Source: Planctomycetota bacterium (lineage in GTDB: Bacteria > Planctomycetota > B15-G4 > JADJEK01). Taken from it: a stretch of DNA of 64,000 bases. Below the pieces are notes generated by a model that had not been told where the DNA came from, made no database searches, and saw nothing but the letters and a program-made list of their open reading frames with translations. Shown here piece by piece: positions 1-64,000 of this stretch. The DNA lies in NCBI GenBank assembly GCA_016213895.1, contig JACQZJ010000117.1, forward strand, positions 2,361 through 66,360, given 5' to 3'. Made by a program: the position numbers and the translations under genes. Positions within the stretch are counted from its first letter, which is position 1; each line of letters starts with the position of its first letter.

Positions 1-1
1 C

Positions 2-589
2 GAACTGCAGCTTGCGGCCGGCCGCGTGCACCGCTTCGATCTGGATGTCCGCACGGCGCGCCTCGAGGTCCTGGTCCTCGATGGTCGGAGCGGCCTCCCG
101 GCCTGGCCGAGCGACGTCGACGCCTACCGTTGGAATGTCGGCTCGACCGAGATGCCCGAGGCCTGCTTCGGCGACACCGTCACCGGGCGGGACGGCGTGG
201 GGACGTTCGCAACGCTGCCGGCCGGGCGCTACCTGATCCGCGCGGACTCGCCCATGGGCGACGGTCTCGCGAGCGAGGCGGCGATCGTGGACCTCGGCGC
301 GGGCGAATCGCGTCGCGTGGAGATCTGCCGCCAGCCCTTCGCGCGGCTGCTGGTGCGCATACCCTCAGGAACGCCGGACTCCGTGCGTCGCTTCGAGCTG
401 CGCCGCCAGGACGGATGGAGGGTCGACCTGCGCGGTGAGTCCCGCCGCGGCGACACGTGGCAGTGCCCGTTCCTGCCCCCCGGCCGCTTCCTGCTGGTCG
501 CGCTCGGTCAAGACGACAAGGAACTCGCCGCGCTCGACGTCGACCTCCGGCCCGGCGAGGAGACGACCGTCGATCTGCCCGCGGACTGA
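2..589 (+). CDS. hypothetical protein, C-terminal part (beta-sandwich / carboxypeptidase-regulatory-like repeats); 5' end lies outside the window
   Basis: Frame is open from nt 2 (ELQLAAGR precedes the GTG at 26). Protein-like composition (GRYLIRADSPMGDG, repeated 'RxDLR' strands). Converges on the FGE gene. Confidence 0.4.
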   Translation, partial: ELQLAAGRVHRFDLDVRTARLEVLVLDGRSGLPAWPSDVDAYRWNVGSTEMPEACFGDTVTGRDGVGTFATLPAGRYLIRADSPMGDGLASEAAIVDLGAGESRRVEICRQPFARLLVRIPSGTPDSVRRFELRRQDGWRVDLRGESRRGDTWQCPFLPPGRFLLVALGQDDKELAALDVDLRPGEETTVDLPAD

Positions 590-2022
590 GCCGCGTCGTC
601 CGCGCCGCTTCCCTGCGGCGTCCAGATCGAGACCGTGGAATCGACGCATGCCACGCATGCCGACCTGAGGACCCGCCGATCGCCCCCGCGACGCTGGCGC
701 CTGTCGATCCCGCCGTCACCGGCGCCGAGCCACGGCTCGTGCTGGTCGAGAACAACGGGGAGATTCTGCCGGACCAAGCCGTGCTGCGCCTGGAGAACCC
801 CTCCCACCTTCCCATGCACATCGTCGCACACGGCAGGGAAGGACCGGTCGTCGTACACCAGCGTGCGGACGCGCCGCTGCCTGACTGGTCGGAGGTCGGC
901 GGGTTGGAGGAGTACGTCGTCGTGTCTGTGCCGGCGCGCATGGCGTGGCTCTTCGATACGGAACATGGCCGCGATCCCGTGGAGGGCCGCTACGCGGTGC
1001 ATGAGGCCGTTGCTCCCGTGGCGCCAGGCCGGTGGATCGCCAGTCCGCTGTACCGGCATCCCCGTGTGGGCCCCGCCGCTCCGGGCTGGCATCCGAGCGT
1101 CTCCTTCGTGGAATGGAAACGCGCCCGCGCCGACGACCCTGGCTGGGCGGCAACCCAGGTCGTTGTCGCGGAGGGTTGGCTTGTCGATGACGCGGCGCGC
1201 CGAGCGCGCGCAACTGGCGGCGTAGCCGAAGCTGCCGCCGCGCATCACGCGGTTCGGCGCGCTCTGCACCAGCCGCTCAGCATCGCCCTGCCGCACCGGG
1301 AGGTCGTACAGACCATAGCCGTCCCGGCACCACTCCCACACGTTGCCAAACATGTCGTGGAGGCCGAGTCCGTTCGCCCGGTAGGACCCGACCGGCGCGT
1401 GGACCTTGTGCCCGTCGTCCAGGTCCTCCTCGTAGGTCCATCTTGGCGGACCGCCGCTCTCCTTGCAGAAGCGGTCCGCCAGGTTCCCCGCCTCGTCGAG
1501 GTCGAGCTTCTCCCGCCCCGTCTACCAGGGCGTGTCCGTCCCCGCCCGGCATGCGCATTCCCATTGCGCCTCGGTCGGCAGCACCAGACCCAGCCGGCCG
1601 AGCAGCCCCGCGCATTCCTCCCAGCTCACTTGCTCCACGGGATGCAGGAGCGTCGTGGCCTTGCCGGCGATCTTGCTCCCGGGTGAGTAGTAGCTCGGAT
1701 TCGATCCAGGAAACCGCTGCCACTGGCCCTGCGTCATCTCGCACTTCGAGAGCAGGAATGCGTCGAGCGAGACCTGGACGGCGCAGTCGTCCTTGTCCGA
1801 TTCGTTGCCCTCCGCCTCGGGATCGTAGTTCCGGCCCTCGGGGTCCATCGCCTGCGCGCCCATCCAGAACGTGCCAGCCGGAATCAGCACGAACACCATT
1901 CCCGTCTGCCCCGTGAGCACGAGCCTCCCCTGCTCGTCTCGCGCCGGCTTCTCGCCGGTCTGAACGTGCCAGAACTCCCAGAGACCAGAGTCCGGATCGC
2001 GGCCGATCGGCACGAGGCCCAT
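508..2022 (-). pseudogene. formylglycine-generating enzyme (FGE-sulfatase / SUMF1) domain protein interrupted by an in-frame TAG at 1522-1524
   Basis: N-terminal ORF 1522..2022 (MVFVLIPAGTFWMG ... LPTEAQWECACRAGTDTPW*) and ORF 508..1353 (MFGNVWEWCRDGY ... RGGSF ... GCRPARVV) are in the same frame. The 56 codons between them (TGREKLDLDEAGNLADRFCKESGGPPRWTYEEDLDDGHKVHAPVGSYRANGLGLHDMF) also read as FGE domain. The true 3' end is uncertain (domain ends about nt 1130; the frame stays open to 508). Confidence 0.6.
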
Positions 2023-2853
2023 CTACGGCGTGATCGTCAGTCCGTTGTACTTCGGGCACTCGTCCGAGTTCGCGATCGAGGCGACAGCCTGGTCCCACGC
2101 CGCGCGCTCGTTTAGGATCGAGCGCGCTTCGATCGCCCGCGCGAAGGCCAGGCGCTCCTCCACGCTCTTGACCGTCTGCTGGTGCGCGTCGTCCGCGAGG
2201 AAGGCGGAGAGGTCCGAGACCAGAGCCACCAGCGTGTCGTGCCACCAGACGTCTGCGCTGCTCGGGAAGTCGTGCGGCCGCGTGCGCTCGATCTCCGCCT
2301 CGAGCGCGGCGATGCGGGTCTTTCGGTATGCGAGCAACCTCTCCAGCGTCTCGCGATCGTCCCCCTCCGCCGGGACCTGGAGCTTCTGGGAGAGTTCCGC
2401 TGTTTCCGTCTTGAGCGCGGCCAGCTTCGCGTCCCGCGCGTGCGGCGCGGGCGTGCCGCGCGAGCGCAGCTCCGCGAGCGTGGCCTGGTGCTGCGCGAGG
2501 CGGCCTGCGACGCCGCGCGCTTCCCCGAGCCACTCCTCCATGGCCGCGATCTTGTCCGGGTGCGCAGGCCAGAGCTCCTTCATGCGCGCCTTCAGGTCAG
2601 CGAGCGCCTCCACGTCCGAGAGCAGAAGCTGGCGCTGCCTCTCGGCTTCCTCGGCTCGGCGCTCTGCAGATGCGGCGTCGTCTCGCGCCGTCTCCCGCTC
2701 GAAGAGTCCACAGCCCGCGAGCAGCACGGAGGCAAGAAACGCCGCTGCCGCCGTGGCCGTGCGCGCAGGCCCGCCCGGGATCTTGGACTGATCCTCCCGA
2801 TCGCGCCTCAGACGCTCGGCCTGCTTCCTCGGCCCGGACGGATCGCGCGGCAT
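2023..2853 (-). CDS. putative lipoprotein, coiled-coil rich, hypothetical
   Basis: Signal peptide with lipobox (LLAGC), heptad-like Ala/Glu/Leu-rich sequence. TAG stop immediately followed by the ATG of the FGE gene (TAGATG), i.e. translational coupling. Confidence 0.5.
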   Translation of the reverse strand: MPRDPSGPRKQAERLRRDREDQSKIPGGPARTATAAAAFLASVLLAGCGLFERETARDDAASAERRAEEAERQRQLLLSDVEALADLKARMKELWPAHPDKIAAMEEWLGEARGVAGRLAQHQATLAELRSRGTPAPHARDAKLAALKTETAELSQKLQVPAEGDDRETLERLLAYRKTRIAALEAEIERTRPHDFPSSADVWWHDTLVALVSDLSAFLADDAHQQTVKSVEERLAFARAIEARSILNERAAWDQAVASIANSDECPKYNGLTITP

Positions 2854-2919
2854 GCCCCGGCCTCCTTCGCTGGTGAGACCGCGGCGAGTGTAGGGGAAGT
2901 GGGCAGGCCGGGCCAGCGG

Positions 2920-3198
2920 CTACGCCAGCACCGCCGCGAGGGTCGGCGAGTCGATGACGCGATCGAGCCAGCGATCGAGAGTCGGGAGGTCAGCGGCCTG
3001 GATGCGGGCGAGCGCCGCACTGTCCAGCTCGCCGAAGCGCACCCGGAGCAGCCGCCCGAGGCTCGCTCGCGTTCCCGCCTCGAGTCCCTCCTGGCGGCCC
3101 TCTTGGCGGCCCTGCTGGCGGCCTTCCTGCCGGCCCTCGGCCCTGAGCTTCTCCGCAAGGTTCATGACCGTCTCCTCGACCTTCGGGCTCGCGTGCGG
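2920..3198 (-). repeat. tandem duplicate of the 3' terminal 279 bp (93 codons) of the Rpn-family gene (DUF4351-like tail), in frame directly after its TAG stop
   Basis: 3199..3477 and 2920..3198 align end to end: the last ~110 bp are identical, the rest about 80% identical. The encoded peptide PHASPKVEETVMNLAEKLRAEGRQEGRQQGRQEG...AAVLA mirrors the gene's C-terminus. Contains an internal 12-bp (RQEG)n micro-repeat. Confidence 0.55.
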
Positions 3199-4224
3199 CT
3201 ACGCCAGCACCTCCGCGAGCGTGCTCGCGTTGACGAACCGATCGAGCCAGCGCTCGAGAGTCGGGAGGTCGGCCGCCTGGATGCGAGCGAGCGCCGCGCC
3301 GTCCAGCTCGCCGAAGCGCGCGCGCAGGAGCCGCACGAGGCTCTGCCTGGCCCCGGCCTCGAGTCCTTCCCGCCGGCCTTCCTGCCGGCCTTCGCGCCGG
3401 CCCTGCTGGCGGCCTTCCTGCCGGCCCTCGGCCCTGAGCTTCTCCGCAAGGTTCATGACCGTCTCCTCGACCTTCGGGCTCGCGTGCACACGTGCGCACA
3501 GCGCCTTCATCCCGGCCTCTGTCACGCACTCGCCGCGCGCCTCGTGCAAGTAGTGTAGCAGCATCTCGAAGGCCCGCAAACCCGAGCGCTCGTCGAGCAG
3601 CCGCGCGAACAGCTCGCCCCACTCGAGCATGCACGCCTGGAAGTCTGGCGCATGGACGTTCCTCAGCGCGAGCAGCACCAGGAGCGCCAGGGCCGGCTCG
3701 ATCGCCAGCCTCGCCTTCAGCTCGGCATCCGTGAAACGCGACAGGTCGATCAACACGATGCGAAACTCGGGCACGTGCTCCCAGAATGCGCCGCGCCTCC
3801 CTGCTCCCTCCGGCATCAGCTCGGAGAAGCGCTCTGGCGCCGACCACGGCCGATCGCCGTGGTAGAGCACGACGGGCAGGATGGGCGGCAGCGTCCTGGC
3901 GTTTGGGTTCGCCCGAAACCACCTCTCCCAGATCCGCGCCTCGGCGCTCAGCAGACGCCACGGCATGACCGGGTCCGGCGTGCTCTGGTGCTCGAAGAGC
4001 ACGTAGAGGAGCGCGACGTCCCTTCCCATCCGGACCGAGAAAAGCAGGTCCGTGAAACGCTCGGTGAGCTTCTCGTCCACGAAGCTGCCGGGCACGAGTT
4101 TGAGGGTCGCGAAGTCGATGGCGTCGGCGAGGTCCTGCGGCAGGAGGTTCCTGAGCAGGGCTCTGGCTTGCGGCGCTTCCGAGAACACCGCCTTCACCAG
4201 TTTGTCGTGCGGCTGGCCGGTCAT
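3199..4224 (-). CDS. Rpn family recombination-promoting nuclease / putative transposase (PDDEXK_7, YhgA-like) with DUF4351-like C-terminal tail
   Basis: N-terminus MTGQPHDKLVKAVFSEAP...DFATLKL...FTDLLFSV...VLFEHQSTPDPVMPWRLL matches the Rpn/Transposase_31 signature. Start moved to the internal ATG at 4224; the 63 upstream codons of the ORF look non-coding. Confidence 0.7.
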   Translation of the reverse strand: MTGQPHDKLVKAVFSEAPQARALLRNLLPQDLADAIDFATLKLVPGSFVDEKLTERFTDLLFSVRMGRDVALLYVLFEHQSTPDPVMPWRLLSAEARIWERWFRANPNARTLPPILPVVLYHGDRPWSAPERFSELMPEGAGRRGAFWEHVPEFRIVLIDLSRFTDAELKARLAIEPALALLVLLALRNVHAPDFQACMLEWGELFARLLDERSGLRAFEMLLHYLHEARGECVTEAGMKALCARVHASPKVEETVMNLAEKLRAEGRQEGRQQGRREGRQEGRREGLEAGARQSLVRLLRARFGELDGAALARIQAADLPTLERWLDRFVNASTLAEVLA

Positions 4225-4445
4225 GGCGTCCTGCCCGTGCGAGGTCGTCGCCCTGCAGGGACGGGGCGCGCGCCATGGGGTTACACTCAGAAACCGCTGG
4301 CCCGAGCCAGGTGCTCCCGTGCGCGGCGCTTCGCCGGCCGCCGGGGCCGGATTCCGCGCGCGATTCGGTTTTTCCCCTTGCGCTCTGGCCCACTGAAGCA
4401 ATAAGAGGACCATTCGAGTCCTATTTTGCGAACCCCCGTAAGCTC

Positions 4446-4906
4446 ATGTTCCGCATGACCCGACAGGCTGACTACGGCATCGTGCTGCTCGCGTGCTTCG
4501 CGCAGCGCGAGGAGGGCGATTCGCTCAACGCTCGCGACCTCGCCGCCGAGGTGCACCTGCCCGTGCCCATGGCCAGCAAGATCCTGAAGGCGCTGGCGCG
4601 CGCCGGCCTGCTCGCCTCGCAGCGCGGCGTGAACGGCGGCTACCGCCTGGCGCGCCGGCCCGACCAGATCTCCCTGGCCGAGATCATCAACGCGCTCGAG
4701 GGGCCGATCGGCATCACCGACTGCTCGAGCGGCGACCACTCCTCCTGCAACATCGCCGCCCTGTGCGCGGTGCGCGGCAAGTGGCAGAGCATCAGCGGCG
4801 CAATGCGCGACGCGCTCGGCAGCATCAGCCTGGCCTCCATGGCCGGGCCGAGGCCGCTCCCCCCCGCGCGCGAGCGCGGCAAGCGGGCGCGCAAAGAAGG
4901 AACCTC

Positions 4907-4910
<4 letters not shown>
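4446..4910 (+). CDS. Rrf2 family transcriptional regulator (IscR/SufR-like), likely regulator of the downstream suf operon
   Basis: [20 protein letters not shown]...[44 protein letters not shown] winged-helix Rrf2 signature, and three Cys ([15 protein letters not shown]) as Fe-S cluster ligands. Sits divergent from the Rpn gene, immediately 5' of sufB. Confidence 0.75.
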
Positions 4911-6352
<1,442 letters not shown>

Positions 6353-6411
6353 GACGCGCACGTCAATCGACAGGGAGGGCGGAAGGCCAAGAACCCGCCG
6401 CCACGAAGCAC

Positions 6412-7173
6412 ATGCTGAAGATCACCAACCTCCAGGCCCGCGTCGCCGGCGGCAAGCAGATCCTGAACGGCGTCAACCTCGAGGTGCGCCCCGGCGAGGT
6501 GCACGCCATCATGGGACCGAACGGCTCGGGCAAAAGCACGCTGGCCCACGTGCTGGCCGGGCGCGAGGGCTACGAGATCATCGGCGGGACGGTCGAGTAC
6601 CAGGGCCAGGACCTCTTGGCGCTCGCGCCCGAGGAGCGCGCGCGCGCCGGCGTGTTTCTCGCCTTCCAGTATCCAGTCGAGATCCCGGGCGTGAGCAACA
6701 TGTTCTTCTTGAGGACCGCGCTCAACGAGATCCGGCGCCACCGCGGCGAGGAGGAGGTCGACGCCATGGACTTCATGGCGTTGGTGAAGAAGAAGCTCAA
6801 GATCGTGGACATCGACGAGGCGCTGCTCAAGCGGCCGGTGAACGCGGGCTTCTCCGGCGGGGAGAAGAAGCGCAACGAGATCTTCCAGCTCGCCGTCCTC
6901 GAGCCGACGCTCGCCATCCTCGACGAGACCGACTCGGGCCTGGACATCGACGCGCTCCGGACCGTGGCCTGGGGCGTGAACGCCATGCGCAGCCCGAAGC
7001 GCGCCATCGTCATGGTCACCCACTACCAGCGGCTGCTCGAGTACATCGTCCCGGACCGCGTGCACGTGCTGGCGGGCGGCCGCATCCTGCGCTCGGGCGG
7101 CAAGGACCTCGCGCTGCACCTCGAGGAGCAGGGCTACAAGTGGGTGAAGGACGAGACAGCGGGAGTCAGGTGA
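6412..7173 (+). CDS. sufC: Fe-S cluster assembly ATPase SufC
   Basis: ABC ATPase motifs: Walker A GPNGSGKST, signature FSGGEKKR, Walker B LAILDETDSGLD. RBS GGGAGGG upstream. Confidence 0.9.
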   Translation: MLKITNLQARVAGGKQILNGVNLEVRPGEVHAIMGPNGSGKSTLAHVLAGREGYEIIGGTVEYQGQDLLALAPEERARAGVFLAFQYPVEIPGVSNMFFLRTALNEIRRHRGEEEVDAMDFMALVKKKLKIVDIDEALLKRPVNAGFSGGEKKRNEIFQLAVLEPTLAILDETDSGLDIDALRTVAWGVNAMRSPKRAIVMVTHYQRLLEYIVPDRVHVLAGGRILRSGGKDLALHLEEQGYKWVKDETAGVR

Positions 7174-7175
7174 TC

Positions 7176-8525
7176 ATGGCGGACACGGAGACGCTCGCCG
7201 GCGCAGCGCAAGCCGAGGACACCGGCCGGCAGGATTTCTCCGCCTTCCTCGCCGCACGCCGCGGCCAGGAGCCGGAGTGGCTGGAGCAGGCGCGCGCGGA
7301 CGCATTCGCGCGCTTCTCCGAGCGCGGCTACCCCACGCGCCGCGACGAGGACTGGAAGTACACGAGCGTGGAGCCGCTCTGCGCCACGCGCTTCGCCGCC
7401 GCTCCCCGGCCGAACCCGGCGGCGCTCGTTCCCTGGCTCGACCTGCGCGGCGCCGCCGCGCCCTTGCGCGTCGTGCTGGTGAACGGCCGCTTCGAGCGCG
7501 GGCTCTCCTCGCTCGAGGCGCTGCCGGCCGGCCTCGTCGTCTCCGGCCTGAAGGAGGCGCTCGCCGCCGGCGAGGAAGACGCGCGCGCCCTGCTGCTCTC
7601 CTCGCGCCCGGTCGAGGACGCGTTCACCGTGCTCAACACGGCCTTGTTCGAGGACGCGGTGCTCATCCGCGTGGCCGCGGGCGCGGCCATTTCTCCGCCG
7701 CTCGAGGTCTTGAGCCTCGCGACGACCGCGCGTGCGCCGTTCGCCTCGCGGCCGCGCGTCGCGCTTGCGCTCGCGGAGGGCGCCCGCCTCACGCTGCTCG
7801 ACTGCCACGCCGGCTGCCGGGACGACGACGTCTACTTCAGCAACGCGCTCCTCGACGCCGACCTCGGGCAGGGCGCGTTCCTCGAGCACGTGCGTGTCGA
7901 GGACGAGGCCCGCTCCGCCTTCCACGTGTCCGCCTGCCGCGTGGCCGTGGCCGGGAGCGCGACCTACAACTCCACCTTCGTCACCTTCGGGGGGCGCCTG
8001 GCGCGCAATCGCCTGCACGTCGTGCTCGCGCGGGAAGAGGCGCGCGCTGACCTGCGCGGCCTCTACCGCATCGACTCGGACCAGCACGCCGACCACCACA
8101 CCACGATAGATCACGCCGCGCCGAAGACGACCAGCCGCGAGCTGTACAAGGGAGTCATCGACGGCAAGGCGCAGGGCGTGTTCTGCGGCCGCATCCTGGT
8201 GCGCCCCGGCGCGCAGAAGACCAGCGCGGAGCAGTCCAACGCCAACCTGCTGCTCGCGCGCGAGGCCGCGGCGCACAGCACGCCGCAGCTCGAGATCTAC
8301 GCGGACGACGTGCAGTGCCGCCACGGCTCGACCATCGGACAGCTCGACGAGGAGATGCTCTTCTACATTCGCTCGCGCGGCATCGACCGCGCGGCGGCGT
8401 GCGGCCTGCTCACCTACGCCTTCGGCAACGAGGTCATCGAGCGGATCGGCTTCGAGCCGCTGCGCGACCGTCTGTCCCGCCGGCTCCTCGCGAAGACCGG
8501 CGCCTCACGAGGCCAGGAAGAATGA
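7176..8525 (+). CDS. sufD: Fe-S cluster assembly protein SufD
   Basis: SufD-like beta-helix protein following sufC. The ATG at 7176 is 2 nt after the sufC TGA. C-terminal …DVQCRHGSTIGQLDEEMLFYIRSRGI… is typical of SufB/D. Confidence 0.8.
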   Translation: MADTETLAGAAQAEDTGRQDFSAFLAARRGQEPEWLEQARADAFARFSERGYPTRRDEDWKYTSVEPLCATRFAAAPRPNPAALVPWLDLRGAAAPLRVVLVNGRFERGLSSLEALPAGLVVSGLKEALAAGEEDARALLLSSRPVEDAFTVLNTALFEDAVLIRVAAGAAISPPLEVLSLATTARAPFASRPRVALALAEGARLTLLDCHAGCRDDDVYFSNALLDADLGQGAFLEHVRVEDEARSAFHVSACRVAVAGSATYNSTFVTFGGRLARNRLHVVLAREEARADLRGLYRIDSDQHADHHTTIDHAAPKTTSRELYKGVIDGKAQGVFCGRILVRPGAQKTSAEQSNANLLLAREAAAHSTPQLEIYADDVQCRHGSTIGQLDEEMLFYIRSRGIDRAAACGLLTYAFGNEVIERIGFEPLRDRLSRRLLAKTGASRGQEE

Positions 8526-9775
8526 CCAGCGCAGCGCACACCGCTCCCGCGAACGAGCAGACCTACGACGTGCACCGGATCAAGGCGGACTTCCCGATCC
8601 TCGCGCAGCAGGTGCACGGCCATCCTCTGGTTTACCTGGACAACGCCGCGACCACGCAGAAGCCGCGCGCGGTCATCTCCGCGCTCGAGCACTACTACGC
8701 CGCGGACAACGCCAACATCCACCGCGGCGTGCACGAGCTGTCGGGCCGCGCCACCAAGCAGTACGAGGAGGCGCGCGCCGCGGTGCGCGCCTTCCTGAAC
8801 GCCGCGGACGACCGGGAGATCATCTTCGTGCGCGGCGCGACCGAGGGGATCAACCTGGTGGCCGACAGCTTCGGGCGGTCCTTCCGCGCCGGCGACGAGA
8901 TCATCGTCTCGACCATGGAGCACCACTCGAACATCGTCCCCTGGCAGATGCTCTGCGAGCGCAGCGGCGCAGTGTTGAAGGTCGTGCCCATCGATGACGA
9001 CGGCGAGTTCCTGATGGACGAGTACGAGAAGCTGCTCTCGCCGCGCACCAGGATGGTCGGCATCGTGCACCAGTCGAACTCGCTCGGCACGGTGAACCCG
9101 GTCAAGGAGACCATCGCCCGCGCCCACGCCGCGGGCGCGCGCGTGCTGGTCGACGGCGCCCAGGCGGCGCCGCACCAGCGCCTGGACGTGCGCGCGCTCG
9201 ACACCGACTTCTACGTGCTCTCCGGGCACAAGATGTACGGGCCGACCGGCATCGGCGTGCTCTACGGCAAGCGCGAGCTGCTCGAGAGCATGCCCCCCTA
9301 CCAGGGCGGCGGCGACATGATCCTCTCGGTCTCCTTCGAGAAGACGGTCTACAACAAGCTGCCGTACAAGTTCGAGGCCGGCACGCCGCACATCGCCGGA
9401 CCCATCGGCCTGAAGGCGGCGATCGACTACATGCAGGCGGTCGGGCTCGAGCGCATCGCCGCGCACGAGCACGAGCTGCTCGCCTACGGCTGCGAGCTCT
9501 TGGCGGAGATCCCCGGCCTGCGCATGATCGGGACCGCGGCGGTCAGGTCGAGCGTGCTCTCCTTCGTGCTGGAAGGCATCCACCCGCACGACATCGGCAC
9601 CATTCTCGACCGCGAGGGCATCGCCATCCGCACCGGCCATCACTGCGCGCAGCCCGTCATGGCGCGTTACGGCGTTCCGGCCACGGCGCGCGCGTCCCTG
9701 GCGATGTACAATTCCCGTTCCGATGTCGAGGCCCTGGCCCGCGGGCTGCGAAAGACGATCGAGGTGTTCTCCTGA
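8522..9775 (+). CDS. sufS: cysteine desulfurase SufS (class V PLP aminotransferase)
   Basis: PLP-lysine motif SGHKMYGPTGIG, catalytic loop RTGHHCAQP. ATGA overlap with sufD. Confidence 0.9.
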   Translation: MTSAAHTAPANEQTYDVHRIKADFPILAQQVHGHPLVYLDNAATTQKPRAVISALEHYYAADNANIHRGVHELSGRATKQYEEARAAVRAFLNAADDREIIFVRGATEGINLVADSFGRSFRAGDEIIVSTMEHHSNIVPWQMLCERSGAVLKVVPIDDDGEFLMDEYEKLLSPRTRMVGIVHQSNSLGTVNPVKETIARAHAAGARVLVDGAQAAPHQRLDVRALDTDFYVLSGHKMYGPTGIGVLYGKRELLESMPPYQGGGDMILSVSFEKTVYNKLPYKFEAGTPHIAGPIGLKAAIDYMQAVGLERIAAHEHELLAYGCELLAEIPGLRMIGTAAVRSSVLSFVLEGIHPHDIGTILDREGIAIRTGHHCAQPVMARYGVPATARASLAMYNSRSDVEALARGLRKTIEVFS

Positions 9776-10224
9776 TGGACGACCTGCGCGACCTCTACCA
9801 GGAGGTCATACTGGACCACGGCAAGCACCCGCGGAACTTCCGCAAGGCGCCGGCGGCCAACCGCACCGCGCACGGGTACAACCCCCTGTGCGGCGACCAG
9901 GTCGAGATCTTCCTCGAGCTGGACGAGGGCGGCGTCGTCAAGGACATCTGCTTCCAGGGGAGCGGCTGCGCCATCTCCACCGCCTCGACCTCGATGATGA
10001 CGCAGGCGCTCAAGGGCAAGACGCTCGCGCAGGCGCGCGCCCTGTTCGAAGAGTTCCACGCCCTCATCACCGGCACGGGCGAGCCGGACCCGGAGAAGCT
10101 CGGCAAGCTCGCGGTCTTCTCGGGCGTGCGCGAGTTCCCGAACCGCGCCAAGTGCGCGACCCTGGCCTGGCACACGATGTGCGCCGCCCTGGAGAACCGG
10201 GCCGAGCCGGTCTCCACCGAGTAG
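9775..10224 (+). CDS. sufU: SUF system NifU/IscU-family Fe-S scaffold/sulfur-transfer protein (SufU-like)
   Basis: LYQEVILDHGKHPRN…NPLCGDQVEIFL…QGSGCAISTAS…NRAKCATLAWH: the three conserved Cys of the IscU/SufU family. Confidence 0.7.
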   Translation: MDDLRDLYQEVILDHGKHPRNFRKAPAANRTAHGYNPLCGDQVEIFLELDEGGVVKDICFQGSGCAISTASTSMMTQALKGKTLAQARALFEEFHALITGTGEPDPEKLGKLAVFSGVREFPNRAKCATLAWHTMCAALENRAEPVSTE

Positions 10225-10242
10225 CCCAGCGGGAGCGCGAGC

Positions 10243-10671
10243 ATGCTGTTCGACGAGCACAAGAAGGGCAAGAAGGAGGTCACGCCGCCGCCGGCCGCTC
10301 CTCCCGCCGCGCCGCCGGCCGCGGGCGCTCCCGCGCGCGCGCCGCACGCGGTCGTGGACGATCCGGACTCGCCGCTCAGGGAGGCGGTGATCGCCGCGCT
10401 GAAGACGGTCTACGACCCCGAGATCCCGGTGGACGTCTACGAGCTGGGGCTCATCTACGGCGTGCTCATCAGCAAGGAAGGCGCCGTGCACGTCAACATG
10501 ACGCTCACCACGCCGCACTGCCCGGCCGCGGGCTACCTGCCGCTCGACGTGAAGGCGCACGTCAAGGCGGTCGCCGGTGTGACCGACTGCTCGGTCGCGA
10601 TCGTCTGGGATCCGCCCTGGGACAAGGACATGATCTCGGAAGCGGGCCGGCTGCAGCTCGGGCTGATGTAG
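10243..10671 (+). CDS. sufT: Fe-S assembly protein SufT (DUF59 / MIP18 family)
   Basis: DUF59 core (VYDPEIPVDVYELGLIYGV…TLTTPHCPAAGYL…WDPPWDKDMISEAGRLQLGLM) with an N-terminal Pro/Ala repeat linker. Confidence 0.7.
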   Translation: MLFDEHKKGKKEVTPPPAAPPAAPPAAGAPARAPHAVVDDPDSPLREAVIAALKTVYDPEIPVDVYELGLIYGVLISKEGAVHVNMTLTTPHCPAAGYLPLDVKAHVKAVAGVTDCSVAIVWDPPWDKDMISEAGRLQLGLM

Positions 10672-10679
10672 GCCGCTTC

Positions 10680-11711
10680 ATGCCCCTTCAGGACACCCAG
10701 GGCCGCCCGCTCAAGAACCTGCGCCTCTCGGTCACCGACCGGTGCAACCTGCGCTGCCTCTACTGCATGCCGGAGGAGCACTACACCTGGCTTCCCCGCG
10801 AGGATGTCCTCTCCTTCCGCGAGATCAGCGACCTGGTGGACGTGTTCTGCGACCTGGGAGTGGACAAGGTGCGCATCACCGGCGGCGAGCCGCTGGTGCG
10901 GCGCGACCTCCCGGTCCTGGTCGAGGAGCTGGCGCGCAAGCGGCGCATCCGCGACCTGGCCCTCACCACGAACGGCGTGCTGCTCGCGGACGCGGCCGCG
11001 GACTTGAAGCGCGCCGGTCTCTTGCGCGTCACGGTCAGCCTGGACACGCTGCGGCCCGAGCGCTTCCTGGCGCTCGCGCGCCAAGACGCCCTGGCGCGCG
11101 TGCTCCTGGGGATCGAGGCGCTCGGCCGCGCGGGCTTCACGCGCACGCGCATCGACTCCGTGCTGCTCAGGGGGATGAACGACGACGAGATTCTCGACCT
11201 GCTCGACTTCGGCCGGGAGGCTGGCGCCGAGGTGCGCTTCATCGAGTACATGGACGTGGGCGGCGCCACGCGCTGGAGCGCGGGCGCGGTCGTGGCGCAG
11301 GGCGAGATCCTGCGGCGCATCGAGGAGGCGCGCGGCCCGGCCCAGGCGCTGCCTGCCTCGCCCGGCGAGGAGTCGGCGCCAGCCAAGCGCTTCCGCTTGG
11401 CGGACGGCACGGTCTTCGGCGTCATCGCCTCGACTACGACGCCCTTTTGCGCCACCTGCGACCGCAGCCGCCTCACGGCCGACGGCACCTGGTACCTGTG
11501 CCTTTACGCGCGCCAGGGCGTGGACCTCAAGACCCCGCTCCGCCAGAACGCCTCGCGCGAGCAACTCGCACGCGTCATCGCCGCCGGCTGGGAGAAGCGC
11601 GCGGACCGCGGCGCGGAGGAGCGCCTCGCCTTGCGCGAGCGCGCGCCGCCGCTCCCGCGGCAGGCGCTCGAGGGCGATCCCAGGCTCGAGATGCACACCC
11701 GCGGCGGCTGA
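10680..11711 (+). CDS. moaA: GTP 3',8-cyclase MoaA (molybdenum cofactor biosynthesis, radical SAM)
   Basis: CNLRCLYCMP radical-SAM motif near the N-terminus, C-terminal second cluster CATCDRSRLTADGTWYLCLY. Confidence 0.85.
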   Translation: MPLQDTQGRPLKNLRLSVTDRCNLRCLYCMPEEHYTWLPREDVLSFREISDLVDVFCDLGVDKVRITGGEPLVRRDLPVLVEELARKRRIRDLALTTNGVLLADAAADLKRAGLLRVTVSLDTLRPERFLALARQDALARVLLGIEALGRAGFTRTRIDSVLLRGMNDDEILDLLDFGREAGAEVRFIEYMDVGGATRWSAGAVVAQGEILRRIEEARGPAQALPASPGEESAPAKRFRLADGTVFGVIASTTTPFCATCDRSRLTADGTWYLCLYARQGVDLKTPLRQNASREQLARVIAAGWEKRADRGAEERLALRERAPPLPRQALEGDPRLEMHTRGG

Positions 11712-11720
11712 CTCTGCCCG

Positions 11721-14474
11721 CTACGGCTTCGTCAGCTCCACGCCGTTCGTGTTGCTGAAGCCGTGCGGCAGCGACGGCTCGGCCACGAAGGCCTGAAGGT
11801 CCACGGTGAAGGCCGGGAGACCCGGCGGGACCACGGCGTTGAAGGCGATGTGCCCGGCGCCCGGCCCGCTGCCGAGGAGCGGCAGGCCGATCTGCACCGG
11901 CAGCACCGGGTAGAGGTTCAGGAAGCACCCGCCGTTCATGGGGATGGCCGCCTGGCTGAGGCCGAAGAAGAGCACGGCGAAGGAGCCGCCGAGCGCCTGC
12001 GTCAGCGCCACGTTGATCGTGCCGCCGTCGCGCACGCAGCCGCTCAAGGCGAGCGCCGGCACGAAGCCGCCGCTGCCGGCGCAGCCGAAGCCGTGGTTCG
12101 TGATCGAGCCCGGGCACTCGTCCGTGTACTGCACCAGGTCGACGCCGTCCTGCGCGCCCGGCTCTGCGGCCACGGCGAGGCGCAGCGTCTCGCTGAAGAC
12201 CATGTCCGAAGGCGAGCCGGTGAGCGGCGTGCTGTCGATCGTGGTGGAGAGCGGCCCGGCGGCCGCGATGCGCACCAGCTGGCCGCCCGTGGTCGCGACG
12301 TAGAGGGTCGAGGTCAAGGGCGAGAAGTGCGCGGCGCGCGACTGCGAGGACAGCGGGATCTGGCCGGCATGCACATGACCCGCGGCCACGTCGATCACGG
12401 CCAGGTGCGGGAAGCTGTAGTCGAAGCTGCCGGCGTAGACGTAGCTGCCCGCGGCATCGCAGGTCAGCGTGAGCGGGAACTCGATCGTCCCCACGGTCTT
12501 GACCTTGGTCTGCGAGGCCAGGCTGATCTGGAACACGTCCACGTTGTCCGAGAACGAGTTGGCCACGTAGCAGTAGGAGCCGCCCGGGCCGAAGAGGGCG
12601 CGCACGGGGAAGTCGCCGGTGGCGAGGCGCGCGATCTCGACCTGGTTCTGCGTGTCGACGACCATGAGCTGGTCGTCGAAGCTGATGCAGAGAACGAGCA
12701 CCGCGCCGTCCGGAGAAAGCGCCATGCCGGAGATCACGTTGTAGGTGTAGATGATCGAGCCCATCTGGCCGGTTACGAGCGACTTGACCACGCTGCTCGC
12801 GGCGCCGTTCAGGTGGATGAAGTGCAGCCGGTCCGTGCCGGCGATGGTCGTGACGTAGGCCCACTGGCTGTCCGGCGAGATCAGGACCTCGGACGGCCGC
12901 TGCGCCACGGCGAGCTGGGCGACGGTCTGGTTCGTGGCGAGGTCGATGATCGAGACCGTGTCCTGGTCGCCGTTCGCCACCACGGCCGTCAAGCCGTTCG
13001 GGCTGACCGCGACGCCGAGGGGCCGGTCGCCGGCCGCCGGGTAGCCGGAGATAGCAGGCGGCGAGAGGTCGACGACCACGGCGTTTCTCGACACGTTGTT
13101 GGCCGCGACCAGGCGCATGCCGTCCTGCGTCAGGGCGAGCGTGCGCGTGGCGTCGCCCTCGTTCTGCTCGCCGCTCGCGGACATGCCCTCGGCAAAGCCC
13201 GAGGCGCCGTTCACGTTGAAGAGCAGCACGTCCTCGCGGAAGCGGTTGTTGAGCGCCGCCACGCGGTAGCTCACCGGGCTCGCGGCCGCGTCGGCGCACG
13301 CCTGGTACGTGATCGTCTTGACGATGGTCTGGCTGGCGACGTCGATGACCCGCGCGTTCAGGTTCGACACGAAGGCGTACTTCCCGTCGTAGGTCAACGC
13401 GATGTCTCCCGGCGAGCCAGTGGCGAGGTTCGCGGTCACGGCGCCGGTCGTCAAGTTGACGAAGATGACGTTGTTCAGCAGGGAGGCGATGGCGTACTGC
13501 TTGTCCGCGCTGATGCGGATGAGCTGGTTGTAGAGCGTGTTGCCCGTGGGGAAGGTGGCGCTCACCGCCGGGGTGACCAGGTCGATCACGGAGATCGCCT
13601 GGTTCGTGCCTTCGTGGCTCACCACGGCCACGGTGCCGTCCGTGCTCACGTCCACCGCCGAGGGCAGCGCGGGCACGGGCAGGGACGCGATGGAGGCGCC
13701 GGTCGTCAGGTCATAGAGCTCCACGGTCGTGCCGGTGCGGGCCGGCAGCACGATGGTCTTGTTGTCCGCCGAGAGCGCGAACTGGGTGAACAGCGATCCG
13801 GAGATGCCGGACTCGGGAGTCGCGAACCAGCCGATCACGCCCTGCGGCGCGCTCGGGATGGAGCGCACCTCGGTGAGGGTCGTCAGGTCGATGATCGAGA
13901 AGGCGGAGTTCAGGGCGTCGTTGATGACGCCGACCACGGCGTACTGGCCGTTCTTGGTGACCCGCACCTGATAGGGCTGCAAGCCGGTGACGGGAACGCT
14001 CGCCGCGACCGAGTGCGTGGACGTGTCGATGACCCAGACGGCGTTCGAGAACACGCACGGCACGACCGCGTAGGGACCGGCGGGCTGGACGGCCACGTCC
14101 ACCGGGTAGTCGCCGACCGTCACCGAGTGCGTGATGCTCTTCGAAGACACGTCGAAGAAGGTCAGCATGTCGGTCTCGGTGTTGGCGATCACCGCTGCGA
14201 GGCCGCTCGGCAGAAAGGCCACCTCGCGCGGCATGTCCGCCTCGGGATGCTCGTCCACGGAGAAGAAGGTCGCGGCGCGCGGGCCGGCGAGCTTCTCGGC
14301 AGACGGCGCGCGGCTCACGGTGCGCGGCGCCTCGTAGTACTCGGTGTGCGGCGCGACCTCCCCCTCGCTGGAGACCGCAGGCGCGAGCGCCTCCTCTCCG
14401 GCGAGCGGCGCGGGCAGGGCGAACGATCCCAGGAGCAGGGCGAGTTCGAGCGCGGAGATCATGGCTGCCTCCAT
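11721..14474 (-). CDS. secreted YVTN-family beta-propeller repeat protein (about 917 aa)
   Basis: N-terminal signal peptide (ALELALLLGSFALPAPLAG). Repeated ~40-aa blades of type 'P.GVAVSPDG..AYVAN..SNTVSVID' throughout. Confidence 0.7.
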   Translation of the reverse strand: MEAAMISALELALLLGSFALPAPLAGEEALAPAVSSEGEVAPHTEYYEAPRTVSRAPSAEKLAGPRAATFFSVDEHPEADMPREVAFLPSGLAAVIANTETDMLTFFDVSSKSITHSVTVGDYPVDVAVQPAGPYAVVPCVFSNAVWVIDTSTHSVAASVPVTGLQPYQVRVTKNGQYAVVGVINDALNSAFSIIDLTTLTEVRSIPSAPQGVIGWFATPESGISGSLFTQFALSADNKTIVLPARTGTTVELYDLTTGASIASLPVPALPSAVDVSTDGTVAVVSHEGTNQAISVIDLVTPAVSATFPTGNTLYNQLIRISADKQYAIASLLNNVIFVNLTTGAVTANLATGSPGDIALTYDGKYAFVSNLNARVIDVASQTIVKTITYQACADAAASPVSYRVAALNNRFREDVLLFNVNGASGFAEGMSASGEQNEGDATRTLALTQDGMRLVAANNVSRNAVVVDLSPPAISGYPAAGDRPLGVAVSPNGLTAVVANGDQDTVSIIDLATNQTVAQLAVAQRPSEVLISPDSQWAYVTTIAGTDRLHFIHLNGAASSVVKSLVTGQMGSIIYTYNVISGMALSPDGAVLVLCISFDDQLMVVDTQNQVEIARLATGDFPVRALFGPGGSYCYVANSFSDNVDVFQISLASQTKVKTVGTIEFPLTLTCDAAGSYVYAGSFDYSFPHLAVIDVAAGHVHAGQIPLSSQSRAAHFSPLTSTLYVATTGGQLVRIAAAGPLSTTIDSTPLTGSPSDMVFSETLRLAVAAEPGAQDGVDLVQYTDECPGSITNHGFGCAGSGGFVPALALSGCVRDGGTINVALTQALGGSFAVLFFGLSQAAIPMNGGCFLNLYPVLPVQIGLPLLGSGPGAGHIAFNAVVPPGLPAFTVDLQAFVAEPSLPHGFSNTNGVELTKP

Positions 14475-14571
14475 TTTCTGGACCCGCAGCCCATGATGCC
14501 GCAGATCGGCGCGCGGCGCAACCGCCCGCCGATGGTGCGGGGGCAGGGGCCCATTCCTGTAACCTCAGGGC

Positions 14572-15048
14572 ATGGCCACGCGCGTGCTCTTCGTCTGCCT
14601 CGGGAACATCTGCCGCTCGCCGCTCGGCAAGGGGATCCTCCGCCACCTCGCGCGCGAGGCCGGGCTTGAAGCCGAGGTCGAGGTCGATTCCGCCGGCACC
14701 GGAACCTGGCGCCTGGGCGAGGAGCCGGACCCGCGCTCCGTCCAGGTCGCGGCGCGAAACGGCATCACCCTCGACCGCGTCCGCTCGCGCCTCGTCACGC
14801 TCGAGGACTTCGCGAAGAACGACCTGATTCTCGCCATGGATGCCAGGATCCTGGCTGACCTCCGCATGCGCTGCCCCGCCCCGCTCCAGCCGCGCCTTAC
14901 CCTCCTGCGCGCCTTCGATCCCGAAGGCCCCGGCGACGTGCCCGATCCCTTCCTCCTCGACGAGTCCGCCTTCGACGCCGTCTTCTCCATCATCCACCGC
15001 TCTTGTGTCCAGCTGCTGGAGCACCTCGCGCCGGGCCCGGGGCGGTGA
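14572..15048 (+). CDS. low-molecular-weight protein-tyrosine phosphatase
   Basis: VLFVCLGNICRSP P-loop (CX5R) at the N-terminus plus a DP motif near the C-terminus; length 158 aa. Confidence 0.8.
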   Translation: MATRVLFVCLGNICRSPLGKGILRHLAREAGLEAEVEVDSAGTGTWRLGEEPDPRSVQVAARNGITLDRVRSRLVTLEDFAKNDLILAMDARILADLRMRCPAPLQPRLTLLRAFDPEGPGDVPDPFLLDESAFDAVFSIIHRSCVQLLEHLAPGPGR

Positions 15049-15326
15049 GGTTGGCGCCTCCGGCCGCACCAGGCTGTCTCGGTGGCGAAACGCCGTTCGC
15101 TCGGCGGCAGCGACCGACCACTCCCCAACCGCGTTCTTCCACTTCATGCCCCGCCGCGCTACTCTGCGCATGGAAGACCACCACGCCGGACCTAACGCCT
15201 GGCTGGGTGGGACCTTCCGGAACGAGGGATCCAGGTGCTGCCGGATGATGCACCACGGGATGCGCTACAGGAAGTCCCAATCGCACAACACCCGACCGCA
15301 CCGTGCACCACGATGAGACGTGACCC

Positions 15327-16121
15327 ATGGGACGAATCCACCCCGACGCCGACGCAGCCTACTTCAGCCGGAAGCCCGAGGTCCGCCCGATCGCCCAGTC
15401 CTTCCTGTCCGCATTTGATGTGACTCGCGGCTTCACCAAGACCCGGGGCCAAGACCGCCTCGAATGCCTCTACCTTCGCGCCGAACCCTTCATCGCGGAG
15501 TTGATCGGGCTTGAGCGTGAGCTTCTTGTGGCCTACGCCCCCTTCCCCCAACTCCAAGCTCGAACCATCAAGCTTCACGACGACGTCGTCTCCGAAGATC
15601 GGATCCGAATCGACCCCGTCGGCACGGTACTCGTATGCGATGATCCGAAGACGACAGCAGCCGCACAGCAGTACCTCGTCACCGACCCAGAACGACCTCC
15701 CATCGTTGCCATCTCGCGTGCCGAGCTTCTGGCTATTCATGACGCTACCGCGCTCCGAGGACTCTTCGTTGAACATCTCTTCCGCCGCGACCTCTTCGCG
15801 CTCGAATCACCCCTCCGCACGGACACCACCTTCTTCGGCCGCACGGACATCGTCGCAGAGCTCTTCGACCGCTTCCGCGGTGGCCAGACTTCCGGGCTCT
15901 TTGGTCTCAGGCGAATCGGCAAGACATCTGTTCTCTATGCGCTCGGCCGCCGTGCGGAGAGCGGCGAGGTAGCGGGATCTGTTTACGTCGATCTCAGCAG
16001 CCCCGGAATCTACCAGCTCCGCTGGTGGGAACTCCTCCAGCGTGTAATGTCTGATCTTGCGAGCCCTCTCGGCCTCCAGCGCGCCGAACGCTCCAAGGTC
16101 AGCGCTATGACCATCCATTAA
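15327..16121 (+). CDS. AAA ATPase, Arch_ATPase (PF01637)-like, N-terminal portion; probably the 5' part of a frameshifted gene
   Basis: FFGRTDIVAELFDRFRGGQTSGLFGLRRIGKTSVLYAL matches the 'FfdReeEl..L…G.RRvGKTsLl' signature. The ORF ends at TAA only about 50 aa after Walker A with no Walker B. Local GC is clearly lower than the surroundings. Confidence 0.55.
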   Translation: MGRIHPDADAAYFSRKPEVRPIAQSFLSAFDVTRGFTKTRGQDRLECLYLRAEPFIAELIGLERELLVAYAPFPQLQARTIKLHDDVVSEDRIRIDPVGTVLVCDDPKTTAAAQQYLVTDPERPPIVAISRAELLAIHDATALRGLFVEHLFRRDLFALESPLRTDTTFFGRTDIVAELFDRFRGGQTSGLFGLRRIGKTSVLYALGRRAESGEVAGSVYVDLSSPGIYQLRWWELLQRVMSDLASPLGLQRAERSKVSAMTIH

Positions 16122-16141
16122 CGCGTGGCCAGTTCGGCTAC

Positions 16142-17113
16142 GTGCTCGCCGGCGTCAACCCTCACATCGTCGAAGCCGACCGTGTCGGGCGCTTCGACAA
16201 TCCCCTCTTCTCGACCACAAGAGCTTTCTTCCTCCGGCCATTCGACTTTCCGACGACGCGTGACATGGTCCGCCGCATTTCGCGCTTCATGGGCCTCCGC
16301 GTCGACGAGGTCGTCTTCAACCTCCTCTTCGAGGAGTACGGAGGGCATCCGTTCCTCGTTAGGCAGGCCTGCAGTCAGCTCGCACGGCATGTGCCGACCC
16401 GGCCCGGACAGCTGACGGCCGCCCTCTTCCAGAACGAGCGCGCGGCAATCGGATTGACCCTCCAGCGCAACGTTCGGCAGATCCTCAACGTCCTCGCCAT
16501 CTGGTACCCGGATGAATACGAGATGGTACAGCTGCTGGCACAAGGCGACGCGGTGAGCTTCATCGAGTTTGCGGTCGGAAGCGCCGAGTTTACCCAACAC
16601 GTCGAGGGATACGGTCTCGTCCGAGACGCGCGGACTGACCCCAGAATATCGCTTGGACTTGTCCGCAGCCACCTTGCCCGACAGCCGCGGCGGGCAGAGG
16701 AATCTGACCCGACAGATCAGGAATCCTTGGTGGTCGAGGTTTCGCGGCGACGCAACCGTATCGAACGTGCAATGCGGCGATTCCTTCGAGAGGGACTACT
16801 CTTCGCTCACGGCAAGAAGGCAATGGCCGAGGCAATGGCGGCGCTGCCCGAGGAGCGGCGCGCCATACTAGCGCAGTTCGGTTACGATCAGATGTGGACT
16901 GAACTGTACTTCAATGAGCTAACATCCATGCTCGATCTTCACTTCTCAGTCTTCCAGAAGCGATGGGGTGCGGACAAAGCATCGGTCATCCAATGGATGA
17001 ACCACGTAAACCGTTGCCGGTCAGACGCGCATGCCAAGCGACTTGGTGCAGACGACGTGGCGTACCTTCGCGTATGCTTTAAGCGGCTAGAGGAACTGCT
17101 TGAGCTTCAGTGA
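16142..17113 (+). CDS. C-terminal continuation of the ATPase (after a +1 frame change) ending in a Swt1-like HEPN motif
   Basis: The frame is open upstream of the annotated GTG across the 16119 TAA of the previous ORF. C-terminal NHVNRCRSDAHAK fits the R-x4-6-H HEPN motif. The ATPase body (Walker B region) would be expected here. Confidence 0.4.
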   Translation: MLAGVNPHIVEADRVGRFDNPLFSTTRAFFLRPFDFPTTRDMVRRISRFMGLRVDEVVFNLLFEEYGGHPFLVRQACSQLARHVPTRPGQLTAALFQNERAAIGLTLQRNVRQILNVLAIWYPDEYEMVQLLAQGDAVSFIEFAVGSAEFTQHVEGYGLVRDARTDPRISLGLVRSHLARQPRRAEESDPTDQESLVVEVSRRRNRIERAMRRFLREGLLFAHGKKAMAEAMAALPEERRAILAQFGYDQMWTELYFNELTSMLDLHFSVFQKRWGADKASVIQWMNHVNRCRSDAHAKRLGADDVAYLRVCFKRLEELLELQ

Positions 17114-17373
17114 CCATCGCCGTCGCAGCCATGGACGCATCGACGCAGTCCTGCAGGTTCTCCTGCATCACCACCGGCGTGCTTTGGAGGCTGCCCTCCG
17201 AGGGGACCGGACGTGCTCATCCAGATTCAGATCCGGCGGGTCCGGCGGCAAGTCAAGGGCAGGCGGGCGGCGCTTGTGCTCCTGCACAGAGCGACCTAAG
17301 AGCTGGAACCTCCGGCAAGGGTGAGCGATCCAGCGAGCGCAGGGTGTGGCACGAGGGACTGGGATGACAGTCT

Positions 17374-20300
17374 GTGACCAGCAGGGAGCGAGGTAACGTG
17401 GCTGAGACCAGCGGCGAGAGTCGGTTCCTCGACGGAGTCGGTCTTCGGCCGGTCACGCTGCCCTCGGGCGGTGCGTTCGTTCCCGTGGGCCTGGCGCTCG
17501 GGCAGGGCACGCAGCCCCAGGAAGTGCTGATCGTCTCTACCGCCGCGGCGCCGAGCGCGACCGCGCTGCGCTCGGCGTGGAGGGCCCGAAACGGCGGCCG
17601 CGCGGCGCCGCTGCTCTTCGTGGCGCTGCACGGCGAGCGGGTTTCCCTGTGCGGGCCGGCCGGCGACGACCCGCCGGCGTACCTGTCCCTGGACCGGGGC
17701 CAGGTCGAGCGGGTTTGCCGCGAGGCGCTCGAGCAGCCCGACCGCCACGCGGCCCTGCGGGCGCTGCGCGACGTGCTCCCGTCGCTCGAGTCCGACCTTG
17801 CGGGCCTGCGCAACGAGGGGTTCCTCGCGACGCACGAGCTGCGTGCGGGCGCAAGGCGTCGCGCCGACTGGGGAGAGGCGGGCCGCAAGGCTCGCGGCGC
17901 CCTCGCCAAGCGCGGCGCGGACCTGCTGCGCGCGCTCGGCTTTGGCATCGAGCGGCACGACGGCGCAACCTCGATCCTGCGCGCGGGCGAGCGCAAGGTC
18001 GCCGTCGCGGTGCTGCTCGCGCGTGATGAGTCGCCCGACCTCTCGGCAGAACGGTTCTCCGGCCTGTCCCCGATCTCATACGCCCTGGCCGTCGCCGACC
18101 GCGAGAGGCTGCCGTGGGTCGTCGTCCAGCACGGCGCGAAGGTGCGTGTCCACCCGACGCAGGTCGGCCAAGGCGTGGGACGGCGCGGACGGACCGAGAC
18201 CTACGTCGAGTGCCACTCCGGGCTCCTCCCCGACGCGGACGCAGCCTACCTCTGGCTGCTCTGCTCGGGCGACGCCCTGGCGCCAGGCGGCACGCTCGAG
18301 CAGATCCTCGAGGCCTCGGGCCGCTTCGCGGGCGACCTGGCCTCGCGCCTGCGCGAGCGGGTCTACCAGTCCGTGGTGCCAGGTCTCGCCCAAGCCATCG
18401 TTCGCACCCGCGGCCTGCGCCAGCCGAGCGCGCAGGACCTGGCCGACACCTACGAGATGGCGCTCACGGTCCTCTTTCGGCTGCTCTTCATCGCCTACGC
18501 CGAGGACAAGGACCTCCTGCCCTACCGCTGGAACGGCCTGTACCAGCGCCGCTCGCTGAAGACCAAGGCGCAGGAGCTGGCGGACCTGGCCCGCAGTGGC
18601 GCTCCCTTCGACGCGAGCGACACGCTCTGGGAAGAGGTGAGCCGCCTCTTCCGCGCCGTGGACCGCGGCAACCGCGAATGGGGCGTGCCGGCCTACGACG
18701 GCGGGCTCTTCTCGGAGGAGCGGGAGGTCTCCGCAGCGGGCGCGCTCCTCGCCGGCCTCTCGATCCCCAACACCGTGTTCGGCCCGGCGCTCGCGGGCCT
18801 CCTGCTCGTCGAGGGTGCCGAGGGCCTCGGTCCTGTGGACTTCCGCAGCCTCGGCGTGCGCGAGTTCGGGACGATCTACGAGGGGCTCCTCGAGAGCGAG
18901 CTGTCGGTCGCGGAGACCGACCTGGCCGTGGACAAGAACGGCGCCTTCCGTCCATGCAGGAAGGCTGAACCGCCCACGGTCGCGCGTGGCGAGGTGTACC
19001 TGCACGACGCCTCGGGGACGCGGAAGTCCACCGGCTCGTACTTCACCAAGTCGTTCGCCGTGGAGCACCTGCTGGAGCGCTCGCTCGAACCCGCGCTCGG
19101 CGAACACCTCGGCCGGCTCGACCAGCTCGGCGAGGAGGAGGCGGGCGAACGCTTCTTCGACTTCCGCGTCGCGGATCTCGCCATGGGCTCCGGGCACTTC
19201 CTGGTCGCGGCCGTGGACCGGATCGAGCGCGCGCTCACGGGCTACCTCTCGCGGCGGCGGCTGCCGGCGGTGGCCGCGGAGCTCTCCAGCCTGCGCGCCG
19301 CCGCGCTGGAGACGCTCGGGCCGCTCGCCGACCAAGTCGAGATCGAAGACACCCAACTCCTGCGCCGCCTGATCGCCCGCCGCTGCATCTACGGCGTCGA
19401 CTTGAACCCGACGGCGCTGCAGCTCGCGCGGCTCTCGATCTGGATCCACACCTTCGTGCCGGGCCTGCCGCTCTCGCTCCTCGACCACAGCCTCGTGCGC
19501 GGCAACTCGCTCGTCGGCATCGGCCGGCTCGCGGAGGTCAAGGAAAAGCTCGAAGAGGGAAGCCTCCCGCTCTTCCCTCTCGATGCGGCCTCGCTGCTCG
19601 GCGCGGCGGCCGAGCCCCTGAAGCGCCTGGCGCGGCTCGCCGACGCCACGGCCTCCGACCTGGCGCGAGCGCGCAGGGCGCAGCAGGCGGCGCTGGCCGC
19701 GGTCGCGCCGGCCGCGGCGCTCTGCGACCTGGTGACCGCCGCGCGACTGGCCTGCGAGATGGTGAAGCTGGACCCCGCGAAGTGGCATGAGATCCGCGAC
19801 CGGCTGCCCGGATCGAAGGAGCACCAGGCCGCTGCCACTCGGCTCGACGGGCTCCACACGTTCCACTTCCCCGTGGCGTTCCCCGAGGTGTTCCTGCGCG
19901 AGCGGCCGGGGTTCGACGTGATCGTTGGGAACCCGCCGTGGCAGGAGGCGACGCTGGAAGAGGACGCGTTCTGGGCAAGGCACTCGCCCGGGCTGCGCTC
20001 GCTCCCGCAGCGCGAGCAGGAGGTGGCGAAAGCGAAGCTCCGCCGCGAGCGGCTCGACTTGTTCGCGACCTACGAGCGCGAGCTGGCGGAGGCAGAGGTG
20101 CTGCGGCGCGCGCTCACGGCTGGGCCGTACCCGGGAATGGGCACGGGCGACCCGGACCTCTACAAGGCCTTCTGCTGGCGCTTCTGGAACCTAGCCTGCG
20201 AGGACGGCGGGCGCATCGGCGTTGTCCTGCCGCGCTCGGCGCTTGCGGCCAAGGGCTCGACGGAGTTCCGGCAGGAGCTGTTCTCGCACGCCGAGGCTGT

Positions 20301-21432
20301 GGACGTGACCACGCTCCTCAACACGAAAGGATGGGTGTTCGACGAGGCGGAACACCGCTACACGATCGGCCTCGTCGCGGTCGCGCGCCGCACGGCCGAG
20401 CGCACTCCCGTCGCGCTGCGCGGCCCCTACCCGAACCTCGAGCGCTACACGGACGGCGTCGTGCGCGAGCCGGTCGTCTTCTACGGCACCGACATTCGGA
20501 CCTGGAACGATACCTCGTCGCTCCCGCTGCTCCCTACAGACGGGTCGGTCGGGGTCTTCGCCCAGCTTCGCAAGGCGCCGCGGCTCGACCTCGACGACAG
20601 GAAGTCCTGGCGTGCCCGGCCGCACACCGAGCTGCACGCCACGAACGACAAGGGCCTCATGGACCTCAAGTCCAAGGGCCGGCCGAAGGGCTTCTGGCCC
20701 GTCTACAAGGGCGAGTCGTTCGACCTATGGACTCCCGACACAGGGACCTACTACGCCTGGGCAGATCCGGAGAAGCTGCTGCCGCACCTCCAGGACAAGC
20801 GCCTGCGCGGCGGGCGGAACCGCAAGTCGCCCTTCGCCGAGTTCGACGTGCGCGTACTCCGCGACCAGAAGACGCTGCCGTGCCTGCGGCCGCGGATCGC
20901 CTTCAGGGACATCACGAACCGCACGAACCAACGTACCGTGATCGCCGCACTCGTGCCTCCGGACGTGTTCGCCACGAACAAGGGGCCATACCTCCTCTGG
21001 CCCCGTGGCGATGCAGGCGATGAGGCGTACCTTCTCGCCGTCCTCTCCTCGCTTCCCCTCGACTGGTACGCCCGCCGGTTCGTCGAGGTGAACGTGAACT
21101 TCTTCGTCTTCAACCCGTTCACAATCCCTCGCACGCCGGCCGAGCACCCGCACCGCCGTCGCGCCATCCAGTTGGCCGCTCGCCTCGCCTGCCCCGACGA
21201 CCGCTTCGCCGTCTGGGCCAGGGAGGTCGGCGTCGCCTGCGGCCCGCTGGCCGCTGACGAGAAGGACGACATGATCCGCGAGCTCGACGCCGTCGTCGCC
21301 CACCTCTACGGCCTCTCGGAGAAGCACCTCATCCACATCTTCGAGACCTTCCACGAGGGCTGGGACTGTGACGTGCGCCTGCGCGCGACGCTGAAGCACT
21401 TCCGGGACTGCAAGCGGAGGGCCACGCCATGA
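17374..21432 (+). CDS. large N6-adenine DNA methyltransferase, type IIG / BREX-PglX-like (1352 aa)
   Basis: Motif I ADLAMGSGHFLVAAVD (about aa 600) and motif IV VIVGNPPWQEA (about aa 850), gamma-class order. About 600 aa N-terminal region with possible PD-(D/E)xK-like HDGATSILRAGERKV. About 450 aa C-terminal target-recognition-like region. TGA overlaps the ATG of the next gene (ATGA). Confidence 0.75.
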   Translation: MTSRERGNVAETSGESRFLDGVGLRPVTLPSGGAFVPVGLALGQGTQPQEVLIVSTAAAPSATALRSAWRARNGGRAAPLLFVALHGERVSLCGPAGDDPPAYLSLDRGQVERVCREALEQPDRHAALRALRDVLPSLESDLAGLRNEGFLATHELRAGARRRADWGEAGRKARGALAKRGADLLRALGFGIERHDGATSILRAGERKVAVAVLLARDESPDLSAERFSGLSPISYALAVADRERLPWVVVQHGAKVRVHPTQVGQGVGRRGRTETYVECHSGLLPDADAAYLWLLCSGDALAPGGTLEQILEASGRFAGDLASRLRERVYQSVVPGLAQAIVRTRGLRQPSAQDLADTYEMALTVLFRLLFIAYAEDKDLLPYRWNGLYQRRSLKTKAQELADLARSGAPFDASDTLWEEVSRLFRAVDRGNREWGVPAYDGGLFSEEREVSAAGALLAGLSIPNTVFGPALAGLLLVEGAEGLGPVDFRSLGVREFGTIYEGLLESELSVAETDLAVDKNGAFRPCRKAEPPTVARGEVYLHDASGTRKSTGSYFTKSFAVEHLLERSLEPALGEHLGRLDQLGEEEAGERFFDFRVADLAMGSGHFLVAAVDRIERALTGYLSRRRLPAVAAELSSLRAAALETLGPLADQVEIEDTQLLRRLIARRCIYGVDLNPTALQLARLSIWIHTFVPGLPLSLLDHSLVRGNSLVGIGRLAEVKEKLEEGSLPLFPLDAASLLGAAAEPLKRLARLADATASDLARARRAQQAALAAVAPAAALCDLVTAARLACEMVKLDPAKWHEIRDRLPGSKEHQAAATRLDGLHTFHFPVAFPEVFLRERPGFDVIVGNPPWQEATLEEDAFWARHSPGLRSLPQREQEVAKAKLRRERLDLFATYERELAEAEVLRRALTAGPYPGMGTGDPDLYKAFCWRFWNLACEDGGRIGVVLPRSALAAKGSTEFRQELFSHAEAVDVTTLLNTKGWVFDEAEHRYTIGLVAVARRTAERTPVALRGPYPNLERYTDGVVREPVVFYGTDIRTWNDTSSLPLLPTDGSVGVFAQLRKAPRLDLDDRKSWRARPHTELHATNDKGLMDLKSKGRPKGFWPVYKGESFDLWTPDTGTYYAWADPEKLLPHLQDKRLRGGRNRKSPFAEFDVRVLRDQKTLPCLRPRIAFRDITNRTNQRTVIAALVPPDVFATNKGPYLLWPRGDAGDEAYLLAVLSSLPLDWYARRFVEVNVNFFVFNPFTIPRTPAEHPHRRRAIQLAARLACPDDRFAVWAREVGVACGPLAADEKDDMIRELDAVVAHLYGLSEKHLIHIFETFHEGWDCDVRLRATLKHFRDCKRRATP

Positions 21433-22832
21433 GCTCCGACGAGCCCTCGGTGACACAGCGACCGGGGAGCGGTGCTGGCGCCCCGGCGAGCACCAAGTGG
21501 AAGGCGCACCGCGTCAGGGCCGGCTTGCACCACTGGGAGGACGATGAACCGCCGGCGGACCCGGGTCAGCACCGAAAGCGCATCGAGCCGTGGCTTGCCG
21601 CCCTGCTCCAGGCCGAGCACGTGAGCCTCCTCATCGGGGGCGGGATCACGATCGCGGTCGCGAAGCTCGCGGGCGCTCCGATCGTCGACATGAAGGCGAC
21701 CCCATTCACGTGCGATCTTGCTGCCGCGGTGGACAGGGCCGCCAAGGCGACCGCCCGCCTTACCGGCCGTGGCGAGGCCAACATCGAGGACCAGATCCGT
21801 GCGGCTCGCGAGCTGATCGGGGGTCTGCGCATCGTGGCCGCAGACGGCGATCAGGGCCTCTTCGGCGTTCGGCCAGGGGAGCTTCTCGCCGCGTGGCAAG
21901 ACGCGGTCGACGAACGCTTGCGATCCTTGCTGCGCGGCGTACTGCGGACCGAGCGCGGGATCGAGCAAGCGCTCGGTTCGCCAGGCAGCGACGGGGACCG
22001 GATTCGGCGGATCCTCTGTTCCTTCCTGCTCTCCTTCGCAAGTCGCACGGCCACCCGCGAACGCCTGCACATCTTCACCACGAACTACGACCGCGTTGTG
22101 GAGCGCGGCTGCGACCTCCTGGGGCTGCACGTCCTCGACCGGTTCGTCGGTCGGCTGAAGCCGATCTTCCGTGCATCCCGGCTCGGAATCGACCTCCACT
22201 ACAATCCGCCGGGCATCCGCGGCGAGCCCCGCTACTTGGAGGGCGTCGTCCGCCTGACCAAGCTCCACGGGTCCATCGACTGGCGACACGAAGGAAGTGG
22301 CGAAGGTGGCCCACGGATCGTGCGCGCGGCACTGCCTTTCGGGGCACCCGATGACCACCAAAAGCTGCCGGAGCACCCGCGCGATGGTCTGATCGTGTAC
22401 CCGAACCCGGCCAAGGACACGGAGACGCTCGAGTACCCCTACGCTGAGCTGTTCCGCGACCTGGCGGCAGCCGCCTGCCAGCCGAACGCAGTGCTCGTCA
22501 CCTACGGCTACGGCTTCGGCGACGACCACATCAACCGCGTGTTGCGCGACACGCTGACGATACCCTCCACTCACCTCGCGATCCTCTCCCGCGACGGAGC
22601 CTCGGGACGGATCCAGCGCTTCGTCGAGGCCACGGGCCGCGACGAGCAGATCACGCTGCTCCTCGGCGGCCACTTCGGCGATCTTGCGACGCTCGTCGAG
22701 TACTACCTGCCGAAGCCCGCGATCGACAGGACGACTTGGCGCATGGTGGAGCTCCTCAACCGGCGCACGCAGCATGGTGCGAACGAGGCGAGATCCGCGT
22801 CGGACGAACCCGATGCTGGAGGTCCGGAATGA
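21429..22832 (+). CDS. SIR2-like domain protein (SIR2_2 family, predicted NAD+-hydrolysing defence effector)
   Basis: HIFTTNYDRVVERG and TKLHGSIDW motifs, with an N-terminal Rossmann GGG patch (HVSLLIGGGITIAVAKLAG). ATGA overlap with the methyltransferase and with the HerA gene. Confidence 0.7.
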   Translation: MSSDEPSVTQRPGSGAGAPASTKWKAHRVRAGLHHWEDDEPPADPGQHRKRIEPWLAALLQAEHVSLLIGGGITIAVAKLAGAPIVDMKATPFTCDLAAAVDRAAKATARLTGRGEANIEDQIRAARELIGGLRIVAADGDQGLFGVRPGELLAAWQDAVDERLRSLLRGVLRTERGIEQALGSPGSDGDRIRRILCSFLLSFASRTATRERLHIFTTNYDRVVERGCDLLGLHVLDRFVGRLKPIFRASRLGIDLHYNPPGIRGEPRYLEGVVRLTKLHGSIDWRHEGSGEGGPRIVRAALPFGAPDDHQKLPEHPRDGLIVYPNPAKDTETLEYPYAELFRDLAAAACQPNAVLVTYGYGFGDDHINRVLRDTLTIPSTHLAILSRDGASGRIQRFVEATGRDEQITLLLGGHFGDLATLVEYYLPKPAIDRTTWRMVELLNRRTQHGANEARSASDEPDAGGPE

Positions 22833-24967
22833 CCTCCCTCATCGAGGCGCTCGGCGACCGCGCCATCGGGGCCGTGGAGGAGGTCTCCGCAAACGCGATC
22901 TCCGTGCTCCTCGATCCCGACGCCCCGCAGGCGACCGCTCTCAACGCGGGTAGCCCCGCTGGGTTCCCACGGATCAACGGGTACCTCCTCGTTCCCAACG
23001 AGGGTGGCGCGACGGTAGGACTCGTCACGCGAGTCCAGATCGTGCGGCTCCCGTATCCGAAGCGTCGCGGGATGCAGGACTTCGGGCTTGTGGACCTGCC
23101 GTTCCCGGCTCGTGTGCTGTCGCTGACGCCCCTCGGGACTCTGCTCGCCAGGGCCGGAGGTTCTGGAAGGGACCTGAGCTTCCGGGTTCGCCGCGGCGTC
23201 GACGTCTTCCCGTCCGTCGGCGACCCCGTGGTCCTGCCGACGGAAGCACAGCTCCGGGCGATCGTCGAGGGCGAGGATGATGGACAGGCCCGGCGCATTC
23301 TCCTCGGCACATGCCCCACGGCCGCGAGTGCACCGGTACACGTGGATCCCGACAAGCTCTTCGGGCGCCACCTCGCCGTGCTCGGCAACACCGGCGCAGG
23401 CAAGTCCTGCTCGGTTGCCGGGCTCATCCGCTGGTCGCTCGACGCGGCGCGTAGGGCGAGGACGGAAGCCGAGCGGGGCGATAAGCCCAACGCGCGCTTC
23501 ATCGTGCTCGATCCGAACGGCGAGTATGCGAAGGCCTTTGCCGGGCTCAACGCTCGCCTGTTCCAGGTCTCGCCCCAGGGTGACGGGAAGGCACTCAAGG
23601 TCCCGGCGTGGCTCTGGAACGGGGAGGAGTGGGCAGCTTTCACGGGCGCAGCGCCGGGCGTGCAGCGGCCGATCCTGTTCGATGCAATCCGACGCCTGCG
23701 GTCGGGGGCCGGGACACCGGATACGTTCCAGTCTCGCGCTCGCGGTCGGATCAGACGGTACCGGACGGGGCTACGGCTCAAGGTTCAGGGAGGAGACCAC
23801 CTCCAGGCTGGCAGGCGAGAGGGAGTGGCCCAACTCCTCCTGAATTGTACGCAGGACTTCGAGGATCTTGCAGGAGACGCGGAGTGCTCTGATGAAGGCT
23901 TGAGAGACCAGTTCCGTTCAGTCGCGAAGAAGTGTCGGGAGGTCGAGGAAGCGGCCCGAGGCAAGACTCGGGACGGTGGACACTGGCACAACGATTTTGC
24001 GGAGACGAACCTCGAAACAGTTCAAGCGGCGCTGGGCGAAGTCGCCTCCGCTGTGGGATTGTCCGAGGACGAGTCCGGTCTGAGCGAGGACGCACCGCGG
24101 TTCTTCCCGGCAAGGGAACTGCCCGGCTTCGTGGACGCCCTGGCGGCAGACGCGACGGGCCGCGACCTGGCCCAATTCGTGGACTCGCTCAATCTTCGCA
24201 TCCGAGGTCTCTTCGCCGGGGGACCGCTGGCGTCTGTGCTCGATCCTGGGGACTCGCCTTCGGTGACGCTGGATGAGTGGCTGACCGATCATGTTGGCGC
24301 AGACGAGGCGGCCAACGGAGCCCTAGCGATCGTCGACCTCTCCCTGGTCCCGTCCGAGGTCATCCACATCGTCGTGTCTGTCCTGGCACGCATGGTGTTC
24401 GAGGCGGTGCAGCGCTACCGGCGGACTCACGCATCCGTGCTGCCTACCGTTCTGGTTCTGGAGGAAGCTCACACTTTCGTCCACCGCGACCTGACCGCTG
24501 ACGGGGCGCCGCCGGCCGGCAGGGTCTGCTGCCGGACCTTCGAGCGGATCGCCCGGGAGGGACGGAAGTTCGGGCTCGGTCTCGTCCTCGCCTCGCAGCG
24601 TCCGTCCGAGATGTCGGCCACCGTGCTCTCCCAGTGCAACACCTTCCTGCTGCATCGGATCGTCAACGATCGCGACCAGGACCTCGTCCGACGTCTCGTG
24701 CCAGACGCGCTCGGCGACTTGCTGCGCGAGCTACCGAGCCTTCCCTCCCGGCGGGCGATCCTCCTCGGCTGGGCCGCTCCGGCTCCAGTGCTCATGGAGA
24801 TCCGGGAGGTGCCCGAAGCTCAGAGGCCTCACTCGCCGGACCCGGACTTCTGGGACGTCTGGACAGGGAAGAGCCCGCGCGGGATCGACTGGAAGGTGAT
24901 TGCTGATGCCTGGACAGGCACGAAGGAGCTGGGAGGACTTGCCGAGCAAGGAGCCGAACTGTGGTAG
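22829..24967 (+). CDS. HerA-like (FtsK/HerA superfamily, DUF87) ATPase, partner of SIR2
   Basis: Walker A LAVLGNTGAGKSCSVAGL, Walker B VLVLEEAHTFV, arginine-finger region ASQRPSEMSATVLSQCNTFLLHRI. Start set at the ATG overlapping the SIR2 stop. Confidence 0.8.
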   Translation: MTSLIEALGDRAIGAVEEVSANAISVLLDPDAPQATALNAGSPAGFPRINGYLLVPNEGGATVGLVTRVQIVRLPYPKRRGMQDFGLVDLPFPARVLSLTPLGTLLARAGGSGRDLSFRVRRGVDVFPSVGDPVVLPTEAQLRAIVEGEDDGQARRILLGTCPTAASAPVHVDPDKLFGRHLAVLGNTGAGKSCSVAGLIRWSLDAARRARTEAERGDKPNARFIVLDPNGEYAKAFAGLNARLFQVSPQGDGKALKVPAWLWNGEEWAAFTGAAPGVQRPILFDAIRRLRSGAGTPDTFQSRARGRIRRYRTGLRLKVQGGDHLQAGRREGVAQLLLNCTQDFEDLAGDAECSDEGLRDQFRSVAKKCREVEEAARGKTRDGGHWHNDFAETNLETVQAALGEVASAVGLSEDESGLSEDAPRFFPARELPGFVDALAADATGRDLAQFVDSLNLRIRGLFAGGPLASVLDPGDSPSVTLDEWLTDHVGADEAANGALAIVDLSLVPSEVIHIVVSVLARMVFEAVQRYRRTHASVLPTVLVLEEAHTFVHRDLTADGAPPAGRVCCRTFERIAREGRKFGLGLVLASQRPSEMSATVLSQCNTFLLHRIVNDRDQDLVRRLVPDALGDLLRELPSLPSRRAILLGWAAPAPVLMEIREVPEAQRPHSPDPDFWDVWTGKSPRGIDWKVIADAWTGTKELGGLAEQGAELW

Positions 24968-24978
24968 GGAGGCTCCGC

Positions 24979-26124
24979 ATGATCCGCGTGGAGATCCAAC
25001 CCCAAATGCTGCGCTGGGCACGCGAGCGCGCCGGCCTCAGCGTGGCGATGCTCGCCAAGCGCTTCCCCAAGCTCGACGCCTGGGAGCGCGGCGAGGCGAG
25101 GCCCACGCTCAACCAGCTCGAGAGCTTCGCCAGGGCCACGTGCACGCCGGTCGGCTTCCTGTTCCTGCAGGAGCCGCCGGTGGAGAGGGTCCCGATCCCC
25201 GACTTCCGCACGGTGGACAACATCCACGTCGGACATCCGAGCCCCGACCTCCTGGACACCGTCTACATCTGCCAGCAGCGACAGGAGTGGTACCGAGACT
25301 TCGTCCGGTCCACGGGCGAGGATCCCCTGGTCTTCGTCGGCTCGGCGCAAGCGGGCGACGACGTGGTGACGACCGCCTCGCGCATGCGGCGGGCGGTCGG
25401 GTTCGACCTCGAGGAGCGCCGCCGGATGCCGACCTGGACCGAGGCCCTGCGGCGCTTCATCGAGCGGGCCGACACTCTCGGCGTCCTGGTCATGTGCAGC
25501 GGCGTGGTGGGAAGCAACAACCGCCGGCGGCTCGATCCCGGCGAGTTCCGAGGCTTCGCCATCGCCGACGGCCTGGCTCCTCTCGTGTTCATCAACGGCG
25601 CGGACACCAAGGCCGCGCAGATGTTCACGCTGGCGCACGAACTTGCGCACATCTGGCTCGGCGAGACCGCGCTCTCGGACGCGCGCGCGGCGGCGCTTCC
25701 GGATCACGACGTCGAGCGCTGGTGCAACCTGGTGGCGGCGGAGTTGTTCGTGCCTCTCGCCACGATGCGCGCCGAGTACCGTCCCGACTTGCCGCTGCGA
25801 GCGGAGATGGACCGGCTGGCGCGGCGCTTCAAGGTCAGCACGCTGGTCGTGCTGCGGCGGATCCACGACGCCGGCGGCCTCACCCGCGAGGAGCTGTGGG
25901 CCGCGTACGAACGGGAGGTGGAACGGCTGCGCGCCCTGCCGCGGGGCAGCGGCGGGAACTTCTACCTGACCCAGGCCGCCAGGGTCAGCGAGCGCTTCGC
26001 GCGCGCGCTCGTCATGAACACCTTGGAGGGCCAGACGCTCTATCGCGACGCCTTGCGCATGCTGGGCTTCTCCAAGGTCGGCACCCTGCACGAGCTGGGA
26101 CGGAGCCTGGGAGTGCTCGCCTGA
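24979..26124 (+). CDS. XRE-type HTH domain fused to ImmA/IrrE family (M78) zinc metallopeptidase
   Basis: N-terminal HTH (MLRWARERAGLSVAMLAKRF), HEXXH at TLAHELAHIWLGE. RBS GGGAGG 6 nt before the ATG. 12 nt after the HerA stop. Confidence 0.75.
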   Translation: MIRVEIQPQMLRWARERAGLSVAMLAKRFPKLDAWERGEARPTLNQLESFARATCTPVGFLFLQEPPVERVPIPDFRTVDNIHVGHPSPDLLDTVYICQQRQEWYRDFVRSTGEDPLVFVGSAQAGDDVVTTASRMRRAVGFDLEERRRMPTWTEALRRFIERADTLGVLVMCSGVVGSNNRRRLDPGEFRGFAIADGLAPLVFINGADTKAAQMFTLAHELAHIWLGETALSDARAAALPDHDVERWCNLVAAELFVPLATMRAEYRPDLPLRAEMDRLARRFKVSTLVVLRRIHDAGGLTREELWAAYEREVERLRALPRGSGGNFYLTQAARVSERFARALVMNTLEGQTLYRDALRMLGFSKVGTLHELGRSLGVLA

Positions 26125-26636
26125 TGGGGTACCTGCTCGACGCCAACGTGTTCATGCAGGCAAAGAGGTTCCACTACGGCTTCGACTTCTGCCCGGCGTT
26201 CTGGGACTGGCTGGTGGCGCGCAACGCCGCGGGCGACGTCTTCAGCATCGAACGGGTCGAGGACGAGATCCAGGCGGGGGGCGATCAGCTCGCGGAGTGG
26301 GCCGCCGAGCGCGGCTCCGGCTTCTTCCTCAAGCCCGACGCCGCCATCCTGGCCGCACTGCGGAAGGTCAGCGCCTGGGTCACCGCCAAGGCCTACGAGC
26401 CGGCCGCCGTCAGCACGTTCCTCCAAGTCGCCGACTACTACCTGGTCGCGCACGCGCTTGCCCACGGGCTGACCGTCGTCACCCACGAGAAGGCCTCCAC
26501 ATCGACGAAGACGGTCAAGATCCCGGAGCCATGCATCGGCCTCGGGGTCAAGTGCATGAACCCCTTCGAGATGCTGCGGCGCGAGCGGGCCCGCTTCGTC
26601 CTCGGGCCATCCGGGGCAGGGAGCTCTGGTCCATGA
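26124..26636 (+). CDS. DUF4411 family PIN-like domain protein (usual partner of ImmA/IrrE proteases)
   Basis: MGYLLDANVFMQAKRFHYGFDFCPAFWDWL N-terminus is characteristic of DUF4411. ATGA overlap with the ImmA gene. Confidence 0.6.
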   Translation: MGYLLDANVFMQAKRFHYGFDFCPAFWDWLVARNAAGDVFSIERVEDEIQAGGDQLAEWAAERGSGFFLKPDAAILAALRKVSAWVTAKAYEPAAVSTFLQVADYYLVAHALAHGLTVVTHEKASTSTKTVKIPEPCIGLGVKCMNPFEMLRRERARFVLGPSGAGSSGP

Positions 26637-27334
26637 CCACCGCCACCATCTTCGTCAGCAACGTGCAGAAGGAGCTGGCCGAGGAGCGGCGGGTGGTCAA
26701 GGCGTTCGTCGAGGGCGACCCGTTGCTGCGTCGCTTCTTCACGGTGTTTCTCTTCGAGGATCTGCCGGCCGCGGACGCCCGCACCGATGCCGTGTACCTC
26801 GATGAGGTGGACTGCTCGGCGCTGTACGTCGGCCTCTTCGGGAGCGAGAACGGCTTCGAGGACGCAGAGGGCGTCTCTCCTACCGAACGCGAGTTCAACC
26901 GGGCCACCGAGCGGAGCACACCGCGGCTCATCTTCGTCAAGGGAACGGACGACCGCGCGCGGCATCCGAAGATGGCGGCGCTGGTCCATGGCGCCGGGAA
27001 CGAGCTGATCCGCCAGCGCTTCCGGGACATTTCCGAGCTGCCGGCCGCGCGTGTCCGCCGGACCCCCGAAGTCACCCCCGAAGTCGCCCCCGAAGTCACC
27101 CCGGAAGTCACCCCGGAAGTTCGCCTCGTGCGAGCCCTCCGTAGAGAGATGACACGCCACGAGCTCCGGGAGGCTCTCAGGCTCAGGGATGACAAGCACT
27201 TCCGCCAGGCGTTCCTCTACCCGGCGATCGAGGCTGGATTGGTCGAGATGACGATTCCGGACAAGCCCCGCAGCAGCAAGCAGAAGTACCGCCGTACCGC
27301 CAAGGGCACGGCAGCAGCAAGGGGCAAGAAGTGA
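26630..27334 (+). CDS. DUF4062 (TIR-like) domain protein with (TPEV)5 linker repeat and C-terminal wHTH (…EMTIPDKPRSSKQKYRRTAKG)
   Basis: N-terminus IFVSNVQKELAEERRVVKAF…VYLDEVDCSALYVGLFGSENGFE resembles DUF4062. The C-terminal tail resembles the DNA-binding wHTH found at the ends of RecG-C / Fic / AlbA_2 proteins. 7-nt overlap upstream, GTGA overlap downstream. Confidence 0.5.
   Translation, partial: SMTTATIFVSNVQKELAEERRVVKAFVEGDPLLRRFFTVFLFEDLPAADARTDAVYLDEVDCSALYVGLFGSENGFEDAEGVSPTEREFNRATERSTPRLIFVKGTDDRARHPKMAALVHGAGNELIRQRFRDISELPAARVRRTPEVTPEVAPEVTPEVTPEVRLVRALRREMTRHELREALRLRDDKHFRQAFLYPAIEAGLVEMTIPDKPRSSKQKYRRTAKGTAAARGKK
27062..27121 (+). repeat. 12-bp tandem repeat x5 (CCCGAAGTCACC) encoding (TPEV)5 inside the DUF4062 gene
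   Basis: Direct reading: acccccgaagtc / acccccgaagtc / gcccccgaagtc / accccggaagtc / accccggaagtt. Confidence 0.8.
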
Positions 27335-30300
27335 AGGATCTCGACGAATCCGACGCCCCGGCCGCCAGGCCCCTGTTCATCGACAACCGCGAAGGGAACA
27401 CCCTCGCGCGGGCGATCACGGCGCACCTGGCGACCCTGCGGCGCGCAGGGCTCATTCCCGCGGAATTGTGCGTCGCGAGCTGCTACTTCAACCCCCAGGG
27501 ACTGGAGCTGATCGCCGGGGAGGTGCGGCACGTGCCGCGCGTCCGACTGCTGCTCGGCGCGGACCCGACGCCCGAGGCGTTCCTTCCGCAGCGTACGCCC
27601 TACGACCCCACCGAGCCCGAATTCACGCACCAGCGCGTGAGCCAGGGGCTCGCGCGGCTCGAGCGCGCGCTCCGGCAGGATCGCGACCTCCTCCCCTTCA
27701 GCCTGGAGGAGGATGGCGCGATCCGGCACCTGCTCGACTTCCTGCGCTCGGGCCACATCGAAGTGCGCCGCTACGAGGGTCACTTCCTGCATGCCAAGGC
27801 GTTCGTGTTTCGCGGTGCAGAGCGGGGGATCCTCGCCGGATCGGCCAACCTCACGCGCGCCGGACTCGAGACCAACCTGGAGCTGGTGCTGGGCCACCAC
27901 CAGGATCCGCTCGTCGCGCGCGTCGAGGAGTGGTTCGAGTCGCTCTGGCGCGAGGCGGCGCCGTTCGACTTGGCAGCCATCTACGCGGAGCTGCTGGCCG
28001 AGGTGCCGCCCTACCTGGTCTATCTGAAGGTCCTCTGGCACCTCTACCACGCCGAGCTGGAGCAAGAGGAGAAGGAGACGGGCAGAATCCCGATCACGAC
28101 CTTCCAGAAACATGGCGTGTGGCGCGCGCGGAAGATCCTCGCCAGGTACGGTGGGGTGATGATCGCCGACGGCGTAGGGCTGGGGAAGACCTTCACGGCG
28201 GGTGAGATCATCCGCGACTACCGCGAGCGGCGGCAGCGCGTGCTGCTCGTCTGCCCCGCCAGCCTGCGCGACACCACCTGGGCGCGCTTCCTGAACGACC
28301 ACCAGCTCCTCGTGGAGTGTCTGTCCTACGAGGAGCTGGCCAACGACGCACAGCTCGGCGGGGACAAGAGCCGCCTGAAGAACCCGCTCGACGACTACGC
28401 CCTCGTGGTCGTGGACGAGGCGCACAACTACCGCAATCCCGACACCGCCAAGCGGGCCGCGATCCTGCGGCGGCTGCTCGCTGGGAAGCGGCGCGACCTG
28501 GTGCTTCTGACCGCGACGCCGGTCAACAACTCGCTCTGGGACCTCTACCACCTGCTGCGCTTCTTCATGAAGCAGGACGCCTGGCTGGCCGACCGCGGCG
28601 TGCTCTCGATGCGCGAGCGCTTCGAGCAGGCCATGCGCGCTGATCCCTTCAACCTGAGCCCGGATTTGCTCTACCCGATCATCGACGCGACGACCGTCAA
28701 GCGCACGCGGCGGTTCATCAAGAAGCACTACGCGAGCGACATGATCCGCGGCCCGGACGGACGCCTGGCGGCGATCCGTTTCCCGAAGCCCGTCGCCCTG
28801 TCGATCGGCTACGACCTGGACGCGGCCCTGCCGGGCTTCCTCGCCCGCCTCGAGGAGATCCTCATGCCCGAGGGCGGGCGCCCCCTGCTGCACATGGCCC
28901 GCTACCAGCCCGAACGCTACCCCGCGGACGGGAGCGACGCCGGCGACGACACGGCGCTGGTCGGACTGCTGCGCTCGGCGCTTCTGAAGCGCTTCGAGTC
29001 GTCGGGCGAGGCGTTCCGGCGCACCGTGGTGCGGATGATCCGGCAGCACGAGATCTTTCTCGAGGCGCTCTCGCGTGGCTGGATCGTGTACAGGGAGTTC
29101 TTCCGGGAGATGTCGGCGGCCGAGGACGAGGGAGACAGCGAGGAGATCATCGAGGCAAGCGAGCAGGTCGAGGACGCCTCGGCCTTCGACGTGGCGCGGC
29201 TCGGCGCGGACGTGCGGTCGGACCTGGCACTCCTGCGAGAGATGGCGGCCGAGGCGGCGAAGGTACGGCCCGAAGACGACCCGAAGCTCGCGGCGTTGGT
29301 CGAGACGCTGGCCGAGTGCGCGCGGCAGGCCGACGCGGAGGCGGCCGACGAGGAGGACGCGCACCAGAACCGCAAGGTACTGGTCTTCTCCCACTACGAG
29401 GACACCATCGACTGGATCGAGGAGCACCTGCGGAAGGCGATCGAGCGCGACGCGCGCCTGGCGGCGTATCACGGCCGCGTGGCGTCGGTGAGCGGGGCCG
29501 ACGAGCGCGGCGGCGTGGCGCGGGACAAGGCGCTGCATGGGTTCGCGCCGATCTCGACGGGGGCGCTGCCGCCCGACGCCGAGGACCGCTTCGACCTGCT
29601 GCTTTGCACCGACGTGCTGGCGGAGGGCATGAACCTCCAGCAGTGCCGGAACGTCGTGAATTACGACCTGCCCTGGAACCCCATGCGCCTGGTGCAGCGG
29701 CACGGCCGCGTGGACCGGATCGGGAGCGCGCATCCGAAGGTGTTCCTGCGCACCTTCTTCCCCGGCGCGCAGCTCGACGCCATGTTGAACCTCGAGGCGC
29801 GGGTGCGCCGGAAGCTCGCGCAGGCGGCGGCGTCCGTGGGCGTGGAGGAAGCGCCCATCGAAGGTGGCGCCGAGGCGGAGCGCTCCTTCGCGGAAACCCG
29901 CGAGGAGATCGAGAGGCTGCACCGCGAGGACGCTTCGATCTACGAGGCCGGGGGCACCGAGGGCGCGGCCCAGACCGGCGAGGAGTACCGGCAGGAGTTG
30001 CGGCGAGGCCTGGAGAGGTACGGCGATGCCATCCACGACCTCCCGTGGCGTTCCGGCTCTGGGATGCGCAAGGGGGACCGCGCCGGGCACGTCTTCTGCG
30101 CGACGGTCGGCGACCGCGTCTACCTGCGCTTCGTACCGCGCGAGGCGGCGGCCGAGGTCGTCGGCGAGCTCGGAACCTGTCTGCGCCTGATCGAGTGCAG
30201 CGAGCACACGCCGCGGGTCTTGAGCACGGAGATGGTGCTGGCGGCCTACGACGCCTGGGCGCGAGCGCGCCAGGGCATCCTCGCCGCCTGGACCTTCGAG

Positions 30301-30645
30301 ACCGATCCGGCCAACCTGCAGCCCAAGATCAGGAAGCTCAACCGCGACGTCGCCGCGTTCCTGCGCGCGCACCCGCCCGACGTGGACCAAGAGCGTCTCA
30401 ACCGGGCGCTCGACGCGGTGGAGTCACCCTGGCCGCGGCGGGAGGAGCATGCCCTGCGCGATGCCTGGGAGCGCACATACGCGTCGAACACAGAGAAGGC
30501 GAAGGCCCTCGTCGAGCAGATCGAGAGCATCGGAGCTGAGCCCTTCCACGCCCCGGACCCGCTGCCGCCGATTGCGGAGGAGGAGATCCACTTGGTCGCC
30601 TGGTTGGCGCTCGAGGCCGAAGTAGCACAGCGAGGCGCCGGGTGA
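27331..30645 (+). CDS. PLD-family (HKD) nuclease domain fused to SNF2-family helicase/translocase (1104 aa)
   Basis: Single HKD motif EGHFLHAKAFVFRG…GSANLT near the N-terminus. SNF2 motifs: ADGVGLGKT (I), VVVDEAHNYRN (II), LLTATPVNNS (III), LLCTDVLAEGMNLQQ (V), QRHGRVDRIG (VI). GTG start overlaps the upstream TGA. Confidence 0.8.
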   Translation: MKDLDESDAPAARPLFIDNREGNTLARAITAHLATLRRAGLIPAELCVASCYFNPQGLELIAGEVRHVPRVRLLLGADPTPEAFLPQRTPYDPTEPEFTHQRVSQGLARLERALRQDRDLLPFSLEEDGAIRHLLDFLRSGHIEVRRYEGHFLHAKAFVFRGAERGILAGSANLTRAGLETNLELVLGHHQDPLVARVEEWFESLWREAAPFDLAAIYAELLAEVPPYLVYLKVLWHLYHAELEQEEKETGRIPITTFQKHGVWRARKILARYGGVMIADGVGLGKTFTAGEIIRDYRERRQRVLLVCPASLRDTTWARFLNDHQLLVECLSYEELANDAQLGGDKSRLKNPLDDYALVVVDEAHNYRNPDTAKRAAILRRLLAGKRRDLVLLTATPVNNSLWDLYHLLRFFMKQDAWLADRGVLSMRERFEQAMRADPFNLSPDLLYPIIDATTVKRTRRFIKKHYASDMIRGPDGRLAAIRFPKPVALSIGYDLDAALPGFLARLEEILMPEGGRPLLHMARYQPERYPADGSDAGDDTALVGLLRSALLKRFESSGEAFRRTVVRMIRQHEIFLEALSRGWIVYREFFREMSAAEDEGDSEEIIEASEQVEDASAFDVARLGADVRSDLALLREMAAEAAKVRPEDDPKLAALVETLAECARQADAEAADEEDAHQNRKVLVFSHYEDTIDWIEEHLRKAIERDARLAAYHGRVASVSGADERGGVARDKALHGFAPISTGALPPDAEDRFDLLLCTDVLAEGMNLQQCRNVVNYDLPWNPMRLVQRHGRVDRIGSAHPKVFLRTFFPGAQLDAMLNLEARVRRKLAQAAASVGVEEAPIEGGAEAERSFAETREEIERLHREDASIYEAGGTEGAAQTGEEYRQELRRGLERYGDAIHDLPWRSGSGMRKGDRAGHVFCATVGDRVYLRFVPREAAAEVVGELGTCLRLIECSEHTPRVLSTEMVLAAYDAWARARQGILAAWTFETDPANLQPKIRKLNRDVAAFLRAHPPDVDQERLNRALDAVESPWPRREEHALRDAWERTYASNTEKAKALVEQIESIGAEPFHAPDPLPPIAEEEIHLVAWLALEAEVAQRGAG

Positions 30646-30818
30646 GGTACGGCGATGAGCCATGAAGAGCCGCGGCGCCACTGCCTGCTCATCGACGATA
30701 CCCGACGGGCGGCTCCCCTGAACGTGTCGCTGCACGTTGGGCGGACAGCGGTGCCCGAGATTGGCGTTTTGGCCGCCCGAGGCGGTTCCTGTCGGGCGAG
30801 GCCGGCGGGAGGATGCGA

Positions 30819-31373
30819 ATGGCACTCGTGGTCTTTCTGAGAGGGGTCAACGTGGGTGGCCACCGGACCTTCCGGCCCACGACGCTGGCCGAGCAGCTGA
30901 CCCACCTCGATGCTGTCAACATCGGGGCGGCGGGCACGTTCGTGATCCGGCGGCCGATCACCCGGGCGCACCTCCGCGCCGAAGTGGCGCGCAGGCTTCC
31001 CTTCGCTGCCGAGATCGTGATCTGCGAGGGCCGCGAAATGGTCGGGTTGCTGTCCAAGAACTGCTTCGCGGATCAACCCGTGCGACCGGACATCGTCCGC
31101 TTCGTGAGCATCCTGTCCAAGCGGCCCCGCTCGGCGCCGTCGCTGCCGATGAGCCTTCCTTCCACTGGCGAGTGGCTGCTGAGGATCCTCGCGAGGGAAG
31201 GCCGATTCGTCTTCGGCGTCTACCGGCGCCACGTGAAGGTCGTCGGCTACCTTGGCAAGATCGACCAGCTCTTCGGCGTCCCGGTCACCACGCGCAACTG
31301 GAATACCATCAACGCCATCGCCAAGGTGCTGGGTGACGCCGCGACTGATCGACCCGACGAGGGACAGCGGTAG
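30819..31373 (+). CDS. DUF1697 domain protein
   Basis: MALVVFLRGVNVGGHR…M N-terminal signature of DUF1697. RBS GGGAGG 6 nt before the second ATG. Confidence 0.6.
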   Translation: MALVVFLRGVNVGGHRTFRPTTLAEQLTHLDAVNIGAAGTFVIRRPITRAHLRAEVARRLPFAAEIVICEGREMVGLLSKNCFADQPVRPDIVRFVSILSKRPRSAPSLPMSLPSTGEWLLRILAREGRFVFGVYRRHVKVVGYLGKIDQLFGVPVTTRNWNTINAIAKVLGDAATDRPDEGQR

Positions 31374-31531
31374 CTGCGGCGCGACAGGCTGCTCATCGAC
31401 GACGAGTGGCACACCGTCGCAGCCAGCCAGCTCCGCCGCCGCGGAGGTGAAGTGGGACCTCGACCACCGCAAGCCGATGGCCGGCTCGCCGTCGCAGAGG
31501 GTCCTCGAGTACAACCAGGACCCCGGGCTAC

Positions 31532-31756
31532 ATGCGCGACCTGCTGCTCTACAAGTTGACCATCGAGGCGCAGAAGCGGCTCGAGGAGAGCCCCCTGTCG
31601 AAGCGGGAGATCATCCGGCGGCTCGGCACGTCGGCCGCGCAGTTGTATCGGCTCCTCGACTCCACCAACTACCGGAAGTCCGTGGACAAGCTGCTGCTCC
31701 TGCTGCACGTCCTCGACTGCGAGGTGGACCTCGTGGTGCGGGAAAGGAGCGCGTGA
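31532..31756 (+). CDS. small HTH-like protein (74 aa), hypothetical
   Basis: REIIRRLGTSAAQLYRLL helix-turn-helix-like segment. In-frame stop 27 codons upstream with no alternative start. Weak SD. Confidence 0.3.
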   Translation: MRDLLLYKLTIEAQKRLEESPLSKREIIRRLGTSAAQLYRLLDSTNYRKSVDKLLLLLHVLDCEVDLVVRERSA

Positions 31757-31861
31757 CGAGGATGCGGCCGGGGAACGCCTGCGGCCCGACTGTCCCCCGG
31801 CCCGAGGTTCAACTCCGCGGCCCCGCTGAGCCCTGAACTCGAACTACCTACGGAGCACAGG

Positions 31862-32272
31862 ATGAACATGTTGCGTCTCGCCATTCCGGCCGTCGCGGCG
31901 ACGGTGGCCTTCTTCGCCCTTGGCTTCCTTGGGGAGGGTTGGCTGCTTCGTGAGCACTTCTTGCCGTATCAGGCCCTCTACCGCATGCCAGAGCAGCTCC
32001 AGAGGTTCATGCCAATCGGAATGGTGGCGCTGTTCCTCGGGAATCTCGTGGTTGCGGCGATCTACGCCAAGTGGTGCAACGGACGGCCCGGCGCCTCATC
32101 GGGACTTCGGTTCGGGTTGCTGGTAGGCGTCTTCGTGGCATGCGTGCACCCGATTGCGAACCTCCTGACCATGAACCTCGGACTCCGGCTCGGGATCGAG
32201 ATCACCGCGGCCACGTTCGTGCAGTGGGCGGCAGTCGGAATGGTGCTCGGGTCGACCTGCAGGCCACGGTGA
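31862..32272 (+). CDS. hypothetical integral membrane protein (4 predicted TM helices)
   Basis: Four hydrophobic stretches (AIPAVAATVAFFALGFLG, PIGMVALFLGNLVVAAIYA, FGLLVGVFVACVHPIANLL, ATFVQWAAVGMVLG). Confidence 0.4.
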   Translation: MNMLRLAIPAVAATVAFFALGFLGEGWLLREHFLPYQALYRMPEQLQRFMPIGMVALFLGNLVVAAIYAKWCNGRPGASSGLRFGLLVGVFVACVHPIANLLTMNLGLRLGIEITAATFVQWAAVGMVLGSTCRPR

Positions 32273-32335
32273 CCGGCCCCGATCCGCCTCCCCTCCCGTG
32301 GAAGGCGCCATCCACGCGCAGCGTACCGTTGGCGA

Positions 32336-32545
32336 TCAACCGCCCGCCGAAGGCGGGTCCGCTGCATCGGCCTGCTGGATGGCGTCCCTGTCGCCCTCGG
32401 CGAGCTTCCGCCCGAGTTCGGTCGACGCGGCCCTCTGCGAGATGAATCGAACGCGCTCATCGGGCGTCATGTGCCCCATCTCCTCGCTGAGCCTATCGCG
32501 GAGGTCGCGCATGAGCTTCACCGCGTCAAAGGTCTTCGTTCTCAT
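32336..32545 (-). CDS. small hypothetical protein downstream of / overlapping the PIN gene (possible cognate TA partner or independent small ORF)
   Basis: MRTKTFDAVKLMRDLRDRLSEEMGHMTPDERVRFISQRAA is a structured-looking small peptide, but it sits 3' of the toxin-like gene, an atypical order. Confidence 0.25.
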   Translation of the reverse strand: MRTKTFDAVKLMRDLRDRLSEEMGHMTPDERVRFISQRAASTELGRKLAEGDRDAIQQADAADPPSAGG

Positions 32546-33011
32546 CCTTCCAGACCTCCAGGGGCGACCGGATCTCCAGCAGCGGATAGCCCCCACGAAG
32601 GTTGACCGCATTGAATCCGCGGATGCGATCCAGATTCACGATATGACGGAAGTTCCAGCTCACCAGCACGTCGACCCTCGCCACCGTGGCCACCGCAATG
32701 TGCTGCGCGTCAGCGAGCATTCGCCGCGATACCACCCCCTGTCTGATGTACTCCTCCGCGAGTGCTTCGGATTCCGCGCCCTGCCGGACGAGCTCCAGGC
32801 ACCTCCTCGGCAGGCCGTGGATCACGTCGCGCACCACCGCCGGAGCGGACGCAAGCTCGGCCAAGGTCGTGTCGGAGATCACCAGGAGCGCATCTCCGGC
32901 GCGGCTGCGATCAAACAGGCGAAGCGATGCCTCCCGGTACTCCTCATCCAAGCACCCGCCGATCACGGACGTATCGACGTAGACACGAATCGCTCTGCCG
33001 GGAGCAACCAT
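32526..33011 (-). CDS. PIN-domain ribonuclease, VapC-like toxin
   Basis: N-terminal VYVDTSVIGG acidic pocket, …ISDTTLAEL…, and WNFRHIVN near the C-terminus, typical of PIN toxins. Confidence 0.6.
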   Translation of the reverse strand: MVAPGRAIRVYVDTSVIGGCLDEEYREASLRLFDRSRAGDALLVISDTTLAELASAPAVVRDVIHGLPRRCLELVRQGAESEALAEEYIRQGVVSRRMLADAQHIAVATVARVDVLVSWNFRHIVNLDRIRGFNAVNLRGGYPLLEIRSPLEVWKDENEDL

Positions 33012-33080
33012 GCGAGTATTCTACGCCTCGCACTTCTCCCGGAGAAGCCCCGACACAGGGAGCGCCGCTCGGCCCGAGGC

Positions 33081-34394
33081 TCAGCGCGCCGGCCCGCCAC
33101 AGGTGCAGGGCGAGAGCAGCGCCCGCATGGCCTCGGGCGTGGCGGCACGGAGGACCTGGAGCCCGCAGGCGGCGGCCTCGCGGGCGTAGAGGGGATCGCG
33201 CGGCGAGCCGGTGAGGAGCAGGGCCGAAGCTGCGGTGTAGAGGCCGCCGCGCTGGCGCGCGTGGACGCGGGAAGCGTCGATCAGCATGTCCGGCAGCTCC
33301 GCTGCGTCGCGGCCAAGGCCAGCGAGAAGGGTTTCGGCCGCGCGCGTCACTACCGCCAGCTGATCGCCTGAAGGCGGCTCCACGCGCAGCACGAAGGTCG
33401 CGGGATCGCTCGCGCGGAAGGCCCGGCAAAAGGCCGCGAGCGCCGCTTTCCAGTCGCCGCCGCAGGGGTCGGCAATGCAGAGCAGCCGCAGGTCGCGGGC
33501 GCCTTCGAGCGCGAGCGGCGGCGCGTCCGGATGGAAGACCTCCTCGTGCCTGAGCGGGATGAAGTCGCGCTCCGCGTCGAAGGTCCGCGCCTGCGCCAGG
33601 CGCGTGGCCGGATACGGCCCAAGCTCTCCCCCGTGCTCCCACTTGTGGCAGAACCACAGCCAGTTGTCGCGGAGAAGCGCGCCGTAGTCGATGCGCGAGG
33701 AGCGCCAGGTGGCGCTGCCCTGGTGGTGCACGAACACGCCGTTCGCCACCGCCAGCAGACGGCCGGCGCGCAGCACGCGCAGGCAGAAGTCGTCGTCCTC
33801 AAAGTTGCCGAGCCAGAAGCAAGGATCGAGGCCGCCGACCTCGTCCAGCAGCTCGCGGCGCATGAGCAGACAGAGACCCACGAGACGCGGCAGGAAGAAG
33901 CGCTCCCCGGCGTGCGCCGCGCTCCAGCCCGCGGCAAACTTCTCGAGACCCGTGAGTCCCTCGTACGCCGCCTCCTTGACGACCTGCGGCCCCGAGGCGC
34001 GGTTCGTGCGCGGCCCGACGAGGGCGACGCGCGCGTCGGAGAGGAGCACGCTCCTCATCCCCTCGAGCCAGCCGCGCGTCACGATCACGTCATTGTTGAG
34101 GAGCGCCACGAACTCGCCGCGCGCGGCAACGAAGCCCTGATTGCAGGCGAAGGCGAAGCCCTCGTTCTGTTCATTGGCGAGGAGCACGACTTCCGCTCCG
34201 CCCGCGCGCAGCTCCCGCGCCAGGCCGGCGAAATCCTCCTCCGAGCCATTGTCCACCAGGATGATCTCGAGGTCCCCGGGCGTGTGCGCGCGGAGCGCCG
34301 CCACGCACGCGCGCGTGAGCGCGAGGTTGTTCAGGACCGGCAGCACCACGCTCAGGAGCCCGCGTTGCCGCCGCGCTTCAGCCGGGGAGCGCAC
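33081..34394 (-). CDS. family 2 glycosyltransferase
   Basis: LSVVLPVLNN…IILVDNGS…DDDF GT-A fold motifs (DxD as FEDDDF). Confidence 0.75.
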   Translation of the reverse strand: MRSPAEARRQRGLLSVVLPVLNNLALTRACVAALRAHTPGDLEIILVDNGSEEDFAGLARELRAGGAEVVLLANEQNEGFAFACNQGFVAARGEFVALLNNDVIVTRGWLEGMRSVLLSDARVALVGPRTNRASGPQVVKEAAYEGLTGLEKFAAGWSAAHAGERFFLPRLVGLCLLMRRELLDEVGGLDPCFWLGNFEDDDFCLRVLRAGRLLAVANGVFVHHQGSATWRSSRIDYGALLRDNWLWFCHKWEHGGELGPYPATRLAQARTFDAERDFIPLRHEEVFHPDAPPLALEGARDLRLLCIADPCGGDWKAALAAFCRAFRASDPATFVLRVEPPSGDQLAVVTRAAETLLAGLGRDAAELPDMLIDASRVHARQRGGLYTAASALLLTGSPRDPLYAREAAACGLQVLRAATPEAMRALLSPCTCGGPAR

Positions 34395-34405
34395 GCGCCC
34401 TCCGC

Positions 34406-37400
34406 TCAGGTCGCGCCGGCGAGCGCGGGCTCAGAGCGGCCGGCGATCGCCTGCGCGTACACGTCAAACCAGTCCATGGCGCGCTGCTGGATGGTGCGCT
34501 CGGCAAACGCGATGTTGCTGGCGCAGAGCGCCATGTCGCGGCGCATCTCCTTGCACGCCATGAGCTGCTCGACCGCCGCCGCCCAGGCGCCGGGATCGTC
34601 GCCGAGCAGCAGGCCGGTGCGACCCTGGACCACGCCGAGGAACGGGTCCCTGGCGGAGAACAGGCCGGGCACGCGGCAAGCGGCCAGCTCGAGCCAGACG
34701 CTGTCAGAGAGGGTGGTGAAGACCGGGTCATCCGACACAGGCACGAGCGCCAGGTCGAGCGGCCGGGTCTGCATGCGCTTGGCGTACTCCAGGTAGAACG
34801 GGCTCGCCGCGGCGACGCTGCGCGACGCGGGCAGGTCCACGGCCTGGCCGCCGAGCGGGAACCAGGTGGTGAGCGCCACCTCGCCGCGGCCCTGCTGGAG
34901 AGCCGGGCCGAGCGCACGCACCACGTCCGCCAGGAACTCGGGATGACACCAGCCGCCGATCAGCCCGACGTGGAAGGTGCGGCCGCTGCAGTCCCGCCAC
35001 TTTGCCGTGCTCGGCCACAGCTCCACGTCGAACATGCTCTCGAGCACGACGATGCGCTCCTGCGCGCCAGGCGCGATCTCGGCGAGCGCGTCCCTGAGGC
35101 CAGACGTCGGCACCGTGGTCACGTCTGCCTCGGAGACCATCCAGGCCACGTCCTCGCGGCCCGCAATCGCGCCGCTTCCCGCCCCGCGCTCCCGCCCGGC
35201 GAAGAACAGGTCGTCGATCTCGAAGACGATCGGCTTCCCGGCGGCGCGCGCGCGGCTCACGATCGGCTCGGCGAGCCGGCGCGCGGCAAACGCCCGGTGG
35301 ATGACCACCAGGTCCGCCCAGCCGTCGACGTCCGCGTGCGCCCCGCCGTCGCTCCAGCGCGCCTGGGCCAGCGCCGCGCGCTCGAGTACCTTGAAGGGCG
35401 AGGCGAGGCGCGTCTGCACGTGATGTCCAGAGATGGGGTCGGCGGTGTAGACGGCGACCTTGAGCGGCGCGCCGCTGCCTTGCCGGGGCGCCTCCTCGCC
35501 GCGCTTCCCCGCGCCCGCGGCGGCCGCCCTCTCCAGGGCGACGAGCAGCGGACTGAAGTCGACCGCGGGGAAGGCCGCGCGCGCCTTCCTGACCACGGCG
35601 AGCGCGTCGTCCGCGCGGCCGGCCTGGACCATCATCTCGGCCGTGGCCACCGCCTCCTCGGGCTTGAGCTCGGCCTCGACCAGGGCGGCTAGGCGGCCGG
35701 AGACCTGGTCCTCCTGGCCCGTGGCGCGCAGGTGCTGCACGTGCTCCCGCGCGATGTCCGCGTCCGCCGGATGGGCCAGGACGGCGTTCTCGAGCGCCTG
35801 CTCGGCCTTCAGCGAATCGCCGGCCGCGCGGTACAGGCGCACCAGCCACAGGTGCCCGTCCGCCAGCTCGGGCGCGCGCCGGATCGCGGCCGCAAACACC
35901 TTCTCCGCGGCCCCGAGATACGCCTTGCTCGCCAGCTCCGCGCCAGTCTCCACCACCTTTGCGGCGCACTCGGGATCGAGCTCGAGCGCCTTCTCGAGGC
36001 TCTCCGCGGCCCCTGACACCAGCCCGTTCCTGGCCTGCTGCCTGGCGAGCACCTGGAAGAGCAGCGCCGCCGCGCGCGCCACCTCCTCGTCGCCGACCCG
36101 CTCCGGCCGCTCGCACGCGCCCGTGGCCACGAACGAGCGGTAGAGGTCGTCCCAGCGCATCGCCCCCGTGTCGAGGCACAGGTTGGCGCGCACCGTCTCA
36201 TAGGCCGAGCGGGCGATCGCGGCGCGCAGCTCGTGGTCGCCAATCATCAGCTCCAGCGCCTCGACCCACGCGGCCGTGGTGTTCTCGACCAAGAGCCCGG
36301 TCTGGCCGTGGACGATCGACCCGGAGTAGGGCGTGATGTCCGAGTACACGCCCGGAATGCCGCAGATCGAGTACTCCAGCCACTTGAGGTCGCTCTTGCT
36401 GTGGTTGAAGGGGTGGTCCGCGAGCGGCGCGATGGCGAGGTCGATGTGCGCGCCGCGCACGCCGCGCGCGTGCTTGACCACATCCGCTTGCGGGCCGCGC
36501 ACCAGACGCACGCCCTCGAGGCCGGCGAGTTCCTTCGGCAGGTAGCCCCAGAAGTGGAAGGCGACCTGCCCGCGGTGCTTGCGCGCCAGGTACTGGATCG
36601 TCTCCTTGACGATCGCCAGGTCGCCGTCGTGAGTCGGCGAACCGAACCAGCCGACGACGAAGGGCTCGCCCGCGGCGCGCCGGCGCTCCCTGAAGTCGCC
36701 GCCCCAGATGCTCGTGTTCACCACGTTGCGGCAGACGTAGGCCTTGTCCCGGACGCTCGGCTCCTGCGCGTGGAGCTCCTCGATGAGCGGCTGGGTCGAG
36801 GCGGTGATGAAGTCGGCGCGCGCGACCGCGTCCAGCAGGTCGGGCGTGATCTTGGTGCAGTAGCTCCACAGGGGATTGTGGCGCGGCAGGTTGGTGAGCA
36901 GGTCGTCGATCTCGAAGACGACCGGCTTGCCCAGCAGACGCGCCGCCTTCATGACCTCCGCGCCCACGCTGCGGTCGGCGAACTCGCGCTGCACCACGAA
37001 CAGGTCGGCCTCGAGCAGCGTCTCGACGTCGAGCTTCTGGTCGAAGGCGCTGACGAAGGTCAAGTCGAGGCGCCCCTGGCGCTCCAGCTCCCGCAGCGGA
37101 TCGAGGACGCGCAGCCGGACCACCGCCCATTCGGCCTTCTCCTTGGAGAAGACCACCACCTTGAGCTTCCGCGTGATCCTGCGGAACCGCAGCGCCTGAC
37201 GGGCGATGTAGCTCGGGTTGTCCCGCAGCACCGGGTAGAAGCCGTTCTGCGCGAACAGCTCCTGCCAGTACTCCGCCGGCTGCACGTTCACGTGGGTCCG
37301 CTCGGCGTGGTCCTCGGCCGTCGACGAGAAGACGATCTCGCGGGCGTGGTCGCAGAGGTTCTTGACGAGGACCGCAGCGTGTTCCTCGGGCAGGTGCTCG

Positions 37401-37750
37401 GCGATCTCGATGCAGGTGATGAGGTCGTACTGCTCGCCGAACGGCTCGGTGGCCAAGCCCACGCGGCAGTACGGACGGATGTCCTCGCGCACCTGGGAGA
37501 CGGCGTACTCGGAGGCGTCGATGCCGTACGCCTCCACCCCCAGGTCCCGGAGGTGCTCCACCAGGAAACCCATCGCGCAGCCCACGTCCAGGGTCTTCCT
37601 CGGCCGGAAGGTCTCCACCAGGTTCCTGGCCGCGACGCTGAAGTGGTTCTGCCAGACGGCGACGTCCCTGCGGTAGGGCACGGAGCCGCAGTGGTGCTCG
37701 TAGTACTCGGCGTCGTAGATCTCGCCCGGGTTCTGGTTCTCGCTGGTCAT
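34406..37750 (-). CDS. multidomain polysaccharide-modifying protein: class I SAM-methyltransferase + GT-B glycosyltransferase + TPR repeats + second GT-B domain (1114 aa)
   Basis: TLDVGCAMGFLVEHL…GIDASEYAV SAM motif. Two regions with GT1-like 'E…GxPVVxS' patterns. Central TPR-like A/L-rich helices. Confidence 0.65.
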   Translation of the reverse strand: MTSENQNPGEIYDAEYYEHHCGSVPYRRDVAVWQNHFSVAARNLVETFRPRKTLDVGCAMGFLVEHLRDLGVEAYGIDASEYAVSQVREDIRPYCRVGLATEPFGEQYDLITCIEIAEHLPEEHAAVLVKNLCDHAREIVFSSTAEDHAERTHVNVQPAEYWQELFAQNGFYPVLRDNPSYIARQALRFRRITRKLKVVVFSKEKAEWAVVRLRVLDPLRELERQGRLDLTFVSAFDQKLDVETLLEADLFVVQREFADRSVGAEVMKAARLLGKPVVFEIDDLLTNLPRHNPLWSYCTKITPDLLDAVARADFITASTQPLIEELHAQEPSVRDKAYVCRNVVNTSIWGGDFRERRRAAGEPFVVGWFGSPTHDGDLAIVKETIQYLARKHRGQVAFHFWGYLPKELAGLEGVRLVRGPQADVVKHARGVRGAHIDLAIAPLADHPFNHSKSDLKWLEYSICGIPGVYSDITPYSGSIVHGQTGLLVENTTAAWVEALELMIGDHELRAAIARSAYETVRANLCLDTGAMRWDDLYRSFVATGACERPERVGDEEVARAAALLFQVLARQQARNGLVSGAAESLEKALELDPECAAKVVETGAELASKAYLGAAEKVFAAAIRRAPELADGHLWLVRLYRAAGDSLKAEQALENAVLAHPADADIAREHVQHLRATGQEDQVSGRLAALVEAELKPEEAVATAEMMVQAGRADDALAVVRKARAAFPAVDFSPLLVALERAAAAGAGKRGEEAPRQGSGAPLKVAVYTADPISGHHVQTRLASPFKVLERAALAQARWSDGGAHADVDGWADLVVIHRAFAARRLAEPIVSRARAAGKPIVFEIDDLFFAGRERGAGSGAIAGREDVAWMVSEADVTTVPTSGLRDALAEIAPGAQERIVVLESMFDVELWPSTAKWRDCSGRTFHVGLIGGWCHPEFLADVVRALGPALQQGRGEVALTTWFPLGGQAVDLPASRSVAAASPFYLEYAKRMQTRPLDLALVPVSDDPVFTTLSDSVWLELAACRVPGLFSARDPFLGVVQGRTGLLLGDDPGAWAAAVEQLMACKEMRRDMALCASNIAFAERTIQQRAMDWFDVYAQAIAGRSEPALAGAT

Positions 37751-37793
37751 CTCGTTCCTGTCTGGTTCGGTTCGTTCCGGTTCCGTCGACGGT

Positions 37794-38912
37794 TCAACTC
37801 ACCAGGCCACGCGCCACGAGCTCCTTCGCGGCTTCCTCGAACGTGTCCTCGGCCGTCTGCTCCCTGACCCAATCCACGAGCTCGCCGAGCCCCTCCTCGA
37901 GCGCCACGCGCGGCTGATAGCCGAGCAGCGTGCGCGCCTTGGAGATGTCCGCGTAGCAGTGGCGGATGTCTCCCTCGCGAAACTGATTGCGCACGTCCGG
38001 GCGGTTCTCCAGGTCGAGCCTCTCCTGGAAGAGGTCGTTGATCCTGAGGATGCTCGTGGCGCGGCCGGTGCCGACGTTGAAGACCTGGTAGTCGGCCGCG
38101 TCCTTCTCCATGGCCAGGAGGTTCGCCTGCACCACGTCCGACACGTGCACGAAGTCGCGGCTCTGCCGGCCGTCCTCGAAGATCACCGGCGGGTTGCCGG
38201 CGAGCAGGCGCGTGCCGAAGATCGCGAGCACGCCGGTGTAGGGGTTCGACAGGGCCTGGCGCGAGCCGTAGATGTTGAAGTAGCGGAGAGCCACGGCCGG
38301 CACGCCGTAGGCGCGGCCGAACGCCAGGAACATCTCCTCGTGGTCGCGCTTGGTCACGGCGTAGATGGACGTGGGCTGCAGCGGCTTCTCCTCGGGCGTC
38401 GGGATGGGCCGGACGCTCACGCCGCAGACCGGGCACTTCAGCTCCCAGTCATGCGCCTCCATCTGCGCGCGCGAGCGCAGGGCCGGCGAGACCGCGCCGT
38501 GCTCCTCGCACTCGTAGGCGCCCTCGCCGTAGATCGACATGGAGGAAGCCACGACCAGCTTCTGCACCGAGTGCGGCTCGTTCGCCAGGATGTCGAGCAG
38601 GGTGGCGCCGCCCACGGAGTTGCCGTCCACGTAGCGCCGGATCTGGTACATCGACTGGCCGACGCCCACGTACGCGGCCTCATGGAACACGACCTCCACG
38701 CCGGCAAGCGCGTCCTTCAGGCGCTCCCGATCGCGCACGTCGCCGTGGATGAACTCGATGTCCTCGGCGAGGTAGCTGGGCACCCTCCCGCCCGGGTGCA
38801 CCTGCCGGTCGAGAACGTCGTACACGCGAACGCGGTGTCCTTGCGCCAACAGGGCGTCCACGAGGTGCGAGCCCACGAAGCCCGCCCCACCCGTCACCAG
38901 AATGCGCATTGC
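37794..38912 (-). CDS. NAD-dependent epimerase/dehydratase (SDR family, UDP-sugar 4-epimerase-like)
   Basis: MRILVTGGAGFVGSHLV Rossmann motif, catalytic YAVTK (YxxxK). RBS AGGAGT before the ATG at 38912. Confidence 0.8.
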   Translation of the reverse strand, partial: AMRILVTGGAGFVGSHLVDALLAQGHRVRVYDVLDRQVHPGGRVPSYLAEDIEFIHGDVRDRERLKDALAGVEVVFHEAAYVGVGQSMYQIRRYVDGNSVGGATLLDILANEPHSVQKLVVASSMSIYGEGAYECEEHGAVSPALRSRAQMEAHDWELKCPVCGVSVRPIPTPEEKPLQPTSIYAVTKRDHEEMFLAFGRAYGVPAVALRYFNIYGSRQALSNPYTGVLAIFGTRLLAGNPPVIFEDGRQSRDFVHVSDVVQANLLAMEKDAADYQVFNVGTGRATSILRINDLFQERLDLENRPDVRNQFREGDIRHCYADISKARTLLGYQPRVALEEGLGELVDWVREQTAEDTFEEAAKELVARGLVS

Positions 38913-39384
38913 TGACTCCTTCGTGCCCGGCGCGGCGCTGCACGCGCGCTCTCCGCGCGCGCGGCGCTCGCCTTCGTGCGGGCGCCGCAACCTCGGTGCC
39001 AGCATCGAGAGCGGCCGGCTGGACGCCGCAACCAATGACCCAACCCGTTCTACCTCTGTGACTTACGGTCGCTTGTTCCCCGCGGCAGCCGCTCTGCGAA
39101 AGCCCCGCGCGCCTCGCGCCTCAGGAAGACCTTTCCGCGGCAGCGCAAGCCGCGCGGAAGGGTTTTCGCCGGAGGCGCGCAGCCACGACCGCGGCACGCG
39201 CCGAGTTCCCTTCCAACGGTCGCGCAGGGCGCGACGTATGACGCGAGGGCGCGGTGGCGGCTACCGGACCGGACCGTACGATGTCCTGCACGAGGAATGG
39301 AGCGCGCCTCATCCCCGGGTCGCGACGCGTTTGCAGGGCTTCTGGCGAGCCGCGCCCGTCCCGGTCTGCGCGAGGCTGGTGATC

Positions 39385-41772
<2,388 letters not shown>

Positions 41773-41800
41773 GCGGCGGCCGCGCGCGGCTGCCGCTCTC

Positions 41801-42742
41801 TCACTCGGGGAAGCGGAACTCCCGGAAGTCCTTCTCGAGTTCGGCCGCGCGCTCGTTCAGCAGCTTGGCGGTCTCCAGGCCCGACGAATCGCCGCCGTCC
41901 ACGACCACGCGGATGAAGTCGCTGAAGGGCTCGCTCGTGATCTTCCCCTCGGCGTCCTGCTCGATCCTCGTGCCCGCGCGGTGCCAGCGCAGGTAGGTGA
42001 ACAGGCAGCCCAGCTCCATCATCGTCTCGTGCGCGTTGTTGTTGAACTGCTCCAGGTTGGCGGCGGCCAGGCGGCGTAGGGGGATGAAGCGGTTGCTCTC
42101 GGCGAGGTGCTGGTGCTGCTCGCGGCAATAGACGGGCGCCCAGTAGAGCGCGAAGTAGGCCGCGAGCCCCTCGCTGAAGGCGAGCGGGAGCTGGCGCGCG
42201 CTCGGCTTGGCCTGCTCCAGGTACTGGTGGAAGGCGCTGTGCGTGACCTCCATCTGCAGCTCGAGCATGCTGCCGCGAAAGACCGCGGCGACCGGCTGCT
42301 CAGGGTGCTGGCCGGCGTAGAAGGAGCCGTAGAAGGACGAGTGCTCGGCGCCGAACTGCTCGCCGAAGGCGTTGTAGTCCTGGATGGTCAGGAAGATGAA
42401 GACGCGGAAGTGCTCGGGCGGGACCCAGTCCGTGTCCAGCAGGGTCTGGAAGTGGCCGAGCATGGTCTCGAGGCCGTCCGCGACCTCCTGCGCCATGCGG
42501 CGGCTGTGCGTGGTCTTCACCAGGTAGTGCCGGGTCCTGACCTCCCAGGCCTTGTCGAAGGTCGAGTGGTCCTGGAAGACCTCGCTCGCCTCCTCGAGGC
42601 GGCGCTGGGCAACCTCGACCACTCGGCGCAGCGAGCGCTCGTAGAGCGCCTCGGGAGAGGCGGCTTCCTCGCCAGGGCCCTCCTGGCACGGGGCCGAGGA
42701 GGCCAGCAGGAACAGGCAAATGGCGGGCAAGCGCGCGAACAT
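41801..42742 (-). CDS. secreted hypothetical protein
   Basis: Signal peptide MFARLPAICLFLLASSAPCQEG. Start moved to that internal ATG; the upstream 92 codons of the ORF are Arg/Pro-rich non-coding-like. Confidence 0.45.
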   Translation of the reverse strand: MFARLPAICLFLLASSAPCQEGPGEEAASPEALYERSLRRVVEVAQRRLEEASEVFQDHSTFDKAWEVRTRHYLVKTTHSRRMAQEVADGLETMLGHFQTLLDTDWVPPEHFRVFIFLTIQDYNAFGEQFGAEHSSFYGSFYAGQHPEQPVAAVFRGSMLELQMEVTHSAFHQYLEQAKPSARQLPLAFSEGLAAYFALYWAPVYCREQHQHLAESNRFIPLRRLAAANLEQFNNNAHETMMELGCLFTYLRWHRAGTRIEQDAEGKITSEPFSDFIRVVVDGGDSSGLETAKLLNERAAELEKDFREFRFPE

Positions 42743-42828
42743 GGATCCTCCCTCGCAAGCACGGGCCAGCGCCCATGGTACGCAGCAGGGCGGCGCGTGC
42801 GAGGCGCGCGCGCGGAAATCCGGCCTGG

Positions 42829-43815
42829 TCAGCGCGGGAGCACGACCGCGGCGCCCACGAAACGGCCGGCGCGCAGGTCGTCGAGCGCGTCGTTCGCCCG
42901 TTCCAGAGGATAAGGGCGCACCTCGGTCCGAACCGGCACGCGCGGCGCCAGGCGGAAGAAGTCCTCTCCGTCCTGGCGCGTGAGGTTGGCCACGGAGCGC
43001 AGCACGCGCTCTCCCCACAGGTCACGATAGGGGAAGGAGGGGATGTCGCTCATGTGGATGCCGGCGCAAACCACGATGCCGCCGCGAGCGACCGCGCGCA
43101 AGGAGAGCGGCACGAGCTCGCCGGCCGGGGCGAAGAGGATCGCGGCGTCCAGCTCGACCGGAGGCCGCTCTTCCGCGCCGCCGGCCCAGACGGCGCCGAG
43201 GTCGAGCGCGAAGCGCTGCGCCTGCAGGTCGCCGGCGCGCGTGAAGGCGTACACCTCGCGCCCCTCGTGGCGCGCGACCTGGACGAGGATGTGCGCGGCC
43301 GCGCCGAAGCCGTAGAAGCCCACGCGCCGCGCGTCTCCGACCATGCGCCACGCGCGAAAGCCGATGAGGCCGGCGCACAGGAGCGGCGCCGCCTGCAGGT
43401 CGGAGTACTCCTCGGGGAGCGGGAAGCAGAAGCGCGCGTCCGCCGCGCAGCGCTCGGCGAAGCCGCCGTCCATCTGGTAGCCGGTGTAGCGCGCGCCCGC
43501 GCACAGGTTCTCGCGGCCGGAGGCGCAGTAGCGGCACGCGCCGCAGCTCTCGCCGAGCCAGGGAACGCCCACGCGCTCTCCCACGGCGAAGCGCTCCACG
43601 CCGCTGCCCAGGGTTTCGACCCGGCCGACGATCTGGTGCCCGGGCACGAGCGGCAGCTTCGGCTCGGTCAGGTCGCCGTCCACCACGTGCAGGTCGGTGC
43701 GGCATACGCCGCAGGCGGACACGCTCAGCAGGATCTCGCCGCGGCGCGGCTCAGGCTCGGGGATCTCGGCGAGGCGGAGCGGCCGGCCGGGAGCGTCCAG
43801 AACCTGCGCGCGCAT
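42829..43815 (-). CDS. zinc-dependent alcohol dehydrogenase family oxidoreductase
   Basis: GHQIVGRVE (GHE-like), structural-zinc CxxCxxCxxxxxxxC (CGACRYCASGRENLC), Rossmann GFGAAAHILVQ. ATGA overlap with the upstream gene. Confidence 0.8.
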   Translation of the reverse strand: MRAQVLDAPGRPLRLAEIPEPEPRRGEILLSVSACGVCRTDLHVVDGDLTEPKLPLVPGHQIVGRVETLGSGVERFAVGERVGVPWLGESCGACRYCASGRENLCAGARYTGYQMDGGFAERCAADARFCFPLPEEYSDLQAAPLLCAGLIGFRAWRMVGDARRVGFYGFGAAAHILVQVARHEGREVYAFTRAGDLQAQRFALDLGAVWAGGAEERPPVELDAAILFAPAGELVPLSLRAVARGGIVVCAGIHMSDIPSFPYRDLWGERVLRSVANLTRQDGEDFFRLAPRVPVRTEVRPYPLERANDALDDLRAGRFVGAAVVLPR

Positions 43816-45617
43816 CACTCCCCCAGGGCGGCGTAGCGCACCAGGTAGTACCGGTGCTTCTCCGTGGCGCGAATGCGCTGTGCCACGACTTCGTGCAAGG
43901 CCTCGTCCCAGACGAAGTACTCGTCGATGAACGCGCCGGACGCCGCCTTGTCGCCGCGCTCCTGGATGTCGAGCACGGTCTCCAGCATCTTGGCCACGAC
44001 CTCGTGGAAGCGCTCGTAGTCCACGCTCAGGCGCCCCGAGGCCGCGTCGAACGCGAGCAGCCCGTTCCTCAGGAAGTAGTTCCACTGCATGAGCTGCATG
44101 GTCTGGTAGGGCTGCGCGCGCCGGGGCTTGACGCTCTGCAGCACGCGGCGGATCCCGCTGGCGTAGACCGCGCGCAGGCGCGCGTCGTCGTAGCTGCCGC
44201 CGGCCCGCAGGGCGCGCGCGGAAAACAGCGCCACCAGGTCCGACTTCAGCTCCTCGATGACGTCCGAGTTCTCCTCCAGGGCCGAATCGAGGTCCCTGCC
44301 TTGCGCGTCGACCTTCGGGCCCAGGTAGTGGCCGACCTCGTGCCAGAGGGTGCGGTAGTAGTCGCCGTCGGGCAAGAGCTCGGCGTGGTGCTTCTCGTCC
44401 AGCGCGGCCACGAACTGATCCAGGCGCACCTGGTGCAGCTCGGGGTGCGTCATGACGTTGTAGCGCAGCAGGATGATGCGCCCGTACTTGCGCGTGATGC
44501 GCGCCTCGTTCGGCAGGATGCTCGCGGTATTGGCGCCGCGCGCCTGACCGAAGTCGGCGATCACGTTGTAGACGCCGACCGGTATGTCCTCGCGGATCTT
44601 CTCGTGGCGCGCGCAGGGCAGCGAGTCCTCGACGGCCTGGATGCCCTGAAGCGCCGCGCGCGTGGCGTCGCTGCGCTCGCTGTCCCTGAGCAGCACGCTC
44701 GCGGCGAAGAAGCTCTTCACCGCGTAGAGCGTGTCGTCATACGTCTCGTAGGAGCCGATCTCGGCGTTCACGTTGCCGAGGCGGCCGCACACCCAGGCGG
44801 CGTCGCCGGCCTCGTAGTCGTCGCACAAGAGGTCGCGCGAGCGGTGGCGCAAGTAGTCGGCGAAGTCGGGCTCCTCGGGCGCAATGAGCCGCGCCGCGTC
44901 CCAGAGCAGGCCGGAGACCTCGAGCAAGTCTTGCGCGTAGGCCACGGAGTAGGGCACGGCGTAGTATTCGAGAGCGCGCGCTCCTCCTTGCAGCTCCTCG
45001 AGCCGCGGCTCGAGCCCGGGGTGGAGCGCGGCGAGCACCGGGTGCGTGCGCAGCACCGCGAGGTCGGCGGCCAGCGCCTCGGGCGTGGCGCGCCGCACCA
45101 CCGACCTGAGGTCGAGCAGTTCCGGCCTCAGGTCGGGCGCCTGCTCCAGGAAGCGGTCGAGCGCCGCCTTCTCGCTGCCCCAGGGGTAGACGTTCTTGCC
45201 GTCGCACGTGCCGTCCACGGGCAGGAAGGGCACGCGCTGATTGTCGAGCGTGGTCGCGATCGGGCCCTGGAACAGGCGGTAGAGGTCGAGGAGCCCCTGC
45301 ACTTGCGGGCCGGGCGAGCGCGCCGCCAGCTCCTCGAGCCCCCTGCGCGCCGCGAGCGCCTGGTGGTGCAATGCCTGCTCGTACAGGCGCTGCAGGATCC
45401 GGCCGGCGGCGAGCAGCCGCTCCACCGCCCCCGCCTCGGCCGCGGAGAGCCCGGAGAGGTCTGGAGCCAGGCGCACGGTGAGGGTCTTGTCCAGGAGCGC
45501 GCGCACCTGAGCGTCGCTCCAGTACCCCTCCGGCAGGTCGTCCGCGCGCGCGCCCGCGACGGCAAGCAGCACGGCCGCGGCGAGGAAAAGGGCCGCGGCT
45601 CTCGTCCGATCGAACAT
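43815..45617 (-). CDS. secreted M49-like (dipeptidyl-peptidase III-type) zinc metallopeptidase
   Basis: Signal peptide. HEVGHY (HExxGH) followed by EELKSD (EExxxE/D second zinc motif) at the spacing typical of family M49. Confidence 0.55.
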   Translation of the reverse strand: MFDRTRAAALFLAAAVLLAVAGARADDLPEGYWSDAQVRALLDKTLTVRLAPDLSGLSAAEAGAVERLLAAGRILQRLYEQALHHQALAARRGLEELAARSPGPQVQGLLDLYRLFQGPIATTLDNQRVPFLPVDGTCDGKNVYPWGSEKAALDRFLEQAPDLRPELLDLRSVVRRATPEALAADLAVLRTHPVLAALHPGLEPRLEELQGGARALEYYAVPYSVAYAQDLLEVSGLLWDAARLIAPEEPDFADYLRHRSRDLLCDDYEAGDAAWVCGRLGNVNAEIGSYETYDDTLYAVKSFFAASVLLRDSERSDATRAALQGIQAVEDSLPCARHEKIREDIPVGVYNVIADFGQARGANTASILPNEARITRKYGRIILLRYNVMTHPELHQVRLDQFVAALDEKHHAELLPDGDYYRTLWHEVGHYLGPKVDAQGRDLDSALEENSDVIEELKSDLVALFSARALRAGGSYDDARLRAVYASGIRRVLQSVKPRRAQPYQTMQLMQWNYFLRNGLLAFDAASGRLSVDYERFHEVVAKMLETVLDIQERGDKAASGAFIDEYFVWDEALHEVVAQRIRATEKHRYYLVRYAALGE

Positions 45618-45620
45618 GAT

Positions 45621-46079
45621 TCACCCCCGCCTCAGGTCTTCCTGGTCGATGAGCTGCATCCCTCGTTGCACCAGGGTGCGCGCCGCCGCGTCCGCGTCTT
45701 CCGGGTGGATGGCCAGCACCTGGCGGCCGTCCTTCTGGGCCATGAGGGGATAGATGTAGTGGATGTGCTGCTCGGCCATGAGGATGGCGGCGAGCACGCG
45801 GCGGATGCCCGCGCCAGGCGGCAGCACCACGCCGAGCAGCTCGGTGTCCACCAGGCTGTACCCTTCGGTGGCAAGTACCTCCTTGGCGAGGGTCGGCTGG
45901 TCGACGACCAGGCGCAGCACGGCGTGGTCGGCCGCGTCCACGGTTGAGAGGGCGCAGATCCGGACCTCGGCTGCCTCCAGGGCGCGGTCGAGGGTCAAGA
46001 GGGCTCCGAGCCGGTTCGGCAGGAACACGGAGAGCTGGCGGATGCGCTTGGAAAGCTGGTCCTCGGTCACGTCGGCCAT
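45621..46079 (-). CDS. ACT domain-containing protein
   Basis: Two ACT-like beta-alpha-beta-beta-alpha-beta units (QLSVFLPNRLGALLTLDRALEAAEVRICALS…). RBS AGAGGA before the ATG. Confidence 0.5.
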   Translation of the reverse strand: MADVTEDQLSKRIRQLSVFLPNRLGALLTLDRALEAAEVRICALSTVDAADHAVLRLVVDQPTLAKEVLATEGYSLVDTELLGVVLPPGAGIRRVLAAILMAEQHIHYIYPLMAQKDGRQVLAIHPEDADAAARTLVQRGMQLIDQEDLRRG

Positions 46080-46242
46080 GGCGCGCTCCTCTGCCGCCCC
46101 GTCCCAGCGACGGGCCAAGGAGCATCACCATAACGCGGCCGCGGCAGGGCCGCTCCGGCAAATCGGCGCGGGTACGGTGCTTCCGGCGCGCCCCGGCGGC
46201 CCTGGAGCCGAGCTTCTCCTACAATGCCGCCGGAGGTGCGCC

Positions 46243-47610
46243 ATGACGGGTCTCTCGTTGCTGCTTTGCGGAGCGCTGGCCGCGTCCGCGGGCCAGGCAG
46301 CGCCGGCCAAGGAACTGCCCCGGGTCCTCTTCCTCACGCATTCCGCCGGCTTCGTGCATTCCGTGGTGAAGCGTCCCGAAGCGGGCGGCCTCTCGCTCGC
46401 GGAGCGGCGTCTGGTGGAGGCGGCGGAGGGACGCTTCAAAATCGTGCCTTCCCAGGACTGCGCGCTGCTCGCGCCGCAGGAGCTTCAAGGCTTCGCCGCG
46501 GTCGTGTTCTACACCAGCGGCATGCTGCCGCTCTCCGAGGAGGAGCGCGGGCAGTTCTTCTCGTGGATCAGGAAGGGAGGCGCACTCGTGGGCGTGCACT
46601 CCGCCACCGACACCTGGCCGGAGGTCCCGGAGTACGGCGCGCTCATCGGCGGGCGCTTCGACGGGCATCCCTGGACGCAGGAAGTGGGCGTACGCGTGGA
46701 GGACCGCGCGCACCCGGCCACGCGCCACCTGGAGGAGCGCTTCACCATCGCGGACGAGATCTACCAGCACCGCGACTTCTTCCGCCATCCGCTGCGCGTG
46801 CTGCTCAGCCTCGACCCGGACTCGGTGGACAGCGCGCGCGGCAACAGGCAGGATCGCGACTACGCGCTCGCCTGGTGCTCCGACCACGGGGAGGGGCGCG
46901 TGTTCTACACGGCGCTCGGCCACCGCGAGGAGTTGTTCAGCGACGAGCGCTTCACGCAGCACCTGCTCGGCGCCATCGAGTGGGCCATCAACGGCCCGGA
47001 CTACTCCCCGCCGCCGCCGCAAGGCGCGGTCGTGCTGATCGGCAATGGCGGGCTCTCGGCCTGGCAGGACGAAGCCGGGGGCGAGGCGCTCTGGCGCCTG
47101 GAAGACGGCGAGCTGGAGGTGGTCCCGGGCGCGGGCAGCATCCTGACGCGCGAGGCGTTCGGCGACTGCCTGCTGCATGTCGAGTTCATGACGCCCCCGT
47201 CGCCGGAGGGAGCGGCCGGCCAGGGACGCGGCAACAGCGGCGTCTACCTGCAGGGCCACTACGAGGTGCAGGTGCTCGACTCCTATGGCCTGGAGCCTGG
47301 TCCGGACGACTGCGGCGCGATCTACGGCGTGCGCGCTCCCTCGCTCAACGCCTCGCGGCCGCCCCTGCGCTGGCAGGCCTACGACATACGCTTCCGCGCG
47401 CCGCGGAACGCGTCGAGCGGCGAGAAGGCCGCGAACGCGCGCCTCAGCGTCTGGCACAACGGCATCTGCATCCAGGAGGACGTGGATGTTCCCGGGAGCA
47501 CGCGGGCCGCGCAGGACACGCCCGAGGGCGCGCGCGGGCCGCTCCTGCTGCAGGATCACGGCGCGCCCGTGCGCTACCGGAACGTCTGGCTCGCGCCCCT
47601 GCCCGAGTAG
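46243..47610 (+). CDS. secreted ThuA-like (trehalose utilisation) domain fused to DUF1080 (3-keto-disaccharide hydrolase-like) domain
   Basis: Signal peptide; VLFLTHSAGFVHS…GVHSATDTW…FYTALGHREE (ThuA). C-terminal …LHVEFMTPP…GNSGVYLQGHYEVQVLDSYG (DUF1080). Confidence 0.6.
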   Translation: MTGLSLLLCGALAASAGQAAPAKELPRVLFLTHSAGFVHSVVKRPEAGGLSLAERRLVEAAEGRFKIVPSQDCALLAPQELQGFAAVVFYTSGMLPLSEEERGQFFSWIRKGGALVGVHSATDTWPEVPEYGALIGGRFDGHPWTQEVGVRVEDRAHPATRHLEERFTIADEIYQHRDFFRHPLRVLLSLDPDSVDSARGNRQDRDYALAWCSDHGEGRVFYTALGHREELFSDERFTQHLLGAIEWAINGPDYSPPPPQGAVVLIGNGGLSAWQDEAGGEALWRLEDGELEVVPGAGSILTREAFGDCLLHVEFMTPPSPEGAAGQGRGNSGVYLQGHYEVQVLDSYGLEPGPDDCGAIYGVRAPSLNASRPPLRWQAYDIRFRAPRNASSGEKAANARLSVWHNGICIQEDVDVPGSTRAAQDTPEGARGPLLLQDHGAPVRYRNVWLAPLPE

Positions 47611-47764
47611 CTGGCCGGAAAGGGCGGCGCGGCAGCGGGCGCGGAAGCCCTGCAAGGAAAGAGGCGCGGCGCCGTATGGTAGAAGGCGCGCGCTGGCCGC
47701 CGCGGCCCGGACGCATTCAGTCCCGGGCGCGGGCGGCGCGCTTCTCCGGAAAGCGGGAACGCCC

Positions 47765-49633
47765 ATGTCGTTCGTGCTGCGCTTCATCGTCCTATTGGCA
47801 CTCGGGCAGGCGCAAGACCGCTTCGAGGCGCCGATCGCGGCGCTCTCCTTTGCGCCGCCGCCCGGGTTCGAGCAGGTCGCGGCCCGGCCGCCCGCCGTGT
47901 ACGAGGCGGTGCGGCGCGAGAAGACCCAGGAGCGGGCCCGCCTGGTGCTGTTCGTGGCGCCGGCGCCCGCGCACGCGGACCCCGGCGACGCGCTGGCCGG
48001 AGCCCTGCAGGTCACCGCCGCCTACACGACCTGCCTCCCGTCCTACTCGGGCTCCGCGCCCGCGCCCGGGGAGACCGTGATCCTGCGGGGAGAGGACGGC
48101 CTGGACTCGGCGCTCCTGGCTTTCGTGCCCGAACCGGACCGCTTCCTCGGGCTCTTGCTGTTCGGGCGCGCCGCGGAAGTGGACGGTCTGGCCGAAGACT
48201 TGCTCGACTCGGCCCATTCGCTCTCCGAGCCGGCCGCTGGCCACCCCTTCGAGCCGCCGGTCCATCTCGTCGATCCACGGCACGGCTGCGCCCTCTGGCT
48301 GCCCGCGGGCTTCGACACGCAGGGCGACGTGCTCGCGCCCGGTCTGGCCGAGGCCCGTTTGCCCTTCCACCTGGGGCTGCCCGCGGCGATCTCCCTGTCG
48401 CTCGAAAAGCGGCTCCTCGACAAGCCGCTCGAGGAAGCGGCGCTCGAGCTGAGCGAGCGCCTCGCGGCCGAGGAGGGCACTGCCCTGCTCGAGTTCGCGG
48501 AGGAGCAGCTCGGGTCGCTTGCCGCCTTCCGCATCGAGCTGGCGCACGCGGATCCGCCGGCGCGGAGCGTCACGCACATCATCGACCTCGAGAGGCACCG
48601 CGTGCGCTTGACGCTGTCCGCCCCGGAGCAGCGCTTCGAGCGCTTCCGCGCCGCCTTCGCGGCCGCGGCAGAGAGCGCGCGCGCCATCGAGCGCCGTCTC
48701 AGGGTCGAGCTGGAACCGCGCTTCACGGACTCGGAGCACGGCTTCTCGATCCGGCCGCCCCAGGGCTTCGAGCGCGCCGGCGGCGGCGCGGCGCTCGTCA
48801 CGTTCCTGGAGGCGACGCTGCCGCCGCGCACCGGACTCTGCATCGACATCCTCTCCGATGTCGCGCCGCCCCGCAGCCTCGATGAGCTGGCGCAGCTCGC
48901 CGTCCTGCGCGGCGGCCCCTTGCTGCAGAACGCCCCGGCTGACCTGCCCCCGTCGAGCAAGCTCTTGAACGGCATGATGGCGGCGCGCTACGCCACGGCA
49001 GAGGGGGACGAGGCAGAGGCGCCGCTCCAGGTCTGTTGGCTGGTTGCGGCCGGGAACGCGGTGTTCGACGTGCGCTTCACGGCCATGCGCGGCGAATGGC
49101 CGCTGTACGCGGAGCTCATCGAGGCGTCGGTGCGCTCCTTCCGGGCGGTGAAGCGGTCGATCGCGCCCGACCTGGGCGAGCGCGTGGGCGCGGGCGCGCT
49201 CGGCGCCAGCTTCCGCCCGCCGCGCGGCTGGAGGCAGGTGGAAGAGGAGGGGGCGCGCATCGCCTTCGTCGAGGAAGGCGAGGAGGTTTTCCCGGCGCGC
49301 GTCGAGCTGGCCGCCGATCCCCTGCCCCCGGAGCAGCGCCTGGCCGGCCTGGCAGAGGCGTACCGTGGCGCGGCGGTCGCCGATCTCGTGGCCCGGGGAG
49401 CGGCCGAGGTGCGGGTCGAGGAGGCGAGCGGCGCCCTCAAGGAAGGCTCCGTGCGCTTGCGCCTCCGCATCGCCTACAACGTCGCGGGGCAGCCGCTGCG
49501 CGAGCTGAGAGAGGCGATCCAGCTCGAGGACAGGATCTGCCATGTCCGCGCGTTCTCCTCCGGCGCGCGCTTCAACGACTTGCGCCTGCTGTTCGAGGCC
49601 TGCGTCTCCTCTCTCCGGGCCGGAGGGGAGTGA
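47765..49633 (+). CDS. secreted hypothetical protein (622 aa)
   Basis: Signal peptide MSFVLRFIVLLALGQAQ. Coherent protein-like composition with no recognisable catalytic motif. Confidence 0.45.
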   Translation: MSFVLRFIVLLALGQAQDRFEAPIAALSFAPPPGFEQVAARPPAVYEAVRREKTQERARLVLFVAPAPAHADPGDALAGALQVTAAYTTCLPSYSGSAPAPGETVILRGEDGLDSALLAFVPEPDRFLGLLLFGRAAEVDGLAEDLLDSAHSLSEPAAGHPFEPPVHLVDPRHGCALWLPAGFDTQGDVLAPGLAEARLPFHLGLPAAISLSLEKRLLDKPLEEAALELSERLAAEEGTALLEFAEEQLGSLAAFRIELAHADPPARSVTHIIDLERHRVRLTLSAPEQRFERFRAAFAAAAESARAIERRLRVELEPRFTDSEHGFSIRPPQGFERAGGGAALVTFLEATLPPRTGLCIDILSDVAPPRSLDELAQLAVLRGGPLLQNAPADLPPSSKLLNGMMAARYATAEGDEAEAPLQVCWLVAAGNAVFDVRFTAMRGEWPLYAELIEASVRSFRAVKRSIAPDLGERVGAGALGASFRPPRGWRQVEEEGARIAFVEEGEEVFPARVELAADPLPPEQRLAGLAEAYRGAAVADLVARGAAEVRVEEASGALKEGSVRLRLRIAYNVAGQPLRELREAIQLEDRICHVRAFSSGARFNDLRLLFEACVSSLRAGGE

Positions 49634-49872
49634 CTCGGTCATGCCCGGAGGAAAGATCCCGCCGCCAGGACGTGACAGAAGCCGCCGGCCAGGGCTACAA
49701 TAGGCGTGCAGGCAAGTGGTGCCCGTGCGGCCGGTTACCGCGTGAGTTGGCTCTCATCCCGCCTCACAAACTCATCCCCACTCCATTGCTCGACCCGGGT
49801 CTCGACCGCGTTTTCCGGCGCGGCCACGGGGCGAGCCGCACGAACGGAGGATCCTGGCGCCAGGTCCGGTAG

Positions 49873-51576
49873 ATGAACAAAGAGATCTTCGGCAAGCTGC
49901 TCGGTCTCAAGAAGAGCGACGTCCACCACCTCGAGCGCCTCGCACGGCGCCGCATTCCCAGAAACCAGCCCGTCAGCCAGGAACTCGCCCAGGAGCTGGC
50001 CACCCTGTCCGCGCAGCTCAACCGGCGCATCGGCCTGTACGTGGACCGCTCCGGCCGCGTGCTGCGCGTGATCCTCGGCAGCGCCACGCGCATCGAGGTG
50101 CCCGAGCCCGCACCCACGCCCGCGGCACCCGGCCGCCTGCGCGGCATCCGCCTGGTCGAGACCGTGCTCGACACGGCGCGAAACGGCCGCGGCGGACACA
50201 TCCACCAGGACGACCTCGCCGACCTCTTGCACTTCCGCCTGGACTGCCTGGTCGAGATCGCCGTCGCCCCGAACCACAGCGCGCGCTCCGTGCGCATCGC
50301 CAACCTGCTGCCCCCGAACCAGGGCGGGCGCCGCTTCGAGGAGACGGGCGACTTGGCGCTGCAGGACCTGCCCGAGGACTTCGACGAGCAGATCCAGGCG
50401 CTCGAGCAGGAGTTCGCCGCCCAGGCTCCGCGCGTCAGGGACGTCAAGGAGCGCGAGCGCGCCCTGGCGGCCGCGCTCATCGACGGCGGCGGAGCGAGCG
50501 AGGCGGAGGCAGTCGCCGAGATCGCCGACCTGGCGCGCTCGGCCGGGGCCGCGGTCGTGGACCGCATGGCGGTGCGCGTGCGGCGCATCGACCCGCGCAC
50601 CTACCTGGGCCGCGGCGCCGCCGAGGAGGTCGAGCTGCGCGCGGTACGCGCCAACGCCGACGTCATCCTCCTCGACCGCGAGCTGTCGCCGGTCCAGGCG
50701 CGCAACCTCGAGCAGGAGCTGCGCTTCAAGATCATCGACCGCACGGCGCTCATCCTCGACATCTTCGCCCAGCGCGCGAAGTCCACGGACGGCAAGCTGC
50801 AGGTGGAGTTGGCGCGGCTCAAGTACCAGATGCCGCGCGTCGCCAACGTGCGCGGCGCCCTGTCGCGCGTGCGCGGCGGCATCGGCTCCGACCGCGGCGT
50901 GGGCGAGACCAAGGCGGCCTTGACGCGGCGCCGGCTGCGCGACCGCATCGCCGAGCTGGAGCGGCGCATCGACGATCTGTCGCTGCGCCGCCAGCAGCAG
51001 CGCAAGCAGCGCACGCGCGCCCAGCTCCGGGTCGTGTCCCTCGTCGGCTACACCAACGCCGGCAAATCCACCTTGTTCAACGCCCTGACCGGCTCGGACG
51101 TGGTGGCCGAGGACATGCTCTTCGCCACTCTCGACACGACCGCGCGGCGCCTGCATCTCCCCGGCGAACCGCGGCCCGCGGTCCTCACCGACACCGTCGG
51201 CTTCATCCGCGACCTGCCCGCGGATCTCGTCAACGCCTTCCGCGCCACGCTCGAGGGTCTGAATGAGGCTGACCTCCTGGTGCGCGTCGCGGACGCGTCG
51301 CATCCGGCCGTGCTCGAGCAGATCGAGGCGGTGAGCGGCACGCTCCGCGACCTCGGGCTGCAGAACAAGCCCATGCTGCTCCTCTTCAACAAGAAGGACA
51401 GGATCGCGGCGCACGACTTCGCGCCCATTGCCGCGCGCTACGGCGGCCTGCTCGTCTCCGCCTTCGATCAAGCCGACGTGGCCGCGATCCGCGCCGCGAT
51501 CGCCGAGGCCCTCGCCTGCCCCGGCAGGCACGCGCCCTGCTTTCCCCAGCCCGTGCCCGGACCGGCCGGGGGGTGA
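49873..51576 (+). CDS. hflX: GTPase HflX
   Basis: HflX N-domain, then G-domain: GYTNAGKSTLFN (G1), ATLDTT (G2), DTVGF (G3), NKKD (G4). Confidence 0.85.
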   Translation: MNKEIFGKLLGLKKSDVHHLERLARRRIPRNQPVSQELAQELATLSAQLNRRIGLYVDRSGRVLRVILGSATRIEVPEPAPTPAAPGRLRGIRLVETVLDTARNGRGGHIHQDDLADLLHFRLDCLVEIAVAPNHSARSVRIANLLPPNQGGRRFEETGDLALQDLPEDFDEQIQALEQEFAAQAPRVRDVKERERALAAALIDGGGASEAEAVAEIADLARSAGAAVVDRMAVRVRRIDPRTYLGRGAAEEVELRAVRANADVILLDRELSPVQARNLEQELRFKIIDRTALILDIFAQRAKSTDGKLQVELARLKYQMPRVANVRGALSRVRGGIGSDRGVGETKAALTRRRLRDRIAELERRIDDLSLRRQQQRKQRTRAQLRVVSLVGYTNAGKSTLFNALTGSDVVAEDMLFATLDTTARRLHLPGEPRPAVLTDTVGFIRDLPADLVNAFRATLEGLNEADLLVRVADASHPAVLEQIEAVSGTLRDLGLQNKPMLLLFNKKDRIAAHDFAPIAARYGGLLVSAFDQADVAAIRAAIAEALACPGRHAPCFPQPVPGPAGG

Positions 51577-51918
51577 CGCGCGCGGCTGTTTGGCTGGGAT
51601 CCAGAGGGCAGTGAGATCCGAGGAGCGATCGCAGCCGTTTCCCCGCTTCCGGGGACGGATGCGCGCCTTCCGGTGCACCGTGTGCGCGACGAATGATGGG
51701 TGGCCTGCCAGCGGCGGAGGCGAAGCTCGCGGGTCGGTGCGGCGAAGGAACGGACGGCGTGGTGGCGACGGCGGCGCGGCCGTCCCCTTCACTGGGGAAA
51801 CGCTGCTCCGCTCCTCAGACGCGCCGTCTCGGTGCTCAGAGCGAGGTGGGCCTGCTCCCTTTCAACATACTTGCGGACGGCGGTCGCGGGCGGGAGCCCG
51901 CTCGCGCCCCAGAATGGC

Positions 51919-51942
51919 GCACCGCGCGGGGACGCGCGGTGC
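51919..51942. terminator. GC-rich 10-bp stem / 4-nt loop hairpin (gcaccgcgcg-ggga-cgcgcggtgc) just 3' of the minus-strand gene ending at 51998
   Basis: Perfect inverted repeat read directly. No clear U-tract on either strand, so only terminator-like. Confidence 0.3.
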
Positions 51943-51997
51943 CACAGGCGTCGCAGTCGCGCACGCCGAGCGCCGGCCATTCGGCGCGGCGCCGCCG

Positions 51998-52873
51998 TCA
52001 GTCGAACGTGGCCGTGAGCAGCATCTTGGTCAGGTCGCCACTTGCAGCGCCGCTGAAGTGGACCATGACAAGCACGTCCTGTTCCGGGGCCAGGGAGAAT
52101 CCCGAGATCTCGAAGGTGGTGCCGTCGATCACCGTCGCGGTCGCGCCGGACACCAGCGGGTAGCCTGTCGTGTTCTCCCGCAACGACACGGATTGCACGC
52201 TCAGGTTCGACTCGGCCCGGAAGCTCATCACCCCATCGAGTTGGATCAGGTTCTTTCGCCCGTCGTCGTTCACCACCCGGCCCACGACCTGGGCGTGCCA
52301 CGTGTCCGGGTTTGCCTTGCGAATCTGGTCGGTCGCCCAGGACAGGGTGAAGGTCCCATACCCGCTGGATTCGGCTGAAGCGATGCTTGCGGAGTACGTC
52401 ACCGTCACGACGTTCGTGCTGTTGCCCGCGGCATCGCAGCCCGTGAGCACGCAGGTGAGCGTCGCCGCGCCGCCGGGGCACGGCGGGCCGAACTGATTGC
52501 TGGCGTCGCCCGGGGCGAAGTGCACGAACTGTCCGCCCCCCTCGGTGCAGTTCTGCGGGCCGTCGCCGTCCGCCGTGTGTGCGCCGTTCGTGAGGGACGA
52601 ATCCCCGATCGCCGGAGTGCCGGCGTCGCCTGAGTCCTTTCCATTGAACGAGATGGTCACGTCGTGCCACACCTTCCCCGTCTCGTTGAAGATCGTGATC
52701 ACGATCTTCCCACCGTTCGCCTGCAGCGCGCCTGTGTCGACATCGGCAGACGTAGGTCCATCCTTGACGCGCGCCGTGACCCCGACGGCCGTGTCGGCAC
52801 GCGCAGCGGCGCTCATTGCCACGATCCCGAGCATGAACGCAACCGCAGCGGTTGGCAGCCTGGAGAGCTTCAT
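51998..52873 (-). CDS. secreted hypothetical protein (Gly/Thr/Ser-rich beta-type)
   Basis: Signal peptide MKLSRLPTAAVAFMLGIVAMSAAARA. The long N-terminal extension of the raw ORF was rejected. Confidence 0.45.
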   Translation of the reverse strand: MKLSRLPTAAVAFMLGIVAMSAAARADTAVGVTARVKDGPTSADVDTGALQANGGKIVITIFNETGKVWHDVTISFNGKDSGDAGTPAIGDSSLTNGAHTADGDGPQNCTEGGGQFVHFAPGDASNQFGPPCPGGAATLTCVLTGCDAAGNSTNVVTVTYSASIASAESSGYGTFTLSWATDQIRKANPDTWHAQVVGRVVNDDGRKNLIQLDGVMSFRAESNLSVQSVSLRENTTGYPLVSGATATVIDGTTFEISGFSLAPEQDVLVMVHFSGAASGDLTKMLLTATFD

Positions 52874-53088
52874 GTTCTTCCATCCTCCTAAATCGCCGCG
52901 CTTCAGCTGCTCACCCCCACCTCTGGCATCCCAAGGGAAAGCACCCGCGCGACTGCGCGCAGCGCTCGTCTTGTACCTCGGTCCCACGCCGGCCGCAAGG
53001 TCGAGAGCGCGGGCTCGGCGCATCCGGCGGCCTCGGGCCGCGCCGTGATCCCCTGATCCGCTGCTTGCCCGCGGCCCGGCCCGCCGCC

Positions 53089-54147
53089 CTACGTCTTGAC
53101 GTTGTCGATCAGCACCACGCCGAGGGAGCCGAAGAAGATCACGCCGAACCAGGCGGCCAGCACCGGGTGCAGCACGTCCTTGTCCCCCAGGTTGCGCATG
53201 AGGGCGTCGAAAGAGAAGTAGGCCGCGCAGATGACGATCGCGATCACCATGCCGAGCAGAAGGCTGCGGCCGCTCTGCCTGAGCACGAAGGGCAGCGCCA
53301 GCAGAAGGAGCAGCAGGTTCGAGAGGGGGAAGGTCAGGTGGTAGTGCAACAGCACCTTCCACTTGGCTTCCTGGGTCTTCTCGTAGAGGTACTGCGCCTG
53401 CGAGTACGACAGGTCGTGCGGCCCACGCTTCCTCGAGACGATGAGGCTCGGGGTGAGCGCGGCCGGCATGCTCCGCACCTCCTTCGCGGCCGCGCCCGTC
53501 GCGTCCACGCTCTCCGCCTCGTAGAGGAAGGCGCCCGCCCCCTCGTCCCACCAGGCGTTGCTTCCCGCCACGGAGGGCTCGTCCGGCTTCCCCAGGTCCG
53601 AGATGTCGAAGCAGGCGATCGCCTTCTTGTTGACGTCGTAGCCCTGGACCGTCACCACGCAGCCGTTGCCCAGGGAGTAGAAGTCGGAGACCAGGCTGGT
53701 CTCCTCCGCGTCGAAGAGCAGCTTCTTGCAGCGGTCGCGCGAGTCGGCGAGCGACGGCGACACGTACTCCTGCACCGCCACCATGAACGCGGCGAGAAGC
53801 AGGGAGAAGGCGAAGACGGGCACGAGCACGCGGAACACGGACAGGCCGGCGACGATCATCGGCACCAGCTCGTTGTTGCGGCGCAGGCGCGTGATGGCGA
53901 ACATGGCCGCCACCACGGTGACGAACGGGGCGACCTGCAGGAAGATGAAGGGCACCATCAGGGAGTAGTACTGCAGCAGCAGCATGCCGCTGGAGTGCCC
54001 CAGCTCCCGCACCGCTGCCGCGTTCTCGACGATCTCGTCGCTCTTGCCGAACAGGTCGATGACGACGAACATCCCGACGAAGAACAGCAGGCAGACCCCG
54101 TAGGAGGAGAGGAAGTAGCTGGAAACGTAGCGGTCGAGCCTCGACAC
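53089..54147 (-). CDS. lptG: LptG-like LPS export permease (YjgP/YjgQ family)
   Basis: LDRYVSSYFLSSYGVCLLFFVGMFVVIDLF N-terminus typical of LptF/G; 6 TM segments. GTG start with GGAGG 10 nt upstream. Confidence 0.65.
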   Translation of the reverse strand: MSRLDRYVSSYFLSSYGVCLLFFVGMFVVIDLFGKSDEIVENAAAVRELGHSSGMLLLQYYSLMVPFIFLQVAPFVTVVAAMFAITRLRRNNELVPMIVAGLSVFRVLVPVFAFSLLLAAFMVAVQEYVSPSLADSRDRCKKLLFDAEETSLVSDFYSLGNGCVVTVQGYDVNKKAIACFDISDLGKPDEPSVAGSNAWWDEGAGAFLYEAESVDATGAAAKEVRSMPAALTPSLIVSRKRGPHDLSYSQAQYLYEKTQEAKWKVLLHYHLTFPLSNLLLLLLALPFVLRQSGRSLLLGMVIAIVICAAYFSFDALMRNLGDKDVLHPVLAAWFGVIFFGSLGVVLIDNVKT

Positions 54148-54154
54148 TCGCGCG

Positions 54155-55234
54155 CTACCTCCGCACCACCACCGAGGTGAGGCCCACGCCCAGCGCGAGG
54201 AGCACGATCGACCCTGACCAGATCGCGAGGATGGGATGCAGGTCCGTCTCCTTCGCCAGCACCTCGCCGAGCATGAAGGTCGGGTAGTAGACCACGAGCG
54301 CGATGAGAATGGCGATGACGAATGCCACCATGCGGTTGCCGTGCCGGAAGATGATCGCCAGCGGGACCCCGACCAGCACGAAGAGCACGCAGGCCAGAGC
54401 CCCGGCCACGCGCCGGTGGAACTCGCTGCGCACCGCGCGCTGCTTGAAGGCGCCATCGAACTTCCTGCCCTCGGCGGCGACCAGCTCGGCGAGCGTATGG
54501 TGCTTGAGCTTCTTCTCCTTGGCCTCCTCGCGCAGCGGGATCGAGTAGGTCATCTCCTGGAAGAAGCCGTCCTTGCCCGATCCCTGCAGGGCGCGCACCC
54601 CCTCCATGTGGAAGCGCAGCAGGCCGCGCTTGTGGTCGGGATCGAGGCGCGCCCGGTCCGCGAGATACTCTTGCTCAGGCGGGTGCGGGCCCTCGCCCTT
54701 GGGGTAGACCTTGATGCGCACGTTGAGCAGCCGGTCCAGCTCGTCCACCCCTCCCCACATGATCTGCGTCGTCTTGCTGATCTTGAACGAGTTGCCGCCC
54801 CGGTCCATGAGGGACTTGACCACGCTGTCCAGGCCGGCCTCGAGCAGCTCGTCCTCCTGGAACTCCATGGCCGGCGCCACGCGGTCGGCGACGTGCAGGA
54901 CCAGGTAGCTCCCGACCAGGCCGAAGAGCAGGGCGGGCGTGAGGGCCACGTGCAGGTGAACGCCGCTCGCCCGCATGGCGTTGATCTCGTTCTCCGCCGA
55001 GACCCGGCCGTAGGTGAGCACCACCGCCACGAGCACGGTCATCGGCAGCATCTCGTCCAGGTGCGTGGTGATGAAGAACCACACGCTGATCCCGAAGTTG
55101 ACCAGCGTGAAGAACTCCGCCTTGTGCAGGAACTGGATCGACCCGCCGACGATGAAGATGAGGATGACCACGGCGAAGGTGATCGCCGCGTTCACCGTGA
55201 GCTCCTTCAGGAGGTAGCGCTGGAGAATGGGCAC
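54155..55234 (-). CDS. lptF: LptF-like LPS export permease (YjgP/YjgQ family)
   Basis: MPILQRYLLKELTVNAAITFAVVILIFIVGGSIQFL N-terminus; paired with the downstream homologue. Confidence 0.65.
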   Translation of the reverse strand: MPILQRYLLKELTVNAAITFAVVILIFIVGGSIQFLHKAEFFTLVNFGISVWFFITTHLDEMLPMTVLVAVVLTYGRVSAENEINAMRASGVHLHVALTPALLFGLVGSYLVLHVADRVAPAMEFQEDELLEAGLDSVVKSLMDRGGNSFKISKTTQIMWGGVDELDRLLNVRIKVYPKGEGPHPPEQEYLADRARLDPDHKRGLLRFHMEGVRALQGSGKDGFFQEMTYSIPLREEAKEKKLKHHTLAELVAAEGRKFDGAFKQRAVRSEFHRRVAGALACVLFVLVGVPLAIIFRHGNRMVAFVIAILIALVVYYPTFMLGEVLAKETDLHPILAIWSGSIVLLALGVGLTSVVVRR

Positions 55235-55779
55235 GTCGTCGCCGCCCTGCCGGGGGAACGCAGCCGGGCCGGCACCCGCAAAAGGCGGAGATTATAGGGC
55301 ATGGGCCGCCCGGGAACGAACGGCGCTTTCACCTCGCCCCTGGCAGCGGCGCCTCGCGCCGCACCCGCCCGGATCCCGCCATCGGGCGGCGCGCCTCCCA
55401 TTTTTTGGAAAGTGGGCGGAACATCGGCCGGCCGGGCTCACTCCAAGTGCTGCGCGTTCGCCACTCGCGGACGAGCTGGAACACCTGCGCAAGAAAACGC
55501 GACCCGAAACGAGGGGGCCTTGACGCCGGCGCCGATTCTCGACGCGCCGCGCGGCATGGTCTGCCTCGAACGGCGCTTACGAATGCCGCTCCAGCGCCGT
55601 TGACGGCGCACCCAGGTTCGACACCGCTCCTCCCGCGAGGAAGCGGCGCTGGAGCAATCACCTCCGGCGGCATTCCCCCAGATGCCGCCGGATTCTCTTT
55701 CTTCGGCACCCCCTCGGCTCGCGCCCGCCGCGGGCGCGCACTACCACTTGCGAGCGGCCGGCGGCTATGGTGCTGCGTC

Positions 55780-56895
55780 ATGCCGCCTCTCCCGGATCTC
55801 GCCCAGAGCCTGCTCGCCTGGTACGACCGCCACAAGCGCAACTTGCCGTGGCGGCGCACCTCCGCTCCCTGGGCGATCCTGGTCTCCGAGGTCATGCTGC
55901 AGCAGACGCGGGTCGAGGTCGTGCTCGACTACTACGAGCGCTTCCTGCGGCGCTACCCCGACGCGCAGAGCCTGGCCGCGGTCAGCGAAGCAGACCTCCT
56001 GGCCGCGTGGTCCGGCCTCGGCTACTACCGCCGCGCCCGCCACCTGCAGGCCGCGGCCCGGGCCATCGTGGAGAAGCACGGCGGCGCCTTCCCGCGCGAC
56101 TTCGACGCCATCCTCTCCCTGCAGGGGGTCGGGCGCTCCACAGCGGGCGCGGTGGCGAGCATCGCCTTCGGCCTGCCCTACCCCGTCGTCGACGGCAACG
56201 TGGCGCGCGTGCTTGCGCGCCTCTTCCTGCTGGAAGGCGACCTCAGGAGGCGCGCGCTCGCCCGGCGCTTCTGGGACCTGGCCGAGGAGCTCCTGGACCG
56301 CAAACGCCCCGGCGACTGCAACCAGGCGTTCATGGAACTGGGCGCGGTCACCTGCCTGCGGAAGAAGCCGCGCTGCCTGCTCTGCCCGCTCGCGGGCCAG
56401 TGCCGGGCGCGGCGCGAAGGGCGCTGCGACGACTTCCCGGCGCGCCGCGCCAGGAGGCCGCCCGTCCCGGTGCGCCTGGTCGCGGTCCTCTTGCGCCAGG
56501 GGAACGCGGTCGCCCTGGTCAAACGCGCGCCCGGCACCTTGATGGCGGGCCTCCTCGACGTGCCGGCGCTCGAGGTCGGCGCGAGCGACGACGCGCGCGC
56601 GAGCGCGGCGCGCTGGCTCAAGGACCGCTTCGGCCTGGGCGTGCGCGGCCTGGAGCAGGCCGGCGTGGCGCGCCACGCCATCACCCACCGCCGCGTCCGG
56701 GTCGAGGTCTTCGCGGCGCAGCCGGCGGCGCGCGAGACGGCCGCGCTCATCCGCGAGGCGCGCGGCGGGCACGCGCCCGCGGGGATCGCCCCGGAGCCGG
56801 ACGAGCAAGGCCTGCTCTTCGTTGCGCCCGAAGAGACGCGGAACCTGGCGCTCTCGGCCCTGGCGCGCAAGATCTTGGCCGCCGGCGGGCTCTGA
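55780..56895 (+). CDS. mutY: A/G-specific adenine DNA glycosylase MutY
   Basis: LLAWYDRHKRNLPWR…VSEVMLQQTRV…HhH-GPD (LQGVGRSTAGAVASIAFG), 4Fe-4S loop CLRKKPRCLLCPLAGQC, C-terminal NUDIX-like domain. Confidence 0.85.
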   Translation: MPPLPDLAQSLLAWYDRHKRNLPWRRTSAPWAILVSEVMLQQTRVEVVLDYYERFLRRYPDAQSLAAVSEADLLAAWSGLGYYRRARHLQAAARAIVEKHGGAFPRDFDAILSLQGVGRSTAGAVASIAFGLPYPVVDGNVARVLARLFLLEGDLRRRALARRFWDLAEELLDRKRPGDCNQAFMELGAVTCLRKKPRCLLCPLAGQCRARREGRCDDFPARRARRPPVPVRLVAVLLRQGNAVALVKRAPGTLMAGLLDVPALEVGASDDARASAARWLKDRFGLGVRGLEQAGVARHAITHRRVRVEVFAAQPAARETAALIREARGGHAPAGIAPEPDEQGLLFVAPEETRNLALSALARKILAAGGL

Positions 56896-57129
56896 CAGCG
56901 GGTTGAACAAGTCATCCTGCCTGCGGCGGCGCCTCTCGGCCGATCTCCGCGTCGCGTGACCCTCGGCGGAGCAGCGTTTCTCCGGGAAAGGGGGCGGCCG
57001 CAACTTCCTACCACTTCACCCCGCTCGTACCTCACGCCGCAGAACCGCAAGCATCGCCTTCGCCTCGACGAGCCACTGCTCGTTCCTCGCGCACTCGATG
57101 CACCGGTTGTTGCGCAGCCGCCCCCGGCC

Positions 57130-57239
57130 CCGGAGAAACGGCTGCGACGCTCCCCCACGCCTCCCCTCCCTTCCCGATCCGGGAAGAACCGCTGCGACGC
57201 TCCTCTCCCCTCCGGCTCCGGGAAACCGCGCTACGCGCG
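57130..57239. repeat. imperfect intergenic tandem repeat, three units of about 40-49 bp (ccggRgaaRaacSgctgcgacgctcc…)
   Basis: ccggagaaacggctgcgacgctccc (57130), ccgggaagaaccgctgcgacgctcc (57179), ccgggaaaccgcgctacgcgcg (57218), separated by C/T-rich spacers. Lies between the convergent mutY and radical-SAM genes. Confidence 0.45.
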
Positions 57240-58955
57240 TTTCCCGCCCAGCACGATCCTCTCCATCTCGGCGATCGTCTCGGCGCGGCCCGAGCCGTCC
57301 ATCTCCCCCAGGCCCCAGTGGTCGATGCACGCCACGCGGTGGCGCAGCTTGTAGTAGCGGCGCACGTCCTGCAGGCCTTCCTCCCCGCGCGCGGCGAAAG
57401 ACGCGGCGCCGTCGAAGGCGTAGGGCCCGGAGTAGGCGCCGCCGCGCCGCACCTCGCGGAGCAGCCGGTCGCGCTGGTGAAAGGCGCCGGCCACGTCCAG
57501 CGTGTCGTGCCGCCAGTCGAGCAGGATGCCCTCGAGCCCCCAGGTCGCGCGCTCCTTGTCGACCGGCGTGAGCGGCGTGACGTTGTGCACCCAGCAGTTG
57601 TACCAGTGGAAGGCGCTGCCGCGGTCCGGGAAGGAGTTGAGCAGCTCGATGGTGCGGTCGATCGTGCCCTGCGTCTCGCCGGGAAAGCCGATGACGAGCG
57701 TGCTGAGCGTGGACACGCCCGCGTCGTTGAGCAGTTCCATGGCCCGCCGCACGCGCTCCGGGCGCTGCACCTTGCGCATGGCGCGCAGCAGTTCCACGTC
57801 GCCCGACTCCAGCCCGAGCATCAGGAAGTTGCAGCCCGACTCCTTGATCCAGCGGATGTTCTCCTCGGTGATCGAGTCAAGGCGCATGAAGCCCGACCAC
57901 GAGAAGGGGAAGCTCTCCTCCACCATCATGCGGCAGTAGTCGTTCACCGCCTTCTTCGACAGGAAGAGGTTGTCGTCGACGAAGGACACGTGCTTGATGA
58001 CGTCGCTGCGCGCCGCGATGCGGCGCAGCTCCGCGCGCAGCACGTCGACGCTCTTCAGCGAGAAGTCGGGATGCAGCACGACGAAGGAGCAGAACTTGCA
58101 GCGCATCGGGCAGCCGCGGCTGCCGCGGATGGCCACCTCGCGGCCCAGGTACTTCCTGTCGAGCGTGTCCCAGGCCACGCCCTCGTCGTCCACCGCCACC
58201 TCTTCCGGCCGGCGCGGGTTCACGACCCAGCGGCCGCCCGCGGCGCAGGCCACGTTCGGCAGGTTCTGCCAGGAGAGGCCGGCGCGCAGCCGGCGCGCCA
58301 CCTCGGCGAGCGTGCCCTCGCCGCGCTCGTCGATGATGGCCAGGTCGATGGACGGGTCAGGCGGCGCGCCGCCGAAGAAGTAGGTCTGCTGCACCTGGGG
58401 GTGGGCGAAGTGGTGCGGCGCCTCCTCCATGACCTTGTGCGAGTAGAGCACGAGCGGCCCGCCCACGACGATCGGCACCCCCGGCGCCGCCTGGCGCATG
58501 CGCCGCGTGGTGACCTCGACCTGGTTCCTTCCGGTGAGGAAGGTGGTCGAGAGGGCGATGATGCGCGGTCCCTGCGCCACGCACTCCAGGAACCTCCCCC
58601 ACTCCAGGGCCAGGTCGTTGATCAGCTCCACGCCGAGGCCCTGCTTCACCAGATGGTCGGTCACGTAGATGCCGTTGCCGAAGCGCGTCGCGACCTCGCC
58701 GCTGAGCGTGGTGGTGAACTCGCGGATCTCCTCGGCCGTGAGGGAGAAGCGCCGGCCGTGCTGGAACCAGTTCTCGGCCGCCATCAGGGACATCTGCACC
58801 CCGTCCTCGAGCCAGACGGGAGCCGAGGCGCGCACCAGGCGGTGCACTTCCTTCGGGGTCAGGCCGTACCGGTCCTGCAGGTAGGCGTAGTCCTCCTCGG
58901 GGAAGTGGCTGCCGCCGACGGAATCCGAAGACACGAAGAGGACGTCATAGGGCAA
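57231..58955 (-). CDS. B12-binding domain radical SAM protein
   Basis: N-terminal cobalamin-binding-like Rossmann region; CxxxCxxC radical-SAM motif as GCPMRCKFCS. Confidence 0.8.
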   Translation of the reverse strand: MPYDVLFVSSDSVGGSHFPEEDYAYLQDRYGLTPKEVHRLVRASAPVWLEDGVQMSLMAAENWFQHGRRFSLTAEEIREFTTTLSGEVATRFGNGIYVTDHLVKQGLGVELINDLALEWGRFLECVAQGPRIIALSTTFLTGRNQVEVTTRRMRQAAPGVPIVVGGPLVLYSHKVMEEAPHHFAHPQVQQTYFFGGAPPDPSIDLAIIDERGEGTLAEVARRLRAGLSWQNLPNVACAAGGRWVVNPRRPEEVAVDDEGVAWDTLDRKYLGREVAIRGSRGCPMRCKFCSFVVLHPDFSLKSVDVLRAELRRIAARSDVIKHVSFVDDNLFLSKKAVNDYCRMMVEESFPFSWSGFMRLDSITEENIRWIKESGCNFLMLGLESGDVELLRAMRKVQRPERVRRAMELLNDAGVSTLSTLVIGFPGETQGTIDRTIELLNSFPDRGSAFHWYNCWVHNVTPLTPVDKERATWGLEGILLDWRHDTLDVAGAFHQRDRLLREVRRGGAYSGPYAFDGAASFAARGEEGLQDVRRYYKLRHRVACIDHWGLGEMDGSGRAETIAEMERIVLGGKRA

Positions 58956-58980
58956 GGTCAGGCTCCTTCGCGCGCGGACC

Positions 58981-59916
58981 TCATGCCCCCTCCTGGGCCT
59001 CCAGCCAGCGCTCCGCGTCGATCGCCGCCGCGCAGCCGCTGCCGGCCGCGGTGATTGCCTGGCGCCAGGTCGGGTCCATCACGTCGCCGCAGGCGAACAC
59101 CCCGGCGACGCTGGTGCGCGTCGTCCTGGTGGTCTTCAGATAGCCGACATCGTCCAGGTCGAGCTGGCCCCTGAAGATTTCCGTGTTGGGCGCGTGGCCG
59201 ATGGCGACGAACAGCCCCTCGGTCTCGCGCACGGCGATCTCGCCGGTGCGCGGGTCCTTGAGTCGGAGCGCCGTCACCGCCTTCTTCTGCACGTCGAGGA
59301 TCTCCTCCACGACCGCGTGCCAGACGAAGTCGATCTTCTCGTTGCGGCGCGCGCGCTCCTGCATGATCTTGGAGGCGCGCAGCTCGCCGCGCCGGTGGAT
59401 GAGGTGCACCTTGCGCGCGAAGCGCGTCAAGAACATGGCCTCCTCCAGCGCCGTGTCGCCGCCGCCGACGATGCACACGTCCCGGTCCTTGAAGAAGAAG
59501 CCGTCGCAGGTGGCGCAGGCCGACACGCCGTAGCCCATGAGCCGCCGCTCCGACTCGATGCCGAGCAGGCGAGCGGTGGCGCCGGTGGCGACGATCACCG
59601 CCCGGGCGAGGTGCTCCTTCCCTTCGGACACCACCTTGAACGGCCGCGCGCGGAAGTCGACCTGGTCGACGTTCTGCGGCACGGTCTCGGCGCCACAACG
59701 CTCGGCCTGGCGCTTGAACAGGTCCATCAGCTCAGGGCCCTTGACCCCCTCGGGGAAGCCCGGGAAATTCTCCACGTCGGTGGTGATCATGAGCTGGCCG
59801 CCCGGCTGCACCCCCTCGAAGAGCAAGGGCGCCAGGTTGGCGCGCGCGCAGTAGACCCCGGCCGGGTAGCCGGCCGGGCCGGAACCGATGATGATCACGT
59901 TGCGCACGTCGCTCAT
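58981..59916 (-). CDS. trxB: thioredoxin-disulfide reductase
   Basis: GSGPAGY FAD motif, redox CATCDG, NADPH motif GGGDTA. Confidence 0.9.
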   Translation of the reverse strand: MSDVRNVIIIGSGPAGYPAGVYCARANLAPLLFEGVQPGGQLMITTDVENFPGFPEGVKGPELMDLFKRQAERCGAETVPQNVDQVDFRARPFKVVSEGKEHLARAVIVATGATARLLGIESERRLMGYGVSACATCDGFFFKDRDVCIVGGGDTALEEAMFLTRFARKVHLIHRRGELRASKIMQERARRNEKIDFVWHAVVEEILDVQKKAVTALRLKDPRTGEIAVRETEGLFVAIGHAPNTEIFRGQLDLDDVGYLKTTRTTRTSVAGVFACGDVMDPTWRQAITAAGSGCAAAIDAERWLEAQEGA

Positions 59917-59958
59917 GGACTCCTCCTCAGCGCGGGCCTGGCGCTCGCCGCCCGTCCG

Positions 59959-61359
<1,401 letters not shown>

Positions 61360-61537
61360 GATTGCAGCGACTCCGGGGCGTTCTGCTTGCCTTGGGGGCG
61401 AAACGCCGCATGCTACGCCGTTCGCTCGCCCCGGGCAAGCGCGCAACGGAACGTCCGCGGCGCCGCAATGGACTTCGGCCGCTCCCGCGGTTCTACTTCC
61501 CGCCCGCGACAGAGGCTGGCGGCGCGAGAGCGACGAC

Positions 61538-63127
61538 ATGTTGGATTCGGACAAACGGCTGGCGCGGGTGGTCCTGCTCCTCGCGGCCCTGCTCTGCTTC
61601 TACCGCTTCTGGACGCGCGACCTCACCTACTACGACGAGCCGCGCTACGCGGGCGTGGCCAAGGAGATGAGCGACGCCTCGTCCTGGGCCATCCCGCTGC
61701 TCTATGACGCGCCCTACACCGAGAAGCCCCCGCTCTACTTCTGGACGGCCGGGCTGCTCGGCCGGGCCCTGGGCTTCAACTCGTTCGCCCTCTTCCTGCC
61801 CAACGTGCTGGCGCACTTCCTCACCGTGCTCCTGGTCTACGACCTCGGCCGCCGCACGCTCTCGCGCCGCGCGGGAGCGTTCGCCGCACTGGCTTTCGCC
61901 GCCTGCCCGCTGCTCCTCCACTACGCCCGCTCCGCCCAGCTCGACTCGCTGCTCGTGCTCGCGCAGGCGGCCGCGGCCTACGGCTTCGTGCTGGCGCTCG
62001 AGGGCCGCGGCCTGCGCTTCGGGCTGTTCGGCGCGCTCGGCCTGGCGCTGGGCTTTCTGGTCAAGGGCCACCTCGTGCTCCCGGCGCTCATCGCGCCGCT
62101 CGTCTGGTGCTTCTTGCGGCGCGACTGGTCCTGCTTCAGGCGGCCGCGCGCTCTCCTGCTCGGGGCGATCGTGGCGCTCGCGCCGTTTCTCGTCTGGTTC
62201 GGCTTCGTGGTGCGGGAGATCGGCTGGAGCGAGGCGGTCGGGCTCTACTTCCGCCGCCAGATCCTCGAGCGCACCGCCGGGCAGGTCAGCCACTTCTCCC
62301 CCGTCCCGGTCGGCCCGGAGTACCTGGCGGCCCTGGCCGGCATGCTGCCGCTCGTCGCCTTCGTACCGGGCGCGCTCCGCCGCGGCGCGCGCTCCTTGCA
62401 CGAGCGCGCCTACGCCTGGTGGGGCGCCGTCTTCTTCCTCGTCTTCGCCCTGGTCCCGGTGAAGCGCGAGCTCTACCTCCTGCCGCTGGCCGTGCCCCTC
62501 GCGCTTGCGGCCGGCGCTTACCTGGCGCGTCTCGACTCCGGTGAACTCGAGACGACGCGCGCCGAGCGCCTCGCCGGCGCGCTCCTCGCCCTGCTCCTTT
62601 CGATCGGCGCCGCGGCGCTGCCCATCTTCCTGCTGTACGAGCAGGCCTGCTCGGCGGACGCGGTCCTGGCGGCCGCGGGCGGGCTCGCCCTGGGCGTGCC
62701 CGCGTGCGCCGCCTTCCTGCGCCGCCGAGCCGCCGCGCCGCTGCTTCTCTTCCTGCAGCTCGCCGTGCTCCTGATCTTCGCCGAGCCCGCGGTCGCGGTG
62801 CGCTCGAACAGCCGCTTCGGGCTGCGCGAGTTCGGAGCCGCCATCCAAACGGCCGCCCCGCCAGGCGCCGAGGTCATCGTGCTCGGCTTCACCAAGGCGC
62901 ACGCGGTGCGCTTCTTCGGCGAGCGGCGCCTGCGCTTCGCCGAGGAGATCGGGGACCTGCCGCCTCTCCTCGGGGACCGAGAGACGCATCACGTAGTCGT
63001 CCGGGGCAACGAGGACGGACCCGACCTGGAGCACGCCTCTGGGATGGAAGCGGCCCTCCTCGCGACCGAGCCCAAGGCCAAGCAGGACAAGGCGCTGCGC
63101 CTCTACGCCGTGCGCGCCGCGAAGTAG
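61538..63127 (+). CDS. GT39 / ArnT-like membrane glycosyltransferase (dolichyl-phosphate-mannose-type)
   Basis: [14 protein letters not shown]…KPPLYFW N-terminal loop motif of ArnT/PMT family; more than 10 TM helices. Confidence 0.7.
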
Positions 63128-63165
63128 CGCCGCCGCCGGCCCGGCCGGCCGGATATAGTTCGGCC

Positions 63166-63903
63166 GTGGCCTCCGCCGACTCTTCCCCAGCCCGGGGCGG
63201 CCCCGGCTTCCCCCTGACAGCATGGACCGTCATCCGGTCCGCCCAGCACGCCGATCTGGCCGAGCAGAGTCGCGCCCTGGACCGGCTGATGTCGGTCTAC
63301 TGGCGACCGGTCTACTGGTCGCTCCGGCTCGACTGGAGCGTTTCCCCCGAGGAGGCCAAGGACCTCACGCAGGAGTACTTCTCGGTCTTCCTGGAGAGGA
63401 GCATGATCCAGCGCGTGCGCGAGGAATGGGGCCGCTTCCGCGCCTACGTCAAGACCACGCTCAAGCGCTTCATGCTCGACCGCAGGCGCGCCGCGGGCCG
63501 CATCAAGCGCACGGTCGAGCGCACGATCGTGGCGCTCGAGGACCTGCCGGCGGTGGAGCAGGACCGCGCCGCGAGCGACGCGCCTCCGGACCGCAGGTTC
63601 GAGCGGGAGCTGATGCGCTCCATCCTCTCCCTGGCGCTGGACGACCTGCGGCGCTCCTGCGAGAAGAACGGCCGGAGCGTTCACTTCCAGGTCTTCCAGG
63701 CCTACTACGTCGACCAGGCGGAAGGCGGGACGCTCACCTACCAGGACCTCTCCGAACGCTTCGGACTGGGGCAGCACGAGGTGAAGAACCGCCTCGCCGA
63801 GCTGCGAGCGCGCTTCCGCAGGAGCGTGCTCGGCTACCTGCGCGACGGGCTCAGTTCGGAACAGGAGCTGGTGGCGGAGATCAGAGAGGTCTTCGAGGCG
63901 TGA
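63166..63903 (+). CDS. RNA polymerase sigma-70 family (ECF-like) sigma factor; start codon uncertain (GTG at 63166 proposed)
   Basis: Region 2 (…LDRLMSVYWRPVYWSLRL…AKDLTQEYFSVFLE) and region 4 HTH (TYQDLSERFGLGQHEVKNRLAELRARFRR). The only ATG lies inside region 2.1, so an upstream GTG is more plausible. Confidence 0.55.
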   Translation: MASADSSPARGGPGFPLTAWTVIRSAQHADLAEQSRALDRLMSVYWRPVYWSLRLDWSVSPEEAKDLTQEYFSVFLERSMIQRVREEWGRFRAYVKTTLKRFMLDRRRAAGRIKRTVERTIVALEDLPAVEQDRAASDAPPDRRFERELMRSILSLALDDLRRSCEKNGRSVHFQVFQAYYVDQAEGGTLTYQDLSERFGLGQHEVKNRLAELRARFRRSVLGYLRDGLSSEQELVAEIREVFEA

Positions 63904-63923
63904 CCGGGCCGGACGACTCGAGG

Positions 63924-64000
63924 ATGCAGGACGCGCTGCGCCGGGCCTTCCTGGAGGACATGGGGCTCGGCCGGGATGGCGCCCCCGCCACGATCGGGCC
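63924..64000 (+). CDS. 5' end of an ORF running off the window (possible anti-sigma partner), hypothetical
   Basis: ATG 21 nt after the sigma-factor stop with GAGG upstream. MQDALRRAFLEDMGLGRDGAPATIG…. Confidence 0.25.
   Translation, partial: MQDALRRAFLEDMGLGRDGAPATIG

Follow-up and report, generated by a model that had tools for sequence, protein, structure and literature searches.

A putative two-gene restriction-modification-like system, pairing an adenine methyltransferase with an HKD-SNF2 protein, that carries nested defence modules in a Planctomycetota operon

We propose that the locus at positions 17374-30645 of the window (the whole 64,000-nucleotide stretch of Planctomycetota DNA analysed here) is probably a two-gene restriction-modification-like system, consisting of a large N6-adenine DNA methyltransferase (G1) and an HKD-SNF2 protein (G7), in which three independent defence modules are nested between the two core genes to form one compact operon. 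An earlier, sequence-only reading of this DNA had offered both a stacked defence operon and a single integrated seven-gene system. The gene-neighbourhood survey that it had suggested supports the former in a specific form, that of a core pair with inserted modules, and argues against the latter, as five of the seven genes show independent occurrence.

Organization of the Operon

The locus comprises seven plus-strand ORFs packed without interruption, with overlaps of 1-4 nt or, in one case, an 11-nt gap at the junctions, and GC3 values of 0.79-0.93 over all seven that reflect the bias of genuine genes. This ORF reading of 17374-30645 bears out, with small corrections, the same-strand chain of seven genes over 13 kb that had been described before. 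Three of the overlaps were already correctly placed, namely ATGA at 21429-21432 between G1 and G2, ATGA at 22829-22832 between G2 and G3 with GGAGG upstream, and GTGA at 27331-27334 between G6 and G7. The gap with a ribosome-binding site before G4 also stands, with the TAG of G3 (24965-24967) followed by the RBS-like GGGAGG and the ATG at 24979, and only its length changes, from 12 to 11 nt. The two other junctions had been misread: G4 and G5 share 1 nt in TGATG (26122-26126) rather than an ATGA at 26124, and the supposed 7-nt overlap of G5 and G6 at 26630 is a 4-nt ATGA at 26633-26636, the start proposed at 26630 being wrong because the in-frame codon there is TCC. The domains previously assigned to the seven proteins were all upheld by Pfam and PADLOC profile searches.

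Neither a convincing terminator nor a convincing sigma-70 promoter emerged from a scan of the operon interior. Terminator-like sites numbered four, versus 6.2 expected by chance, and promoter-like sites numbered zero, which leaves the scan uninformative. The consensus used in it may not suit Planctomycetota. Transcription of the seven genes as one unit fits these scans, which fall short of proof. There are no tRNA genes within the window, no convincing island-flanking direct repeats around 15.0-30.8 kb, and no integrase among the flanking ORFs that were scanned.

Pairing of G1 and G7 Across Genomes

G1 and G7 are a co-inherited pair over many phyla, and the association is near-obligate in both directions. 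At least 382 GTDB species genomes encode a relative of G1, and the pair spans many bacterial phyla and an archaeal plasmid, from Planctomycetota to Halobacteria. The loci examined were the best-scoring 80 of each scan. A search from the G1 side placed a same-strand G7 downstream in 70 of the 82 non-duplicate loci. Of the 12 loci without it, eight run on for no more than about 1.2 kb past G1, and the remaining four (4.2-10 kb of flank) contain cargo genes and lack G7. An orphan G1 with ample flank was seen only once, in locus L074. When searched from the G7 side, G1 lies upstream in 60/80 metagenome loci, and 14 loci lack room for it. The neighbourhood test proposed in the sequence-only reading gives, for G1 and G7, a nearly exceptionless pairing in both search directions. 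The identities of the two proteins to those of the window are also correlated (r = 0.87, n = 110).

The two genes are directly adjacent in 72 of 130 two-gene loci (~55%), and the other 58 carry inserts. The minimal pair is found on plasmids of cultured hosts, where it is annotated only as 'hypothetical protein' together with 'helicase-related protein' or 'helicase, SNF2 family'. An apparent fusion of G1 and G7 in L076 was rejected, as a TAA stop at 13886 intervenes. Literature searches for a methyltransferase paired with an HKD-SNF2 protein returned Hma, BR, DISARM and ARMADA, none of which matches, and the G1-G7 pair, a widespread two-gene system, is apparently unnamed.

The Core Proteins

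G1 (17374-21432) encodes 1352 aa, or 1344 aa from the GTG at 17398. The latter is more likely the true start, with AGGGAGCGAGG upstream, and the NCBI protein is also of 1344 aa. An Eco57I/N6 methyltransferase domain is recognised by Pfam and PADLOC, and residues 46-1349 match the PADLOC type IIG model REase_MTase_IIG (PDLC03620) at 8e-291. The protein carries NPPW, and the adenine methyltransferase motifs are conserved across its homologues. G1 resembles PglX and DrmMI; the similarity to PglX is weak (PADLOC E 7.5e-7; NCBIfam 30 bits versus a cutoff of 500) and the PADLOC matches to DrmMI are confined to residues 530-857. No canonical PD-(D/E)xK triad was visible among the invariant residues at 190-260 in an alignment read by eye, and a Foldseek search gave no matches. 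No hypervariable target-recognition region was seen in G1, which is unusual relative to classical restriction-modification enzymes with diverse specificities.

In G7 (27331-30645, 1104 aa) a nuclease domain of the PLD family with a single HKD motif stands at the N terminus and is fused to a SNF2/RapA-like ATPase, with a conserved C-terminal region. Pfam identifies PLDc_2 (residues 133-206) followed by SNF2-rel_dom and Helicase_C, and the PADLOC matches are to 'HKD+Snf2' (2e-55) and DrmD (4e-46). Among 11 diverse homologues the invariant or near-invariant positions include H154, K156 and G170-S-x-N173 of the nuclease, as well as Walker A (GLGKT, 283-287), DEA (362-364) and motif VI of the ATPase. 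The closest solved sequence is RapA. None of the NCBIfam cutoffs is reached by G7 (DISARM_DrmD, 187 bits versus 610; phospholipD_antiphage, 144 versus 1100), and its partial match to the PADLOC DrmA model (2.7e-28) stems from the SF2/SNF2 helicase core and not from a separate DrmA gene. Two relatives of G7 were found in viral contigs with a single-sequence query.

The Embedded Modules

G2 (21429-22832, 467 aa) and G3 (22829-24967, 712 aa) are the SIR2 NADase-type subunit and the partner HerA ATPase of a SIR2-HerA pair, as defined by adjacent SIR2 and HerA genes, which here overlap by 4 nt at the ATGA at 22829. G2 matches PADLOC SIR2 (PDLC04079, 7e-166) over its full length and Pfam SIR2_2, with the motifs TTNYD (residues 217-221) and HGS (280-282) intact, and G3 matches PADLOC HerA (PDLC04098, 2e-260) over its full length and Pfam DUF87, with a Walker A motif, GNTGAGKS, at residue 186. 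Their GC3 values are 0.84 and 0.79, respectively, versus 0.92 for the core genes. Because both miss the NCBIfam equivalog cutoffs (113 versus 500 and 205 versus 850), they represent a divergent subfamily. The pair resembles SIR2-HerA (Gao et al. 2020, 'Her'/Nezha) in its full-length subfamily matches and intact motifs, and differs in this divergence and in being nested in the operon of another system. The nearest homologues share 73-87% identity and occur either as stand-alone pairs of mobile elements, adjoining integrases or IS elements (L085, L087) or in a conjugative element (L086), or inside an Hma operon (L088, 73% identical to the pair in the window).

G4 (24979-26124, 381 aa) is a fusion of an Xre-type HTH with an M78 (ImmA/IrrE) zinc peptidase (Pfam Peptidase_M78, 3e-16, and HTH_31; HELAH at residue 220) that resembles RmrA and CapP (PADLOC RmrA, 1e-15; capP, 3e-11). 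Its partner G5 (26124-26636, 170 aa) is a predicted PIN-like nuclease or toxin that matches Pfam DUF4411 over its full length (2e-55), with a weak PIN match. HTH-DUF955 together with DUF4411 constitutes a predicted three-component toxin-antitoxin module (PMC5499597), and the architecture of G4/G5 is exactly as described there, differing in that it is nested within the operon of another system. As regards RosmerTA, G4 resembles the antitoxin RmrA, and G5 is no catalogued RmrT toxin. Pairs of the G4-G5 type lie between G1 and G7 in 23/124 loci (~19%), and their presence follows the core phylogeny in part (r = 0.53). The module may be more than a mere passenger. It is unlikely that ImmA switches the whole system by its protease activity, as had been suggested, since it is absent from about 80% of core pairs and travels with DUF4411 as a predicted toxin-antitoxin-like pair of its own (PMC5499597).

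G6 (26633-27334, 233 aa) retains, according to Pfam, DUF4062 and a C-terminal Fic-like_C wHTH, the latter not having been noted before. When aligned with its homologues in L003 and L002 it lacks about 255 residues, including HATPase_c_4, and is, judging from this alignment, an in-frame internal deletion of a DUF4062-HATPase_c_4-wHTH protein of 488-521 aa. A plus-strand 12-nt tandem repeat of about five copies (27063-27122, family D1), which encodes (T/A)PEV repeats, falls at the edge of the alignment gap, the deletion junction. In L006, L056 and L063 the same slot holds relatives of G6 with Schlafen/AlbA_2 in place of DUF4062.

The G1-G7 Junction as a Cargo Slot

These arrangements are best read with the G1-G7 junction as a slot in which second-line modules are carried as cargo and co-expressed with the core genes. 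The commonest insert is the HTH-M78 peptidase with DUF4411, and other inserts include Schlafen- or DUF4062-HATPase_c_4-wHTH proteins, PD-Lambda-5, PDC-S06, Ppl, Shedu SduA, PDC-M61A/B, DUF6119, an HNH protein, Mrr_N, MerR-HicB and ORF6N. SIR2-HerA is a rare insert, seen in 3/130 loci in addition to the window, and the order G1, SIR2, HerA, G6-like, G7 recurs in L003 and L105. The contents of the slot are nearly always defence-related, that is, known or candidate systems. Wherever both core genes are present, the cargo modules that were identified share their strand and are tightly packed, so that at a minimum expression is coupled. In L003 a 4-nt overlap is found at each junction. The tight 4-nt overlaps at cargo borders show long residence and co-translation, and some functional integration of cargo with core may therefore exist. 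Insertion hotspots in helicase-methylase systems have been published before: inserts, Ppl among them, occur in about 66% of hma loci (PMC11232893), and cargo is reported within BREX and BR loci (PMC12839542). The occurrence of the same nesting in Hma, BREX and BR systems suggests selection.

Proposed Mechanism and Alternative Explanations

It is plausible from the domain content that methylation marks self DNA, that the PLD-SNF2 protein restricts, and that the inserted modules are a back-up. G1 would methylate adenines in host DNA, and G7, which probably dimerises because each protein has only a single HKD motif, would build one nuclease site per dimer and cut unmodified incoming DNA through ATP-driven SNF2 translocation, probably guided by G1. 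Such an action would parallel that of HsdR with HsdM/S, of Type ISP enzymes, or of the HKD-SNF2 effector of Type-2 BREX-related systems. SIR2-HerA, acting by NAD+ depletion, HTH-M78/DUF4411 and the decayed DUF4062-wHTH protein would be autonomous second-line modules, probably acquired as cassettes exchanged through the conserved genes on either side. In the slot they could be expressed together with the restriction genes and might also stand guard in case a phage blocks restriction. A stronger version, which we regard as tentative and would not expect to hold in full, is that G1/G7 is an unrecognised, widespread restriction-like defence system without DUF499 or DrmAB, that the junction is a selected slot, and that the translationally coupled modules (SIR2-HerA, ImmA/DUF4411, Schlafen/DUF4062-HATPase_c_4 and others) are abortive-infection guards, triggered once restriction has been disabled by a phage.

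That all seven genes form one integrated system, with methylation as the self-mark, restriction by PLD-SNF2, a SIR2-HerA NADase arm and an ImmA switch, would account for their translational coupling on one strand and for the repeated gene order in L003 and L105. This reading is highly improbable, and the gene neighbourhoods have gone most of the way to refuting it: the junction is empty in 72/130 core pairs, SIR2-HerA (3/130 loci plus the window) and ImmA-DUF4411 (~19%) are absent from most, other genomes fill the slot with different systems, the closest SIR2-HerA pairs stand alone or sit in an Hma operon, and G6 is a deletion remnant. At the opposite extreme the arrangement might lack functional meaning, the junction being merely a tolerated landing site whose inserts neither need nor help the core pair, as the high diversity of the cargo, the autonomy of SIR2-HerA elsewhere and the decay of G6 would suggest. 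We consider this doubtful, though worth serious attention, given that the cargo is same-strand and tightly packed, with 4-nt overlaps throughout L003, that it is nearly always defence-related, and that equal nesting in Hma, BREX and BR suggests selection.

The core itself can also be read otherwise. Despite its extensive match to the type IIG model, G1 is unlikely to be a self-sufficient type IIG enzyme (a PADLOC/REBASE-style class) with G7 as a separate helicase-nuclease defence protein travelling along, since our own reading of the alignment shows no canonical PD-(D/E)xK triad among invariant residues 190-260, Foldseek yields nothing, the linkage to G7 is near-obligate both ways with correlated identities, and an orphan with ample flank appears just once. 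It is rather improbable, too, that the pair represents a reduced form of some named system, either class 1 DISARM (DrmMI together with a DrmD to which DrmC is fused) or BREX-related Type 2 (N6-MTase with HKD-SNF2). The best named matches are indeed DrmMI and DrmD, and an HKD domain N-terminal to SNF2 equals the architecture of the Type-2 BR helicase (PMC12839542), but the operon and its flanks lack both DrmA and DrmB, DUF499 and DUF3780 are absent in the window with no DUF499 homologue in the ~170 related loci by single-query tblastn, and the NCBIfam scores for DrmD and phospholipD_antiphage are far below cutoff.

A two-gene core with nested modules, if it works as inferred, would be a minimal addition to the helicase-methylase defence family that includes DISARM, BREX and BR/Hma, and one that current tools would log as a lone 'type IIG' enzyme or overlook. 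The pair is common, also on plasmids of culturable hosts, and is thus directly testable. Moreover, the same flanking genes with a dozen different inserts or none are a natural experiment on why abortive modules nest in restriction operons, and guard, back-up and co-regulation hypotheses are thus open to cassette swapping. The slot is also a possible anchor for discovery, with unannotated occupants such as DUF6119, the HNH protein and proteins of 648 and 748 aa as good candidates for novel defence genes.

Comparison With Known Systems

A close parallel in architecture is Type-2 BR, which combines an N6-MTase with a helicase that has an N-terminal HKD endonuclease and a Swi2/Snf2 core (Rakesh & Krishnan, NAR 2026, PMC12839542) and is probably the older 'PLD-helicase' candidate system of PADLOC and NCBIfam. 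Both are predicted to be restriction-modification-like, G7 has HKD N-terminal to SNF2 and G1 is an N6-MTase with NPPW, and auxiliary or back-up effectors are nested in both loci, including Schlafen-HATPase_c_4-wHTH proteins. BR systems are, however, defined by the DUF499 AAA+ ATPase, with DUF3780 in 98% of Type 2 taxa (PMC12839542). Pfam gave no DUF499 match in the operon or flanks, a single-query tblastn of limited sensitivity found none in the window or ~170 related loci, and no gene of the locus matches a stand-alone DUF3780. G7 is also far below the cutoff of the PLD anti-phage family, and G1 is of ~1350 aa and of the Eco57I/PglX/DrmMI type. Hma, or Type-1 BR, consists of the SNF2-nuclease HmaA, the methylase HmaB and the DUF499 protein HmaC (PMC11232893). 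It is likewise a helicase-nuclease and methylase operon that serves as a hotspot for defence-gene insertion, and it differs in its C-terminal PD-(D/E)xK nuclease (NOV_C) versus the N-terminal HKD of G7, in its methylase family (DUF1156 in L088) and in its third core gene, the DUF499 ATPase. With DUF499 and DUF3780 not found, membership in BR Type 2/Hma was rejected.

Class 1 DISARM provides the closest named profiles, DrmMI for G1 and DrmD for G7, and a PLD domain as in DrmC, but here PLD and SNF2 are joined in a single protein, the scores are far under the equivalog cutoffs, and no DUF1998 (DrmB) or DrmA-type gene was found among the seven genes, the flanks and the further large ORFs of the window that were scanned. 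Membership was rejected, as the DrmA/DrmB core is missing and the DrmMI/DrmD similarity is only partial. BREX was rejected, with no Pfam or PADLOC match to PglZ or BrxC and only weak PglX similarity. G1 matches PDLC03620, as expected of a type IIG enzyme with methyltransferase and target-recognition parts in one polypeptide; a stand-alone type IIG enzyme was rejected in view of the G7 partner in 70/82 loci, with most of the other 12 contigs ending early.

Type I and Type ISP enzymes are alike in logic only, as a translocating ATPase-nuclease acting with a self-marking methyltransferase. The motor of the G1-G7 pair is SNF2 versus HsdR-type, its nuclease is HKD versus PD-(D/E)xK, and there is no separate specificity subunit. 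In EcoprrI, the anticodon nuclease PrrC is a latent suicide effector inside a restriction-modification operon that fires upon restriction block. The operon described here is similar in encoding effectors within a putative restriction operon, with the interaction of cargo and core being hypothetical, and the guard reading, if true, would generalise the PrrC/EcoprrI principle over many phyla.

Gene Chain and Domain Content

The core of the locus is a conserved two-gene, restriction-like and apparently unnamed pair, formed by the first (G1) and last (G7) of seven consecutive genes, and the slot between them holds two modules that by sequence comparison are intact and autonomous, SIR2-HerA (G2 and G3) and HTH-M78/DUF4411 (G4 and G5), together with one decayed accessory gene, G6. 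All seven are + strand ORFs that fill 17374-30645 of the window (GC ∼70%), the distribution of GC over codon positions is in each that of a genuine gene (GC3 0.79-0.93), and the very compact single-strand chain described in the sequence-only reading is real. Read directly on the + strand, the junctions are ATGA at 21429 (G1/G2) and 22829 (G2/G3), an 11-nt gap with GGGAGG followed by ATG at 24979 (G3/G4), a 1-nt overlap, TGATG, at 26122-26126 (G4/G5), ATGA at 26633 (G5/G6) and GTGA at 27331 (G6/G7); the fourth and fifth replace an ATGA at 26124 and a 7-nt overlap at 26630, both of which had been misread. The start of G1 is probably the GTG at 17398, downstream of the Shine-Dalgarno-like AGGGAGCGAGG, and the NCBI model of the protein (locus tag HY812_14615, 100% identical) has 1344 aa. 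A simple scan found no promoter-like site within the operon and terminator-like sites below chance expectation, which would fit a single transcription unit but falls short of proof, and we infer that the slot modules are co-expressed with the core.

Pfam and PADLOC bore out every domain call made from the sequence. G1 is an Eco57I-type N6-adenine methyltransferase (NPPW at 853) that matches the PADLOC type IIG model over its full length (8e-291) and has a methyltransferase core similar to that of DrmMI. SIR2 (G2, 7e-166) retains its TTNYD and HGS motifs and HerA (G3, 2e-260) its Walker A motif, while G4 fuses an Xre-HTH to an M78 peptidase (ImmA; HELAH motif) that is RmrA- and CapP-like. G5 is a PIN-like DUF4411 protein (Pfam 2e-55), G6 combines DUF4062 with a Fic-like_C winged helix, and G7 has one HKD domain followed by a SNF2/RapA-like ATPase with GLGKT and DEAH motifs. 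No NCBIfam model reached its cutoff for G1 or G7.

A Conserved Pair with Variable Content

The sequence-only reading had allowed for either a stacked defense operon or a single integrated system of seven genes, and the latter is unsupported, as the comparison of gene neighborhoods shows a constant G1/G7 frame with varying content between. Homologues of G1 are numerous and show good conservation, and in the homologous loci L001, L002 and L003 the orthologues of G1 and G7 frame genes that differ from one locus to the next. With each GTDB species represented by one genome, a scan gave 382 genomes with a G1 relative, and in 70 of the 82 non-duplicate loci analyzed a G7 gene lies downstream on the same strand. 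In eight of the other 12 the sequence stops within ∼1.2 kb past G1; the last four extend 4.2-10 kb beyond it without G7, three with cargo there and the fourth, L074, treated as an orphan G1. This locus (Prochlorococcus sp. AG-363-P19, 10001-23996) encodes a G1 homologue of ∼50% identity with all downstream genes on the opposite strand and no G7 relative in its 24 kb, and it is the sole clear orphan seen with ample flank. Metagenomes scanned in the opposite direction, from G7, gave 80 loci, of which 60 have G1 upstream and 14 lack room for it; in six, 1.5-3.7 kb of other sequence lies there instead. The identities of G1 and G7 to those of the window are correlated (r = 0.87, n = 110), and in the 130 loci with both genes they are adjacent or overlapping in 72, separated by an insert of <2.2 kb in 33 and by a larger one in 18; the other seven, from the genome set, have gaps of intermediate size (150-1000 bp).

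The pair is also found, in its minimal adjacent form, on plasmids of cultured organisms: pCRE138 of Rhodococcus erythropolis (H351_RS29020/29015), pTC1 of Paenarthrobacter aurescens (AAur_pTC10286/10285) and pHLAC01 of the archaeon Halorubrum lacusprofundi (HLAC_RS18405/16640). Its annotation there is only a "hypothetical protein" with a "helicase-related protein" or "helicase, SNF2 family". On a contig classed as viral in IMG/VR (IMGVR_UViG_2840042175_000011), positions 10001-13348 encode a homologue of G7 with 51% identity; the pair may therefore at times be carried by prophages, or this contig may be misclassified.

In the homologue alignment G1 shows no variation in its methyltransferase motifs, and G7 homologues of 46-82% identity show none, or almost none, in the HxK (H154 and K156) and GSxN of the HKD motif, in Walker A (K286), in DEA(H) and in motif VI. 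Single-HKD nucleases build their nuclease site by dimerization, and G7, with one HKD motif, would likewise dimerize to form such a site; it might then move along DNA that lacks G1 methylation and cut that DNA. Function is, throughout the locus, what we infer. The alignment of G1 (17374-21432) with 106 homologues shows even conservation from end to end (window means 0.42-0.90) and no hypervariable stretch to indicate a target-recognition domain that can be exchanged. This is unusual for restriction-modification enzymes with diverse specificities, and for a methyltransferase family of that kind found in many phyla.

Cargo in the G1-G7 Slot

The ORFs inserted between G1 and G7 were clustered and then annotated. 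The clade of the window is unusually cargo-rich, with inserts in 17 of its 21 members. Across the loci the commonest occupant is HTH-M78 with DUF4411 (23/124), which is patchily spread over four clades of the G7 tree, and the identity of ImmA tracks that of the core in part (r = 0.53) with clear outliers; together these imply repeated acquisition or exchange. In two Rhodothermales loci (L049:14020-18406 and L051:14014-17956) three tandem HTH-M78 paralogues precede one DUF4411 gene. The L001 slot holds PD-Lambda-5_A, a D12 methylase, ImmA and DUF4411. One-off inserts that match catalogued systems are PD-Lambda-5, PDC-S06, Ppl, Shedu, PDC-M61A/B and a PDC-M33A-like protein, and those outside the catalogues are DUF6119, an HNH protein, Mrr_N, DUF4760, MerR-HicB and ORF6N/PDC-S05. 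One large uncatalogued gene occupies each of the slots at L009:14014-15609, L053:14036-15652, L066:14036-15631, L011:14026-15972 and L045:14096-16342; these large single genes encode DUF6119 (531 aa), HNH-containing proteins of ∼535 aa, a 648-aa protein (weak PDC-M33A match only) and a 748-aa protein with no match, and are candidates for new defense genes.

SIR2-HerA occupies the slot in L003, L099 and L105 as well as in the window, and the nearest HerA homologues (73-87% identity) always have SIR2 just ahead in settings other than the slot. These include a site adjoining an integrase and IS elements (L085), a conjugative element in which the pair comes straight after a TrwC relaxase and coupling protein (L086), an integrase/AlpA island (L087) and an operon of the Hma/Type-1 BR kind, where the pair separates the DUF1156 methylase gene from that of the HEPN-DUF499 ATPase (L088). 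The lower GC3 of G2 (0.84) and G3 (0.79) compared with the core genes (0.92) fits a different origin, and by its sequence contexts SIR2-HerA is an autonomous module. Nested in the operon at L088:311-15580 (SNF2-NOV_C, DUF1156 methylase, HEPN-DUF499) are a GmrSD_N protein and, as a second insert, the SIR2-HerA pair, 73% identical to that of the window; hence one cargo family nests in two unrelated helicase-methylase systems.

The relatives of G6 in the slot have an N-terminal Schlafen/AlbA_2 or DUF4062 domain followed by HATPase_c_4 and a winged helix. A 521-aa DUF4062-HATPase_c_4-wHTH protein accompanies an AAA_13/PDC-S06 ATPase in L002, and one of 488 aa accompanies SIR2 and HerA in L003. Compared with these 488-521 aa homologues, G6 is missing ∼255 internal residues, HATPase_c_4 among them, and exactly at the break lie some five copies of a 12-nt tandem repeat (27063-27122), which encode (T/A)PEV repeats. 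Loss of HATPase_c_4 by repeat-mediated deletion is possible, and G6 is best interpreted as the remnant of a decayed gene. Three Rhodothermales loci (L031:13063-14811, L050:14362-16110 and L057:4519-5793, minus strand) show a different, larger cargo arrangement: past G1 comes a G6-family gene in the opposite orientation, then AAA_16-type ATPase genes on the + strand, and the available sequence contains no G7.

Genomic Surroundings

Where scanned, the window outside the operon encodes housekeeping functions (Suf, cysteine desulfurase, a Ser/Thr kinase, HflX, fumarase and glycosyltransferases), which makes the locus a small chromosomal island; searches of the surroundings for a tRNA, an integrase or flanking repeats gave none. 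Immediately 5′ of G1, a low-GC stretch at 15327-17113 (+; GC 0.61-0.64, GC3 0.71) contains two ORFs of 264 and 323 aa, and an 85-codon ORF (17110-17367) lies just upstream of G1. The 264-aa ORF has a P-loop, GLRRIGKTS, close to its end and the 323-aa ORF a terminal RCRSDAH motif that is HEPN-like in appearance (Rx4-6H). Neither matched a family in Pfam, NCBIfam or PADLOC, apart from a single Pfam Octopine_DH match of the 323-aa ORF (E 0.002) under the curated cutoff, and neither has homologues among 170 related loci. They may represent a split or frameshifted ATPase-HEPN defense gene, or a separate unknown system.

Comparison with Known Systems

Limited searches found neither a paper nor a curated model that gives the G1-G7 pair a name. 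The locus differs from DISARM, whose DrmA and DrmB were not found in the operon or the scanned window ORFs. It resembles Type-2 BR in the architecture of an N6-MTase with an HKD-then-SNF2 helicase, but BR is defined by DUF499 and DUF3780, both absent from the window locus and from the related loci examined. The nesting of defense genes inside helicase-methylase operons is an already published pattern (PMC11232893, PMC12839542): ∼66% of Hma loci have inserts such as Septu, PARIS and Ppl (PMC11232893), and auxiliary or back-up effectors are nested in BREX and DUF499-centered BREX-related systems, where Schlafen-HATPase_c_4-wHTH proteins are among the effectors in at least 1017 taxa (PMC12839542). 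HTH-DUF955 with DUF4411 was earlier predicted to be a three-component toxin-antitoxin module (PMC5499597). The nesting principle is thus already known, and what appears to be new is the particular core variant.

Follow-up and report, generated by a model that had tools for sequence, protein, structure and literature searches.

Organisation of the locus

In the analysed DNA, a stretch of 64,000 nucleotides referred to as the window, seven co-oriented genes between positions 17374 and 30645 form one tight operon of 13.3 kb, Table 1. Their junctions are overlaps of 4 nt or 1 nt, or an 11-nt gap between the HerA stop and the HTH-M78 gene, whose start is preceded by a GGGAGG Shine-Dalgarno sequence. 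A preliminary description had reported the first three ORFs (methyltransferase, SIR2, HerA) with the SIR2 start overlapping the methyltransferase stop. This is confirmed, and both junctions prove to be 4-nt ATGA overlaps. The SIR2 ATG overlaps the TGA of the methyltransferase (ccATGAgc), while the true start of HerA is the ATG at 22829, overlapping the SIR2 stop (ggaATGAcc); an upstream TTG at 22736 was rejected. The operon continues past the end of HerA at 24967 with four further genes. Here, the DUF4411 start overlaps the M78 stop (TGATG), and the DUF4062 gene shares an ATGA with DUF4411 and a GTGA with PLD-SNF2.

Table 1. Genes of the operon, with their role, position and main profile matches.
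Gene	Role	Coordinates	Strand	Length (aa)	Matches and features
Methyltransferase	Core gene 1	17374..21432	+	1352	PglX/DrmMI-like gamma-class N6-adenine
SIR2 NADase	Cargo	21429..22832	+	467	PDLC04079 7e-166, NF042942, GGG/TTNYD/KLHGS
HerA ATPase/translocase	Cargo	22829..24967	+	712	PDLC04098 2e-260 full length, DUF87 1.6e-21
HTH (XRE)-M78 fusion	Slot gene	24979..26124	+	381	Peptidase_M78 3.3e-16, HTH_31, RmrA/CapP models
DUF4411 PIN-like	Slot gene	26124..26636	+	170	DUF4411 1.8e-55, weak PIN match
DUF4062 + Fic-like_C (winged-helix)	Slot gene	26633..27334	+	233	
PLD(HKD)-SNF2 nuclease-translocase	Core gene 2	27331..30645	+	1104	PLDc_2, SNF2-rel_dom, Helicase_C

The catalytic motifs of SIR2 are intact, and so are the Walker A (GNTGAGKS) and Walker B (LVLEEAH) motifs of HerA. 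The scores against the NCBIfam equivalog models are under the cut-offs (113 vs 500 and 205 vs 850), so the pair belongs to a divergent subfamily. SIR2 also carries a low-complexity N-terminal extension of about 45 residues. The two genes are adjacent throughout 80 related loci, and each of the four loci in the window's clade retains the NTGA overlaps at the methyltransferase/SIR2 and SIR2/HerA junctions. This conservation, together with the shared orientation and tight spacing of the operon, backs the earlier suggestion that the methyltransferase and SIR2-HerA are co-expressed.

SIR2-HerA is compositionally foreign to the window. The GC3 is 0.838 for SIR2 and 0.788 for HerA, compared with a genome background of 0.917 and 0.92 for the core genes. 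Among the other genes it is 0.927 for HTH-M78, 0.850 for the DUF4062 gene and 0.921 for PLD-SNF2.

The methyltransferase resembles PglX and DrmMI

Motif I (DLAMGSGHFL) is found at residues 601-610 of the methyltransferase and motif IV (NPPW) at residues 853-856, in agreement with the preliminary description. As motif I precedes motif IV and a target-recognition region lies at the C-terminus, the enzyme is of the gamma class. In structure, the C-terminal half also comes closest to gamma-class enzymes (BrxX/PglX, CamA, M.BseCI, M.TaqI). The protein consists of family-specific N-terminal alpha/beta domains (residues ~20-300), a helical HsdM/PglX-like domain (~300-480), the methyltransferase core and the C-terminal target-recognition region. 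It matches Pfam Eco57I (4e-15), the DrmMI models (1e-69) and, over its full length, the PADLOC model REase_MTase_IIG (PDLC03620, 8e-291).

A possible PD-(D/E)xK-like patch had been noted in the N-terminal region. The patch, HDGATSILRAGERKV, is present at residues 195-209 and falls on strands of the alpha/beta domain in the predicted structure, but its catalytic residues are not conserved. Across 77 family members, D196 is found in 55, D/E206 in 56 and K208 in only 22, while 48 have an arginine at position 208. The N-terminus has no significant match to a nuclease in PDB, and matches to restriction-endonuclease folds are weak. This is not the picture of an ordinary type IIG endonuclease, which the preliminary description had named as a result that would reduce its reading to island stacking. 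PglX itself has no nuclease. With the patch lysine in 22/77 members and with helical and methyltransferase domains closest to PglX, a type IIG assignment was rejected; the enzyme resembles BREX PglX and DISARM DrmMI instead.

A conserved two-gene core

The conserved partner of the methyltransferase is the PLD-SNF2 gene 6 kb downstream, not SIR2-HerA. Of 80 related genome loci, drawn from many phyla, 70 have PLD-SNF2 after the methyltransferase on the same strand, and just three of the other ten extend more than 4 kb downstream. When all ORFs at the related loci were clustered without bias, no further gene recurred at more than 17 loci. The two core genes abut in 39 of the 70 loci; in 18 of these 39 they share an NTGA overlap, and in about ten more PLD-SNF2 starts within 4 nt of the methyltransferase stop. 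The pair spans Planctomycetota, Proteobacteria, Acidobacteriota, Gemmatimonadota, Chloroflexota, Actinomycetota and haloarchaeal plasmids, with a mean column identity across the family of 61-66%. Plasmids of Rhodococcus and Paenarthrobacter carry it as well (40-46% identity), with the genes annotated as 'hypothetical protein' and 'SNF2 helicase'.

PLD-SNF2 matches the profiles C3a139 'HKD+Snf2' (2e-55), DrmD (4e-46), DISARM_DrmD (7e-55) and DrmC_I (1e-4), as well as the RapA, BrxHII and HmaA models. It contains the motifs HAK...GSANL, GLGKT, DEAH and QRHGRVDRIG.

The junction of the core genes is a variable slot

In 30 of the 70 loci, a slot of 0.7-7.2 kb filled with other genes separates the core genes. 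Among the cargo are Shedu SduA (4e-149), PDC-M61A/B, a Ppl-like ATPase, AlbA_2/HATPase_c_4, DUF6119, HNH, a NACHT STAND protein of 2005 residues, MerR-HicB, ORF6N, AAA_14/DUF4143 and HTH-M78 with DUF4411. Even the methyltransferase homologues closest to that of the window (81-83% identity) have different cargo. SIR2-HerA occupies the slot in only one of the 70 genome loci (L054), in two metagenome contigs (L081 and L082) and in the window; these four loci make up a single small clade. The absence of SIR2-HerA from related loci, named beforehand as an observation that would weaken the proposed coupling, is thus nearly the rule. Conversely, SIR2 relatives of at most 63% identity with available upstream sequence lack the methyltransferase family of the window. 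Nor is there support for the suggestion that the ATGA marks a specific methyltransferase-SIR2 partnership, since the 3' end of the methyltransferase overlaps whichever gene comes next, including PLD-SNF2 at 18 of the 39 loci with an empty slot. SIR2-HerA is one among many interchangeable defence cassettes between the core genes.

The remaining slot genes of the window recur as well. The M78 domain of the HTH-M78 fusion is an ImmA/IrrE metallopeptidase, CapH-CapP-like, and 13 related genome loci have this gene in their slot. DUF4411 is its customary companion in the methyltransferase family, and the pair is also found at loci of close homologues. The DUF4062 protein, which has a TPEV repeat linker, is shortened relative to the DUF4062-AlbA_2/HATPase_c_4 protein of about 490 residues that follows HerA in L054 and L082. 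A Nocardia DISARM locus similarly has a CapH-CapP fusion and a VapC-like gene alongside drmD-drmMI (10.1101/2022.04.27.489752).

Neighbours of distant SIR2-HerA relatives

More distant relatives lend support to a looser form of the coupling idea. Among 41 SIR2-HerA loci whose upstream sequence spans 2.5 kb or more, the gene directly upstream of SIR2 is a restriction-type helicase, nuclease or methylase in 25-26, a count that includes near-duplicate contigs (L147 and L152, L091 and L099, L095 and L098, L114 and L115). The upstream neighbour is co-oriented with SIR2 in 36 of the 41, and many overlap it or lie less than 50 nt away. The partners belong to varied system types: type III Res (seven), HKD-Snf2/DUF4391 (four), Mrr-helicase (two), HmaA/BrxH-like (two), and also HsdR, HsdM, HmaC, PLD_Helicase, a DrmMI-like gene, methyltransferases and ResIII helicases. 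Downstream, N6_N4 methylases are the neighbours in 8 of 34 loci. Judged from gene neighbourhoods, the variety of partners points to generic embedding or a back-up role rather than to a trigger that reads modification.

A probable nested defence operon

We consider it probable that the locus is a nested defence operon, in which a two-gene restriction-modification-like host carries exchangeable cassettes, SIR2-HerA among them. By analogy with type III, type ISP, class 1 DISARM and ARMADA systems, the methylase would mark host DNA and probably supply the sequence recognition, while PLD-SNF2 would translocate on unmarked DNA and cut it. The core genes are normally coupled in translation through the NTGA overlap, and their junction is a hotspot for swapping unrelated defence or toxin cassettes, presumably by recombination between the conserved flanking genes. 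Three modules are lodged in the slot of the window: SIR2-HerA, HTH-M78 with the PIN-like DUF4411 (a putative CapH/CapP-type regulator or toxin-antitoxin-like module), and the DUF4062 winged-helix protein. As described, the SIR2-HerA machine consists of a HerA hexamer and a SIR2 12/14-mer, with NAD+ depletion and nuclease/ATPase activities. In the window it is most likely the same self-contained abortive-infection machine, independent of the core pair and serving as a second layer co-transcribed with the restriction layer. In Streptococcus thermophilus, SIR2/HerA is located between or downstream of R/M systems and is protective when cloned alone (PMC11514479). The locus is best seen as an example of "embedded" defence, a type already known, and not as a demonstrated methylation-triggered NADase, the variant that the preliminary description had raised.

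An alternative that we find rather unlikely is a 'guard' model, with SIR2-HerA tied to the neighbouring restriction machinery as its dedicated back-up. The parallel is PrrC, which the type I enzyme EcoprrI keeps latent until a phage peptide inhibits restriction and PrrC is freed. Here the trigger would be an inhibited or stalled methyltransferase/PLD-SNF2 complex, or DNA ends or fragments produced by it. The conserved 4-nt overlaps and the restriction-type gene upstream of SIR2 in 25-26/41 relatives exceed what plain stacking predicts and are compatible with functional coupling, as are the co-oriented, closely spaced upstream genes and the downstream methylases. PrrC hardly ever occurs outside type I RM systems (10.1101/2024.01.29.577857), and published work leaves open what naturally triggers SIR2-HerA (PMC11472057). 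However, the 25-26/41 is a raw rate, uncorrected for near-duplicates or for the rate at which other abortive-infection systems border RM genes, and about 40% of the loci have no restriction-type neighbour. The partners come from at least five unrelated system types with differing methylase classes, which makes a specific protein-protein or methyl-mark interface hard to envisage. Further, the slot takes many unrelated cassettes, and SIR2-HerA systems described in the literature protect heterologous hosts when cloned on their own (PMC11514479, PMC11472057).

It is very improbable that the core pair is a nonfunctional leftover of class 1 DISARM, ARMADA, BREX-3 or Hma/BR, leaving SIR2-HerA as the sole active defence. 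The matches to DrmMI, and of the helicase to DrmD, BrxHII and HmaA, would fit such a remnant, as would the absence of the defining partners DrmA/B, YprA, DUF499 and PglZ. Yet the partner-free arrangement is conserved in 70 loci from many phyla and haloarchaeal plasmids, both proteins are full length with complete catalytic motifs and well-conserved columns, and the PLD nuclease fused to the helicase supplies the effector otherwise given by a separate DrmC. Equally remote is plain stacking of a self-sufficient type IIG methyltransferase with SIR2-HerA, the M78/PIN pair and PLD-SNF2 as independent neighbours: the large size of the enzyme, its weak endonuclease-fold matches and the full-length PADLOC hit agree with it, but the unconserved D...(D/E)xK residues, the similarity to PglX and the recurrence of PLD-SNF2 across phyla and plasmids, often with overlapping stop and start, do not.

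Comparison with known systems

The SIR2-HerA pair of the window matches the two-gene GAO_19 ('Nezha') system in its SIR2 NADase and HerA ATPase, with strong family HMM matches and intact motifs. It differs in its divergent sequence, the SIR2 extension and its position inside the operon of another system, translationally coupled to the upstream methylase.

Type IIG/IIL (MmeI, BpuSI) and type ISP (LlaGI) enzymes differ from the proposed nested operon, as its methylase has no conserved nuclease active site and its nuclease and motor are on a separate protein, the nuclease being of the PLD type and not PD-(D/E)xK or Mrr. Class 1 DISARM (DrmMI and DrmD, with DrmC) and ARMADA (ArmB and ArmA) share with it a large PglX-like adenine methylase beside a RapA/BrxHII-like SNF2 helicase and a PLD nuclease. 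In the window, however, the system has just two genes, with the methylase first and the PLD domain fused to the helicase N-terminus, and ORF clustering identified no DrmA/DrmB or YprA-family helicase in the window or at related loci.

Type 2 BREX-related (BR)/Hma systems also pair an HKD-endonuclease and Swi2/Snf2 helicase effector with an N6-adenine methylase (Rakesh & Krishnan 2026, PMC12839542; Payne et al.). Their defining components, namely a DUF499 ATPase, a DUF1156 methylase whose recognition domain is inserted and, in type 2, DUF3780, are all absent here; the methylase of the window is instead of the Eco57I/PglX-type gamma class with a C-terminal recognition region. A restriction-modification-like working is proposed for both, and embedded defence genes are frequent in both.

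Embedded systems (prrC in EcoprrI, TgvAB in Vibrio type I RM, Septu in Hma; 'guilt by embedding') are likewise self-contained, co-oriented cassettes between the genes of a modification system, and their cargo changes from one related host locus to the next (10.1101/2024.01.29.577857; PMC11411939). Neither paper discusses SIR2-HerA as such cargo. The host in the window differs in having just two genes, and annotation tools fail to see these as a multi-gene system; PADLOC, which reports a 'type IIG' gene alone, would overlook the embedding.

Gene content of the operon

The preliminary description had placed a SIR2-HerA pair, coupled by ATGA, behind a giant methyltransferase. This arrangement was confirmed by the ORF coordinates and by unambiguous family scans, see the table, as well as by the motifs of SIR2 (GGG, TTNYD and KLHGS, all present) and HerA (Walker A GNTGAGKS, Walker B LVLEEAH). 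The locus therefore contains both parts of a SIR2-HerA system, a NADase gene with intact motifs and a neighbouring HerA gene with Walker A and B in the same operon. The G+C content of the window is about 70%. A Planctomycetes metagenome-assembled genome encodes a hypothetical protein identical to the methyltransferase.

The operon extends beyond these three genes. In total, seven co-oriented genes follow each other without gaps and thus form one 13.3-kb block, ending with a PLD(HKD)-SNF2 nuclease-helicase. As the genes overlap or are closely spaced, the proposed co-expression of SIR2-HerA with the methyltransferase holds. The PLD-SNF2 protein has the domain order PLDc_2 (aa 133-206), SNF2-rel_dom, Helicase_C, and its HxK...GSxN, GLGKT, DEAH and motif VI residues are intact. 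Two gene calls were rejected: a GTG start at 24961 for HTH-M78, where the ATG is preferred for its upstream GGGAGG, and a 345-aa "DUF4062" ORF (26297-27334) that begins too early, its 5' third running over the DUF4411 gene in a different frame; the gene starts at ATG 26633.

Upstream of the methyltransferase, neither 15327-17367 nor 11721-14474 (- strand) has counterparts in related loci, which places these genes outside the system. The two ORFs within the former region look like a single P-loop ATPase (GLRRIGKTS) that a stop codon has split, with a HEPN-like Rx5H motif (RCRSDAH) at its C-terminus. Neither Pfam nor PADLOC gives a match for them, and related loci have no counterpart; the two may be remnants of a neighbouring defence gene. 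The DUF1697-domain ORF behind the operon is not conserved among related loci. A scan of 15000-32500 for promoters and terminators was uninformative, with no promoter-like site and with 4 terminator-like sites where 6.1 were expected. No tRNA gene was found in the window and no integrase adjoins the operon, which therefore does not stand out as a mobile island.

Features of the operon, its flanks and related loci (L-numbers, loci fetched for comparison; other coordinates are window positions).
Feature	Coordinates	Strand	Remarks
Putative interrupted ATPase, two consecutive ORFs	15327-16121, 16142-17113	+	lower-GC stretch (0.62-0.66)
Methyltransferase	17374-21432	+	1352 aa; motif I DLAMGSGHFL, motif IV NPPW; Eco57I 4e-15
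SIR2	start ATG 21429	+	start inside methyltransferase stop (ccATGAgc); PADLOC PDLC04079 7e-166; Pfam SIR2_2 6e-8
HerA	22829-24967	+	ATG start inside SIR2 stop (ggaATGAcc); PADLOC PDLC04098 2e-260, full length; DUF87 1.6e-21
HTH-M78	24979-26124	+	starts 11 nt past HerA, GGGAGG ahead of it
DUF4411 PIN-like	26124-26636	+	TGATG overlap with HTH-M78; Pfam 1.8e-55
DUF4062/Fic-like_C	26633-27334	+	ATGA overlap with DUF4411 gene
PLD(HKD)-SNF2	27331-30645	+	1104 aa; GTGA overlap with DUF4062 gene
DUF1697-domain ORF	30666-31373		21 nt past PLD-SNF2 stop; Pfam 1.5e-6
PLD and SNF2 called separately	L165:7826-11138		contig carrying P0004; 360 aa and 746 aa
Tandem HTH-M78 paralogues	L044:14020-17907, L046:14014-17465		41-49% identity to window copy
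NACHT STAND cargo	L080:15030-21047		2005 aa
Cargo matching no family	L039:14096-16342		748 aa
Cargo with weak PDC-M33A match	L007:14026-15972		648 aa
DUF6119 cargo	L005:13966-15609		3.6e-140
Long DUF4062 form	L054:17483-19009, L082:5464-7311		directly after HerA
Long DUF4062 form	L151:8178-9848		directly ahead of SIR2, 4-nt overlap; outside methylase family
Double embedding	L136:5896-20460, L141:5983-20378, L147:938-14442, L152:913-13961		SIR2-HerA between HKD-Snf2/DUF4391 and type III genes
SIR2-HerA behind Hma/BR-type locus	L089:685-15427		directly behind DUF1156 methylase and PLD_Helicase
SIR2-HerA behind DrmMI-like methylase	L087:1086-17873		methylase of 1848 aa; PDC-S68 next after SIR2-HerA

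A conserved two-gene core

Methyltransferase homologues were aligned, and a search with a pattern derived from the alignment revealed relatives in at least 293 species. The sequences of the best 80 loci, with 10-kb flanks, were then compared with the window proteins by tblastn. In 70 of the 80, a PLD-SNF2 gene lies downstream of the methyltransferase on the same strand; in only three of the other ten does the downstream DNA exceed 4 kb. When all ORFs of 120 aa or longer from the 80 loci and the window were clustered all against all, no third conserved gene emerged (DrmA/B, DUF499, DUF3780, PglZ or BrxC), the remaining large clusters being shadow ORFs within the two core genes. Plasmids of cultured Rhodococcus and Paenarthrobacter also carry the pair (40-46% identity), annotated as "hypothetical protein" and "SNF2 helicase".

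The core genes abut in 39 of the 70 loci. In 18 of these the methyltransferase stop overlaps the PLD-SNF2 start by NTGA, and in about 10 more the two are within 4 nt, so ATGA is the usual coupling of this methylase to any gene that comes next. In one close relative the PLD domain and the SNF2 helicase are called as two overlapping genes, either by a frameshift or as a natural split.

The N-terminal part of the methyltransferase had been suggested to carry a PD-(D/E)xK-like patch. According to the AlphaFold model of aa 1-600 (pLDDT 81.6), this part begins with two alpha/beta domains and continues with a helical one. The patch is on the right strands but its lysine is found in 22 of 77 family members only (arginine in 48), and we reject a nuclease of this type. 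Foldseek found nothing significant for this model in the PDB, and a profile of the family matched no PDB sequence at E < 0.01. The first 310 residues are confined to the N-terminus of this family (768 cluster representatives), with N147, R258, R271 and T276 conserved in at least 76 of 77 members.

For aa 560-1352 (pLDDT 78.4) the best Foldseek match is BrxX/PglX (4.5e-12), followed by CamA, M.BseCI, BpuSI and M.TaqI; the range over these five is 1e-12 to 1e-7. As in type IIG enzymes, a gamma-class methyltransferase, with motif I preceding motif IV, and a target-recognition domain share one polypeptide; a conserved PD-(D/E)xK or equivalent endonuclease site is absent from it. The nearest solved relative of the helicase by sequence is RapA. 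Together, the Foldseek, PADLOC and NCBIfam matches point to a PglX/DrmMI-like methylase paired with a BrxHII/DrmD-like helicase that has its own PLD nuclease.

Variable cargo between the core genes

A slot of 0.7-7.2 kb separates the core genes in 30 of the 70 loci, and its contents vary from locus to locus. HTH-M78 with DUF4411 is found in 13 loci. Other slots contain Shedu SduA (4e-149), PDC-M61A/B, a Ppl-like ATPase, AlbA_2/HATPase_c_4 proteins, DUF6119, HNH, a 2005-aa NACHT STAND protein, Mrr_N, MerR-HicB, ORF6N or AAA_14/DUF4143, and several slot proteins match no family. The methyltransferase homologues nearest to that of the window (81-83% identity) have different cargo again: a 451-aa protein, a Dam-like methylase and M78/DUF4411; an AAA_15/21 ATPase and DUF4276; or small ORFs, M78/DUF4411 and MazE-PIN. 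The turnover of the slot is therefore fast compared with the divergence of the core.

In two loci, two or three tandem HTH-M78 paralogues are followed by a single DUF4411 gene and PLD-SNF2. Four little-annotated cargo sets, listed in the table (L080, L039, L007 and L005), are candidate defence genes by their embedded position.

SIR2-HerA as cargo

SIR2 and HerA were found in only one of the 80 methyltransferase loci, that of a Planctomycetota MAG (L054; 80% and 85% identity). The specific methyltransferase-SIR2 partnership suggested by the preliminary description is thus not borne out, the partner of the methylase being PLD-SNF2. When metagenome contigs were scanned with the SIR2 protein, 80 SIR2 loci (42-81% identity) were obtained. 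HerA adjoins SIR2 in all of those whose contig runs beyond SIR2, and this methyltransferase is upstream only in the two closest (L081, 81%; L082, 73%). Together with the window and the MAG locus they form one small clade, in which the NTGA overlaps at both junctions are retained in all four loci while ATG and GTG starts alternate.

Third-position G+C sets the cargo apart from the host genes. It is 0.838 in SIR2, 0.788 in HerA and 0.850 in DUF4062, against 0.915 in the methyltransferase, 0.927 in M78, 0.918 in DUF4411, 0.921 in PLD-SNF2 and a window background of 0.917. In the sense of Payne et al. (2024) this is an embedded defence system, a same-strand cassette between core genes, with related loci that are without it or have other cargo. 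Judged by sequence, SIR2-HerA is here a known cargo lodged in a two-gene system that is as yet unnamed and is related to DISARM/ARMADA/BREX-type systems.

The DUF4062 protein of the window corresponds to a DUF4062-AlbA_2/HATPase_c_4 protein of about 490-556 aa, but is shortened and has a (TPEV)n linker. The long form directly follows HerA in two loci of the clade and in another locus lies directly ahead of SIR2. The protein may have an accessory or regulatory role in this SIR2-HerA clade.

Neighbours of SIR2-HerA relatives

Among the 80 SIR2-HerA relatives, whose immediate neighbours were examined, 41 have at least 2.5 kb of upstream DNA. The upstream gene is co-oriented with SIR2 in 36 of the 41 and is a restriction-type component in 25-26, a count that includes near-duplicate contigs and has no matched control. 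These genes are type III Res (7), HKD-Snf2 with DUF4391 (4), Mrr-helicase (2), HmaA/BrxH-like (2), single cases of HsdR, HsdM, HmaC, PLD_Helicase and a DrmMI-like giant methylase, and, for the rest, beta-class methylases and other ResIII helicases. Downstream, an N6_N4 methylase is the neighbour in 8 of 34.

In four loci SIR2-HerA has HKD-Snf2/DUF4391 on one side and, on the other, a type III Mod-Res pair with PDC-S05 inside it; the order is HKD-Snf2 (C3a139 model, 1.5e-119), DUF4391, SIR2, HerA, Mod, PDC-S05, Res. In four others (L094, L103, L092, L110) SIR2-HerA is placed after Res of the same type III system. Two further loci have it directly behind methylase genes of other kinds, see the table. 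Kelleher et al. located the SIR2/HerA of S. thermophilus between or downstream of R/M systems, and it works when cloned alone (PMC11514479).

The rate of restriction-type genes directly upstream is high enough to keep a guard model under consideration, in which SIR2-HerA is wired to the adjoining restriction machinery as PrrC is to EcoprrI. We consider this unlikely, given neighbours of at least five unrelated kinds and counts that include near-duplicates. In a broader form, which we regard as improbable, the subfamily would be a restriction-associated back-up layer and not free-standing, as a rule transcribed together with restriction helicase-nucleases that precede it (type I, type III, Hma-like, HKD-SNF2 and the present pair) and set off when the restriction motor fails, stalls or is inhibited, or by its DNA products. 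Were this so, the trigger long sought for SIR2-HerA would be identified and the PrrC-EcoprrI principle generalised; the frequent adjacency is in any case a testable lead on what activates SIR2-HerA. The methylation-aware NADase trigger raised in the preliminary description is not supported, as partners of so many kinds favour generic embedding or back-up over a methyl-mark sensor.

Proposed mechanism and significance

The methylase would mark host DNA and probably direct the PLD-SNF2 motor-nuclease to unmarked DNA, by analogy with type III and type ISP restriction. SIR2-HerA has been described as an NAD+-depleting supramolecular complex (PMC11472057, PMC11514289). Acting in the same way here, it would provide a second, abortive layer on the transcript of the core pair.

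The locus is an annotation trap, since a family labelled "type IIG enzyme" or "hypothetical protein" across its species is half of a two-gene methylase and PLD-SNF2 system. Because of the mislabelled methylase, standard tools would call three stacked systems and not one hosting the others. The junction of the core genes is a compact and easily searchable hotspot, with cargo in nearly half of the loci, much of it uncharacterised (e.g. the 748-aa, 648-aa and DUF6119 proteins), and thus a cheap "guilt-by-embedding" source of new defence candidates.

Comparison with known systems

Compared with its relatives DISARM-I, ARMADA, BREX-3 and Hma, the two-gene system is stripped down. DrmMI and DrmD of class 1 DISARM are homologous to the core pair, but score below the curated NCBIfam cut-offs: both matches are partial, that of DrmMI with 1e-69 over aa 530-857 of the methyltransferase and that of DrmD with 7e-55 and a score of 187 against a cut-off of 610. 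The DISARM core triplet DrmA (helicase), DrmB (DUF1998) and DrmC (PLD) is incomplete. Neither DrmA nor DrmB is present in the window or conserved in the 80 loci with their 10-kb flanks, and the PLD domain is fused to SNF2, with a weak DrmC_I match (1e-4). For BREX, the NCBIfam PglX models give the methyltransferase 20-30 bits against cut-offs of 400-900, and the PglZ phosphatase and BrxC ATPase were found neither in the window nor among the conserved neighbours. The operon has no Pfam or PADLOC match to the DUF499 ATPase, DUF1156 methylase or DUF3780 of Hma/type-2 BREX-related systems; the likeness to these is in the helicase, with an HKD nuclease fused N-terminally to Swi2/Snf2.

A description of the two-gene methylase and PLD-SNF2 form was not found in the literature open to search. 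The core pair is the methylase and helicase module common to DISARM-I, ARMADA and BREX-3 (PMC12458937), and its helicase resembles that of type-2 BR/Hma (PMC12839542); the pair differs from all of these by lacking the extra genes that define them. The HTH-M78 and PIN-like proteins of the slot resemble the CapH/CapP damage-responsive regulators, and a fused CapH/CapP with a VapC-like gene is found alongside a Nocardia DISARM locus (10.1101/2022.04.27.489752).
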